The translations under genes were made by a program, and so were the position numbers. A stretch of DNA of 64,000 nucleotides from Malacoraja senta (taxonomy: Eukaryota). Within the stretch, counting starts at the first letter, position 1; every line of letters starts with the position of its first letter. The notes beneath the pieces are model-generated. The model saw only the letters and a program-made list of their open reading frames with translations. It had not been told where the DNA came from and did no database searches. Of the stretch, positions 1-64,000 are shown one piece after another. Where the stretch lies: NCBI GenBank assembly GCA_038087875.1, contig CM075992.1, positions 10,914,001-10,978,000 on the forward strand, written 5' to 3'.

Positions 1-24
1 CTCCCCTGAGTTTGACTGCGCTGG

Positions 25-545
25 GTCCTAGTGCTAGGCGCCCAACACCCTTGTAAACTTCAGTGGCTGTTCCACTGGGTCTTCCCCATTCCCCTCAAAC
101 CATGTGACCCCAGCTCTTCCCCACACACACTACAGTCCTCATACCCCCCTACCCCCTGACCACCCACCACCCACCCACCAGACATCGCCTCGGCCTCAGT
201 CCACTCACCTGCCTTCCTCCGGCCCCAATCCCCATCCCTGCCGTGTGTTCACCATCCCCCTGACCTCCCCCCTCAGATACCGAATGGTCTGTCCTCAGCA
301 GAGGCCTCACCTTTGTCTCCCTCCATCCCCACCTCAATGAGTTCCGCGCCCGCCGCAATTTGGAGCTCTTTTTCCGTCGCCTCCGCCTCACACCATTCTT
401 CCATGGGAAGGAGTCCTCACCCCCATTGATGATCCTTTTCCCATCTCCAACGGACCCCCTCCTCTTGGACACCCCCTCATGGCCATCTTCCGACTTTAGA
501 CCATTTTATTTTAAACTGCCGGCTGGACATCAACCGCCTCAACAG
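25..545 (+). mobile_element. Penelope-like element fragment (region upstream of the RT core)
   Basis: Colinear with 41951-42460, which runs on into a Penelope RT; encodes ELFFRRLRLTPFFHG. Confidence 0.75.
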
Positions 546-779
546 TAATTCTGTGTTCGGGGAAGTGCAGAGAGGACAGCCAAGTGTCTGTGTTGCTCAC
601 TTGGCTTGGGTTTGTTTTCCTTGCCACTTCCATCGGCCGATAATTAGTAACGTTTTGTATTGGTCTACCAAACTGCTTTGTGAGTTGTCTGTTTATTAAG
701 AAGTGAACCTGTTTGTTTAGTTATATGTTAGCCTTTTTCAAGCAGATTTGATTCAGATTTGAATCAGGTTTTGCAATAT

Positions 780-1795
780 ATTTGTCAATAAGGAACAATT
801 CTTTAAGAAATAGTCCCCAACAGGAGGCACATGCAAAAGCCACAGAAGCTATTTTGGGAAGTTACAGCGCTATCACTGATGCCCTCAGTCATTTGTACTC
901 TGATGTTAATGTGAAGGGTGATACCAGGCATCAAGCTAACAATCTTTTGCAGAAAATGGAAGAACTGGAATTTGAGTTTTTTGGACCCGTCTGCTAGGTC
1001 ATTTGCACAAGGTCAACAAAGCCATTCAGAAATCCAAACTGTTATTGAATACTTATGCAAGTTTGTACAGTTCACTTCAGGATTTTGTAAGCAAAATTAG
1101 TGAAGATTTTGATGAGCTTGAGCAACAAGCAAAGGCCACCTTGCCAATGTTAACTACAGAACTGTCACAGGGAGACAAAGAGTAAGGAAATGGCAAGGAA
1201 ATGATGGAAGTGCACCTGGTCCTGATGCTTTAGATAAACTCTCTTCAAGAGATAAGTTTAGGATAAAATCCTTTATTCCGATACGAGATGCACATGAAAC
1301 CAATTTAAAAAGAAGAGGTACTGTGTACAGTGAAGTTGCACAACAGTTTCCCTTTCTTGCTAATCTGACCGCATCTAAGCAAGAAATTCAGCAAGGTGTT
1401 GAACTGTTGATGAAGCATACCCAGAAGTTGTTGACTTGAAACTTACTGATGAACTATTGCACTTTCACTCGTATGAGAGACAAAGCCATAGGCATACAGA
1501 AGAGCACTCTCTGTCTCATACAGACCGTTATCAAATAATATAGAAGGAAACAATTCAGATGGCCTTCCCAAATGTGGAAGCAATCTTGCGGCTGTTTCTT
1601 AGCTTAATAGTCACCAACTGCTCAGGAGAGAGGTCTTTTTCAAGACTCAAAGAATTAAAAATGAATGAAGGTCCACAATGTCTCCAGAGAGGTTGTCTGC
1701 ACTGATCATTCTGTGCATTGAGAGTGACAAACTTAGACAAACAGATCTTGGTGAACTTTTGGATGATTTTGCCATGAAGAAGGCGAGAGAAAAAC
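780..1795 (+). pseudogene. hAT transposase C-terminal remnant, frameshifted
   Basis: Broken frames read ...RHQANNLLQKMEELEF..., HKVNKAIQK..., and near 1560-1650 AFPNVEAILRLFLSLIVTNCSGERSFSRLK, the hAT C-terminal dimerisation motif. Confidence 0.85.
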
Positions 1796-2349
1796 ATTTT
1801 TGCTCTTAGTGTATTTGTAGTTTCTTTATTTCTTAATATTCAAGATTCAATTCAAGAGTCACTTATTGTCACATGCAACAATTGGTGTAATGAAATTTGG
1901 GGGTCACCATCCGACATCTGAATGGGAGATCATTCTCAGCGGCTTGGACTTCCGAATCGGCCACTTCCTACCTGAGACTGCGGCTCCCGAAGTCCACAGG
2001 CTGAGCTGGGCGGAGATTCATGCTGGCGGCCCTCGGCAAAGGGATGTTGAAATCAGCGTGGCCCGAGGCTGGGAGCTCCGCAAACCACAGCTCCATGATG
2101 TTGAAGCAGTAGGCCCAACACTCCAGAACTTCAAACGGCGATCCAGGTAAGGCATCGCCGGCTCCGCGGTGAATCCAATATGTATTTAAAAACCAACTGT
2201 TTAATGACAACATACAGTAGGATCTAAAAGTGCCACACTGTCACTGTCGGGTAGTCATGGTCCTTTAGTCACGGGGGTGGGGGATTGGTGGGGGGGGGGC
2301 CTCACAAGTGAAATAGCTTTGGGCCTCTCTTCATCTAAATCCGGCACTG

Positions 2350-3812
2350 GATTCAGAATCAGTTCCTGTGGATTGGAGGATAGCTAATGTTATCCCACTT
2401 TTCAAGAAAGGAGCGAGAGAGAAAATGGGGAATTACAGAATATTAGCCTGACCGGTGGTGGGAAAGATGCTGGAGTCAATTATTAAAGAGGTAATAATGG
2501 GGCATTTCGATAGCAGTATAAGGATTAGTCCAATTCAGCATGGATTTACGAAAGGAAAATCATGCTTGACTAATCTTCTGGAATTTTTGGAGGATGTGAC
2601 AAGTAAAATGGATGAAGGGGAGCCAGTGGATGTAGTTTATCTAGACTTTCAGAAAGCCTTTGATAAGGTCCCGCACGGGAGACTGGTGACTAACATTAGA
2701 GGGCATTGTATTGGGGGTAGGGTGTTGACGTGGATAGAAAATTGGTTTGCAGACAGGAAGCAAAGAGTAGGAGTGAACAGGTCATTTTCATAATGGCAGG
2801 CAGTGGCGAGTGGAGTGTCGCAAGGCCAGGTGTTGGGGCCGCAACTGTTTACCATATATATTAATGATTTGGAAGAGGGAATTAGGAACAACACTAGCAA
2901 GTTTGCGGATGACAAAAAGCTGGGTGGCAGTGTGAACTGTGAAGAGGATGTTAGGAGGTTGCAAGGTGACCTGGACAGGTTGAGTGAGTGGGCAGATGCG
3001 TGGCGGATGCAGTATAATATATATAAATGTGAGGTTATCCATTTTGGTGGCAAAAACAAGGGGGCAGATTATTATCTCAATGGGGTTAGGTTAGGTAAGG
3101 GCGAGGTACAGCGAGACCTGGGTATCCTTGTACACCGGTCATTGAAAGTTGGCGTGCAGGTACAGCAGGCAGTGAAGAAAGCTAATGGAATGTTGGCCTT
3201 CATTACAAGAGGATTTCAGTATAGGAGTAGAGAGGTTCTTCTGCAGTTGTATAGGGCTCTGTTAAGACCACATTTGGAGCATTGTGTACAGTTTTGGTCA
3301 CCTAATTTGAGGAAGTACATCCTTGTGATTGAGGCAGTGCAGCATAGTTTCACGAGATTGATCCCTGAGATGACGGGACTGTCATATGAGGAAAGATTGA
3401 AAAGACTAGGTTTGTATTCACTGGAGTTTAGAAGGATGAGGGGGAATCTTATAGAAACATAAAATTATAAAAGGACTGGACAAGCTAGATGCAGGAAAAA
3501 TGTTCCCAATGTTGGGCTAGTCCAGAACCAGGGGCCACAGTCTTAGAATAAAGGGATGGCCATTTAAGACTGAGGTGAGAAAAAACTTTTTCGCCCAGAG
3601 AGTTGTGAATTTGAGGAATTCCCTGCCACAGAGGGCAGTGGAGGCCAAATCACTGGATGGATTTAAGAGAGAGTTCTGGGGGCTAGTGCAATCAAGGGAT
3701 ATGGGGAGAAGGCAGGCACGAGTTATTGATTGGGGCGATCAGCCATGATCGCAATGAATGGCGGTGTTGGCTCGAAGGGCCGAATGGCCTCATCCTGCAC
3801 CTATGTTTCTAA
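2350..3812 (+). mobile_element. CR1-clade LINE, 3' part (RT and 3' UTR), frameshifted
   Basis: QHGFTKGKSCLTNL, YLDFQKAFDKVPH, SKFADD, RPHLEHCVQFWSP, LGLYSLEFRRMRG. Confidence 0.95.
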
Positions 3813-4983
3813 AATCCTAATAGATTTTAGAAGCGCATTAAGGGGAAAATGGTAACTAGAGTGAAGGGACATGAGATTGGCAAGGTCCACAATGAATAAT
3901 TCTCCTCTGGTTTTAGTGTGGAGAAAGACAAGAAGATTGAGGAACATGTGGCTGTCAATGGAAATGTCTTGACAGTAGCCAGTATTATGTGGTGCTGAAG
4001 GTTCTGACGTGTATAAAGGTGTAAAAAATCTTCCGGGCCGGATGAGATATATCCAGGGACACTGTGGGAAGCTAGACAGGAAATTGCAGTGGCCCTGGCT
4101 GAAATTTACAAGTCATTATTAAATACAGCAGAGAAGTTAAAAGACTGAACAGAGGTAAATGGTGTGCTTTTATTCAAGTAGAGCTGCAAGGAAAAGGCTG
4201 GGAACTATAGCTTAACATCTGTAGTTGGAAAGTTACTACAGAATATTCTGAGGGATAGGATATATAGCATCAAAATCTTATCGATTAGCCAGCTGGGCTG
4301 AGGATTGGTTGATGGAATTTAATACAGAGAAATGTGAGGTTTTGCATTTTGGGAAGTCTAACCTGGGTAGGACCTACATAGTGAATAGTAAGACTCGGGG
4401 GAGTGTAGAATAGAATAGAATAGAATAGAAACTTTATTTGCCACACGACCAGGGTTGGTGGTAATTGGGTTCGGTACATGATGGTACACTGCTTTAGCAC
4501 ATTAACACTAATAACAACACAGATCATAGTAGGAGTGCTGGTGCATCGTTCCATGAAGGTGGAGTTGCAGGTAGATAAGGTGGTCAAAAAAGCTTTGGCA
4601 CATTGGCATTCATCGGTCGGAGTATTGAGTATAAAATTTGGGAGGTCATGTTGCAGTTATATAAGACAATGATGAAGCCGCATTTCGAGTAGTGTTCAAT
4701 TCTGGGCACCATGTTATAGGAAAGATGTTGTCAAGCTGGAAAGGGTACAGAGAAGATTTACAACGATGTTGCTGGGACTAGAGGTTCTGAGCTATAGGGA
4801 GTGGTTGAGTAGGCTGGGACTCTATTCCATGGAGCGCAGGAGGATGAGGGGTGATCTTATAGAGGTGTACAAATTCATGAGAGAAATCGATTGGTTAGAT
4901 GCACAGAGTCTCTTGCCCAGAGTAGGTGAATTGATGACCAGAGGAGATATTTTTAAGGTGAAGGGGAAAAGATGTAATAGGAA

Positions 4984-6357
4984 CTAGACCAAGGGGGTCC
5001 CGTCCCCTCAACGCGCGGTTGCGGGGGGGGCTAAGGCATCACACACACACTAACCACTCCCCACACACACGGGGGGGAGGGGGGGAGAGGGGGAGGGAGG
5101 GGGGAAAGGGAGGGGGAGAGAGAGGGGGAGAGGAGAGGGAGATGGGGAGGGGGTGGGCAGGGGTGGTGGGAGCAGAGGGGAGGGGGTGAGAGAGGAGGGT
5201 TGAAGGGGGAGAGAGAGGAGTGGAAGGGGGAGAGAGAGGGGGAGAGTGAGAAGAGGGAGAGAGGGGAGGGAAAGGAGAGAGGGGGGTGGGGGAGAGTAGG
5301 GGGAAAGGGAGGGGGAGGGGGATGTGGAGGGAAGAGGGGGAGGTGGGGCGCAGTGTCTTCCTCAACGCGGAGGTGGTGGGCAGCTGGCGAGTCCGTAAGC
5401 CGGCTCAGGCGTCCCATGCCACAGCCATGAAAAAAAAGTGCGAGTGGTACTGAGACGGGAGGCGACAAAATGACTGAGAGTCGGGGGGGGGTTAACATAA
5501 CTCGTCATCGGCTTCGATCCAGAGCCCGGGGTGGGGGGGGGGAGGGCGTAACTCGCGGCTCATGGCTGAGCGTTGAATACTCTGTGCAGCTGGCCGAGAG
5601 GAGCAAAGGCATTGTGACGTCATCAGCTCGCTTCAGCAGTTAGATCTTAAAAAGATGTCAGATTGGTTAACAAATTTTGTAAAGAAAACTCGGTAAATAA
5701 TTAATCAAATTTTCAGATGAGGGGATTTTTGAAATCATGAGGTAAATCTCTACCGGAATACGTAAAAATTTCACCATTACCGCATCGGGTTTTCGAGGTC
5801 AGCAGTTAGATTTTAAAAATATGTCAGATTTGAGAACAATTTTAATAAAAAACTCGGTAAATAATTAATCAAATTTTCAGATGAGGGGATCTTTTAAATC
5901 ATGAGGTAAATCTCTACCGGAATATGTAAAAATGTCACCATTGGGTTGGGTATTCGAGGAGATATGAATCACATATGAAAAAACACACACACATCCAAGA
6001 TCAGAGTTTAATAAAGCCCCTGTCCCACTTAGGAAACCTGAACGGAAACCTCTGGTGACTTTGCCCGTGACCCAAGGTTTCCATGAGGTCGCTGGAGGTT
6101 TTGGTCACTCACCCTAATGGTCGAAAGTGGTTTTTGCATGATCGAGGCTTCATTGAGGTCGCTGCTTTTTTTTCCAACATGTTTAAAACCGGTCTCGACT
6201 AAAAATAGGTTGCAGTTTGGTCGAAGCCAGTGGAGTGGGGTCGCTATTTACTTACAGGCAGTTGAAGACCATCTCCTTCGTTGACCGGCCAAGAGTTTCA
6301 CGATCTACAAGACCCACCGGTAAATGCCCGCTAAACCTTATTAAACTGCTTATAAGT

Positions 6358-6392
<35 letters not shown>

Positions 6393-6466
6393 TGCGTGTG
6401 TGCATTCTGATTCTGATAGTGCGCAGACAGGAAGTGGTCAAGATGAGACTTTTAATTATATATAGA
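4984..6466 (-). mobile_element. Non-autonomous Helitron
   Basis: Minus strand starts TC(TATATA...) at 6466 and ends CTAG at 4984. Inserted between A4983 and T6467 with no TSD, interrupting a CR1. Same ends as the elements at 28802-31074. Confidence 0.75.
6015..6350. mobile_element. PIF/Harbinger MITE left portion inside the Helitron
   Basis: taa|agcccctgtcccactt terminus, like the complete MITE at 34807; no partner TIR seen. Confidence 0.55.
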
Positions 6467-6710
6467 TATAATATGAAGGGTAATTTTTTTCACACAAAGG
6501 ATGTGGGGTGAATGGAACAAGCTACCAGAGGAGCCAGGGGCCATCGCAATGTTTAAGAAACTGTTAGCCAAATATCGGGATAGGTCAGGTTTGTAGGGAT
6601 ATGCACTAAACGTTGACAGGTCGGACTAGTGTAGTTGGAACATGTTGGCCAGTGTGGGCAAGATGGGCCGAAGGGCCTGTTTCCACCCTGTATCATTCTA
6701 TGACTCTATA

Positions 6711-7742
6711 TACATGCATTTGGAAAGATAAGGGCTGATTAGCGTTAGTCAGCATGGTTTTGTACATGGGAGGTCGTGTCTCACGAGTTTTTTGACGATG
6801 TGACCAAAAAGGTTGATGAGGGCAGAACTGTAGATGTTGTGTATATGGACTTCAGCAAAGCATTTGACAAGGGTCCACATGGTCAGCTGATCTGGAAGGA
6901 TAAATTGCATGGGATTCAAGGAGAGATAGCTGAATCGATAGAAAATTGGATCATGGAAGGAAGCAGGGGTAATGGTGCAAGGTTACTTCTTGGACTGGAG
7001 GCCTGTGAGTAGTGGTGCGCCGCAGGGTTTGGTGATGAGCCCGTTACAGTTTGTCATCTATATCATTGATTTGGACGAGCACGGACATGGCAAGATTAGC
7101 AAATTTGCAGATGACACAAGTGGGTGGTTTTGCAGATAGTGAAGATGGATGTCAAAAATTACAGCAGGATCTTGATCGGTTGGCCAGGTGGCCTGATAAA
7201 AGGTTCATGGAATTTAATATAGAGATGTTGCATTTTGGAAGTCAAACATGGGCAGGCCCTACACAGTGGCTCTGGGAAGTGTTGAAGAGCAGAGGAATCT
7301 TGGAGTGCAGGTACATAGTTCCATGTGGCATGCTCAACCCGATGAAGACATCACAGGTAGATAGGGTGGTCAAAAAAGCTTTTCGCACATTGGCCTTCAT
7401 CAGTCAGTATTGAGAAGAGAAGTTAGAAGGTCATGTTGCAGTTATATAATATGTTGGTGAAGCCATGTTAGAGTTTTGTGTACAGATTTGCGCACTACAT
7501 TACAAGAAAGATGTTGTCAAGTTGCAAAGGATACAGAAATTTATGAGAATGTTGCCAGAACTCTAGGGTCAGAGCTGTCAGGAGTGGTTGAGTTGACTGG
7601 GAATATATTCCTTGGAGCGTAGGAGGATGAGCGGTGATCTTATAGAGGTATAAAATCATGAGAGGAATAGATCGTGTAGATGCACAGTGTCTTGCTCAGA
7701 GTAGGGAATCAAGAACTAGAGAGCATCGGTTTAAAGTGAAGA
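6711..7742 (+). mobile_element. Degraded CR1 LINE RT fragment
   Basis: VDVVYMDFSKAFDK, LQQDLDRL; many frameshifts. Confidence 0.85.
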
Positions 7743-7744
7743 TA

Positions 7745-8200
7745 TGACACAATACAATAAAACTTTATTTATCCCAGGAGGGAAATTTATCTGCCAAAAG
7801 TCATAAAACACAAAATACATGAAACATGAATTAAAGTGACGAGTGGAAAGGATTGGGGTGTGAGTTGTACAGAAGGGGAAGGAGTTGTACAGTTAGATAG
7901 TCACCTGGAAGAAGGATCTCCTGTGGCGTGCTGTCCTGCATCTTGGTGGAACCAGTCTGCTGCTGAAGTTAATCCTCTGGTTGCCCAGTGTCATGGAGGG
8001 GGTGAGCTGTACTGTCCAGGATGCTCCGCAGTTTGAGGAGTATCTTCCCCTCCGAGACCAACTCCCATGAATCCAACTCTGCCCCCAGGACGTAGCCAAC
8101 CTTCCTGATGAGTTTGCTCATCCGAATAGTGTCCGCGGCCTTCACCCTGCTGCTCAGTACATGACAGCGAAGAAGATGGTGCTGGCTACCATCTGCAGAT
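7745..8200 (-). mobile_element. Rex1/Babar-like LINE 3' end
   Basis: Minus frame ...KLIRKVGYVLG...ILDSTAHPLH; AATAAA plus short-repeat tail at ~7745-7770. Confidence 0.55.
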
Positions 8201-8351
8201 GTTCTACCATTGAAGGACCATGTGGAGGTTGCAATCTCCCACCCCAGCCCTACGCTCACTCTGCAGCAACCCCGACACAATAATCAAACCCACCGACAAG
8301 GGAGGTGCCATGGTAGTCTGGCACGCTGACGCTAAGGCCAGGCAACAATTC

Positions 8352-9047
8352 TCAGACATCCTGTGAATTCTCTGCCACAGAAGGCCTCCACTGCCTTCTG
8401 TGGCAGAGAATTCCTCAGATCCACAACTCTCAGGGTGAAAATGTTTTCCCTCATCTCAGTCCTACCACTTATTCTTAAACTGTGACCCCTGGTTCTGGAC
8501 TCCCCCAACTTTGGGAACAATTTTCCTGCATCAACCCTGTCCATTCCTCCAATAATTTTATTCTTTTCAATATGATCCCATCTCATCTTTCTAAATTCCA
8601 ACAAATACAAGCCCAGTCGACCCATTCTTTCATCATATGTCAGTCCCGCCATCCCGGGAATTAACCTGGTGAACCTACGCTGCACCCCCTCAATAGCAAT
8701 AATGTCCTTCCTCAAAATGGAAGACCCAAATTGCACACAATGCTCCAGGTGTGGTCTCACCAGGGCCCTGTACAACTGCAGTCGGACCTCCTTGCTCCTA
8801 AACTCAAATCCTCTTGCAATGAAGGCTAACATGCCATTAGCTTTCTTCACTGCCTGCTGTACCTACCTGCATGCTTACTTTCAGTGACTGATATACAAGC
8901 ACACCCAGGGCTCGTTGCACCTCCCTTTCTTCGAATCTGACACCATTCAGATAATAATCTGCCTTCCTGTTCTTGTCACCAAAGTGGATAACCTCACATG
9001 TATCCACATTATACTGCATCTGCCATGCTTCTGCCTTCTCACCCAAA
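8352..9047 (-). mobile_element. CR1 LINE fragment
   Basis: ORF 8332-8850: KKANGMLAFIARG...RPHLEHCVQF...QRRFTRLIPG. Confidence 0.9.
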
Positions 9048-9059
9048 CAGGGGACCCAG

Positions 9060-9480
9060 CTAAGCTGGTACTGGGGGCAGGACATATGACAGAGGTAATG
9101 GTACTAAATAGGACCTTGGAGTTATGGGAAATAAGGTCGGAAAAGTATTGTGTTCTCGCAGACGTTACTGCTTCCTGGTATTTGAGAAGATTGTTTCTCA
9201 GAATTTCAAAGGAAATTTGAAGCTTATCAGATTTATACTTCCGTTCTGATTTTCTGCACTCTCTTCTTAGGGCTCTGGTGCTGTCATTGAGCCAGGGCCA
9301 GCCTTTTGCTTAGGCTTTTTCATTTTAAGAGGAACAACAGAATCCAGGATGGAAGAGCAAGTGGTATTGAATAAAGAAATGAGGTCGTCAGTGCTGAGAT
9401 GGAGGGGAGACGCCTCGATGGTGCAGATGTCGGGAGCAGCTATGAAAGCCTCAGAGAAGTTACTGGCAGTCGAAGAGTTT
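9060..9480 (-). mobile_element. L2-like LINE internal fragment (EN-RT linker)
   Basis: Minus frame reads KAKSQPWLNDSTRALRRECRKSERKYK...ARTQYFSDLI, typical of the L2/CR1-group ORF2 linker. Confidence 0.5.
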
Positions 9481-9727
9481 GATTACATATTCTACCTTGC
9501 AGCAAAACTTGAATAACATTTCAGCAGCACCAAGGTTTTAGGTTTTCCAGCTATAAATAAACCCTATTGGAAAACTTGAACTTAAGTCAAGTAGCAGGAA
9601 ACTAAAACAACTAAATCTATACTTATTTTGCATACCCTTAATTTTCCTTTGAATTTAAGCAGTGTGTGCAATGGGCATCAATGATCCCATCAGTTCCCAT
9701 AAGATTACTTAGTTCAATATTACCACC

Positions 9728-10455
9728 AGGGGCGCTGTACGATTGGCAGCCCTGCCAACAGCCTGTTTTTTTCTTTTTTTATTATTTAAGTGTGTTTAAA
9801 AAGTTTGTATAAAAAATGTTCTCCTGTTTGTTTTATATGTGGGAAGGGGGAGGGTCTCTTACCCTGCCGGAGATGCGAGTTTTCCGGATCTCATCTCCGG
9901 TTGTTCTGCGGCCTAACATCGTGGAGTTGGAGGCCTGCTCGGACTGACTTTGAGCCACACCGCGGGGCATGGCCTTATCATCAGAGCTGTTCCCTTGCCT
10001 GGGACTTTACATCGAGAGCTCGCGGTCTCGGGAGAGGCTGAGACAGGAGCTCCAACGATGCAGAGATTCGACGCCCCAACCTGGAGTCCGATTGCCCGCA
10101 TGGAGGAGCACACATCCCCCCGATGGGGGAGCTGATCGCCCCAACGCGGAGGGCCCAAACGCCACCGGCTACGGGAGTCAAGATCATCCTGTCAACGGAA
10201 GGCTCGAGGCCCCCGACCGCAAGGGAACAAAGAAGAGAAGAGATTGAACTTTTTTTTTCACCTTCCATCACAGTGAGGAATGTGGAGGAGTCACTGTGGT
10301 GGATGTTTATATTAAAATGTATTTTGTGTGTTTTGTTGCTTTTTATTTGTATGACTGATAAGTTGGCTTATCAGTCATACAAATAAAGTTGGCTAATAAA
10401 GTATTATTGTAATTTATTATTTGTAATAAAGTATTATTGTATTGTATTGTATTAC
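9728..10455 (+). repeat. Non-coding interspersed repeat (non-autonomous retroelement-like)
   Basis: Starts ggcgct..ggcagccctgccaacagc; ends ggctaataaag plus (attgt)n. Similar architecture at 15377-16620 and 41147-46845; duplicated at ~19858-20585. Confidence 0.5.
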
Positions 10456-10822
10456 CCATGGTGTGTTTTCACTCCTGTGACTCATGATCCTCACTCCCAC
10501 TTCCCTCGTGATTCTGTAATTCCTGAATTTGATATAAACATGTCTGGATAAAGTTAAACAAGACTCTAATAGTAGCGCATGTCATTGTTTATTGTACTTA
10601 CGAATATACCAACTGCTATTCCTTTGAACACTCAATTCTCGTTTAACTTTAATGTTATTACTCACATTTACAGCTCTTTAACTGCAGATAATCTCAAAGA
10701 AGTCATTCCAATAATCACCTGGAGTTGTATGTACAGGTGATCATTACTTTCCACTCTCTTGCACTTTGCGAATGTACATTCATCCTTTTCAATACAAGAA
10801 TCAAACCCATTACCCCTCCCCA

Positions 10823-10831
<9 letters not shown>

Positions 10832-10863
<32 letters not shown>

Positions 10864-13800
10864 TTATTTATTAGAAGTACATTACATCACAGCCACATAC
10901 ATTAATACTCGTCATTTATATCTTCTTACAATTAATGTACTCCCTTTATTTTTTTTTTACGCTAAAGAAAGAAAAGATTGAAAGAGAGAAGAAAGTGAAG
11001 GAAAAAGTGCAAGTGTAGAAAAGTGTAGAAAATGTAACAACAAACAAAAAAAAAAAAAAGGACGAGGACCCTATGAAAGCGAAATTAAAGACAAAAAAAA
11101 AAAAGGAGTTAAGAAATAGGCCCTAAGAAAAGAAAAGAGAGAGAGAAAAAAAGAAAAACAAATGTTTTTTTTTTTTTGAGCATCACGTAAATAGGACATA
11201 CCAACTCTTCAACTATCATCCCCCCTTACCCGACCTCAATTTTTTATTTTTTTAAAGTACTTTTGCACCCTATGTTTGTAATAATTCTATAAATGCAGAC
11301 CACGTCAGGTGGAAGTGATCTGGTTTACCTGCTAGGAGGAGTCTTATCTCTTCAAGGTGTAGTGTTTCAAACATATTTGAAATCCACATATTTATAGTTG
11401 GTATTGGAGCCTTCTTCCAAAATTTTAGAATTAGCTTTTTTCCAGTTATTAACCCATAATCCATTAATTTCTTTTGAAACACATTTAGTTCTGGATCATC
11501 TTCCGTTATTCCGAAGATAATCCATTCTGCTTTGGGTATCAGTCTTGTTTTAAATAACTTTGTAAAGATTTCAAAAATTTCATTCCAAAATTTTTGAATT
11601 TTTGTACAGAAGACAAATGAGTGCGCTATAGTTGCTTCTTGGGATTGACATTTATCACAAATAGATGATACGTTTGGGAAAATTTTATGAATTTTAGTTT
11701 TCGAATAATATAATCTATGTAAAATTTTAAATTGTATTAAAGTGTGTCTTACATTAATCGAGCATTTATGTACTTTTAATAAGTATTCATTCCAACTTTC
11801 CTTTGAAATTTTAATGGCTAACTCTTGTTCCCAGTCTCTTCTGATACCCTCCGTAGATGGTATTTGTACATTTAAGATAATATTGTACAAATATGATATT
11901 AAGTTTGCTGATTCCGCTTTTGTCTGCATTGCCTCGTCCAGTACATCTGCTGGGTTATTATGATGATCTTTTATATATTTTTTCAAATAGTCGCATATTT
12001 GAAAGTATTTAAAATATTGATTATTTCCGAGTTTATATTTTATTTGTAATTGTTGAAATGAAAGTAATTTTCCAGTTTCATACAAGTCACCAAGCGTTTT
12101 AATTCCTAGTCTATCCCATTGTGTATAAGCTTTATCTATAATAGAAGGACTAAACGAAGGGTTATTGACTATAGGTAATAAAAGTGATAAGTTTCTTAAT
12201 TTTAAATTTTGTTTTATTTGTTTCCAAATACGGATTGTACTATGAATAATTGGGTTCTTATTATAGTTTATGTTATTCAATTTCATTGGAGAGAGGAGGA
12301 TCGCTCCAATGTTTCTAGAGGAGCAATCCTCTTTCTCCATTACAATCCAGTCTACTTGCTGGGCGGAGTTATCCATCAGTTGAATCATGTTTTTAATATT
12401 TACTGACCAATAATAATACATAAAATTGGGTAGTGCTAGACCCCCCAATACTTTAGATTTATTCAGATGGGTTTTTTGTATTCTATGTGATTTATAGTCC
12501 CATATAAAATTAGTGATATCTGAGTCGAGTTTTTTAAAAAACTTCTTAGGTAAGTATATAGGGATTGATTGAAATAGGTATAAAATTTGTGGTAAAAAGA
12601 TCATTTTTATTGCGTTTATTCGGCCTATTAAAGACATCGGAAGCGTTTTCCAGAATTTAATTAATGTATTCAGTTTATTAAGTAGGGGGTCAAAATTTGC
12701 CCTGAGCATACCTTGATATGCTCTGGTAATTTCGATTCCCAAATATTTAAATTTTTCTGTAGCTATTTTAAAAGGGAATTTTAAAAGATGTGTTGAATCT
12801 TTCGGTTTTATTGACATAATTTCACTTTTATTCCAATTTATTCTATATCCAGAAAAAGATCCGAAGTCTTCAATTAAATTTAATATATTTGGTATAGTGA
12901 TTTGAGGTTTTGTGATATACAATAATATATCATCCGCGTATAAAGATATTTTATTATATGAGTCTTTAGTATTATATCCATGAATATCAGGGTGTATTCT
13001 AATTTTTTCTGCTAGCGGTTCAATAATGAGAGCAAACAGCTGTGGTGATAATGAGCATCCTTGTCTATTTCCCCTTGATAGTTGAAATTTCGAGGATAAT
13101 ATGTTATTAGTAAGTATTCTAGCTGTAGGTTTGTTATATAGTAACTTAATCCATAAAATAAAATTCTCTCCCAGTTGAAATTTTTGTAATACTTTATCCA
13201 TATAATTCCATTCTACTTGATCAAATGCTTTTTCAGCATCCAGCGAAATAATTGATAATTCTTGATCTTCAGATTTGTGTGAGTGCATTATGTTGAGTAG
13301 ACGTCTCATATTATTAGAAGAGTATCTCTTAGGGATAAACCCTGTCTGATCTGGGTTTATTAATTTACTAATGTATTTACTTAATCTTCTGGCTAATGTT
13401 TTCGCTAATATTTTTTGATCTGTGTTTAACAATGCTATAGCTCTATATGAGCCAGGATCTTCTAAATCCTTATTTTTCTTAGGTATTAATGTAATCGTTG
13501 ATTCCGCTAATGTATCAGGTAGTATTCGTTTTTTAAAAGCGTATTGGTACATTTTTTGTAGTCTTGGTATTATTTTTTCATAAAAGTTTTTATAAAATTC
13601 ATTAGTAAATCCATCAGGGCCTGGTGTTTTTCCATTTTTTAGTGAGTTTATTGTATCTTCTAATTCCTTAATTGAGATTTGTGCACCCAGTTCCTCTTGT
13701 TCCTTCAGCTCTAACTTTGGAAGATTACAGGTATCCAAGAACTTTGTGATATTATTGGAATCAATTATCGTTTTAGATGTATACAAATTCTCGTAAAATT

Positions 13801-15126
13801 GCGCAAATCTTTTATTAATATCCTTCGGTGTTGTTAATAATTCCCCTTTATCTGATTTGATCTTTGGTATAGTATGTTCCTTTTCTCGTTTTTTTAGCTG
13901 GCGAGCCAAAAGTTTATGCGGTTTATCCCCAAATTCAAAGTGCTCTTGTTTTGTAATTTGAAAAAGTCTTATAAGTTTGGCAGATAATAATTTATTTAAT
14001 TTAAATTTTAAAATTATTATTTTATTATGTTTATCTATTGTTGGATCTTTAGCATTATCTATATCCATTTGTCTAATAAGTTCTTCTAACTGTCTTTGTT
14101 CATTCTTATTCTTTTTATTTTGAAAAGCTTGATATGAAATTATAATACCCCTAATGTATGCTTTAAAAGATTCCCAAAGTAAAGTAGGCGATATATCTGA
14201 AGTATCATTTGTTTGAAAAAAGACCTCCATTTGTTCTTTTAAATATATACTCGCTTGTGGATCTTTTAAAATTTGAGAGTTAAATCTCCAGAATGAATTA
14301 TTCTTAGACAATCCTTCCAGTTTTAAAAAGAAAGTTAGTGGAGAATGGTCTGAAATTGAATTTGTATGATATATTGCATTAGATGTTTGGGGGATTAATT
14401 TTGTATCCAGCAGAAAGTAGTCTATACGTGAGTATGTCTTATGTACCATTGAGTAAAACGAATATTCCCTGCCAGTTGGGTTCACAATTCTCCAAACATC
14501 TGCTATATTAGTGTTGTTTATGTAGGTATTGAGGAGTTCCCCAGTTTTCGATTTCATATTCCCTCTCTGTTTTTGACTTGATTTATCTAAGTACGGGTCT
14601 AAAACACAATTAAAGTCTCCGCCTATTATAACATTTTGATAGTTTGACTCTGCAATTATATTAAAGATTTTATTGAAAAAGTGGGGGTTATCAAAGTTAG
14701 GGGCATATATATTTACCAAAGTAAGTGGAGTGTCATGGATTTCTCCATTAACTATTAGGTATCTCCCTTCTATATCTGTTATAATATTCTTTGCTTTAAA
14801 TGGTATACCTTTTCTTATGATAATTGACGTGCCTCTAGATTTTGAAGTGAATGAAGAGTGGTATGTTTGACCTATCCATTTCGCCCTCAGCCTAACTTGG
14901 TCCTGAGGTTTTAGGTGTGTTTCTTGTAGGAAGGTAATGTCAGAATTATACATTTTTAGCTGAGCTAATATCTTACCCCTTTTGATAGGTTCATTAATGC
15001 CTCTTATATTCCAACTACAAAATGAGACTCCTCCTAGGTTCTTTTGTGTGGTGTCATGCATTTTGAATAATTATAGTACCTTTGAATCTTGTGGTGCGTC
15101 CATATCCCAGGTCTTTAGGTATTGGT
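10832..15126 (-). mobile_element. L1-clade LINE, 5'-truncated (ORF2 + 3' UTR + poly(A)), young insertion
   Basis: Poly(T) on + at 10827-10858; TSD CTCCCCATTACTTTTT at 10816-10831 and 15127-15142; empty site near 20946-20961. Confidence 0.95.
11270..15061 (-). CDS. L1 ORF2p (APE endonuclease, reverse transcriptase, C-terminal CCHC), uninterrupted 1263 aa
   Basis: EN motifs SWNIRG, FLQETH, NIYAPN, GDFN, RIDYF, SDH; RT motifs SLDAEKAFD, RQGCSLSP, LYADD, FKYLG; CDKC...H...C knuckle. Confidence 0.95.
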   Translation of the reverse strand: MHDTTQKNLGGVSFCSWNIRGINEPIKRGKILAQLKMYNSDITFLQETHLKPQDQVRLRAKWIGQTYHSSFTSKSRGTSIIIRKGIPFKAKNIITDIEGRYLIVNGEIHDTPLTLVNIYAPNFDNPHFFNKIFNIIAESNYQNVIIGGDFNCVLDPYLDKSSQKQRGNMKSKTGELLNTYINNTNIADVWRIVNPTGREYSFYSMVHKTYSRIDYFLLDTKLIPQTSNAIYHTNSISDHSPLTFFLKLEGLSKNNSFWRFNSQILKDPQASIYLKEQMEVFFQTNDTSDISPTLLWESFKAYIRGIIISYQAFQNKKNKNEQRQLEELIRQMDIDNAKDPTIDKHNKIIILKFKLNKLLSAKLIRLFQITKQEHFEFGDKPHKLLARQLKKREKEHTIPKIKSDKGELLTTPKDINKRFAQFYENLYTSKTIIDSNNITKFLDTCNLPKLELKEQEELGAQISIKELEDTINSLKNGKTPGPDGFTNEFYKNFYEKIIPRLQKMYQYAFKKRILPDTLAESTITLIPKKNKDLEDPGSYRAIALLNTDQKILAKTLARRLSKYISKLINPDQTGFIPKRYSSNNMRRLLNIMHSHKSEDQELSIISLDAEKAFDQVEWNYMDKVLQKFQLGENFILWIKLLYNKPTARILTNNILSSKFQLSRGNRQGCSLSPQLFALIIEPLAEKIRIHPDIHGYNTKDSYNKISLYADDILLYITKPQITIPNILNLIEDFGSFSGYRINWNKSEIMSIKPKDSTHLLKFPFKIATEKFKYLGIEITRAYQGMLRANFDPLLNKLNTLIKFWKTLPMSLIGRINAIKMIFLPQILYLFQSIPIYLPKKFFKKLDSDITNFIWDYKSHRIQKTHLNKSKVLGGLALPNFMYYYWSVNIKNMIQLMDNSAQQVDWIVMEKEDCSSRNIGAILLSPMKLNNINYNKNPIIHSTIRIWKQIKQNLKLRNLSLLLPIVNNPSFSPSIIDKAYTQWDRLGIKTLGDLYETGKLLSFQQLQIKYKLGNNQYFKYFQICDYLKKYIKDHHNNPADVLDEAMQTKAESANLISYLYNIILNVQIPSTEGIRRDWEQELAIKISKESWNEYLLKVHKCSINVRHTLIQFKILHRLYYSKTKIHKIFPNVSSICDKCQSQEATIAHSFVFCTKIQKFWNEIFEIFTKLFKTRLIPKAEWIIFGITEDDPELNVFQKKLMDYGLITGKKLILKFWKKAPIPTINMWISNMFETLHLEEIRLLLAGKPDHFHLTWSAFIELLQT

Positions 15127-15174
15127 CTCCCCATTACTTTTTGATGTTGTTGTTTACAGTAAACATTTGAAATG

Positions 15175-15295
15175 GTTCCTCCGCTCAGTCCGCCTATGTC
15201 TACGTGATCTCCTGGTTGCTAAACACTTTAACTTGCCCTATTCCCATACTGACCTTTCTGTTCTGGGCCTCCTCCACTGTCAGAGTGATACTCAA
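15175..15295 (+). mobile_element. Penelope 3' fragment (also duplicated at ~20994-21114)
   Basis: VAKHFNLPYSHTDLSVLGLLHCQS, matching the GIY-YIG C-terminal region at 17518-17775. Confidence 0.65.
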
Positions 15296-15956
15296 CAGAA
15301 TTCTCACTGACTTAGCCCATCTCGTGCGGCCTCACTAAAGTCCGATAGAACAGCATCATGACATCCTGATTCTTATCCGAGTGGTGGCACCATCGAGTGT
15401 GGCTGTCTCGCCTGCAGCTGTCTGTCCTTTCATTCATTTTGTTATTTTTTAGTCTGTTTTAAAGTTTGTTTTTGGAGGTCTATTAGTCTTTTTTTACGTG
15501 GGGGGAGGGGGAAACTGTTTTCCTTAGTCACTTCCTGGCCGAGGATGCGACTATTCTCCGAGCCGCTTCTTCGCCCCCTCCTCGCAGCCTACCATCTGGA
15601 TTGGCACGGCCTTTCCTGCTGGAGACCGGCCAGAGCTTCAGCTTCAGCAGCGGCGCAGCACTGGATTCCATCGCGGAGCAAGCGATGCCTTACCGGGAAT
15701 CGCCGTGTTGGAGCTCCGGAGTGCTGGGACTGCCGACTTTGAACACCATGGAGCTGTGGTCTGTGGAGCTTCCAGCCGCTGGCGGCGCTGACTTTCCAGC
15801 CGCTGGTACCACTGACTTTGACATCGCGGTGCCTGGGATCTCTTGTCGAGGTCGCCAGCGTTGAATCTCCGACCAGCTCGGCCTGTGGACTTCGGAAGCT
15901 GCGGTTTCTGGTAGGAAGCGGCTGATTCGGAGGCTCCGTGCTGCTGAGAGTGTTGG

Positions 15957-16465
15957 TGCCAGAGGGACCACATCACCCCGATTCTGGCCTCTCTCCACTG
16001 GCTCCCTGTGCGGTTCCGAATAAATTTCAAGATCCTTCTTTATGTTTACAAAGCCCTTAACGGGCTTGCCCCCACCTACATCAACAGTCTGCTTACACAC
16101 CACACCACTTCCAGGTTCCTCAGATCGGCCGACTTGGGGTTACTGACTATCCCGCGGTCTATGCATAAGCTGAGGGGCGACCGCACCTTTGTGGTTGCAG
16201 CTCCTAGACTATGGAACAGCATCCCTCTTCCCATCAGAACTGCCCCCTCTTTCGACTCTTAAGTCGAGACTTAAAACTCATCTTTACTCTCAAGCCTTTC
16301 TTGACGCACTCTGAGGGAGGGCTATATGTATGTATTGATGTATGTATGTATTAAATCTATGAACCACTGTTGTATAACGTTAGTACCTCCACCAATGTAA
16401 AGCACTTTGGTCAACGAGAGTTGATTTTCAAATGTGCTATAGAAATAAAAGTGACTTGACTTGAC
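15957..16465 (+). mobile_element. L2-clade LINE 3' end inserted in a non-coding repeat
   Basis: HITPILASLHWLPVRFRINFKILL..YKALNGLAP..WNSIP; tail gtaaagcactttgg...aataaa + (gactt)n. Confidence 0.85.
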
Positions 16466-16627
16466 ATCCCTCACAGTGTGAAACATTGATTCCGCTGTCG
16501 GGGGGATGTTTTTTATGTTTTATGTTAAATTCTAATGTTGTGCTTAGCTTATTTTTGTGCTGCATGGTAACTCAAATTTCACTGCACCAATTGGAGTATG
16601 TGACAATGTCTTTTGTCCTTTATACTT

Positions 16628-17150
16628 AGAGTCATAGAGCTTTCAAACAGGTCCTTCGGCCCAATTTGCCCACACTGACTAACATGACCCATCTATTCAT
16701 GTGTCCCACCACGATTTCCCTCCAAATGTATCCTATCCATGTACCTGTCTAAATGTTTCTTAAACATTGCGATAGTACCTGCCTCAACTACCTCCTCCGC
16801 AGCTCATTCCATACATGCACTACCCTTTGTGTTAAAAGGTTGTCCCTCAGGTTCCTATTAATTCTTTCCTCCTTCACCTTAAAACTGTGTCCTCTGTTTC
16901 TCTATTCCCTTACTCTGGGCGTGTGACTGTGTGTTTACTTGATCAATTCCGCTCACGATTTTATACAACTCTATAACATCACCCCTCATCCTCCTACGCT
17001 CCAAAGAATAGTGTCCTAGATTGCTCAACCTCTCTCTATAGCTCAGGCCCTTGGGTCCTGGCAACATCGTCATAAATCTTCTCTGTACCCTTTCCATCTT
17101 GACAACAAGTTTCCTGTAACATGAAACTGAACACAATACTCTAAATGTCA
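16628..17150 (-). mobile_element. CR1 LINE 3' end
   Basis: ERVQRRF..LPG..LSYRERL..YSLERRRMRGD. Confidence 0.85.
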
Positions 17151-17960
17151 GGGGAGTGGGCAGTACAGAGATAAAATGTAGTCAGAGACAGGAAGACTAC
17201 CAGAACTGGTAAGGGATGGAGAGAGAGAGAAAGCAACGGCTACTTAAAGTTAGAGAAGTCATTGTTCATGCCTCTGGGGTGTAAGCTACCCAAGCAAAAT
17301 ATGAGGTGCTGTTCCTCCAAATTGCACTGGGCCTCACTCTGACAATGAAGGAGACGCAGGACAGAAAGGCCAGTGTGGGAGTGGGAAGGGGAATTAAACA
17401 CCTGTCCCTATACCTCCCCCCACGACTCCGTCGCAGGATCCCAAGAGTCTTTTCAGGTGAGGCAGAGGTTCACTTGCACCTCCTCCAACCTCATTTACTG
17501 TATGTGCTGTTCCAGGTGTGGACTCCTGTATATCGGCGAGACCAAGTGCAGGCTCGACGATCGTTTTGCTGAACACTTTCTGCCTAAATCTACCTGATTT
17601 CCCAGTTGCTCATAACTTTAATTCCCCCTCCAATTCCCACACTGAGGTTTCTGTCCTGGGCCTCCTCCATTGTCTGAGTCGGGCACGGCCCAAATTGGAG
17701 GAACAGCACCTCATATTTTGCATGGGTAGCTTACACCCCAGTGGCATGAACATTGACTACTCTAACTTCAAGTAGCCCTTGCTTTCCTTCTGTCTCCATT
17801 CCCACCCCAGTTCGCCTACCAGTCTTACTGTCTCCGACTACATTCTATCTCTGTACCGCCCACTCCCCTGACATCAGTCTGAAGAAGGGTCTCGGCCCGA
17901 AACGCCACATATTCCTGTGCCGCCGAGTTACTCCATCATTTGGTGTCTGTCTTCGATTTA
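17150..17960. mobile_element. Penelope 3' ends in inverted arrangement (minus ~17150-17400, plus ~17400-17960) with GIY-YIG fragment
   Basis: FTCTSSNLIYCMCCSRCGLLYIGETKCRLDDRFAEH; 17240-17390 is the reverse complement of 17620-17790; hammerhead-like core at 17879-17906. Confidence 0.8.
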
Positions 17961-18100
17961 AACCAGAATACAGAAGACATTCATCAGATGTTGTCTGCAA
18001 CAGAAAAGCCTGGTTTAAGGAGAGATTGGATGGTGAGTTTCCATTCACTGGAGGTGCTGCCAAACATAATGGAGGGTTATATCATTATGATGGGCCCCAC

Positions 18101-18136
18101 CAAAGATACTAGAGGAGCTCCGCTATATAATCTTTG
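18101..18136. mobile_element. 36-bp fused-TIR relic of the CAAAGAT (P-like) family; probable excision footprint
   Basis: caaagatactagaggagctccgctatataatctttg flanked by a perfect 8-bp direct repeat ggccccac (18093-18100, 18137-18144). Confidence 0.7.
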
Positions 18137-19091
18137 GGCCCCACCACCGCCCCGCGCTCCCTGCCCCGCCCCGCGCTCATTGGTCGGCCCCGTCCCGCCC
18201 CGCCCCGCGCTCATTGGTCGGCCCCGCCCCACGCGCTCCCTGCCCCGCCCCGCGCTCCCTGCCTGCCCCGCCCACGCGCTCCCACTGCCCCGCTCCCTGC
18301 TCCGCCCCGCCTGCTCCGCCCCGCGCGCTCCGACCCCGCCCCCCCCCCCCCCCCCCCCGCGAGCTCCAACAAGTTCCGCGCGCTGCTACCCCCGACCTGC
18401 GCGCGCGCTCTGACCAACCGCCTCCCTGGACCAAAGATGCCGTGCACCGCTCCCCCATCAATGGCCGCCCTGCTCCGCCCCGCGGGCTCCCATCCTCCTT
18501 TTCCTGCGCGTTCCGACCAACTGTCGCTCCACTCTGCCAGTCCACTGCTCGCCATCTGCCGCCGTTTGGTGACGGTCGCTTTGCAAATCGTTTCGAGGGT
18601 ATGTGAACTTTATAACACGCGGCAAGGTGTGTGCCCGCTGCTGCTGCAAAACTTTCCATTCACCTCCTGCCAGAACGTCAAAATAATTTAAGATTCCCTA
18701 TCTCTCAACTATTTTCCCCTTCCTGTGTAGGATCTTTCATTCATCGTTGTCTCCTTAGAGCGTGAACTTCATTACAATTTCCAACTCTAAACCTTCCATT
18801 CACTGTTTCTCTGAATGTCAAACCTCATATTCACCTATGTAAGTATTCAAATAATGCATTCATCATTTCCTAATTGTAAAATGCTTTATTCATGTTAGCA
18901 CACAAACATAGAAAATAAGTGCAGGAGGAGGCCATTCGGCCCTTCGATTCATTGTGATCATGGCTGATCGTCCCCAATCAATAACCCGTGCCTGCCTTCT
19001 TCCCATATCTCTTGATGCCACTAGCCTCTAGAACAAAAGATTCTCACTGTATCTTGGTACACGTGACAATAATAAACTAAACATTTACCAT

Positions 19092-19473
19092 CAAAGATCT
19101 TATAGCAAGCAAGATAGATCACTCAACGAAAAAGACAGCCATGGGCAGATTCAAGGGTAATTTTTGGCCCCATTTGATTTCCACAACTGGCTTCCGTCTC
19201 CGCACCAAAGATCCCATAGGATACTAGTGCAGAGACGGAAGCCGGTTACGGAAACATCCTCGTAAAAATAAAAGTTATTTGGGAAAAATCTCCTTTTCAG
19301 TATTATAATTTATTAACACAAACTGTCCCCCCGCATAGCTGATTACACTGCGGGTCGGGTCGGGTTACTGAAATGGATGGAAAAAAAGGCCCACGTTCCG
19401 CTCCGTTGCGTACTACACGTCAGCCCATTGCATTTAGAAGGAGTGGTCTATCTTGCTTGCTACAGGATCTTTG
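19092..19473. mobile_element. MITE with 33-bp TIRs and 8-bp TSD (P-element-like; hAT not excluded)
   Basis: TIRs caaagatcttatagcaagcaagatagatcactc / gagtggtctatcttgcttgctacaggatctttg; TSD tttaccat (19084-19091, 19474-19481). Confidence 0.85.
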
Positions 19474-19479
19474 TTTACC

Positions 19480-21585
19480 ATGGAAGAGCAAGTGGTATTG
19501 AATAAAGAAATTAGGTCGTCAGTGCTGAGATGGAGGGGAGACGCCTCGATGGTGCAGATGTCGGGAGCAGCTATGAAAGCCTCAGAGAAGTTACTGGCAG
19601 TCGAAGAGTTTGATTACATATTCTACCTTGCAGCAAAACTTGAATAACATTTCAGCAGCACCAAGATTTTAGGTTTTCCAGCTATAAATAAACCCTATTG
19701 AAAAACTTGAACTTAAGTCAAGTAGCAGGAAACTAAAACAACTAAATCTATACTTATTTTGCATACCCTTAATTTTCCTTTGAATTTAAGCAGTGTGTGC
19801 AATGGGCATCAATGATCCCATCAGTTCCCATAAGATTACTTAGTTCAATATTACCACCAGGGGCGCTGTACGATTGGCAGCCCTGCCAACAGCCTGTTTT
19901 TTCTTTTTTTGTTATTTAAGTGTGTTTAAAAAGTTTGTATAAAAAATGTTCTCCTGTTTGTTTTATATGTGGGAAGGGGGAGGGTCTCTTACCCTGCCGG
20001 AGATGCGAGTTTTCCGGATCTCATCTCCGGTTGTTCTGCTGCCTAACATCGTGGAGTTGGAGGCCTGCTCGGACTGACTTTGAGCCACACCGCGGGGCAT
20101 GGCCTTATCATCAGAGCTGTTCCCTTGCCTGGGACTTTACATCGAGAGCTCGCGGTCTCGGGAGAGGCTGAGACAGGAGCTCCAACGATGCAGAGATTCG
20201 ACGCCCCAACCTGGAGTCCGATTGCCCGCATGGAGGAGCACACATCCCCCCGATGGGGGAGCTGATCGCCCCAACGCGGAGGGCCCAAACGCCGCCGGCT
20301 ACGGGAGTCAAGATCATCCTGTCAACGGAAGGCTCGAGGCCCCCGACCGCAAGGGAACAAAGAAGAGAAGAGATTGAACTTTTTTTTTCACCTTCCATCA
20401 CAGTGAGGAATGTGGAGGAGTCACTGTGATGGATGTTTATATTAAAATGTATTTTGTGTGTTTTGTTGCTTTTTATTTGTATGACTGATAAGTTGGCTTA
20501 TCAGTCATACAAATAAAGTTGGCTAATAAAGTATTATTGTAATTTATTATTTGTAATAAAGTATTATTGTATTGTATTGTATTACCCATGGTGTGTTTTC
20601 AGTCCTGTGACTCATGATCCTCACTGCCACTTCCCTCGTGATTCTGTAATTCCTGAATTTGATATAAACATGTCTGGATAAAGTTAAACAAGACTCTAAT
20701 AGTAGCGCATGTCATCGTTTATTGTACTTACGAATATACCAACTGCTATTCCTTTGAACACTCAATTCTCGTTTAACTTTAATGTTATTACTCACATTTA
20801 CAGCTCTTTAACTGCAGATAATCTCAAAGAAGTCATTCCAATAATCACCTGGAGTTGTATGTACAGGTGATCATTACTTTCCACTCTCTTGCACTTTGCG
20901 AATGTACATTCATCCTTTTCAATACAAGAATCAAACCCATTACCCCTCCCCATTACTTTTTGATGTTGTTGTTTACAGTAAACATTCGAAATGGTTCCTC
21001 CGCTCAGTCCGCCTATGTCTACGTGATCTCCTGGTTGCTAAACACTTTAACTTGCCCTATTCCCATACTGACCTTTCTGTTCTGGGCCTCCTCCACTGTC
21101 AGAGTGATACTCAACAGAATTCTCACTGACTTAGCCCATCTCGTGCGGCCTCACTAAAGTCCGATAGAACAGCATCATGACATCCTGATTCTTATCCGAG
21201 TGGTGGCACCATCGAGTGTGGCTGTCTCGCCTGCAGCTGTCTGTCCTTTCATTCATTTTGTTATTTTTTAGTCTGTTTTAAAGTTTGTTTTTGGAGGTCT
21301 ATTAGTCTTTTTTTACGTGGGGGGAGGGGGAAACTGTTTTCCTTAGTCACTTCCTGGCCGAGGATGCGACTATTCTCCGAGCCGCTTCTTCGCCCCCTCC
21401 TCGCAGCCTACCATCTGGATTGGCACGGCCTTTCCTGCTGGAGACCGGCCAGAGCTTCAGCTTCAGCAGCGGCACAGCACTGGATTCCATCGCGGAGCAA
21501 GCGATGCCTTACCGGGAATCGCCGTGTTGGAGCTCCGGAGTGCTGGGACTGCCGACTTTGAACACCATGGAGCTGTGGTCTGTGG
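19480..21585 (+). repeat. Near-identical duplicate of 9349-15766 lacking the L1 insertion
   Basis: Direct alignment with scattered single-base differences; the ORF-track peptides repeat almost exactly. Confidence 0.95.
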
Positions 21586-21587
21586 TC

Positions 21588-22368
21588 TCTCTCAACTATT
21601 TTCCCCTTCCTGTGTAGGATCTTTCATTCATCGTTGTCTCCTTAGAGCGTGAACTTCATTACAATTTCCAACTCTAAACCTTCCATTCACTGTTTCTCTG
21701 AATGTCAAACCTCATATTCACCTATGTAAGTATTCAAATAATGCATTCATCATTTCCTAATTGTAAAATGCTTTATTCATGTTAGCACACAAACATAGAA
21801 AATAAGTGCAGGAGGAGGCCATTCGGCCCTTCGATTCATTGTGATCATGGCTGATCGTCCCCAATCAATAACCCGTGCCTGCCTTCTTCCCATATCTCTT
21901 GATGCCACTAGCCTCTAGAACAAAAGATTCTCACTGTATCTTGGTACACGTGACAATAATAAACTAAACATTTACCATCAAAGATCTTATAGCAAGCAAG
22001 ATAGATCACTCAACGAAAAAGACAGCCATGGGCAGATTCAAGGGTAATTTTTGGCCCCATTTGATTTCCACAACTGGCTTCCGTCTCCGCACCAAAGATC
22101 CCATAGGATACTAGTGCAGAGACGGAAGCCGGTTACGGAAACATCCTCGTAAAAATAAAAGTTATTTGGGAAAAATCTCCTTTTCAGTATTATAATTTAT
22201 TAACACAAACTGTCCCCCCGCATAGCTGATTACACTGCGGGTCGGGTCGGGTTACTGAAATGGATGGAAAAAAAGGCCCACGTTCCGCTCCGTTGCGTAC
22301 TACACGTCAGCCCATTGCATTTAGAAGGAGTGGTCTATCTTGCTTGCTACAGGATCTTTGTTTACCAT
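21588..22368 (+). repeat. Duplicate of 18701-19481, including a second MITE copy (21979-22360)
   Basis: Constant offset of 2887; same TSD tttaccat, so duplicated rather than independently inserted. Confidence 0.95.
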
Positions 22369-22820
22369 CTTCAACTAGCATAAGCTGTGGGCCTAGTAGC
22401 TTTTTCATTCAGGTTCGTGACCCAACTCACGGAACAACCTGAATTTTTAACATATTGTGTAAAAATATTATATAAATCAGACCTGAAACTCGTCAAGAAC
22501 AAAACCTGCACATTTTGTTTAAATATGACAAAAACTTCCAATTTTCCGAGTAGTAATTGTCCAATCAATGCAAGTTTGACATTGAGGTCGGAAGCAAATT
22601 GACCAATCCCACGCTTTGTTTTATGGTCGCTAGGCAACGAGGACCCTGGGATCATGGCTGCATTACATCAATAGCAAAAACAAGGTTTCCAAGGATAAAG
22701 GTAATGCTCACCTTGCTGATCAATTTGGTTTTGTATTGATTTATCTTTATAAAGTTATGATGTGAACTGTTAAATCGAAATGATAAATAACAAATGTACA
22801 GTCAAGGTCAGAGTCAGAGT

Positions 22821-23220
22821 CAGGGTAGGCTGTTGGATGCTGTGGAGGATCGGTCGGGCTGACGGAAGGCCGGTGAGTGCTGCGAGGGGTTGGTTAGGCT
22901 GTCGGAAGGCCGGTGAGTGCTGCGAAGGGTCGGTCCGGCTGTCGGCCCGCCAGTGGATGCTGCGAGGAGTCGGTCGGGCAGTTGGTAGGCCGGTGAGTAC
23001 TGCGAGGGGCTGGTCGGGCAGTTGGTAGGCCGGTGAATGCTGCGAGGGGTCGGTCGGGCTGTCGGTAGGCCTGTGAGTGCTGCAAAGGCGTAGGTCGGGC
23101 AGTTGGTAGGCCGGTGGATGCTGCGAGAGGTCGGTCGGGCATTCGGTAGGCCGGTGAGTGCAGCGAGGGGTCGGTCGGGCTGTCGGCCGGCCGGTGTTGC
23201 AGCAAGCGAGCGGGCCGACT
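22821..23220. repeat. GC-rich minisatellite, ~40-bp unit, about 10 copies
   Basis: Variants of tgcgaggggtcggtcgggctgtcggtaggccggtgagtgc start at 22881, 22921, 22961, 23001, 23041, 23081. Confidence 0.9.
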
Positions 23221-24024
23221 GACGGAGTCGGCGCTATGGGGGTGCTGAAGGCGGCCCAGGCGGCATGCAAGGCAGTGTTGCTCCCCACCATCATCATGAC
23301 GATCCAGAACAGCATGCTGGCCGAGGTGGACTCTACACGTATGGAACCCGCAGCCAGTCCCAAAGCGGCTCCAGCTCCAGCCGTGGGCAGCTCTGGAAGG
23401 GGGGGGGGCGTGTTAGGGTTAGTATAGGGTTAAGCATTTTCCTCTCAGTGGAAGGTGCCTTCGCCTTCCCCCAGCCTGGCACTGCCGCAGTCCCACTATG
23501 GCCGTGACCCCCACTCTGCACACTGGCAGTCAGTGGAGTTCAGTAAAGGGGGAAACCCAGAAGAACTGCCCTCACCCATTAATTAGGCTGGTTCAGGAGG
23601 CGGACCTCTGCAGCAGTCTCATTCAATAAACACACACAATTATATTAATTATATTATTTTTATATAATATAATTATACATAATTATATATGATTACAGTC
23701 ATATTCACAAGTCATATATATGGTATAATATATAGTTTAAATAGACTGCAACATGGAAATCGGCTCTCTATGGTGTAATATGGACATTGGACACTAGATG
23801 GCGCTTACTTTTTTGATCTCATTGTCTAATTAGTTTCATTAATTAATGTGCAACTTTTGGCACTAAGGGGTTATGACTTCCTCTCAATTATATTTTATCT
23901 AAATCTGTGCAAAATTTCATGTAGTTCCAAGACATGGGTCACGAATGTTGATTTCTAGACACATCTTTGATGCTCGGCTCACAGCCTAGCAGGCCATCAG
24001 TTCAATTCTGCCACCCTTACAATA

Positions 24025-24155
24025 ATGGCACAGTGGCGCAGCGGAAGATTTGCTACCTTAGAGCGCCAGAGACACGGATTTGATCCTGAGTACAGATGTT
24101 GTCTGCACGGAGATTGTACATTCTCCATGTGACCTGCATGGGTTTTCTCTGGGAT
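24025..24155 (+). mobile_element. tRNA-derived V-SINE-like fragment (another at ~50750-50920)
   Basis: A-box-like tggcgcagcgg, B-box-like gatttgatcc, then the V-domain-like ttctccatgtgacctgcatgggttttctctggg. Confidence 0.65.
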
Positions 24156-25424
24156 CCCTGGAGTGGGTCCAAGACTCTTGCTCGCTCCCAAAGACCAGCA
24201 AGCGAAAGCAGGAGAGTCGGCAACATCGGTGGACGCTTTATCAAAGGGCCGGTAGGAGAACTGGGGGTCTAACCTTGAGGTTGGCTGCTCGAGGCACCCT
24301 CGGAGCGGAGAAGGAGGACTCACTGGCGAACTAAATGAGGTGATGGCTGAAATAGGTCTTTTTGGCCAGCTGCAGCTTGGACTGTAAAATGGCACTAAAA
24401 TCTAGCGACTATGCATATGGACTCTGTGCTGTTTAATGCATGGGTTACTTAATCAGGGATTGTCCTTATGTATGGCAATAATCGCACTGATCTATATTCC
24501 AAAAAATGTATTTCACTGTACCTTTGGTACAATCGAACCATAAACAATTTATCTACTACCAATGTGTAAATCTTGCCTTTACTATTTCATATCCCCCAAA
24601 TGTGTAAATATTTTATTCACCAATCCTTTAAGTGTGTAAACTTTTCATGCACATCCTCCCTTCTCCTAAACATTTGCTGTTCAGTAACGTGTGTTTTTAT
24701 TCACTATTTTCCTAGTTTGTTTAGTTGAGTTTATTTTGGAGATACAACATGGAAACAGGCCCATCGACCCAACGAGTCCATGCTGACCATCGATCGCTCT
24801 TTCAAACTAGTTCTCGATTATGTAACTTTCTATTCCATTCACCATTTTATTCCATTGATTCCATTAATCTGAGTGAAGAAATCTTTCAGTTGCTTTTCTT
24901 ACATCTAACAACCAATCTGATTGAAGCTTTATTGCCTGGGAACTGCTGTTAGAATGCAGTGCAAACAGCCTCAATGATATTTTTCAATGATATTTGGAAT
25001 AAGTACTGTAAGGTGATGCGTAGTAAAACTATGGGATTAAACATTCTGCTCCAACAAGAGCTAAATTACCTATCTTGTTTCCTTCTACAATTTCCAAAAG
25101 AATTGGTGTAAATTTTAATTAACACGCCTCCAAATGAATTGCCTTTCCAATGACAACAAATGAAATTGATTAATTTTGAACAGAAAAGAGTTGTATTAAT
25201 TGCCTAAATTTAAGACATAAGATAATGCAGATGCTGGAATCTGGAGCAACAAAGTGATGAAGGAATTCAGCAGGTAGACAAAAATGCGAAGAAACTCAGC
25301 ATGTGAGGCAGCATCTATGGGGCGAAGGAAATAAGCAACGTTTCTGGTCGAAACCGTTCTTCAGACTGAATTCAGCAGGCCAGGCAGAATCCATAGAGGG
25401 AAAAGGGCAGGCTGCATTTTGGGT

Positions 25425-26712
25425 TGTATTGTATATTTATATTGTCATTTCCTGAGTATTCACATACCCAGAGGAAACAAAAAAACGTTCCTCAACCAGT
25501 GTCCATTTCAGTGTGCAGTAAAAAATAAATAGAAGTAAAAATACATATACCATGAACAAATTAACACTCTACTCTCTACTAAACATCAACAGGCGTTCCG
25601 ATCGGCAGCGGCACGACAGTGGCTCTGCTGCAGTGTGTCCAGGTTGGTGGTTGGTGCACGATACTTTGGCAGGGGGCAAAGTCCGTTTATCAGTCTTATA
25701 ACCTGTGGGAAGAAGCTGATGAGCATCCTGCTGGTTTTGCACCTAATGCTCCTGTACCTCTTCCCAGATGGCAGGATGGAGAATATGTGATGCGATGGGT
25801 GGTAGGGGTCTTTGATGATGGAGATGGCTCTGCTGATACATCTCTTCCTGTATACGTCCAGCAGGAAAGGGAGTGGAGCACCAATAATCCTACTGGCGGT
25901 CTTCACAATCCTGTCTAGTTGGTGCCGTTCGTACGCCTTGCAGCTCCCGAACCAGGAAGTGATGCCGTAGGTTAATGTGCTCTCGATTGTCCCCCTATAA
26001 AAAGTTCGTAGGTGTGTAGTGGGGAGACCTGCTTTACGTAGTCTTCGGAGAGGGTGTAGTCGCTGCTGGGCTCTCTTGACCAGTGCTGTGTTGGTCGTGG
26101 ACGTCAGGTCATCTGACAGGTGGAGTCCTAGGAACTTCACCCTGTTGACCCTTTCCACATCAGCTCCATCGATGTGCAGAGGTGTATGGTGTTGTTTTCC
26201 CGCCCTCCTGAAGTCAACCACCATCTCCTTGGTTTTTCCCACGTTGAGAATGAGGTTGTGGGATTTGCCCATCCAGTGAGCAGCTCCACCTCCATCCTGT
26301 ACGCCGACTCATCATTGTCACTGATGAGACCCACCACTGTTGTGTCATCAGCGAACTTGTTGATGAAGTTGTTGTTGAGTCTAGCAGTACAGTTGTGTGT
26401 TAGCAGACTAAACAGCAGGGGCTTAGGACACAGCCTTGGGGCGAGCCAGTGCTCACGGCTATGGTTTTTGATGTCCTACTGCCCACCCTGACTGTCTGCT
26501 GCCGTTGCGATAGAAAGTTCAGGACCCAGTTACATGTGCCAGCATCAACCCCAATAGCTCCAACTTCTCCACCAGCTGCTGCGGAATGATTGTATTAAAA
26601 GCAGAGCTGAAGTCTATGAAGAGGATCCTGGCATAAGTAATTTTTCCGATCAAGGTGTGACAGTGCGAGGTTCAGTGTTGAGACTGCGTCCTCTGTGGAT
26701 CGGTTGGCTCTG
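25425..26712 (-). mobile_element. Rex1/Babar LINE 3' portion
   Basis: [50 protein letters not shown]. Confidence 0.9.
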
Positions 26713-28801
26713 TTGGGACTCTTCTTCAGACTGCTTGCTCCATTTTTTGTACCTGCCTAAAGTCTATAATCAAGAGTTTGCAAGAAGTGCAGTCACTTTT
26801 TAATAGACATGATTTCTTAATAGACATGCATTGAACAAAGCCTTGAGTTCGTTGTTTTGGTGAATAGAGAATAAAACAAGGGAAGCTAATGATAGCTGCT
26901 GAAAGCATAATGTTACTGAAAGTCTGGAAGACTGGTGTTGCAATAAAAAGGCATAGATTACCACCAAAGTTTGGAAGACCATGGAGTTGCAATTAAAAAG
27001 GCATAGATTGTAGGAGCAGGGAGAAGACATGCCAGGGTTATAGAAAACGTGGTCAGCCACAGATATTTTTTATTCCAAATCACAGAAAAGATTTGGTATC
27101 ACTAGAGCAGGCCTTGTGCTTTCCCATATTCAGCATTTGACTGCTTTTCTTGCTGTTTGATAATTTTTACTGGGCAAAATATTTTAGCTGCATCCAACCA
27201 GAGCATTATCTATTCGAAAGCCTGCAATATCCTGTTGTGGCAGTACTGTTCAACTTCCTTTTTGTCTTATTGATTGTTGCTCCATATTGACTGATCTAGA
27301 TTATGTTCCAGAAGCAAGCAATCACGCAAAGTATTGTATGAAATAAGAATATACAATAGCTACAGTATACCAGGAACTAATCAGACATGTATAAAAATGT
27401 AGGATCAAGATAACTAAGAAATAAGATTCTTGAGATGACACCGTCACTGATAATCAGTCTTGAAAACAAAGCAGAACACAAAATTGGAAATACACTGGCT
27501 TTATGAAATTAATAAAATTAATAATTTATTTTACAGTATGTGGCTCACTGCTTGAAAGCACAAACTTTACTCAATATTGCTCTATGGCAACAATACTTGT
27601 CAACGAAGCATTGACTTGCACCATCAAAATAGAAGAACGTCCCAGGGTGTTTCATTGTATTTTAAATAACATTTGATCTTTGTTCAAAGCTGTGACCTTA
27701 AAGCTGAAAGATAGGTCGAGGTGGCAAAATTTATGGGAGGGATTCCAGATCTTAGGGTCTTGGTAGATGAAGTTACAATGGATCAATTAAACTTAAATTA
27801 GTAGGTCAGAATTAATGTGGTGCAGGGATTTCAGAGGATTGTAGAGATGGGAAGATTACAGTCATGAAAAGCCAATAGAATAGCCTAAAAACAGATGAGA
27901 ATGACGGGTAATAGGTTCATGTGAATTGGCTTAAATTAGAATGAATGCAGAATCTTGGATGACTAAGTTAATAGAGGTGAGGTCAAAGGATGCCTACAAG
28001 TATCATGTTAGAGATAGGTACAGCTTGGAAACATGCCCTTCGGCTCAACTTCCCCACACCGGCTAACATGTCCCGGCTACACTCGTCCCACCTGCCCGTG
28101 TTTGGCTCGTATCCCTCTAGACATATACCTGTCTAACTGTTTCTTTAATGTTGGGATGGTCCCTGCCTCAGCTACCTCCTCTGACAGCTTGTTCCATACC
28201 CCGATCACTCATTGTGTGAAAAAGGTACCCCTCAGATTCCTATTAAATCTGGGCATTTTGAGCTCCAAGTCCATATCTCCTTGAAAGTGGCAACATTATT
28301 GAATAGAATGGTTAAGATGGTGTTTGGTATGCTGGCCTGCATTGGTCAGGGCATTGAAATTAAGTGTCAGGAAGTTGCAGCTTTATAGGACTGGCTGGGC
28401 TACATTTTAAGTATTGTGTGTGTGTGTGGGGGGGGGGGGGGGGATCTGCGAATGGGCATCTTAGCCAGGCCCAGGAGCAAACCGTTTCCAGCAGACATAC
28501 GTTCCCCCAACGCAACCCTTTTCCCCCACTCACTCACTGTGCAGTTAATTTTTTAAAAAATGCAATTGCACTAAGATTTAATGTGATGTAGGTGCCACCG
28601 ACAAGTCCGTCTTTTGTTATCCAAATCTAATCATTAAACTTTGCTGTGCTGGGTTAGGTTGGCAGATTCTTATTCTGAAGGACATTTGCTGTGAAGGACT
28701 CAGTGTTCTGGGATAGAAACATTGTAGCCGGTAGGGCATTGTGACGTCATAACTGCCTAACTGCCAGTTCAGATTTGAAGAAATCCAACTTTTAAATGTC
28801 A

Positions 28802-29180
28802 CTAGACCACGGGGGACCCGTTGGGTCCCGTCCCCTCAACGTGCGCGGGAGGGGGGGGGAGGGTGAGGGGAAGAAAAGGGATGGCGGGGGAGGAAGAGAG
28901 GCTGGGAGAGAGAGAATGGGAGAGAGTGGAAGGGGAAGAAAAGGGGAGAGGGGGAAGAGGTGGGGGAAGAGAGGTGGGTGGAAGAGAGGAGTTGGGGGTG
29001 GGGTGGTGAAAGGCCGGGGGGGGAGAGCCCGAGGGGGGGGGAGAGAGAGCCCGGGGGGGGGGGGTAGATAGAGAGAGACCGGGGCGGGGGAGAATGAGAG
29101 AGACCAGGGGGGAGGGGTGAAAGAGAGCCTGGGGAGGGGGAGAGAGAGCCGGGTGGAGAGAGAGAGAGCTGGGCAGGGAG

Positions 29181-29216
<36 letters not shown>

Positions 29217-30474
29217 GGGCGGGAGGAGGGGGAGCCCGGGGGGGAGAGAGAGAGGGGGAATGCTCTCAGAGCATCGTTTTCTCAAGCAGTATGATTATAC
29301 ACACACCCACCCGCACACACACCCGCATCCAAGATCAGACTTTAAATAGTTACTAGACCAACGAGCGGTTGCGGGGGGGCGCCTTTGGCATCACACACAC
29401 ACTAACCACCCCCACACACACACACACTAACCCCCCCTTTGATATATTATTATTCATTCGCTCCTTTTTCCCCATTCCCCGCCCTATCCACTCATAACCC
29501 CCAACTGCGCCGGTGCGGCTAGAGAGAAGGTGGGTAGAGAGGGAGAGGGTGAGGGTGGTAGAGAGGGAGGGGGAGGGGGTAGAGAGGGAGAGGGAGGGGG
29601 TCGAGATTGAGGGGTGAGGCGCGCAGCGTCACAGGGGAGGGTGGTTCCTGAACGCAATACTCCACCAGAGAGGGGTGGGCAGAGCGGGAGGGGGGAGAGT
29701 TGGAGGGGGGCAGAGAGGGAGTGGGGGCAGAGAGGGAGGGGAGTTAGAAAGGGAAGGGGGCAGAAAGGGAGGGGGTAGAGAGGGAGGCGGTGGAGGCAGC
29801 ACCTACCCAGGTCGTAGAGCAGCAGCCTCCCCACCAGGCGCCGGGCCCGAGCGGGGGGAGAGAGAGGGCGGGGAGAGAGAGAGCTGTAAAACAGGGCCCG
29901 ACTTGCTCGTTCTTCACTCGCAGCACCTGCTGCAGTCTGAAAAGCGAGCGGGCCACGAAAAGCGAGTGGGGAGTTGAGCAAGGGAGCGGTCAGCGGGCAG
30001 CAGTGCGCTGGTCAACCAAATTACTGCCTGTCTCACTAATGTCTTACACCAACCACACACACACACACACCCCACACCCCCCCCAAGATCAGAGTTTTAG
30101 TATATACTAGACCAAGGGGGACCCATTTGGTCCCATCCCGTCAACGCGCGGGGGGGGGAGCAAGAGGGGGGGGGGAGGAAGAGAAAGGCTGGGGAGAGTG
30201 ATGAGGGGGGGAGGGAGGGGAGTGGAAGATGTGGGGTTGGAAGAGATGGGAGGTGGAAGAGAGGCCCTGGGGAAGTAGTGAAAGAGAGGCCGGGGGGAGA
30301 GAGAGTCTGGGGGGGGGAGGGAGAGGGCTGGGGGAGAGGCAGGGGGGCAGGGGGAAGAGAGCCGGGGGGCCGGGGAAGAAAGCCCGGGGGTGGGGGTGAA
30401 GAGTGCCGGGGGTGGAGGGAAGAGAGCCCGGGTGGTGGGAGACGAGGAGAGAGAGAGAGAGAGAGAGGGAGGGA

Positions 30475-30518
<44 letters not shown>

Positions 30519-31074
30519 ATTCTTCACTCGCAGCGGGTGCCGCAGTCTGAAAAGCAGCGGGGAGTTGAGGAAGGGAGCGGGCAGCGGTGCGAGCGTCAAC
30601 CAAATTACTGCGGGTTCAATCCAGAGCCTGGGGGGGAGGGCGGGGCGGCGGCCGGCCGAGTGCGAGTCGACTGTGAGCGGGTGGCGACCAAATAATTGCG
30701 GGTCGGCGGGGGTGAGGTGACTCGCAGCGCGTGGAAAGTAGTGCACAGCAGCCGGCGCGTGGAAAACAGTGCGCAGCGGGCGACTGTGAGATGGCATTGT
30801 GACATAATGACTGGAAGCTGCTAGAAAATTCTCACTCTCACAGGCAGTTAGTGTTTTAAAAGTTGTTTTTTAAAAAACTTTAATCATCACTAACTTGTGA
30901 AATATAGCATCAGATCTGATGGGAACCTGATTATGGCGTGGACGGGAAAAATGTGAGTAAGAATGTGGAAAATTTTCAGCGCTACCGCGTAGCGTTTTGA
31001 CGAAGATACAAAAACAGACATACACAGACACACACACACATACAAGTTTAGAATTTTAGAAGTATATAGATAGA
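28802..31074 (-). mobile_element. Array of three non-autonomous Helitrons (3' CTAG at 28802, 29353, 30107)
   Basis: a|ctagacca ends; hairpin gggacccgttgggtccc ~10 nt from the CTAG (28813-28829, imperfect at 30118-30134); caagatcagagtttta-type 5' motifs; terminal tatataga|taga|t. Confidence 0.75.
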
Positions 31075-32099
31075 TAAAATGCCTTGCGATTTTTCTTAAT
31101 CCAACTCGCCAACGGTCGCATTTGGCCCTTCCAATCACCCGCTTCAGTTTCCTGTTTTCTTCATATTCCTTATAAGCCCCATCTAATGTCACCTTCGGAA
31201 TTTTGACATACACTTCCTGTTTCTTCCTGACTAAGTTTACAACCCCCTTGGCTTTATCTTGCCAGCCTTATGCCTCCATCTTACTGGTACATGCTGATCC
31301 TGCTCATTGATCATCAAGACTTTAAATGACTCCCACATTTTGTCTTGCACTTAACCAATAACATTTGCTCCCAATCTATCCTATTTAGCTCGAGCCTAAT
31401 GACATTTTAATCTGCCTTGCTTCAATTAAGTACCTTTCCCACCATCCAGATCAATCCATGGTCAAAACATTATTAAAACTTATGGAGTTGTGATCACTAT
31501 TTCCTATAATGCAATTCCACCATAGCACCAATCACCTGGCCAAGCTCGTTGCCAAATGCATGGCTACAGTTTCCTTTTTGGAAGTAGAGGCACTCGAATT
31601 TGGAGATGCCCTTGGATTAATCTTTCAAGGCTCAAAGAAGACAGAGGGTTGTAGTGGAAGAGTGTTATTCTGGCAAGTGGTCTGTGACAGTGAAGGTCTG
31701 TAGGAATCGCTGCTGGAACCTCTGCTGTTTGCGGTTTCCAGAGATTCACCCCGCTCTGGCTTCATCTCCATTCTTAAGGTACATCCTTTTATTCTGAGGT
31801 TGTACCCTCTGGTTCTCGCCTCTCACACTACTGCAAACATCCTCTCCACATCCACTCTATCTCAGTTCCTCATTATTCAGTAGGTTATAATGAGATACCC
31901 CTTCATCCTTTTAAACTCCTGTGAGTAAAGACTGAGAGGCATCAAACTGTCCTCATACAGTAACCCTCTGATCCTTCTTTACATCAATGCTGTTAATTGT
32001 CTTGCCATTAACTGTACTCTTTCCCTTTATATTCGAATTCCCAAAGGATAACACTTTACACTTGCAGAAATTAAACTCCTGATGTCATTTCCCCACTAA

Positions 32100-33400
32100 T
32101 TAGGAAGGCAAGTTTCTGGAGAGTATTCTGAGGGATAGGATATACAGGCATTTGGATGGGCAAGGGCTGATTAGGGACAGTCAGCATGGTTTTGTACATG
32201 GAAGGTCGTGTCTCACAAATCTGATTGATTTTTTTGAAGACGTGAGCAAAAAGGTTGATGAAAGCAGAGCTGTAGATGTTGTGTACATGGACTTTAGTAA
32301 GGCGTTTGACAAGGTGCCGCATGGTAGGCTGCTCTAGAAGGCTAGATCCCATGGGATCCAAGGAGAGATAGCTGAATGGATAGCGAATTGGCTCCATGGA
32401 AGGAAGCAGAGGGTGGTGGTGGAAAGTTGCTTCTCAGAATGGGTGCCTGTGAGTAATGTTGTGCCACAGGTTCGGTGCTGGGCCCGTTTCTGTTTGTCAT
32501 CTACATCAATGATTTGGTTGAGAATTTATAGGGCAAGATTAGCAAGTTGGTTGATGATACAAAGGTTAGTGGTTTTGCAGATCGTGAAGATGGTTGTGAA
32601 CGATTGCAGCAGGATCTGGATCGATTTGCCAGGTGGGCGGAGGAATAGTTGATGGAATTTAATACAGAGAAGTGTGAGCTGTTGCATTTTGGGACGTCGA
32701 ACAACAGCAGTGTGGTAGAGCAGAGGGACCTTGGAGTACATGTGCATGGTTCCTTGAAGGTCGAGTCGCAGGTAAATAAGGTGGTCAAAAAGGCTTTTGG
32801 CACTTTGGCCTTCATTAGTCAGAGTATTGAGTATAGAAGTTGTGAGGTCATGTTGCAATTGTATAAGACGTTTGTGAGACTGTATTTAGAATATTGTGTT
32901 CAGTTCTGGGCACCATGTTATAGGAAGGATATTGTCAAGCTTAAAAGGGTTGGGAAAAGATTTACGAGGATGTTCCCAGGACTAGCGGGTGTGAGCTATA
33001 GGGAGAGGTTGAGTAGGCTGGGTCTCTATTCCATGGAGTGTTGGAGGATGAGGGGAGATCTTATAGAGGTGTACAAAAACATTAGAGGAATAGATCATGT
33101 AGAAGCACAGTGTCTTTTACCCAGAGTAGGGGAATCGAGGACATAGGTTCAAGGTAAAGGGGAAAAGATTTAATAGGAATCCGAGGGGTAACTTTTTCAC
33201 ACAGAGGGTGGTGGGTGTATGGAACAAGCTGCCAGAGGAGGTAGTTGAGGCTGGGTTTAGTACATGGATAGAACAGGTTTGGAGGGTTATGGACCAAGCG
33301 CAGGTAGGTTGGACTAGGGTAGCTGGGACATTGTTTGTCGGTGTGGGCGAGTTGGGCTGAAGGGCCTGTTTCCTCACTGTATCACTCTATGTCTATGACT
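32100..33400 (+). mobile_element. CR1 LINE 3' portion
   Basis: SQHGFVHGRSCLTNL, MDFSKAFDKVPH, LEYCVQFWAP; (gactct)-like tail. Confidence 0.95.
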
Positions 33401-33949
33401 AAATGACTCTAAATGGTATGCATGTCTTCATTATAAGAGGATTTGTGCAGGAAAAAAGATGTTTAACTGCCATTATCTTTGATGACATTGTTCCTGGGAC
33501 ATGGGTGCATTTTTAGTCTTCTTACATAAGAAAAGAAGATACATGCCACAGATGGATTGCAGCAAAGGTACACAAAGCAAGTTCTTGGGATGGCAAGCTT
33601 GCCATCTGTAAACTAGGACTGCATCAAAATCCTAACAAGGGTCGACAGGATGGATAGCGAATGGCTAGAGTGATAGGTTCAAGTGGTTCTGGTCTCAGTT
33701 ACGACTGAGATGTGCAGAATGTTTTTCAAGAGAAAGCTGAATGCAATTTTTTGTGTTGAAGGGCATGCATTCAAAACAGAGATTGACAGATTTCTGGGCT
33801 TGATGAATTAAGGGATTTGGTTAAAGAACTAGAAAATAACTGATGCATATCAGATATATTCTTGATGAATGACAGACAGGTTTGAAGTTTAAATGGCCTC
33901 AGCCTGCTCTTGTTTTTCAAATTCTCATCGAATGTTCTTGTAAATGAAT

Positions 33950-34790
33950 GTGAGTTTCTCAATAATCGGAAGATCTCTGCCAATTTTTCTCTCTACCATC
34001 TGCTCATTTAAGATAGGCACAATGGAAGCAATTGGATCTTATTCCTGCTTGGGTTTGTGAACGGTTAGCTATTCTGGCCTTGTGAATGTCCCATGTCGTT
34101 TGTTTTTCAGTGTTCAAGTAGCATTGCTGGTCACCTGAATGGTGTTGTGAAAGTTCCAGAGAGCATGAGTACTTCTGTCAGAGATTCATAGCACAGCACT
34201 GTGGACCTTCTGTTGGTTTTAGTCCAGTGTTCTTCAATAAATTGTTACATTCTCTCGATATTTGCATTTACCACAGCAGATACAATCATTGAATTCATAT
34301 CTTAAAAGTTATCCCGCAACTGCCTCATTTCACGGCGTGAAGGGATGTTCTACTCATGGGAAACTCTGAGGGAGGCACTTGGGCAGCTGATGAAGAAGAG
34401 CAGCTGCAAGAGTACGTGCCTTGTGCCAGAGGGCCCAGGGAATGCACATGGTGACAGCTCGAATTTCCTGGCAGGAAGTTGCAAGGCAGATGTGTCCCTG
34501 TGATGATGGTCTGTAAATGTCTACAACCTTGCCGAATCTACTCAGCCTGTTCTTGTGGACTGAAGAAAAAGTTGACAGTCTCTTCTTGAGAATGGATCAC
34601 TCTCAGCGCTGGGCAGCAAACTGTCAGATAATGCTCAGCAGAGATCCACAGCAGAAGTCAAGAGTGTTCCTGAGACACCAAGCTGATGGTAGTGATATCT
34701 TGTTCTGTATGGATAAGGTAGCCAAGATGCATGTCCTCCTTTACATGAGCAAAAATAAGAATAGTCTTGGCAACGTTTCACTGAATCCGT
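33950..34790 (-). mobile_element. Highly decayed non-LTR retrotransposon remnant
   Basis: Weak minus-frame traces (GSLLS.., DICLA, NFHNTI); clade not assignable. Confidence 0.3.
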
Positions 34791-34806
34791 GCACTCAATC
34801 TGATAA

Positions 34807-35033
34807 AGGGCCTGTCCCACTTTCACAACCTAATTCACGACATCTGCCGAGTTTGCCCTTGACTCATACTCGCAGCATGGTCGTCACGAGGTCGTAGGTA
34901 GGTCGTAGCAGGCCGTGATGCTAGTCGTAGGTACTCGTGGCTTCAAGTAGGTCGGGGAGTTTTTCTAACATGATGAAAAATGTCCACGAGTAAAAAAGGT
35001 CGTGAATTAGGTCGTGAAAGTGAGACAGGCCCT
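34807..35033. mobile_element. PIF/Harbinger MITE, complete
   Basis: ~35-bp TIRs agggcctgtcccactttcacaacctaattcacgac / gtcgtgaattaggtcgtgaaagtgagacaggccct; TAA TSD at 34804-34806 and 35034-35036. Confidence 0.9.
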
Positions 35034-35036
35034 TAA

Positions 35037-35225
35037 GGCCCCCTGGATCTCCCAGTTACTAACCATTTTAACTTGCCTTCCCATTCCCACACTGATGTAT
35101 CTGTCCTGGGCCTCCTCCATTGCCAGAGTGAAATCATACACAAACTGGAGGAACAGCACCTCATATTCCACTCGGGTATCTTACAGTTCAATGGTACGAA
35201 CATTGAATTCTCCAGTTTCAATCGA
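35037..35225 (+). mobile_element. Penelope 3' fragment
   Basis: HSHTDVSVLGLLHCQSE..KLEEQHLIF. Confidence 0.7.
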
Positions 35226-36453
35226 TATCCCCTCATACCCTCCCTCTTTCCTGTGCCCCGATCACCCTCAATGCACCCATTTCTATCATCAACTCCTATT
35301 CCCCAGTCACCCTGCACCTTTTCCCTCCTTCGTACACTCATCTCCCATCCCTTCATTTCCTGGCATGTGAGTGATGAGATCAGCCCAATCGTGCCAATTA
35401 AATGGGGTTGGGTGAGTGGGCAGACAGATGGCAGATGCAGTATTATTTGATTAAATGAGAGATCATCCACTCTGATGGCAATAACAGGAAGATAAAGTAT
35501 TAGCTGGTGATGAATTGGGAAAGGCGGAGGTGCCACAAGACAAGGTGCCTTTGTGCACCAACTGCTGAAGATCAGTGTGCAGGTGGAATGGGTGATTAAG
35601 AAGACAGCAGTATATTGAATTTCACAGTGAGCGGATTCAATAAACCAGGAATAACATGCTGCAATTGTGCAGAGCCTTGGCAAGAGCACACCTGAGGAAT
35701 TGTTTGGAGTTTAGATTATCTTAACTGAGGGAGGATGTTTTTGTTATGGAGGAAGTTCAGTTAAGATTCACCAGAATGATTCCCAGATGCAAGGATTGAA
35801 GTTTGAAGAGAGATTGGGTCAATTAGAATGTTTGAAGATTGAAACGCTCAAAACCAGCAGAAAGTACACAATCTGTTATTGTATTAACTTCAAGATTTCC
35901 AACTTTTGCTTGAACTCTGAAGCCAAAGATTTCACCTCCTTGCTCTTCCTTCCATCAGCAAAGTCTAGAAGTTTCTTATTTAATGTCAGTTCATTTGCCA
36001 CAAAGAAATGTACAATGTGATGACTGTCCTTTTTGTGAACCTCTGGTAACTGAATGAGAGACTTCCTGTTTATCACAGTTCTTGCAGATTCATTGCTTTT
36101 ACAAGTTGAGGTATTCACACCAATTTCAGCAAAACAAAAGCATGAGAAAAGTGGAACAATTGTCCGCCTCCAGACTCCTCAACCCTGCCCCACTATTCAA
36201 TCTGATCATGGCTCATCCATCCTGGTTTCAACTCCTGATCTCTGCAGTTCCCCACAACCTTTATCAGGTAATCTTTCACATATTTATTTCGCTCCACTGT
36301 AATTATATATAGTGATCTGGCCTCGATAACCATTGGGCAGAGAATTCTAGAGATTCATCATTCCAGAGATTCAGTTTTAAATGCCCATCTCCTCAATTTG
36401 AAGCTGTACCCCCTGTGCAACAATCACAGTTCTAGCAGATTAATTGCTATAAA

Positions 36454-36660
36454 AGCCCTGTCTCACGGTGCGAGCTGACCCACGAGGTACTCCGAGTGAA
36501 AGACTCGTGGAAGTGTACGAGATTCCAAGTGTATGATCAAGAGTTTAACCGAATTCCCACGGGTATGACTAAGTTTGCCGTTTACTTGTCATTTCTGCGA
36601 TGTTCCAAGTTCGTCTCCCGAGTTACCAAGTTCCTCTCCCGAGTTACTCTTGAGCCAACC
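36454..36660. mobile_element. PIF/Harbinger MITE left portion
   Basis: aagccctgtctcacggtgcgag terminus resembling the other Harbinger ends; no right TIR. Confidence 0.45.
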
Positions 36661-36826
36661 GTGAATGAAGTCTGTTTTAATAAGCAACAGTGTTAAAGAA
36701 GACATCTCCATCCTGCGGCTTTGAGTTGATAGAATTCAGCGTGGCCGCATCTATTGATATGACCTACAAAGGGAAAATGCGCACCGTCCAGTGCCAGAGC
36801 AGTTATACTTATGATTTGTTTGAAAC

Positions 36827-37208
36827 AATAGCAGTGAGGAAGAAGCATTCTCACGTCTACACCAGTGATAAACCGTACAACTGTAAAGTAAGAAGCTGCG
36901 ACAAGTCATACACTCACCCTAGTTCTCTTCGCAAACACATGAAAGTTCACTGCAAATCTCCTCCCCCTCCCGCTAGCTCAGGCTATAAGCTTTCAAACAC
37001 ATCCTTGGGGATAGTGTCCCCAGCCGCAGAGACAGTCAGGGGCCGCACTGCCAGCGTGTCCTCGCAAGTAACTAACCTCAACGGATGGTACGTCTCTCAG
37101 GGAAGCAGGGCGGCCAACAGCCTGCACGCACCTTCCAACAATGGCACCTCGTCCGACACCGAGGATGAGGAAGCTTACACGAACTCTGATCCCAGAACTA
37201 TGCTCTGA
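36827..37208 (+). pseudogene. zic5: Zic5 last-exon fragment (end of ZF4, ZF5, C-terminal tail), decayed
   Basis: RKKHSHVYTSDKPYNCKVRSCDKSYTHPSSLRKHMKVHCKSPPP...SQVTNLNGWYVSQ...HAPSNNGTSSDTEDEE matches the vertebrate ZIC5 C-terminus. The Asp codon of NSSDR is reduced to one G (36836), His becomes Tyr at 36858-36860, and the start of ZF4 is missing. Confidence 0.85.
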
Positions 37209-39630
37209 CATAGGTGCGTTGGAGAAGTGTGCAAGTGGGCAAGAGTCAACGCAGGGTTAGTGGCAATGGAGCCCATCAACTAAAGGCAGCTAGGATGTCC
37301 AATGATGACCATCTTACACCAGCTAGATTCAAACCTCGTAGGAAAGGAATTTAAGGGCTAAGTATAGGTTCTTAGGCAACTTTTTGGCCTCCGTGTCAGT
37401 CAGAATTATTGTGTGTACTTCGAGGTAAAAGAGAATCGCTATCTCATTTACTTTCAGACTATAGATATTGATTTTCTGAAATCAGACGTGACTTAAATAG
37501 ATAAAACATATCATCAGACCCATTTCGGACTGGCAATAGAATCTTCGACCCACGAGAAACACCTCGCTTCTTGGAAGTGATACATACATAGCCGATCTTT
37601 GCCTACTCCCAAATTAGAGACCATTGTCCGAAAGAAGGGAAATTCTACAATTCTGTGAAATCTTCATGACTACAATCCCTGGAGGGAATCAAAACGGCCA
37701 TAGCCTTGTGTTCAGTGAAATGACACAGTGCCACCACGTTCGGTAACGAAGCACAAGCGACATTCTATTTACACATCCCTAACATACAAAGCTGAATTCG
37801 GACTTTCCTGCTATATGTGAAAAGAGTCTTCTATCAGTAAGAGTGAAACTCACAAGTACTCTATTTGACCCTGAAATCAGAATCGATAATCCTTAAATCC
37901 AAGAGCTCTAGGATTCTTTTGTGTGATCTATCCGTCATGGTAAAGCCAAAAATCTCATATTTTACACATAATTATTCAGGCCTTCAGACAAACAAACTAA
38001 AGAGCACTAAAATGTCCTTAGAGACCAGAAGATGCAAAAATGACAGGTCTGTCCCTGTAGGATTTGTACATCATTGTTGTGGGCAGCAAGTCGTTGATGT
38101 AATCGTTAGCTATCTTAAGATTTTGTCCAGAAATGCTCTTTTATTTGTAAACTATAATTTATTTGCTGATGTGTCATATCTTTCTGTGATAGTACAGACA
38201 CACCAAATAATTATATTATTACGTTTGGTGCGGTATTGTGGTGTTTATGAATCTGTGGTTTCGTCAGACAATTTAATTTTTGATTAATTGAATGAAATGT
38301 GAAAAGTAAAATATGTGATTGTTTATTTCTACTCAGTGGTGGTTAATCGTTGTAACTACAGTATTGGTCCATGTTATGATCATGATGCATGTTGCAGTCA
38401 TCTTGTATTTCCCTTGCATTGACAAACGCCACCCAGAACTCCTGATTGAAAAAAATGCAACAAAGACAGTTCCTTTATTTAGCAATGTTACAAAATTTTG
38501 ACATTTAAAAAATAAAGTCTGCAATTTATCCCATCAGATAAAGCATAAAAGGAAGTTTAATTTGACACATAACTCACTTTCATATCTTCAGTATTAAAAA
38601 AGTTATGGCCATTTTCATACTCGGAAATTAGCATCTTGTTCCCTATTGCTTATCCATTGACTTAACACAAAAGCTGTGATCGAGGACAGTCAAAAGCCCA
38701 TAACTTTCTTAAAAATTAAGAGAACTGAAAGAAATTTTCAGTTATTATAGATTGAAGCATTCTGAACCAAATATGAAACAATCTTACTTAGAAGACATGA
38801 AATTAAAGCATATAATTAGTTAGTTACCCAATTGTAGCTAATTACAAAATTCAATTACTAGATCTAAACATCTATCAATTTCTTAAGAATAGATTAACAT
38901 TTTTAAATAGCCTGTGTCCAAATAACATTCACACAACAATTCACAATATAACATAATTTTTAAATCTCATTGTCATGAATTTACAGGCCAAATGGAAGGA
39001 ATTGAATGTTTAATACCTATAAATTAATAGGCATTTAAATCATTTTGTGAGTGAGGATTTCTGGAACGCGATCATTTGGAACGTTCATTTGCGGTGAATT
39101 TAACCCCGTATCGGCATGAAAAATACTGCCGTTAGTTCGGGGAATAAAATCACCGTTTCGCATGAAAAAATGTGAATAAAAGGCTTCTTAAGAAGCACTT
39201 TTATACATTTAAATAAACCACTTTCGTTTACCTGTCCCGTGTGTGAAATCCGTCCCCGTTATCGGCGTTGACGGCTTCAGGAGCTGATTTTAAAATGACT
39301 CCAGGGCTGACATTGTCGATTTAATAAAAATAAAAAATTCACAAAACGCCCCTAGGAACGTTTTTTCAGCAAACGCTTGTACTCCAACAAAATATAATTC
39401 AGGACAAGGTAGGAGAAACCCGTGTTTTAAGCCCGCCCCCCCCTTAAAGGCGCCAAAATCGCGCACACGGCCAGTGGCAGAATTACAGCACCATTGAAGG
39501 TAAGTATTGTAACATACCTACTTTATTGAAATGAATGGTCCACGTTTACTTTGTGTTTCAGTGAAAGAGGTTAAACCGTGTGACAGTATATTTTCCAATT
39601 GTGAATAAAGAGATATTGTTTTTCCTCTGT
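37209..39630 (+). other. Probable zic5 3' UTR remnant, interrupted by a MITE
   Basis: Apparently non-repetitive AT-rich sequence after the stop codon; AATAAA at 39604-39609; no poly(A) tract. Confidence 0.5.
38480..39520 (+). mobile_element. Non-autonomous DNA transposon, TAG...CTA ends, 7-bp TSD (hATw-like)
   Basis: Imperfect TIRs tagcaatgttacaa / ttgtaacataccta; TSD ctttatt (38473-38479, 39521-39527). Confidence 0.85.
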
Positions 39631-41749
39631 TTTAATAATCGTATTCCATATTAAATGTCTAAATCCTAACAAAATGTCGAAACGTGATTTTTTTGCGGGG
39701 TCTGCGGATGTAGCAACACTCAACTCGATCTTCGATAGTGAAGAATCGAGTAATCTCAGCCAATGGTGGAAAGCCAGATGATTTCAGGCCCCGGGAGTGA
39801 GTTTTATGTTTATATGTTTATTGTTGCACAAGGACCTCTGCCTCTGTGCAAATATTTACCTGTTCAATGGCAGAATGGGAGACATGTAAGAGGCAGGTTG
39901 AAGAAGCTACCTGGATACAATTGGCAGCCAGATGTAAAACAGTTCACAATATTATCTGTAATCGTTATTTGAAAACGACGTAAAAAAGGCAAGCAAAAAA
40001 GTCACATTTGTTTTCGGAAATCAAAATGTTCTGGGGTCCAAAATTGCAGGGAAACTGGGAGATATATTGGTTGAGGCGAAATCAAGATTTAACGAAGATT
40101 CCCGTTTTACAAATCCGGTCGCAGTACACGAATATACCGAACTGTTTTAATATCTCCACAGTTCAGTTGTAACCTCGCCCCACAAATGTTATACTTGATT
40201 ATTTACATTTTATTGCACGGTCGCCCCCAGCAGCGCATAAAACCAAAATGCAGCATCAAAAACAATGCGGCAAAATACATAGTTTCCGCAGTTCAATTTC
40301 TGATTGTCACAGTTCTAGATATGATGAAGTTTTTCATAATTCATCATCTGTCTCAGAGGAACTGAATTTGTCTCTAGGATCATAATGGATATTTAAATTA
40401 TTATCGTCGACTTTATGTACGTTATGGGTGGTATATCCCATGTACCGCTGATCGCGCTTCAGGGTCACCTTGTGAAGGTGGATATCATACCACCTAAAAG
40501 TGCTGGAGTTACACAAAGACACAGCAGAAATTTGGAAATGTCATCCCATCACACATTCCTTCTCTCCAGAGATGCTGCCTGCCCGCTGAGTTAAAGAGTT
40601 CCCACGGTAGACTCACGAGTCACTAAGGTAAACGCACGGGCCACTACGTTCTTACAACGTATTTAAACGTTTCAAATTTTAACCTCAAGAGTACATTTTA
40701 CTCGTGGAAAAGTTTAAACATGTTTGAATTTTTCCAAGAGTTAACAAGTGTCACGGGTACCTGCCGTTAGCGCCAAGAGTCGCTAAGTTGCGTCCACGAG
40801 TTCCGACTTTCAAGTGTTCAAGTTCAAGTGAGTTTATTGTCATCTGTCCCTGATAGGACAATTAAATTCTTGCTTTGCTTCAGCACAACAGAACATAGTA
40901 GACATAGGTTTAATCCTTCACCCTTTAGATTATAATGATGCAGAACACCAGCAGAATCAAATTGCAAATGATTTGCTGACAACAAATGCATCTAAATCAT
41001 ACCACTGGCACTAAAAAGAAGCATAATGAGACAAAAAAGGACTGAAATTAATTTAGGGCGCAATTACCAAATCTTGACTTAAGAGGAGGCTATTAAGAGT
41101 CAGGAAGACATGTTTCAGCTTTATGGGACTTTGGTGAGGCTGCATTTGGCGACGTACAGTGGCTGCCTTGACAACAGTCTGCCTCGTCCCTTTCTCTCTT
41201 TATTGTTTTTTAGTCTGTAGCTAAATGTTGTTTTAGTGTATGTTTAGTTTTGCGTTAGGTGGTGGGGGGGACTTTTTTATCTCTTTCCTCGACGGAGATG
41301 TGACTTTTCCTTTTCATATCTACATCTGCACTGCGGCCTAACATTGTGTAGCTGGCGGCCTCTTGCTGGGGATCGATCTTGGGTCCGCCAGCCGCGGATA
41401 ACATCGTGGACAGGGCCGGATTTACGTACAAGCTAGACAAGCTTAAGCTTAGGGCCTTGAGATCTAGGGGGGCCTCTGCTCGCTCCACCAAGGTGTATAC
41501 AACTTTTGAGATAGTGGCGTTGTTACAAAACCTACCATCATTGGCGCTGTGCGATAGTGGCGTTGTTACAAAACCTACCATCAGTGGCGCTGTGCTTGCG
41601 ATTCCGGAGGCTTTGGTGGTGTAGGGGGGGAGGGGGGGGGTAGGATATATTAGTTGTGGAGAGGAATTTGCTCCACAGATCCTTGGATCATTCGAAGTGC
41701 AGGACAAAGCAAAAGGTATGTAGTTTATTTAACCTTTTTCCCCCGCCAA

Positions 41750-41950
41750 ACTTCGCCGCCGCATTGGGGCCTACCCACCTCGCCGGTGCACTGGGGCCTA
41801 CCCACCTTGCATCCGCACTGGGGGCCTATCCACTTCGCCGCCGCACTGGGGCCTACCCACCTCGCATCCGCACTGGGGGCCTATCCACCTCGCATCCGCA
41901 CGGGCCTACCCACCTCGCCGGCGCACTGGGGGCCTACCCACCTCGCCGCC
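41750..41950. repeat. ~30-bp minisatellite inside the hAT element
   Basis: Repeated cgcactggggcctacccacctcgcc variants. Confidence 0.85.
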
Positions 41951-43900
41951 GTCCTAGTGCTAGTCAACCTAACCCTGGTAACCTCAGTGGCTGTTCCACT
42001 GGGTCTTCCCCATCCCCCTCAAACTATGTGACCTCTGCTCTTCCCCACCCACACTACAGTCTTCATGCCCCCCTCCTCCCTGACCACCCACCAACCAGAC
42101 ATTGCCTCGGCCTTAGTCCACTCACCTGCCTTCCTCTGGCCCCAACCCGCATCCCTGCCATGTGTTCACCATCCCCCCTGACCTCCTCTCCGACACCGAA
42201 CGGTCGGTCCTCAGCAGAGGTCTTACCTTTGTCCCCCTCCGTCCCCACCTCAATGAGTTCCGCGCCCACCACGACTTGCAGCTCTTCTACCGTCGCCTCC
42301 GCCTCACAGCGTTCTTCCATGGGAAGGAGTCCTCGCCCCCTATTGATGATCCCTTTTCCCATCTCCAACGAACCCCCTCCTCGTGGACCCCCCCTCATGG
42401 CCTTCCGGCATTAGACCTTTTTATCCAAAACTGCCGGCGGGGCATCAACCACCTCAACTTCTTCACTCCCCTGTCTCACTCCAATCTCTCCCCCCCTGAA
42501 CGTACAGCCATCAACTCACTCCGCAACAACCCAGACTGAGTTATCAAACCCGCCGACAAGGGAGGTGACGTGGTAGTCTGTCTCGTCGATCTCTACAAAG
42601 CTGAGGCCACGCACCAACTCTCGGACAACTCCTCCTACTTACCCCTGGACCATGACTCCACAGATGAGCACCAGGCCACTATCTCCAGCACCATCACTGA
42701 CTTCATCCACTCCGGCTCCCTGCCCCCCCCCCCCCGAGCCTCCAACCTCATCGTTCCCCAGCCCCGCACGGCCCGATTTTACCATCTCCCCAAAGTCCAC
42801 AAACCGGACTGTCCTGGTAGACCCATTGTCTCTGCCTATTTGTGCCCTACCGAACTTATTTCCACATACCTTGACTCCATCCTATCCCCACTGGTTAAAT
42901 CCCTACCTACCTATGTTCAAGACACCTCAGACACTCTCCGTCGTCTCCGCGCATTCCATTCTCTAGGCCCCCATCCCCTCATCTTCACCATGGACGTCCA
43001 GTCACTCTACACCTCCATCCCCCACCAGGATGGTCTTAAAGCCCTCCGGTTCTTCCTCGACCGGAGAATCAACCTATACCCGTCCACTGATATCTCCTCC
43101 GCCTAGCGGAGTTGGTCCTTACCCTCAATAACTTCTCGTTGACTCCTCCCATTTCCTCCAAATACAAGGTGTAGCTATGGGCACGCACATGGGCCCCAGC
43201 TATGCCTGCCTCTTTGTCGGGTACGTCGAACAATCCTTGTTCGAGGCGTATCAGGGCCTCTACCTCTGCTACATCGACGATTGCTTTGGTGCTACCTCCT
43301 GCACCCACACACAACTGACTGACTTCATCCGCTTCACCACTAACTTCCATCCAGCACTCAAATACACCTGGACCATTTCCGACACTTCCCTACCATTTCT
43401 TGACCTCACTATCTCCATTGCAGGTGATAGACTTCTGACCGACATCCACTATAAACCCACTGACTCCCATGGCTATCTAGACTTCTTCCCACCCTGCTTC
43501 CTGTAAGGACTCCATCCCTACTCCCAATTCCTCCGTCTACGCCGCATCTGCTCCCAGGATGAGGTGTTCCACACCAGGGCATCGGAAATGTCCTCATTCT
43601 TCAGGGAACGGGAGTTCCCCTCCCCTACCATAGATGAGACTCTCACCAGGGTCTCTTCCATACCCTGTAACACTGCTCTCTCTCCCCATCCTCCCACTCG
43701 TAACAAGGGCAGAGTCCCCCTAGTCCTCACCTTTCACCCCACCAGCCGTCACATACAACAAATAGTCCTCCGTCATTTTCGCCACCTCCAACGTGACCCC
43801 ACCACTCGCCACATCTTCCCATCTCCCCCCCTGTTTGCTTTCCGCAAAGACCGCTCCCTCCGCAACTCCCTGGTCAATTCTTCCCTTCCCTCCTGCACCA
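41951..43900 (+). pseudogene. Penelope-like reverse transcriptase, frameshifted, GIY-YIG domain absent
   Basis: VLSRGLTFVP, KPADKGG, FYHLPKVHKPDCPGRPIVS, TMDVQSLYTSIPH, AMGTHMGPSYACLF, YIDD, LPFLDL, VPLVLTFHP. Confidence 0.9.
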
Positions 43901-44307
43901 CCCGAAGTCCACAGGCTGAGCAGGGCGGAGATTCACGCTGGCGGCCCTCGGCAAAGGGATCCCAGGGCTCCACAATGTTTAAATCAGCGCAGCCCGAGGC
44001 TGGGAGCTCCGCAAACGACAACTCCATGATGTTGAAGCAGCAGGCCCAACACTCCAGAGCTTCAAACGGCGATCCAGGTAAGGCATCGCCTGCACCGCGG
44101 TGAATCCAATATGTATTTTAAAACCAACTGTTTAATGACAACATACAGTAGGATCTAAAAGTGTCACACTGTCACTGTCGGGTAGTAATGATCCTCTAGT
44201 CGTGGGGGTGGGAGATTGGGAGGGGGGGGGGCCTCATAAGTGAAATAGCTTAGGGCCTCTCTTCATCTAAATCCGGCCCTGATCGTGGAGCTCAGGGTCT
44301 CTGGTTA

Positions 44308-44945
44308 GTCAGTCAAGTCGTCACATTTATTAATATAGCACATTTAAAAAACAACTCTCGTTGGCCAAAGTGCTTTACATTTGTTATAAGAATAGCACAA
44401 ACAAAACAAACTACATACATATATACATGCAGCCCTCACTCAGAGGACGTCAGGAAAGGCTTGGGAGTATAGATAAGTCTTTAGTCTTGACTTAAAAGAG
44501 TCGATGGAGGGGACAGTTCTGATGGGAAAGGGGATGCTGTTCCACAGTGTAGGGGCTGCAACCGCAAAGGCGCGGTCGCCCCTGAGCTTATGCCTAGACC
44601 GTGGGATATTCAGCAACCCCAAGTCGGCCGATCTGAGGGGCCTGGAGGTGGAGTGGTGGGTGAAAAGACTTTTTATGTAGGTGGGGGCAAGCCCATTGAG
44701 GGCTTTGTAGACATGGAGGAGGATCTTGAAGTTTATACGGAACCACACAGGGAGCCAGTGGAGAGAGGCCAGGATCGGGGTGATGTCCCTTTTTCGGGTG
44801 CCCGTCAGGAGTCTCGCTGCGGCGTTTTGGAGCAGTTGCAGGCGGGACAGGGAAGATTGGCTGATGCCAGTGTAAAGGGAGTTGCAGTAATCTAGGCGGG
44901 AGGAGATGAATGTGTGGATGATCTTTTCGAGGTCATCAAACTGGT
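44308..44945 (-). mobile_element. L2-clade LINE 3' end
   Basis: SRLDYCNSL...LQLLQNAAARLL...LHWLPV...YKALNGLAP; same family as 15957-16465. Confidence 0.9.
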
Positions 44946-45094
44946 TAGGGACCGGGTTCCGGAGCTCCAACTGCAGAAGCTTCAACCGCCCCGATGTGGG
45001 AGCTTCAATCGAAGGCTGCGGGAGCTTCGTTCGTCCCGACTGCAGATGGTTCGACTCCCCCGACCGTGGGAGGAAAAGGAGGAAAGAAGATTTT

Positions 45095-46677
45095 AGAAAC
45101 ATAGAAACATAGAAAATAGTTACAGGAGTAGGCCATTCGGCCCTTCGAGCCTGCACCACCATTCAATATGAACATGGCTGATCATCCAACTCAGTATCCT
45201 GTACCTGCCTTCTCTCCATATCCCTGATCCCTTTAGCCACAAGGGCCACATCTAACTCCCTCTTAAATATAGCCAATGAACTGGCCTCAACTACCTTCTG
45301 TGGCAGAGAATTCCACAGATTCACCACTCTCTGTGTAAAAAATGATTTTCTCATCTCGGTCCTAAAGGATTTTCCCCTTAACCTTAAATTGTGACCCCTT
45401 GTTGTGGACTTCCCCAACATCGGGAATAATCTTCCTGCATCTAGCCTGTCCAACCCCTTAAGAATTTTGTAAGTTTCTATAAGATCCACCCTCAATCTTC
45501 TAAATTCTAGCGAGTACAAGCCGAGTCTATCCAGTCTTTCTTCATATTAAAGTCCTGCCATCCCAGGAATCAATCTGGTGAACCTTCTCTGTACTCCCTC
45601 TATGGCAAGAATGTATTTCCTCAGATTAGGAGACCAAAACTGCACGCAATACTCCAGGTGTGGTCTCACCAAGACCCTGTACAACTGCAGTAGAACCTCC
45701 CTGCTCTTATACTCAAATCCTTTTGCTATGAATGCTAACATACCATTCGCTTTCTTCACTGCCTGCTGCACCTGCATTCCTACTTTCAATGACTGGTGTA
45801 CCGTGACACCCAGGTCTCGTTGCATCTCCCCTTTTCCTAGTCGGCCACCATTCAGATAATAGTCTACTTTCCTGTTTTTGCCACCAAAGTGGATAACCTC
45901 TCAATTATCCACATTATACTGCATCTGCCATGCATTTGCCCACTCACCCAAGCTATCGAAGTCACCTTGCAGCCTCCTAGCATCCTCCTCACAGCTAACA
46001 CTGCCCCCCAGCTTTGTGTCATCTGCAAACTTGGAGATGTTGCATTCAATTCCCTCATCCAGATCATTAATATTTATTGTAAATAGCTGGGATCCCATCA
46101 CTGAGCCTTGCGGTACCCCACTAGTCCCTGCCTGCCATTCTGAAAAGGACCCGTTTACTCCTACTCTTTGCTTCCTGTCTGCCAGCCAGTTCTCTATCCA
46201 CATCAATACTGAACCCCCAATATCATGTACTTTAAGTTTGCATACTAATCTCTTATGTAGGACCTTGTCGAAAGCCTTCTGAAAGTCCAGATATAACAAA
46301 TCCACTGGTTCTCCCTTATCCACTCTACTAGTTACATCCTCGAAAAATTCTATAAGATTCGTCAGACATGATTTACCTTTCATAAATCCATGCTGACTTT
46401 GTCCAATGAATTCACGACTTTCCAAATGTGCTGCTATCTCATCTTTAATAACTGACTAGCATTTTCCCCACTACCGATGTTAGACTAACTGGTCTGTAAT
46501 TCCCTGTTTTCTCTCTCCCTCCCTTTTTAAAAGATTAGCTACCCTCCAATCCTCAGGAACTACTCCAGAATCTAAAGAGTTTTGAAAAATTATCACTAAT
46601 GCATCCACTATTTCTGGGGCTACTTCCTTAAGTACTCTGGGATGCAACTTATCTGGCCCTGGGGATTTATCGGCCTT
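45095..46677 (-). mobile_element. CR1 LINE 3' portion
   Basis: SQHGFMKGKSCLTNL, SGVPQGSV, SKFADDTKLGG; (tttctatg)n tail near 45095. Confidence 0.95.
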
Positions 46678-47989
46678 CGATCACAGTGAAGAATGTGGAG
46701 GAGCTGCTGTGATGGATGTTTATGTTTAATTTTTATGTGGTTGCGTTTTTGTTGATTTTTTGATATGACTGTATGGCAAATCAAATTCCTCGTATGATTT
46801 ACATACTTGTTTTGTTTTCATACTTGGCAAATAAAATAAAAATAAATTACAATTTGTTCTGGTTGCCTCATTGCAGTAAGGATATGGAGGCCTTGGAGAG
46901 GGTGCTGAAGATATTTACTAAAGTTTTCTCTGAATTAGAGGGATTAGCTATATGTTGTGTGCTGTACGCTCTATGCTGAGGTGTACTCTAATTGTTGCTT
47001 TTGTGGACCTGTTGGGTAGGTCAAGGTGTGCATACTTTGGCGCCTCTTTTGATTATTCCTACGTTGTTACAGGTGTGGTACTGTGCCCTCTCTGATGTCA
47101 AGAAGATGTAGGAAGACACAGGAAGCAACCACTTTCGATACTGTCATGAGTGTAATGGGAAAAAGGATTTAAATGAGGAACATACAACAATACAGCTCAG
47201 GGACAGATCGTACTGCCCACAATGTCCATGCAGAATAAGATACCAGGATAAACTAATCTCCTCTACATGCAAGTAATCCATACCCTTCATTCCTTGCATA
47301 TTCATGTACCTATCTAAAAGGTTCTTAAATGCCACTACCATATCTGTCTCCATCACCACCCCTAGCAGTGGGTTCCTGGCACCCACCACCATCTTTGTAA
47401 ACACTTACCCCTCACATCTCCTTAACATTTTGGCTTCTCAGTTTAAAGCTATGCCTACTAGTCTTTGATACTTCCATTCTGAGAAAAGGGTTCTGCCTAT
47501 CTAAAGAAAATATTGGAGTTTTTTCTGCCTCTCGTCATTTTATATACCTATCAGAACACCCCTCAGCCCCTGATGCTCCATGAAAAGTAATCCAAGTTGT
47601 CCAACCACTTCTTATAGCTAACATCCTCAAATCCAGGCATCAATGTGTTTGCACCTTTGTGTTTGGACCCCTTTAGGGAATGTGGTGTTTGAAGTATTTT
47701 GAGCAATACTTTCTGAATTTGATCACCCCTTTCAGTCCCCCACATTTGATATCAAGTTTACCTTGACATCATGTTCGACATGGACAGTGTGGGCCAAAGG
47801 GCCTGTTCCTGTACTGTTCTATGTTAATGGCCATCAAATATCTCCCAGGCTGCATGTGTCAGATCTCCTGTCAAATGCTTGTGAGGCATCTGCAACTGGC
47901 TGCAGCTTGCCCTGATGGTCCTGGCACATCAGACTGGATTTGCTCTCAGACTCCTGCTTCTGATTCTGGTTTGCATTTACATTTTCATA

Positions 47990-49880
47990 AGTTCATGTCA
48001 TAGGAACAGAATTAGGTCATTTGGCCCATCGAGTCCACTCCGCCATTCAATAATGGCTGATCTGTCTTTCTCTATCAACCCCATTATCTTGCCTTCTCTC
48101 CATAAGCTTTGATACCCTTACTAATCAAGAATCTGTCAACCTCTGCTTTAGAAATACCCAAATATTTGGCCACCAGAACCATCTGTGGCAATGAATTCAA
48201 TGGATTCACCACCCTCAGAAATTCTTCCTTGTCTCCTTTCTGAAATTACATTATTTTATTTTGAGGCTCTGTCCTCTGGTCCTAAACCTAGGTATGTTAC
48301 AAAACTTACCTTCAGTCGCGCTGTAATTCTGCCACTGGCCATGTGCGCGATTTTGGCGCCTTTAAGGGGGGGCTGGGTTAAAACGCGGGTTTCTCCTCCC
48401 TTGTCCTGGTTAATATTTTGTTGGAGTACAAGCGTTGGCTGATGAATCGTTCCTAGTGGTGATTTGTGTATTTTTTATTTTATTTTTATTAAATCGTCAA
48501 TGTCAACGTCAATTTTAAAATCAGCTCCTGAAGCGTCAACGCCGATAACGGGGACGGATTTCACACACGGGACAGGTAAACGAAAGTGGTTTCTTTAAAT
48601 TTATAAAAGTGCTTCTTAAGAAGCCTTTAATTCTCATTTTTTCATGCGACACGGTGATTTTATTCCCCGAATTAACGGCAGTATTTTTCATGCCAATACG
48701 GGGTTAAATTCACCGCAAATGAACGTTCCAAAAGATCGCGTTCCAGAAATCCTCACTCGCAAGATGAATTAAATGCCCATTAATTTACAGGTATTAAAGA
48801 TTCAATTCCTTCCATTTGGCCTGTAAATTCATGAAAATTAGATTTAAAAATTATGTTATATTGTGAATTATTGTGTGAATGTTAATTGGACACAGGCTAT
48901 TTAAAAATGTTAATCTATTCAAAGAAATTGATAGATGTTTAGATCTAGTAATTGAATTTTGTAATTAGCTACAATTAGGTAACTAACTAATTATATGCTT
49001 TACTTTCATGTCTTCGAAGTAAGATTGTTTCATATTTGTTTCAGAATGCTTCAATCTATAATAACTGAAACATTCTTTCAGTTATAATTTTTAAGAAAGC
49101 TATGGGCTTTTAACTATCCTCGATCACAGCTTTTGTGTTAAGTCAATGGAAAAGAAATAGGGAACTAGATGCTAATTTCGGAGTATGATAATGGCCATAA
49201 CTTTTTTAATACTGAAGATATGAAAGTGAATTAAGTGTCAAATTAAACTTCTTTTTATGCTTTATCTGATGGTATAAATTGCAGACTTTATTTTTAAAAT
49301 CTCAAAATTCTGTAACATTGCTACTAAACGCTATTGGAAGCATCCTTTCCACATTCACTCTATCCGGGCCTTTCATTATTTGGTAAGTTTCAATGAGGTC
49401 CCCCCTCATCTTAAACTCCAGCAAGTATAGACCTAGAGCCATCAAATGCTCATCGTAGTATGTCACCCCATCATCTGGGAGTATTCTCTTAAACCTTCTC
49501 TGAACCCTCTTCAATGCCACCATATCCTTCCTTATGTATGGGGCCCAAAACTGCTCACAACACTCCAAATGCGGTCTGACCTGTCCCTTACGAAGACTCT
49601 GCATTACATCACTGCTTTTATGTTCTGATCATCTCGAAATGAATGTAACGATTGTAATTGCCTTCCTTACTACCAATTCAACTTGCAAATTAACCTTTTG
49701 GGAATCCTGTACTGCACTTCCAAGTTTTTTTGCACCTCTGATTTCAGAATCGCCTCCCCATTTAGAATGTAGTCTGTGCCTTTATTCCTACTTTCAAAGT
49801 GTATGACTGCACATTTTGCTACACTGTATTACATCTGCCACTTCTTTGCTCACCCTCCCAACCTGTCCAAGCCCTTCATC
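47990..49880 (-). mobile_element. Degraded CR1 3' portion split by a MITE
   Basis: RPHLECCEQFWAP...MRGDLIETY; CR1 sequence on both sides of 48289-49323. Confidence 0.75.
48289..49323 (-). mobile_element. Second, inverted copy of the TAG...CTA 7-bp-TSD element
   Basis: Reverse complement of 38480-39520 along its length; flanks ctaaacc (48282-48288) / ctaaacg (49324-49330). Confidence 0.85.
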
Positions 49881-50929
49881 AAAATCATTTAGATATCAGT
49901 GATTTGCGTGAGAATGCATGAGGCATTATTGGTAAGTTTGCAAATGACAGTAAGTAAATAGTAAACAAAATGTATAAGAAGGAACTGCAGATGCTGGTTT
50001 AAACTAAAGATAGACACAAAAAGCTGGTGTAACTTAGCGGGACAGGCAACATCTCTGGAGAGGAATGGATGGCATTTCGGGTCGAGACCCTTCTTCAGAT
50101 GAAACTTCACCCATTCCTACTCTCCAGAGTTGCTGCCTGTCCCGCTGAGTTATTCCAGCTTTTTGTGTTTATCTTGAGTGGATAGTGAAGATGGTTAATA
50201 AAATTTACAGCAATTGTGCAAGTTGGCTGAAGATTGGCTAATGATGTTTAATGCAGATAAGTGCAAGGTGTTGCATTTTGGAAACTCAAACCAAGGCACG
50301 ACATTCAAGGTGAATGTTAGGGCATTGGGGAGTGTTGAAGAGCAGAGGGATTAAGGAGTACAGGTACATAAGTGGCATCGCTGGTAGGTAGGATGGAAAG
50401 GAATGCTTTGGTTACCCGCATTGGGATTATTGTGTTCCATTTTGGCCTCCCTGGTATAGAAGTTATGTTATTAAGCTGGAAACCATGCAGTGAGGACTTA
50501 TGATGGTGTTGCTGGGATTTCTGAGGCTGAATTATAGGCAGAAGTTGGGCAGGCTAGGATTTTATTCCGTGGAGCACTGGAGGGGTATGGTTGATCTTAT
50601 ACAGGTGTGTTACATCATGAGGATAATGCGCAGAGTCTTTACCCAGAGTAGACATCAAAAAACAAAGGTTTAAAGTGAGATGGGCAAGATGCAATACAAA
50701 CCTGAATGGCAACCTTTCACTCAGAGGTTGGTGGGTACAGGTTTGCACATTGGCGCGGCAGTAGAGTTGCTGTCTGTACAGAGTTTATACGTTCTCCCCG
50801 TGACAGTGTGGGTTTTCCCTGGGTGCTCCGGTTTCCTCACACACTCCAAAGATGTACAGGTTTGTAGGTGAATTGGCTTTGGTATAAATTGTAAATTATC
50901 CCTCGTGTGTAGTGTGTGCTAATCTAATG

Positions 50930-52720
50930 AGTCAAGTCAAGTCAAGTCAAGTGAGTTTATTGTCATGTGTCCCTGGTAGGACAATGAAATTCTTGCTTTG
51001 CTTGAGCACAACAGAACATAGTAGGCATTTACTACAAGGCATTATATAAATATATACACAATGGTCAATATACTGATAAAGTGCAAATAACAGTATTGGC
51101 TAGTAAAGTTCAGTGTTATGTCCGAGCCAGGTTTAATAGCCTGATGGCTATGGGGAAGTAGCTGTTCCTGAACCTGGTCATTGCAGTCTTCAGGCTCCTG
51201 TACCTTCTACCTGAAGGTAGTAGGGAGATGAGTTTGTGGCCAGGATGGTGTGGGTCCTTGATGATGCTGCCAGCCTTTTTGAGGCAGCGACTGTGGTAGA
51301 TCCCCTCGATGGAAGGGAGGTCAGAGCTGATGATGGACTGGGCAGTGTTTGCTACTTTTTGTAGTCTTTTCCTCTCCAGGGCACTCAAGTTGCCGAACCG
51401 AGCCACGATGCAACCGGTCAGCATGCTCTCTACTGTGCACCTGTAGAAGTTAGAGAGAGTCCTCCTTGACAAACCAACTCTCCGTCATCTTCTCAGGAAG
51501 TAGAGGCGCTGATGTGCTTTCTTAATAATGGCATCATTGTTCTCGGACCAGGAAAGATCTTCAGAGATGTGCACGCCCAGGAATTTGAAGCTCTTGACCC
51601 TTTCAACCATCGACCCGTTGATATAAACGGGACTGTGGGTCCCCATCCTACTCCTTCCAAAGTCCACAATCAGTTCCTTGGTTTTGCTGGTGTTGAGGGC
51701 CAGGTTGTTGTGCTGGCACCATATGGACAGTTGCTCGATCTCTCTTCTATACTCTGACTCATCCCCATCAGTGATACGTCCCACAACAGTGGTGTCATCA
51801 ACGAACTTGATGATGGAGTTCGCACTATGTCCGGCTACGCAGTCATGAGTATAGAGTGAGTACAGCAGGGGACTGAGCACGCAGCCTTGAGGTGCTCCCG
51901 TGCTAATTGTTATCGAGTCTGACACATTTCCACCAATACCAACAGACTGTGGTCTGAGAGTGACGAAGTCGAGGATCCAATTGCAGAGGGATGCGCAGAG
52001 ACCCAGTTCTGCGAGTTTGGTAACCAGCTTGGAGGGGATGATTGTGTTAAATGCCGAGCTGTAATCGATGAATAACAGCCTGACATATGAGTTTTTGTTG
52101 TCCAAGTGGTCCAGAGCGGATTGGATGGCCAGCGAGATCGCAGCCACCGTTGATCTGTTGTGGCGGTAAGCGAACTGCAGTGGGTCCAGATTTTTGTCGA
52201 GGTAGGAGTTGATCTGCGTCATGATCAACCTCTCAAAGCACTTCATCACCACAGGCGTTAGTGCCACAGGTCGATAGTCATTGAGGCACGTTACCTTACT
52301 CTTCTTGGGCACTGGTATAATTGATGCCCTTTTGAAGCAGGTGGGGACCTCAGACCTCAGAAGTGAGAGGTTGAAAATGTCTGTAAAAACTCCAGCCAGT
52401 TGGTCCGCACAGGTTTTTAGAACGCGACCAGGTATACCATCAGGTCCAGGCGCTTTTCGAGGGTTCACCCCTCTGAAGGATTTCCTGACGTCGGCCTCTG
52501 TTACTCAGACTGAAATACCATCACAGCGAATGGGGGCTCGGCAAGGCACATCGGTGTTCTCCCTATCAAAGCGTGCGTAAAACGCATTGAGCTCATCAGG
52601 GAGTGATGTTTCGCCGACATTCGAGCTGCCTCCTGATTTCGCCTTGTAAGAGGTGATTGCATTCAGGCCCTGCCACAGCCGCCGAACATCAGTCTCTTCC
52701 TCCAGTTTGGAGCAGAAGGA
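50930..52720 (-). mobile_element. Rex1/Babar LINE RT and 3' end
   Basis: [45 protein letters not shown]; (gactt)n tail at ~50930-50950. Confidence 0.92.
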
Positions 52721-52927
52721 TCATTGGTCGGTGCAATGAGGATCATTGGTCGGTGCAAACTCGGTGCGCCAAAGTAAACCTGTACTGTCTGACCTGTAAA
52801 AACAATCACAACATTACAATATTTAAAAATCGTTCGGACAGATGTACGGATCGGAATGGTTTAGAGAGCTATATGTCAAATGCAGGCCAATTGGTCTAAC
52901 CCAGCATGCTAACTTGATTGGCATGGA

Positions 52928-53400
52928 CAGGGCCAGCCTTAAGCCGATTGGACCGATTGCTCCCAATTGGGCCCCGCGCCTAAGGGGGCCCCCACGCTAA
53001 TTTTCCGTATTTCGTACAGAAATACGAATTTACGTTGTTAAATACAGATTTTATTTTTTTTAAACATTCGCCTTGTTAAATACGGATTTTTTTTAAACGA
53101 ACATGGATAAAAACTGCTGCACCGGCCATCAGACAAAAACATTTGTTAACTACCACTTGTTAACAGCCAGTCGGTAACACGTAGTTATGCAATGTGTCAT
53201 CAATGCATCGATCCACATTCCTCAGTAAATGTAATTGTGTTTTGACCAAGTATTAATGACGCCGTGTTCTTTTTTAATAAAATTCACGGGAGTCCCGTGA
53301 ATTTTATTCAAAGGAACGCGGCATCATTAATACTTGGTCAAAACACAATTACATTTACTGAGGATTGTAGATCGATGTATTGATGACACATTGAGATTTT
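52928..53400. mobile_element. hAT-like non-autonomous left end with internal palindrome
   Basis: cagggccagccttaag...gggcccc terminus; no partner TIR or TSD found. Confidence 0.45.
53190..53393. repeat. Near-perfect ~200-bp palindrome centred at 53292
   Basis: ...aataaaattcacggga g tcccgtgaattttatt...; arms pair out to caatgtgtcatc / gatgacacattg. Confidence 0.92.
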
Positions 53401-54409
53401 TTAAAAACTCACTGTCATGATTGAGGGCTCCGGACCGCGAGATTCTTGGTGTGCAGGTAAAGTCATTCACCTACCGACCCAAGTTGTGTCTCTCTGTGTT
53501 TCGCTCTTTCCCTCCCTCCCTCTCTTGCGCTCTCTCACTCGCTCCCCATCATGTCTCTCTCTCGTTCTCACTCCCTCTCTCACCCTGTCGCCTCGGCATT
53601 CCCTGAATCATTTGACTTTTTGCGGTGACGGCTGCATCTGCGGTTCCTTTCTGCTGGGGAGGGGTGGGGGAGAGAGTCCTAGCCCGTGGCGGCTCCTGGT
53701 CAGTTCCCTCTGCGGGTGCTGCCTTGCCCGCTGAGTTCCTCCAGCACTCTGTGTTTTTTGTTTGGCTCTGGAGTTGAAGGTGGACACAGCGGGACGGGCA
53801 GCGGCTCTGGGAAGAGGGTTGTGTTTCTGGTCGAGACACTTCTTCAGACAATCGCAAGTACTCTCACCGATGAGAGTTCAGTTCAGTCTGAAGAAGGGTC
53901 TTCTCTCCAGAGTCGCTGCGCTGCCTGTCCTGCTGAGTTACTCCCAGTTTATGTCTATCTTCAATTTCAGAGAAATAAAATTTCGCACGGTGGCTTATAG
54001 CGTCTACCTCTCCATCCTTCCCAACCTCAGCCTCACGGACCTTAGCGTACTCCTAGTTCCTAAAACCCATTTCCATCACTGTTCATGTTGCACTTATAAT
54101 GCAGAGACCGGGCTTGAAGTGATTATGTGATAATGGGTGCTATAGAAAGTGGCCCGATTCCATGGCAGATTTGTTTTCAGTCCCAGTGGCGGAAATCCCG
54201 GGGGGGTGGGGCAGGGGGGAACGTGTCCCCTCCGTGTTTTCAATGGTGGCGGACGGTCCTTCCCCCCCCCCCACCACATTACAAGCTTTGTAAGGTATGT
54301 CGGGGTTAATAAGTAGTCATTCGTTTCGAGTCGTTCGATTCGAGTCGTTCGTTCATCACTGCATTCCTTTGACTCACAAAAACGATGTGCTAACTGTCTA
54401 TGTGACTTA

Positions 54410-54820
54410 ACTGCTATCGATATCCACTCCTGCATCCTTAGTAATTATAATTGTGTCACATCGTTTTCGTGAGTCAGAAGAATGGAGTGTTAAATGCCTC
54501 GACGCATCTGAGTTTTAATGACTTCTCCCGTTAATTTATTCAAAGGAACTCAAAATACTTGAAGCAAGGTCAGTTCACGAAAACGATGTGTTAATGTCAC
54601 TGTTAATTGCTGCATCGAAATCCATTCATTATTCCTTATAATATAATTGTGTGAACTGACCTTGCTTTAAGTATGATGCGTTCTTTTGAATAAAAATAAC
54701 GGGAGACGTCATTAAAACTCAGATGCGTTGAGGCATTTAACACTCCATTCCTCTGACTCACGAAAACGATGTGACACAATTATAATTATTAAGGATGCAG
54801 GAATGGATATCGATAGCAGT
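54410..54820. repeat. Inverted repeat with ~170-bp arms and ~70-bp spacer
   Basis: 54410-54578 is the reverse complement of 54651-54820. Confidence 0.9.
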
Positions 54821-54878
54821 CAGATGCGGGCACAATTATCATTTGAACGTTGTAGGCTGATTTACGTAGAGAAGGAAT

Positions 54879-54914
54879 AGGCGACGTTTCGGGTCGAGAC
54901 CCTTCTTCAGACCC
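54879..54914 (-). ncRNA. Penelope-type minimal hammerhead ribozyme motif
   Basis: Minus strand: gggt CTGAAGA a gggtc tc gaccc GAAAC GTC gcct. Confidence 0.55.
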
Positions 54915-57819
54915 TTTGTGAACATCGAAATGTCTGACGGTCCAATGCGGAGATGTTTGAAGAGAAGGCATCCGGACACACTTCATCTCAAAAGGAGAGA
55001 CAAAGAACACTACATTCATTTTTCATGCGGGTACCACTTTCCAAAAGGTATATTTTAAGTGCTGATCAACTACCTATCTTTTCTCATTTCACTTTTTTAT
55101 ATTTTGTATGAATATTATTGCATGGAAGAAACTGCAGAAAATCTACCATTATGTGCTAGCAGCCCGTTCTTATTCAGTGATATCATGAAAGAATGTTACT
55201 TAATCATATACTTTACCCGGGACTTGCATTTATATCATTACAGATGGGCTAGTGAGGCTTGCGACATTCATCGGCTCTACAGTTTGCAATTAATGATAGG
55301 AAACCAACTTCATTCCAATGTACATTTTGGGGTCAAAGTTCCCTTCGGTGTTTTAAGTGCATTAGATAAACTTGTCATAAAAATAACATAAATCATATTT
55401 ACTAATTGAAACTTAACTTCTGGCAAATTTTCAATGATTTAACAATTTGAACTTTGTAATGTAACCAGCTTTTAAACACAAACTTTCCAGTTTTTACTTG
55501 TAACTGAAATATCGATGTTCGAAAGAAGTCGACCTATAGCTGACTAAATTTAAAATTGGCGAGAAAGCGCAACTATTATGTTCAGGTCTTCCAATGTATT
55601 TTTATTCGCCTCTGTAATAATTTGGGGGAAATAAAAATGTTGACATAACAATTTAAACAGACACAATCGTAAACTAACAATTCACACTTGTAAATATTGA
55701 TGCAAATGCGAGGACAGAACTTGTGGGCGGAAAGTTCCAATGGTGAACAAAGTGACACAAAGGAAAGTCTAAGTATGGTTTTACTAAATAACTTTATAAT
55801 AAGGCTTATTTGTGCAGCCCGTTTTGAAACAACTAGCGGATATCGGTTCCCACAATTCATCTTCCCCGTCTTAAAATATAAATCGTACTGAGGTGATTTG
55901 TTAACTATCGGCTCTCCCTATTATTGTGGAGCCAGCAACATATGGTAGAGCGGGGGTCGCTGATTTTTGAATCGCTCTCCTTTACTCAGGCAATGATGTG
56001 TGGACAAATTGAAGCACTCTTGGTTATTTTCATGCAACAAAATAACCCTCCAGAAAGCAGCTGAAGAAAACAACAACAAAAAAAGGCAGCAGATGTGAAA
56101 CATTTGGTCGTGTTCTTGTTTCGCTTGTGTAGAAATAATCAAGCTCCATCAACGGAAGAAAAGATAAGAAAAGTGGTCGTCTTTGGTGGGCTGCGTAATG
56201 AAGTTTGGAGCAAAACCGGGTTAAATCGATGCAACAAAGTGGGAGATCGAGATGTTAACACGCAACAAGTGACAGAATTAAACAAAACTGGACAAAAACT
56301 AACTGAACCAGAAACGATCGGGTTGAGGAAAACAGTTTGGCCCCGTTTTCTTAGCTCGCGTTGGGACAAATGGACGAGAATTAATAGCAGTGAAAAGCTG
56401 GTCGCTGACTTTTCCAGTGGTCAGCATTTAACCTCTTTGCAGGTTCTCAGCCATTTAATATTGATCTTTAGGTGACACACTATTCCTCAAACGTTGTCTT
56501 GGGGACTTCTGTTCTCCCGACTAGTGTTGCTAAAGCCCCTGTCCCACTTGGGCGACCTAATCCGCGTGTCCAGAAGAGTGCCTTCGACCTTCAACTCGAG
56601 GGCACTCGCCTGGAAAGCCTCGAGCTGGATCGACCGGCCGCGTTGAAACCGCGAGCTGCATCTACAGACCGCACACACACACAAACACATCGCGAAGGTG
56701 GGGGCCAGGGAAAGCGGAGGAGCGCTGTCTGCACGATGAAGATGAAGGTAAATGGCTGCCACAGAGTGCGGTAAGTCCTTTAGAGAGCGCGGGGGGGAGA
56801 GAGAAGTGGGAGAGAAGGTAACGGCCCCGTAGTAGAAACATCCACGTCGCGGGCTGGAAACTGGAAGAATCCCGAGTTAATTTCCGTTCACAGGGTGTAC
56901 GGCTGAAGCTTCCGATGCCTCGGGTGTGTGTGTGAGTGTGCGCATGCCATCAAGGCAAGAAATTGTGTCCCCCGGTCCCCTCCATGTCTTGACAGCGATT
57001 TCCGTCACTCGTTTTCACAGCAGCCTGAAGCACTTCAGCCTCTTAGCTGTGACCAGCTGTTTCAAGTTTTGTACTGCTGTTGGTCTGAAACCAGCTCTTT
57101 ATCTTTTTGTTTCATGGTGCCTGCTGCTTTGGTGGCAGGCACACCATCATGTTTACATTGCCAGTTAACCACTGATTGATTTTCAAGTGGTCAGTGCAAA
57201 GACTGCCTTCTTAAACACTGGTATCGTTGCCAAAAGTGACTTGCTGCGTGAAAATGGGCAGTTGTAAAAATAAACCCCAGTGTCCTCTGAGCTACGTGTT
57301 ACTGTATTCTTCAATATTCTTGCTAATTGTCGTAGCTGAAACTAATGGATGGCCCCATGCTGCGCTGCCTGTCCTGCTGAGTTACTCCCGCTTAGCATGT
57401 GCTAGAACATAGTATTAAATCACAAGCGACTGCAGATGCTGCAGATCTTGAGCAAAAAAAACAAACTGCGGGAGGAATATTGAGTCACACCATTTAGTGA
57501 AACCACCTATCAAAGGGATGCTCTTTGGAGGTGAATAGTCACTTCCTGACTAACTGCTGACTATTTTTAACTTGGCGCAGAGTGCAATGGTTACCCGTTT
57601 TCTATTACACAAATGCTTGAGTGAAGAGTCGAGTCAAGAATGTATGTCATGTGTACCCACAACAGAACAATGAAATTCTTATTTGCAGCAGCATAACAGG
57701 CGTGTAAACGCAATACTCATAGATTTTATGAGAAACGACTAAATTCAATGACTTAATAACCCTAATACTCGTGCAAAAAAGCCCAGGGTGCCACATCAAA
57801 TCTTATCAATCACTTGCTA

Positions 57820-58980
57820 AAGCAGGTTTTAAGAAGGCCATACCTGGGGCGAGGACTGTCTGGACGAACAGTGGACATGCTCACTGCAGCCTGGAGAAAA
57901 AGTATTCAAAAGCAGTGTATTACATGTAAAAAAAATGGGAGCAATAATGTGTACAAAATAATATTGACTATAGTACTGTAGGTATTGTGGATGTTTTAGA
58001 GTTCCTGTCGACACTCTACTATGATGAGGGGCTCAGTTATAGCGCCATTAATACAGCTTTAAGTGCTTTGTCCTCGTATATTTTGATGGGGTCAGGAAAA
58101 GATCCTATTGGTTTTTCATCCTCTCATAGCTCGATCGATGAAAGGAATTTCAACTCTAAACCTCCTAAACCCAGGTATATGGCGATCTGGGATGTTAGTA
58201 TGGTCCTCAAGATGCTTCGACAGTGGGTTCCTGTCACGGCTCTGAATTGGCCAAACTCACCATGAAGGTGGTCATGCTCATGGCATTGGTTCAGCATAGC
58301 GAGTGCAGATTTTGCAAAAGCTTCGGCTAGACAGGATGGAAGTGGCTGAAGAGAATGTTATGTTATATATTTACAACCTGCTCAAACAGCACAGGCCAGG
58401 TGTCACAGGTTTTAAAATTGTGTTTTCAGCATAACCTGCTGATCCATGTTTATGTGTAAGGACACATTTATTACATTATATTGAAGCCACAAGGACTTTA
58501 AGAAATGTGGAAACAGGATTCTTTATCAGTTGCAAGAAACCACACAAGAGAGTGTCAGTACAGACTATCTCAAGGTGGTTAAAGCAAGTGTTGATTCAGG
58601 CAGGTATTAAAACTGACGTGTATACATCTCATTCCACTAGTGCAGCAGCAATGTCGGAGGCCAGGGCGATCGATGTTCCCATCGACCATATTCTTACAGG
58701 CGCCGGGTGGTCAAATGAATTGGTTTTTCAAGACATTTACCATCGGCCGATTGCCAATCGGGGGCTGTTTGCAAATTCAGTATTAAGTTCTGTTTAAGTT
58801 TCCCCTAGGATAGAGGGGTTACTGTTTGTTTGATTATTCAAATCAATTGTTACTGCATGATATTCAAATTTCATGTTTAACGCATTATTTATTGTTTCTC
58901 ATCCGAAGTCAATCAATGCAGTGAGAAGCCGGGATTTGAATCTGCGGCATAAAATCACAGAGCTTTGAACTCTTCACAGA
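57820..58980 (+). pseudogene. DIRS-type tyrosine-recombinase remnant
   Basis: VLEFLSTLYYDEGLSYSAINTALSALSS, PPKPRYMAIWDV, KPHKRVSVQTISRWLK..AGI..SHSTSAA..AGWS..F...YHRP; frameshifts; the HxxR Arg is lost. Confidence 0.85.
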
Positions 58981-59443
58981 TTCCAGCACTTCACCCGTGT
59001 CCAATGATTCCATAAATATTTCTGCAAGGGCCTCTGATCATTTCTTCCCTTGATTCTCATAACGCCGAAGGATTCACTTCGTCAGGCCCTGGGGATTGAT
59101 CCTCAATGAACTTTAAACCTACTAATACCTCTTCTGTGGGATTCATATATGATCTAAAGGGCCTGTCCCAGTTGGTTGTCATTTACGCGACAGGCCGGTA
59201 GTGACTGTCGCACGCGTCATCACGCGTCTTCATGCGTCAGCACAGCCGTCTGGAGCACGTGACGTCATTTGAATACCCAGTTGATGATATTTACCCAGTT
59301 TATGATATTTATGGTGATTTTCTAAAATGTTCCAGTTTCTTGAGTGGTGCTAGCAATTGGAAAACTGCAGATGTAATGCACCTATTAAAAAAAAAAAGAG
59401 GTGAATGAAAAGTAGCAAGCTGCAGACCAAATTAATCTGTAGG

Positions 59444-59655
59444 AAGGAACTGCAGAAGCTGGTTTAAATTGAAGATAGACACAAAATGCAGGAGTAACTC
59501 GGCGGGACAGGCAGCATCTTTGGAGAGAAGGAATGGATGATATTTCGGGTTGAGACTCTTCAGTCTGAAGAAGGGTCTTGACCTGAAACGTCACCCCTTG
59601 ATTCTCTCCAGAGATGCTGCCGGTCCCGCTGAGTTACTCCAGCATTTTGTATCAC
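59444..59655. mobile_element. Fold-back pair of Penelope terminal sequences with hammerhead cores (similar at ~49975-50175)
   Basis: Arms are reverse complements about cttcagtctgaag; plus-strand core ctgaagaagggtcttgacctgaaacgtc at 59565-59592. Confidence 0.65.
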
Positions 59656-59894
59656 TTATCTGGTTTGCTCTTCCATTTCTACCAACTGCACCCCTTCTCA
59701 TGTCATTCGTTCATCCAGCTGTAGGAAATGCAATATTTGTCTTTTTAACCTCTTCCTTACCCACAATCCAGGGACCCAAGCAGTCGTTGTTAGTGAAGCA
59801 TCAATTCACTTTTGCACTTTCTGGTTTAATGTATTTTAGTGTTCACCACATAGTGTATTTTAGTGTTCACCACATAACACATTTTAGTGTTCAC

Positions 59895-61095
59895 CAGCAC
59901 CCCACTATGCAACTGGTTACTGGACTTCCTCACCGACAGACCACAGACAGTAAGAGTTGGCAAAAACTCATCAGAGACCACCATCATGAAAACCGGGGTC
60001 CCACAGGGATGTGTGCTGAGCCGTCTGTTGTTCACGCTGATGACACATGATTGTTATGCCAAACACAATTCGAACCACATCATCAAGTTCGCAGATGACA
60101 CAACAGTGGTGGGCCTCATCAGCCACCATGACGACTCAGCCAACAGAGAGGAGGTACAACAACTCATCAACTGGTGTGACATCAATAACCTTCAACTCAA
60201 TGTCAATAAAACAAAAGAAATAACTGTGGACTTCAGGAAGAAACAGACAGCACACACCCCACTCACCATAAATGGCAGTGCAGTGGAGTCTGTGAAAAGC
60301 ACCAAGTTCCTGGGAGTGCACATCACAGATGATCAGACATGGTCCACCAACACCATCTCCCTAGTCAAGAAAGCACAGCAATGCCTCCACTTCCTTCGAC
60401 GGATGAGGAGAGCCGACCTCCCCCCCTTCTGCCCTCACCACTTTTTACAGGGGTGCCATTGAGAGCATTCTTACCAGCAGTCTCTCAGTCTGGTATGGCA
60501 GTTGCTCTGCTGCTGACCAGAAGGCCCTACAGAGAGTGGTGAGGACAGCGGAGAAGATCACTAGATCACCCCGACCAGCAATCCAGGACTTATACCCATC
60601 TCGCTGTCGCAAGAGAGCAACCAATATCATCAAAGACACCACCCACCCAGCACACAAACTGTTCACCCTCCTACCATCTGGCAAACGCTACCGCAGCATG
60701 CGGAGCAAAACCACCAGATTCAAAAACAGCTTTTTCCCTCAGGCCATCAGACTACTCAACACACTCAAGAGAATTCCATGAACATTACACAAACAAAGAC
60801 CAACTGACTGTCAAATTAACTTTAACTCAATGTCTGCAGTATGCTATTTGCACTTTTCTATATTGCATCTTTTATTATTGCACCTTAATAACATACCTCA
60901 AAATTTTACTACACTCTGGCACACTGTGAATATTTTATATAATGTATATGTCCATTGTCTATCTTTATTGGTATATTGTCTGTCTGTGTTATAAATATTA
61001 CTTGCACATTGGAGTATGGGGAAACGTAATTTCAATCCTCTGTGTAACTACTTGTTGCATTATTTGAATTGACAATAAATTTTACTTTTACTTTT
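59895..61095 (+). mobile_element. Rex1/Babar LINE 3' portion
   Basis: [47 protein letters not shown] + (tttact)n tail. Confidence 0.92.
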
Positions 61096-61856
61096 ATTTT
61101 TACTTTCTCTACGAAACTGCAAATTTTAAAATCGCGCGCGCTTATATCCATGACGCGTAAAAGGCAGGTAATCATGCGTCACCATGCACTACATGTACGA
61201 GGTCAGGACGTCAGCGTGCGATCGCAGTACGTCCGCGTGCGTAAGCGATACGCCACGCGGGTGGCGCGCGAAGATTTAGTGCAGCACGAAATCCTGGAGC
61301 GTCGTGCGATGCCGCGCGCAACTCCACACTTCCCCACACATCTCCATGCGCCCGTCCCGCGCTACCCACACGCTACCCGTGCGTCACAACGCGACGACCA
61401 AATTTTTGGAGGTCGTGTAAATGGCGCACAATTGACGGCCAAGTGGGACAGGCGCTTAAGACTTCACAATTACTCCTCACTTCCTTAGCTTCCACGAACA
61501 CCTCCACAGTAAAAACATGGGAAATATTGACTTACTATCTCTCCATCCTGTGGTTCTACACCATGATGGTCATGCTAATCTTTAAGTAAATCTGGTTTTC
61601 CCATAGCCACTCTTTTACTCTTAAGATTTCATGTCCTCTTTATGCTTTCCTGATTGTCTGATAGTGAAGTACAGTTTAGTCAAGGCGAGGTTTAGGTATG
61701 AGGAGAAGTTTAGTAGTGAGGTATCGTCAAGGCGAGGGGTTTAGTGAGGCGAGGGGATCAGTCGAGGTGTAAGTGTGTAGGTGACGAGAAGTGAGCGTAG
61801 GTGAGGTGAGGAGAAGTGGGTGTCTTAGCTCAGGAAGGGAGACCAAGGAGTCAAGA

Positions 61857-62340
61857 CCACAGCCTTCTGTGGCAGAGAATTCCACAAATTCACAACTCTG
61901 GGTGAACAAGTTTTTTCTCATCTTAGTGCTAGGCAAAGAGACATTTCAGTAAACATATTTTTTGTAAAGATTATTTTAGCTGTAGGAGGCCATTTATTGA
62001 GACATATAAGATTAGTAAGGATTTGGACACGCTAGAGGCAGGAAACATATCTCCAATGCTGGGGGAGTCCAGAACCAGGGGCCACAGTTTAAGAATAAGT
62101 GGTAGGCCATTTAGAACGGTGAGTTGTGAATCTGTGGAATTCTCTGCCTCAGAAGGCAGTGGAGGCTAATTCTCTGGAGAGAGAGATAGATAGAGCTCTT
62201 AAAGATAGCAGAGTCAAGGGATATGGGGAGAAGGCAGGAATGGGGTAATAATTATGGATGATCAGCCATGTCACAGTGAATGGTGGTGCTGGATCGAAGG
62301 GCCGAATGGCATAATCCTGCACCTATTGTCTATTGTTTAT
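61857..62340. mobile_element. CR1 3'-end fragments (short minus piece, then plus piece)
   Basis: gtgaatctgtggaattctctgcc...cgaagggccgaatggc, as in the other CR1 3' ends. Confidence 0.7.
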
Positions 62341-64000
62341 TTCATGAAATATATATCTTTTTGGGGTTATTTTACTGATTATGTGTTAGAAAAATTCTAA
62401 GCTTCTGTTATGTAAACTACCAGCAGAAAGCTTGAGAATCACTTTCAATTTATTGAAAAAGCAGGAGCTTCAGGGGGAGTTGCCCCTTGAACTCCCACCG
62501 GGGCGCTGCCCCTGGACCCCTCTGAGGGCCTAGCCAGCCTCCTGGACCACCTGCCAATACTTCCTACTTTTTTCTGGAGGTGAATATCATGCTTAGTCCA
62601 CATTGCTCAAAATTTTGGGGTCTACTGTATCAGAAGGGGTTTAAATTTTTTTTTTTAATAATATAGTGTAATTCAATACAAAATAATAGTTAAAATAAAA
62701 ACTAAAAGGTTATTAAAGTATCATGTAGGCTAGACGTAAATGAAAAAAAGTTCAAATTAAGGATGTTTCTAAATTTATTTTTTCTATAAAATAATTATAA
62801 ATAATTTAAAACACTATTAACATTTATGACAGAAATTAAAATTTGTGGTGATCTGTCATGGAACAACCCCATTTAAGAAGATAACAGTGGTTACCCAGAT
62901 CTCATTGCTGGTTGCGATTGCAAAGGGGCCCCTATAATAGTTCAAGCTTCAGGGCCTCAAAAATGTAGGTCCTCCACTGTGTAGGATAGTGCTGGTATAT
63001 GGGGTGATCACTGGCCGGCGTGGACTCGATGCGCTGAAGGCCCCGTTGCCATGCTGTATCTCTAAAGTCTAAAATCAAAAGTAGGTAGTTGAAGGAGGTG
63101 CAAAAAAAGCATTCAAAAGACACTTAGTGTTCATGGATATAAAAAGTTTAGAGGGATATAGGACAAACATGGGTAAATGTCGACAACCAATATACACTGC
63201 ATCTTGGGCAGCATGGATGAGTTGGGCCAAAGGGCATGTTTCTGCGCTGTATGACTCTATATTTTGCCAAAATGCAACACCTCATACTTATCTGCATTAA
63301 ACTCTATTTGCCATTCCTTGGTCCACTTATCCAGCTGTTCAAGATACTATCGTAATTTTTGATGACCATCTTCACTGTCTACGACCACCTACTTTTGTGT
63401 AATTTGCAAACTTACTAATCATGCCTTGCATGTTTTCATCCAAATCATTGCTATAAACCACAAATAACAATGGGCCCAACACCAATCCTTGAGGCTCAAC
63501 ATGAGTCACAGGCATTTCTGAATCAACTGCAATAATCTACAAGATGGTGTAGTGTGATGGCGATCTTTTGTGACGATATCACCAATACACTGAAGTAAAC
63601 AGGAAAGCTGTGAAATGCTCTTTACATCCTCTGATAAAAGCAATGTATTGGAGGAACTCAGCAGCTCGGGCAGCATCTGTGGAGGGAATGAAGACGACAT
63701 TTCAGGTCGGGTGTGACAAAGGGTCCTGACCTGAAATGTCATCTGTCCATCACATTCTTACTTCATTAATTAAAAAGATCATGGGATGTCAGGAAGTGAG
63801 TTGCTTGCCACAGAATACCCAGGCTTTGACCTGCACTTATGGTTGGTTGAGTTGGGTTTCATGTTGGCAGTGATATCCAGGGTTTGGACTACAGGGGACT
63901 CAATGACAGTACTATTGACTGTTAAGGGTAGCTGTTTAGACTCTCAACCTGAAGTTTATCACATGTTTCTTTATGGAGTCTGTGCCAGTTTGTATAACAA

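Follow-up and report, generated by a model that had tools for sequence, protein, structure and literature searches.

The 64-kb window, i.e., the whole stretch of DNA that was analysed, carries the last coding exon of ZIC5 at 36840-37205. This exon matches Amblyraja radiata at 93%, Mobula at 89% and four others at 84-87% (best named matches), with at most 69% for non-cartilaginous vertebrates, among the best 120 of 303 matches. By these matches, the host of the window is a skate or ray. An intact minus-strand ORF of 1266 aa (11270-15070) with endonuclease and reverse transcriptase domains is a young LINE. It is missing from one part of a complex recent duplication, in which 19480-21585 is a copy of 9349-15766 (98.9-99.7%) without the LINE at ~10860-15120, and 21588-22368 is a copy of 18701-19481 (100%). 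In X7, the sequencing run closest to the window (see below), the duplicated stretch from 18701 has a depth of 62.3 vs. 27.3 for single-copy sequence, as the window's duplication predicts, which supports the local duplication as real.

Several other repeats are present. A degraded hAT-like transposase remnant at ~560-2349, with a weak Dimer_Tnp_hAT match at 1544-1702 (E 3.4e-4, 20.8 bits vs. a cut-off of 21.4), lies upstream of a terminus (2335-2349) that resembles the terminus of the CAGGGCCGG element at 41411 and differs from the ends of the relic described below. The CAGGGCCGG element has perfect 14-bp CAGGGCCGGATTTA ends, an 8-bp duplication, ATCGTGGA, and a broken retroelement-like insert, which we take to be Penelope-like. 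Three tandem GA-rich units at 28800-31070, each with ACTAGACCA near its start and related AAGATCAGA/AAGTTTAGA stretches at its end, are possibly Helitron-type non-autonomous elements. Furthermore, a 40-bp tandem array of 8.6 copies is found at 22824-23225.

Termini of the P superfamily follow the consensus CANRG. A scan of the 64-kb window for CANRG ends and 8-bp duplications gave seven rows, among which real inverted ends are present in a 36-bp relic, a 382-bp MITE and its copy, and the unrelated CAGGGCCGG element at 41411-44281 (Table 1). Both ends of the relic and of the MITE read CAAAG and are thus of the CANRG type, although hAT termini can read alike.

Table 1. Positions of the relic, the MITE and the second target site in the window
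Feature	Position	Strand	Description	Basis
TSD, left copy	18093..18100	+	GGCCCCAC	sequence
Left arm	18101..18118	+	18 nt, GGAGC at end; 2 substitutions relative to the right arm and 2 letters shorter	fuzzy match of right arm (2 substitutions, 2 deletions)
Right arm	18117..18136	-	20 nt read inward, GGAGC at end; GC (18117-18118) common with left arm	
TSD, right copy	18137..18144	+	GGCCCCAC	sequence
Relic with 3-bp outer flanks	18090..18147	.	reconstructed 14-bp target, 9/14 vs. Drosophila P motif	
MITE with duplications	19084..19481	+	382 bp (19092-19473); related CAAAGAT ends, 8-bp duplication TTTACCAT; end family as relic, different subfamily	
Copy of MITE with its duplication	21971..22368	+	identical (100%; MITE at 21979-22360), within local segmental duplication	
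Target site of second relic	19418..19425	+	CGTCAGCC; single in window, duplicated around a 24-bp two-tip relic in one X6 contig	

Because it is part of the local segmental duplication, the second copy of the MITE does not count as an independent insertion. One breakpoint of this duplication is the end of the MITE's right duplication, and short homologies are present at the junctions. Internally, the MITE contains a long hairpin at 19178-19254 (-24.9 kcal/mol as DNA), the loop of which starts with TIR-like CAAAGATCCCATAG and contains GATACTAG, an 8-mer also present in the left arm of the relic. In contigs of the run X6, the consensus of the loose ends behind 19457 starts with CCGCTATAGGATC; hence, the common right end of the MITE family has GGAGC where the window copy has AAGC.

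The initial annotation noted that the tips of the relic resemble the ends of the MITE at 19092. This applies to the CAAAGAT ends. However, the MITE was rejected as the direct parent, since its ends, CAAAGATCTTATAGCAAGC and CAAAGATCCTGTAGCAAGC, are unlike either arm. Judged by sequence, the parent of the relic is of another subfamily, because the relic's left arm differs from the MITE.

Anatomy and copy number of the relics

The relic consists of the 36-bp unit CAAAGATACTAGAGGAGCTCCGCTATATAATCTTTG (18101-18136) between perfect direct repeats of GGCCCCAC (18093-18100 and 18137-18144), as the initial annotation had described. Within the 64-kb window, no other unit of 20-80 bp combines perfect 8-bp direct repeats with an enclosed perfect inverted repeat of 7 bp or more. 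When the window was resampled 100 times with a first-order Markov model, any such structure appeared only once. The inverted termini agree perfectly for 7 bp (CAAAGAT), and over the first 20 letters there are 13 matches. The direct repeat can be shifted, as the 11 letters of 18092-18102 are found again at 18136-18146; the 8-bp parse was chosen because the CAAAGAT ends are common to the relic and the MITE. The window shows no enrichment of CAAAGAT by itself (18 occurrences vs. 14.4 expected); therefore, lone matches, e.g., at 18432, were not counted as element ends.

The description of the unit as two fused tips meeting in GAGCTC holds, but the 17 + 19 split that came with it does not: arms of 18 nt and 20 nt with a common GC at 18117-18118, or of 18 + 18 nt, fit better. 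Symmetric parses are 18 + 18 (blunt), 19 + 19 (on CT) and 20 + 20 (on GCTC), whilst the homology-based parse is 18 + 20 on GC. The right arm follows the right end of the family over 20 nt with two mismatches, where the family end is that deduced from the loose-end consensus in X6. A junction of 17 + CT + 17 with an untemplated insert was rejected, since the same insert is not expected across many copies. The relic adjoins a stretch (18137-18600) that is rich in GC (75%) and CpG (o/e 1.08), contains 12 GC boxes, 2 CCAAT boxes and 13 GCTCC/GGAGC words, and is in part multi-copy in X6. This stretch is promoter-like or another repeat.

Contigs of four of the seven listed public runs (X1, X5, X6 and X7; not X2-X4) were aligned to 17900-19560 at a likeness of at least 80%. 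X1, X5 and X6 contain only 0.04-0.07 of the words of the window and were used solely for what the aligned contigs show. In X7, one piece covers 18369-18730 with one difference at a depth of 27.3. At 18116, within the unit, depth rises to 71,361 in this run, i.e., 2,614-fold over that single-copy flank. The corresponding values are 1,109 vs. 18.9 in X1, 15 vs. 2 in X5, and 2,678 vs. 25.9 in X6, where the baseline is uncertain with other pieces at 140-207. Deep cover (bin means) extends over 31.4 (X7), 36.0 (X1), 31.4 (X5) and 33.7 (X6) of the 36 positions and is absent from the flanks. As it ends at 18101-18136, we rejected the idea of a repeat that includes these flanks and has the unit as an inner motif. 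In an X7 contig of depth 25, the left part of the unit adjoins another flank (joint 17954 to 18099). Among the contigs listed, X7 included, no piece spans the relic with both flanks; X7 is without cover at 18012-18067 and 18292-18347, which was not counted as evidence. At the relic site in X1 and X6, contigs align over 17983-18091 and continue with five unaligned letters. An unchanged empty site should align past 18091, and in these runs neither an empty nor a full allele is visible.

Summed contig depth overcounts short repeats, by a factor of 1 to 14 according to a de Bruijn simulation, a rough model with random flanks. By this simulation, X7 contains ~200-2,600 copies, with the closest fits at ~500-1,200, numbers that may be inflated if many copies sit in one larger repeat. 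X1 would contain ~50-60 diverged copies in the same rough simulation with random flanks. The relic belongs to a family of probably several hundred similar scar-like units. Two further length classes were found among the indels listed for X7. A 31-bp class lacks five letters at 18117 (4,214 of 71,314 depth, 5.9%; 13 contigs), and a 41-bp class has GCTCC inserted after 18116 (3,951 of 71,361 depth, 5.5%; two contigs). The listed variants are thus 31, 36 and 41 bp long, plus the one of 24 bp described next, in a distribution censored by the 80% likeness.

One X6 contig (depth 37.9) runs along the MITE to 19427, continues with 22 other letters, AAGATCTGCTATAAGGTCTTTG, and is then back at 19418. 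These letters, together with CA of 19426-19427, form a 24-bp unit inside a duplication of CGTCAGCC, which can be parsed as tips of 9 nt (left) and 16 nt (right) that overlap by 1 nt. Like the 36-bp relic, it is made wholly of TIR tips. This one contig shows the same build at another length, in another organism and at a site with a known empty state. The initial annotation had made its reading depend on the existence of further relics. They do exist: the unit is multi-copy in all four runs, and the second relic has a proven 8-bp duplication.

The excision model and its rivals

It is reasonably probable, in our view, that the 36-bp unit is an end-joining scar, left at the donor site when a cut-and-paste transposon of the P superfamily was excised and the break repaired. 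Insertion of an element with CAAAGAT ends would first duplicate 8 bp, as shown for this end family. By analogy with the P element of Drosophila, the transposase would then cut one strand at the terminus and the other well inside, leaving long 3' single-stranded tails of the element on the flanks. These tails may anneal on a short overlap near the tips, and fill-in and ligation would yield TSD, left tip, right tip and TSD. The overlap of the tails would be GC at least, and GCTC or AGCT if the left end of the parent continues that way. Reuse of the same overlap would produce the common 36-bp class, use of the next GC outward on the right tail the 31-bp class, and slippage by one GCTCC the 41-bp class, whilst deeper trimming may give scars like the one of 24 bp.

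The initial annotation proposed a P-type footprint, and much of this proposal stands: both the 36-bp and the 24-bp relic consist of two fused TIR tips between the two TSD copies with a short-overlap or blunt join, the family is multi-copy, and the target sites, as far as three can show, look P-like. The proposed 17-nt dimension does not stand. The retained tips of 18 + 20 nt (with GC overlap) or 18 + 18 nt, 36 bp in total, exceed the at most 17 nt per tip and 34 bp of a P footprint without an insert. Since 36 is more than 2 x 17, the tails would have been at least 18 nt and more likely ~20 nt long. Tails near 20 nt also agree better with the dominance of the 36-bp class, because 18-nt tails joined on the GC overlap would give 31 bp, a minor class. 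We consider a stagger of 18-20 nt probable, with the estimate of ~20 nt depending on the sequence of the parent. A bolder suggestion, made here tentatively and with more doubt than conviction, is that one skate lineage recently saw high activity of a P/THAP9-type transposon with a ~20-nt stagger, vs. 17 in the fly. Hundreds of fixed 36-bp scars would then be a direct genomic record of how a vertebrate P transposase cuts and of the route by which the germline repairs the break.

Duplications of 8 bp flank the MITE as well as both relics. Of the three, only the X6 relic has a known empty site, and this length is not P-specific as it is also found for hAT. The 14-bp palindromic target motif described for Drosophila P elements is ATRGTCCGGACWAT (PMC2577343). 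Reconstructed 14-mers match this motif at 9 (relic), 8 (X6 relic) and 6 or 4 positions (MITE, depending on the right flank chosen), compared with a window background in which 0.6% of the positions reach 9, 3% reach 8 and 24% reach 6. Taken together, the three scores have a joint chance of 0.0005 (0.005 if the poorer MITE flank is used). This is favourable, but the sites are only three, and the MITE's own site (4-6 of 14) is no better than chance.

No match to a THAP domain or P transposase was found in 56 of the 71 window ORFs of at least 120 aa, nor in 11 short window pieces. The same holds for the ORFs of 70-119 aa, of which 150 of 177 were compared after filtering for low complexity. A degenerate end pattern gave no loci in a viral collection and 55 loci in metagenome contigs, none of them related; one of the 55 had a BLAST match to the window (25 bp, E 7e-4), which was rejected as a chance match. 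Among the aligned contigs, no parent with the exact two ends of the relic was found, where ends matching over only 18-20 letters are probably below detection. Thus, it is from sequence features that we infer that the relic family belongs to the P superfamily.

Arms longer than 17 nt would demand no new chemistry if the relic resulted from abortive gap repair after excision of a non-P element, of the hAT or another type with 8-bp duplications, during which the ends were briefly resynthesised from the sister chromatid and joined on GC or GAGCTC. The 8-bp duplications fit hAT as well, and CA..TG ends are compatible with hAT elements, of which the window contains examples. In addition, the MITE duplication TTTACCAT has T at position 2 and A at position 7, which is the Ac-type target preference of hAT elements. 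However, gap repair predicts scattered and mostly longer deletion derivatives, whereas the copies near one 36-bp junction probably number hundreds. Furthermore, the Buster hAT consensus nnnTAnnn is fitted by none of the three duplications (relic, X6 relic and MITE), and the hAT remnant in the window has another terminus (2335-2349, like that of the CAGGGCCGG element). The initial annotation argued that hAT excision leaves no TIR tips, and indeed hAT cuts are described to produce hairpins on the flanks and small indels derived from them (PMC5499845, PMC3499496). We consider this explanation unlikely.

The high copy number, the one apparently dominant junction and the discrete 31/36/41-bp classes, which resemble subfamilies of a replicating element, could also mean that a 36-bp unit of single origin was later amplified, whether as a tiny MITE served by a partner transposase or as a passenger in a larger repeat; that the unit is flanked by a perfect 8-bp duplication fits this view. 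Compared with flies, where the AT join accounts for 14 of the 68 junctions tabulated in PMC2895639, a single junction seems to prevail more strongly here, and this greater uniformity keeps an amplified mini-element in play. However, cutting with a 17-nt stagger at both ends leaves a 36-bp element with at most 2 bp of duplex, and the scar should therefore be immobile under P chemistry. For so short an element, bringing the two ends together in one complex is also physically difficult. The 24-bp relic, built alike, is joined at another point. As to a passenger, deep cover ends with the unit at this locus and another contig has a different flank. Such amplification thus seems improbable. A chance arrangement or an assembly artefact might be suspected from the GC-rich direct repeat, which adjoins a low-complexity GC-rich stretch, and from the lack of a listed contig spanning the relic with both flanks, but the rarity of such structures in the resamples, the match of the ends to an independent MITE and the presence of multiple copies in all four runs make this scarcely credible.

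Implications and known systems compared

The long staggered cut is described as a distinguishing feature of P transposition, as mapped for the Drosophila enzyme (PMC7776569). The relics hint that a vertebrate enzyme cut with long staggered ends like those of the fly, perhaps longer. If end-joining after P-type excision is indeed their origin, a natural scar family makes the stagger of vertebrate P transposases testable from sequence, as the upper limit of the arm length reads the stagger, and the scar junctions read out end-joining in the germline. Scars may also offer a count of past excisions and a route to assign orphan MITEs with 8-bp duplications to P rather than hAT. They point to a possibly young P transposase in skates, with depth ratios of unit to MITE of 0.14 in X7, 0.10 in X6, 0.006 in X1 and 0.001 in X5. 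A literature search, with most subscription papers, Repbase and Dfam outside its scope, revealed no account of natural families of such scars, nor any of P elements in cartilaginous fishes. The terms 'THAP9' and 'DNA transposon' are absent from the main text of the little skate genome paper, the supplements of which may list repeat classes.

The footprints of the hAT elements TcBuster and Tol2 are similar to the relic in their 8-bp duplications and end-joined donor sites, but, as described in PMC3499496, PMC3553969 and PMC5499845, they result from precise excisions or consist of small indels derived from flank hairpins, and TIR tips are not retained. The P-MITEs of Anopheles gambiae (PMC1562414) and BuT5 of the Drosophila repleta group (PMC3698922) resemble the 382-bp MITE, being short and non-coding with P-type ends and duplications of 8 bp (8-9 bp for BuT5). 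They differ in having a length of at least ~200 bp and a link to sequenced master elements, and the word 'footprint' does not occur in the main texts of these two papers.

P-like elements of vertebrates are known from zebrafish; they have 8-bp duplications, were mobile and are excised by zebrafish THAP9 (PMC10983969, PMC7776569). Like the skate family, these Pdre elements have short TIRs, 8-bp duplications and internally deleted copies, and their transposase, zfTHAP9, is capable of excision. However, in Pdre2 the TIR measures 13 bp and a THAP9 ORF is known (PMC10983969), whereas the skate family has no known transposase. The consulted parts of PMC10983969 and PMC7776569 give neither a cleavage position nor a class of TIR-tip scars for zebrafish THAP9.

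The nearest match in anatomy is formed by the P footprints of Drosophila melanogaster. After cutting by the fly transposase, each donor flank carries a 17-nt 3' tail (PMC7776569, PMC2895639). In both systems, the two TSDs are kept, TIR tips are joined head to head where they share a short overlap close to their ends, some scars are shorter and asymmetric, and the 8-bp target is GC-rich (PMC2895639, PMC7776569). Among the 68 fly junctions in Table 1 of PMC2895639, the commonest short-overlap joins are on AT (14 isolates) and TA (5), which by our own count from that table correspond to scars of 30 and 32 bp, and the longer products described there are one-off insertions. These fly scars are laboratory products. 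In contrast, the skate scars, likened to them by anatomy and not by sequence beyond the first two letters, are natural, probably number hundreds of copies, have unequal arms and are commonly 36 bp long. The relic is not filed as a proven member of the P superfamily; it works like a Drosophila P footprint without having the Drosophila dimensions.

Follow-up and report, generated by a model that had tools for sequence, protein, structure and literature searches.

A hAT element without detectable transposase encloses a disrupted Penelope fragment in a cartilaginous fish

Introduction

The systems closest to the element described here are hobo-N1_AC to hobo-N6_AC of Anolis (group A), six families of non-autonomous hAT transposons with 34-489 copies each (Novick et al, PMC3014272). 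In that paper, the group A ancestor is described as carrying a Penelope insertion of 520 bp together with a SINE of 333 bp (ACA SINE), and the families as resulting from partial deletions and recombination. TIR elements with internal foreign DNA and short breakpoint microhomology are also represented by Pack-TIRs, Pack-MULEs, and filler-carrying Ds. Of 370 animal Pack-TIRs, most single-copy ones are reported by Tan et al (PMC8277862) to have arisen by gap filling without transposition; microhomology is present at a breakpoint in 67.6%, with a median of 2 bp.

In the DNA stretch analyzed here (64 kb; the window), a hAT element at 41411-44281 encloses Penelope-derived sequence. Like hobo-N group A (1.9-2.4 kb), it is a non-autonomous hAT with an 8-bp TSD that contains Penelope and a second repeat. 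In contrast to hobo-N group A, it belongs to a different hAT lineage (the hobo-N TIR is TAGGCTTSATC), its Penelope piece is 1.95 kb long and spans the RT (520 bp in hobo-N), and it is known from one locus, whereas amplification of hobo-N group A has been demonstrated. With the Pack-TIR-type systems it shares internal foreign DNA and short microhomology, but their cargo is non-TE host sequence and not retrotransposon DNA. The element is ordinary, real, and well bounded, and of a kind already known from the anole. A search of literature listings and the beginnings of abstracts yielded no paper on this family of cartilaginous fish, and the available text of PMC6431247 contains nothing specific to such an element; the family may already be catalogued, for example in Repbase or Dfam. 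Its meaning is modest: it adds a case from a cartilaginous fish to those in which DNA transposons multiply pieces of retrotransposons. Repeat annotation mislabels such composites: they enter the tally as Penelope insertions, and both their ages and their ends come out wrong.

Results

The element and its insertion site consist of the following parts (positions in the window):

41140-41402 (+): host interspersed repeat, target of the insertion, with relatives at 9855, 15399, 19985, and 21218
41403-41410 (+): left TSD, 8 bp, ATCGTGGA
41411-41424 (+): left TIR, 14 bp, CAGGGCCGGATTTA, matching the right TIR at 14/14 positions
41425-41740 (+): hAT left arm, with a 43-bp tandem duplication at 41507-41592
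41741-41950 (+): minisatellite, about 7 units of 27/28 bp; candidate part of the hAT arm or candidate variant of the Penelope linker
41951-43903 (+): Penelope-like ORF fragment (linker, RT with YIDD at 43270, thumb), without GIY-YIG and pLTR
43901-43903 (+): microhomology CCC, 3 bp, at the Penelope 3' junction
43904-44108 (-): 205 bp, antisense, from another interspersed repeat that recurs at 15662-15952 and 21481-21585
44109-44267 (+): hAT right subterminal region, 93% identical to 2178-2335
44268-44281 (-): right TIR, 14 bp, CAGGGCCGGATTTA, perfect
44282-44289 (+): right TSD, 8 bp, ATCGTGGA

An earlier note on this DNA had proposed perfect 14-bp TIRs and an 8-bp TSD, and both were confirmed (CAGGGCCGGATTTA at 14/14 positions and ATCGTGGA on both sides). 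With up to two mismatches allowed, the TIR occurs three times in the window, compared with 0.41 expected, and none of 100 shuffles reached three; the third match is the end of a related copy (copy 1; 2336-2349). Five pairs of inverted repeats, perfect over 14 bp and at most 20 kb apart, have a direct repeat of 8 bp at their flanks; among these, the 41411/44281 pair alone has a non-palindromic flank. The other four have palindromic flanks and are situated inside long inverted duplications.

Besides the 8-bp TSD ATCGTGGA at both ends, the element displays two further features of the hAT superfamily. Its short TIRs, starting with CAGGG, are of the YARNG type (motif from PMC3014272), and its ends are common to transposase-encoding relatives, namely the right arm of copy 1 and the left end of locus L008. 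The latter, like L003 and L005, is one of 10 metagenome loci carrying relatives of the copy 1 transposase; its left end aligns with the element over the latter's initial 66 nt (score 59; shuffle maximum 38). The ends of L003, L005, and L008 are similar to those of the element, yet for the terminal letters of L005 and L003 the shuffles were not beaten (right end versus L003: 41, shuffle maximum 45). In related organism E, 95 contigs leave position 41411 into unlike flanks, so these ends are present at many genomic sites of that organism. The right end pattern had no match in metagenome contigs, which are uninformative for a vertebrate repeat.

No transposase was found in 41411-44281 with six related transposases as queries, nor does it contain the intact ORF of an autonomous hAT; in this it differs from elements encoding DUF4371 plus hAT-dimerisation transposases. 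The earlier claim that about 1.95 kb of Penelope RT is enclosed without transposase was thus borne out (Penelope at 41951-43903). Such transposases are often labeled hAT-Tip100, and by its TIR and DUF4371 the lineage is a candidate member of that subgroup. It is almost certain that 41411-44281 is a non-autonomous hAT element which would move only with a related transposase in trans and which carries a dead Penelope fragment.

The cargo was identified by its ORF (42111-43902), which is 64% identical to protein P0001 (E=1e-125) and of the PLE type of RT. The best RT protein matches (65% and 61% identity) come from the shark Chiloscyllium, whose proteins P0001 and P0002 are 64-65% identical to the RT; the host is, therefore, probably a cartilaginous fish. 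Protein relatives carry RVT_1 plus GIY-YIG; in one of these, P0015, the alignment with the cargo reaches residue 758, whereas GIY-YIG begins at 801. Beyond 43903, 102 contigs of organism E and 80 of organism A run on with common other letters of Penelope type. Because the contigs of relatives continue with other sequence, the end at 43903 is a break and not a natural terminus, and the abrupt end before GIY-YIG at ∼43900, as noted earlier, stands. An endonuclease-less PLE (Athena/Coprina) was rejected as an identification, since family members pass 43903 and protein relatives carry GIY-YIG.

The reading frame is interrupted by two stops (42114 and 42537) and four frameshifts (near 43092, 43138, 43480, and 43515), and 12 nt are deleted at 43258, just before YIDD. 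Of the features of a functional EN+ Penelope, the single open ORF, the C-terminal GIY-YIG, and the pLTR are all missing. Pfam matches of the broken pieces are weak and fall short of the curated cut-offs (RVT_1, E=0.01; Dimer_Tnp_hAT, E=3e-4). The RT is dead and cannot be translated; being in addition without endonuclease, it is passive cargo. Compared with endonuclease-containing Penelope-like elements (features, including 5' truncation, from PMC8557442), the RT is alike and contig depth rises toward the 3' end as 5' truncation predicts, but the cargo is cut before GIY-YIG, lacks the pLTR, and is disrupted. The earlier description as a class I/class II chimera spreading RT sequence is, therefore, correct as to a hAT enclosing Penelope without transposase but not as to "spreading RT", the RT being untranslatable and endonuclease-less. 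Other Penelope fragments in the window lie at 17400-17900 (+; 3' end with the GIY-YIG region) and 8247-8357 (+; short internal piece).

The minisatellite is stop-free in every forward frame. The ORF running over it (41644-42411) matched none of 1.84 billion proteins, and the likeness of the minisatellite to the 24 bases upstream of the Penelope part in copy 1 was not significant (74 of 1000 shuffles). At 41875, related organisms differ more than 100-fold in the depth of the array.

On its 3' side, the Penelope part had been thought to be fused to the hAT right arm. This is not directly the case: the 205-bp fragment of a third repeat (43904-44108) is situated in between, and the hAT end proper starts only at 44109. 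The junction of this fragment with the hAT end is identical at 44108 and at 2177 in copy 1, the outer flanks differ, and in all three related organisms the depth of the fragment exceeds that of the hAT end by a factor of only 1.26-1.58. As the junction is the same, the flanks are unlike, and the depths are comparable, one captured fragment was demonstrably spread by the hAT family within its right arm.

The possibility that 43904-44108 is the 5' end of an L1 was rejected, since the L1 at 10845-15126 (-) stops at its own TSD before that repeat. This L1 is young and 5'-truncated. Its ORF2 frame is open over 1266 aa (endonuclease, RT, zf-RVT), and it has poly(A) and a TSD of 16 bp. A duplicate at 19480-21585, 99% identical, contains the empty site. 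This duplicate is bracketed by direct repeats (18701-19481 and 21588-22368; 781 bp, 100% identical) and stems either from templated duplication in the recent past or from an artefact of the assembly.

The related copy at 1-2349 (copy 1) is composed as follows:

25-543 (+): Penelope 5' fragment, corresponding to 41951-42458, 10.3% diverged
544-817 (no strand assigned): 274 bases between Penelope and transposase
818-1800 (+): C-terminal half of a hAT transposase, broken, matching residues 288-612 of P0125 (DUF4371 + hAT dimerisation)
1931-2349 (+): captured repeat fragment (1931-2177) and hAT right end, TIR 13/14; flank differs

The left TIR of copy 1 lies outside the window; a left TSD would match GATTCAGA. 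The 274 bases at 544-817 have no significant match within the window or loci L002, L003, L005, and L008. The transposase remnant resembles DUF4371 plus hAT-dimerisation transposases (P0125; Limulus P0121 and P0122): it is 52-76% identical per segment to P0125, 75-77% to Limulus proteins (77% to P0121), and 70% to a gecko protein model, and its DNA is 83% identical to metagenome contig L001 over 638 bp. These similarities hint at horizontal transfer of this hAT lineage. The gecko Shroom2 model P0124 opens with about 100 residues of transposase of this type, which is probably a gene-model error, or else a transposon-derived exon.

Copy 1 had been reported to contain the same Penelope region. About 520 bp are indeed common (25-543, equal to 41951-42458), but the rest is not and both junctions differ; the 24 bases upstream of the 41951-equivalent are unlike the element. 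Sharing neither Penelope junction, copy 1 does not demonstrate that the unit at 41411-44281 was mobilized. At 12 of 12 checked sites at which nearly all contigs of relatives differ from the element, copy 1 has the relatives' letter (these being the sites in shared parts among 40 listed of 615; one other, 42463, lies outside). Therefore, the element decayed on its own, in cargo as well as arm. The Penelope parts of the two copies differ at 52 of 505 sites and the right arms at 23 of 363 aligned sites (94% identical; Fisher p=0.05), or, when CpG transitions are left out, at 40 of 505 and 20 of 363 (p=0.18), which mildly hints at separate Penelope donors.

Sequencing runs with related words numbered 22, from eight organisms; 20 held 40-53% of the sampled words, and 4 of the 22 were compared. 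By sampled words, the whole element was in none of the 22. Raw-read run X22 was rejected as a relative, as only 3 of 10 million reads align. No contig bridging 43903 was among the 24 listed of 202,760 pieces from related organisms, and the 43903 junction pattern had no match in viral contigs, which are uninformative for a vertebrate repeat.

Two joints stood out among the 15 contig joints listed of 485. In organism A, one contig leads from Penelope at 42652 to the hAT right end at ∼44210, with 3.6 times the median listed contig depth and a short side of 29 letters (the joint is listed at 44225, and the six intervening letters fit the arm); ordinary Penelope-internal deletions match it in depth (158-362). 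In organism E, one contig (short side 22 letters) joins position 41619 of the left arm to the minisatellite with 37 other letters in between, at about 12 times the median listed contig depth. These joints suggest family-level hAT-Penelope composites in related organisms. Left arm depth falls sharply after about 41620; in all three related organisms, summed contig depth, which is not a copy number, is 54-138x at 41693 (2-4% of that of the hAT right end) and 89-289x at 41928. The 12-nt deletion at 43258, used as a marker, has a depth of only 1-5x. A minority subfamily joining left arm, minisatellite, and Penelope in the relatives would fit these joints and depths.

Discussion

How the element came about can be read in several ways. 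To the best of these we give about an even chance: it would be a non-autonomous deletion derivative of a lineage in which Penelope was nested in a hAT transposon and whose derivatives were moved in trans. Such a history would start with the spread, documented above, of a hAT lineage with the captured repeat fragment in its right arm. A long Penelope would then have become nested in the left part of one transposase-bearing element, and internal deletions guided by microhomology, of the sort that gap repair leaves behind when an element has been excised, would have generated several derivatives. Here, one cut at 43903 would have removed the Penelope 3' end together with the whole transposase; in copy 1, most of Penelope would have been lost and half of the transposase kept. 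Finally, cut-and-paste would have moved the derivatives, creating the TSD, with no part played by the RT. This nested ancestor is favored by the three distinct Penelope 3' breaks detailed below, with their common orientation and the location of two of them in the 5' part, by the joint of left arm and minisatellite in organism E and the depths at 41693 and 41928 in the relatives, by the CCC microhomology, and by the like scheme documented for Anolis hobo-N group A. Against it count the lack of a 43903-bridging contig among those listed, the unlike upstream sequence of copy 1 and the position of its left TIR outside the window, the greater divergence of the Penelope parts compared with the arms, the short sides and single contigs of the two joints, the similar depth of ordinary Penelope-internal deletions, and the low depth of the 12-nt deletion marker.

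Rather less probable, though a serious contender, is a one-off event, in which Penelope was inserted or copied into a resident hAT, a deletion then took its 3' end along with the transposase, and no further move followed, copy 1 being a separate accident. With Penelope depth at 43639 in the relatives being 13,000-32,000 times that of the median contig, nesting is to be expected anyway, and copy 1 differs at both junctions. The intact ends had been taken as a sign of movement after capture, but this sign is weak: without a later move, all 44 TIR and TSD positions would be intact with a probability of 0.41-0.10 at 2-5% decay, that is, 10-41% of the time. What speaks against a single accident is the depth of inner left arm and minisatellite in the relatives (about 50-290x), the further hAT-Penelope joints there, and the orientation, which is the same in three of three cases. 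These three comprise distinct Penelope 3' breaks, all toward the hAT right side: at 43903, at the 42458-equivalent of copy 1 (which reaches the hAT right side via the 274 bases), and at 42652 in organism A. Two of them lie in the Penelope 5' part, the depth of which is 3.5 to 25 times lower than that of the 3' end, so random capture would favor other parts. This bears on recurrent capture, which we consider distinctly unlikely and according to which copies of the hAT family picked up genomic Penelope stretches by template switching in gap repair, each from its own donor and with no full Penelope ever nested. Random donors would favor the abundant 3' part and either orientation, whereas the cases share their orientation and include the 5' part. 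On the other hand, the Penelope segment is internal at either end, without pLTR or tail, the right junction has microhomology, the Penelope parts of the two copies diverge more than the arms, and filler capture is preferred in PMC3014272 for autonomous hobo in Anolis.

A working dual element, with the RT kept and used (a retrotransposing hAT, or a vehicle for active Penelope), is hardly credible. Nothing but the presence of the RT catalytic motifs argues for it; the two stops, the four frameshifts, and the lack of endonuclease, start, and pLTR argue against it, as does the fact that RT and hAT domains were combined in no protein among 120 listed of 170 long matches and in none of eight long transposase matches. 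The element would gain in meaning only if some copy had both its ORFs open, because a live retroelement could then travel within a DNA transposon. An ancestor in which the hAT transposase and the Penelope ORF (RT plus GIY-YIG) were both open, lay within one TIR pair, and spread as a unit is very improbable. If it did exist, an apparently horizontally mobile hAT lineage could bring active Penelope copies to new sites or new hosts.

Other features of the window

The element is flanked on either side by 1-kb repeats (38480-39520 and 48289-49323), which are inverted and 92% identical; over 30 bp, they match the 43-bp unit that is tandemly duplicated in the hAT left arm. About 4 kb from the element, an exon at 36684-37208 (+), encoding a C2H2 finger and a tail, resembles the last exon of a Zic gene. 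Long hairpin elements, foldback or MITE-like, are situated at 53190-53393 and 54410-54820 and are 92% and 85% self-complementary, respectively.
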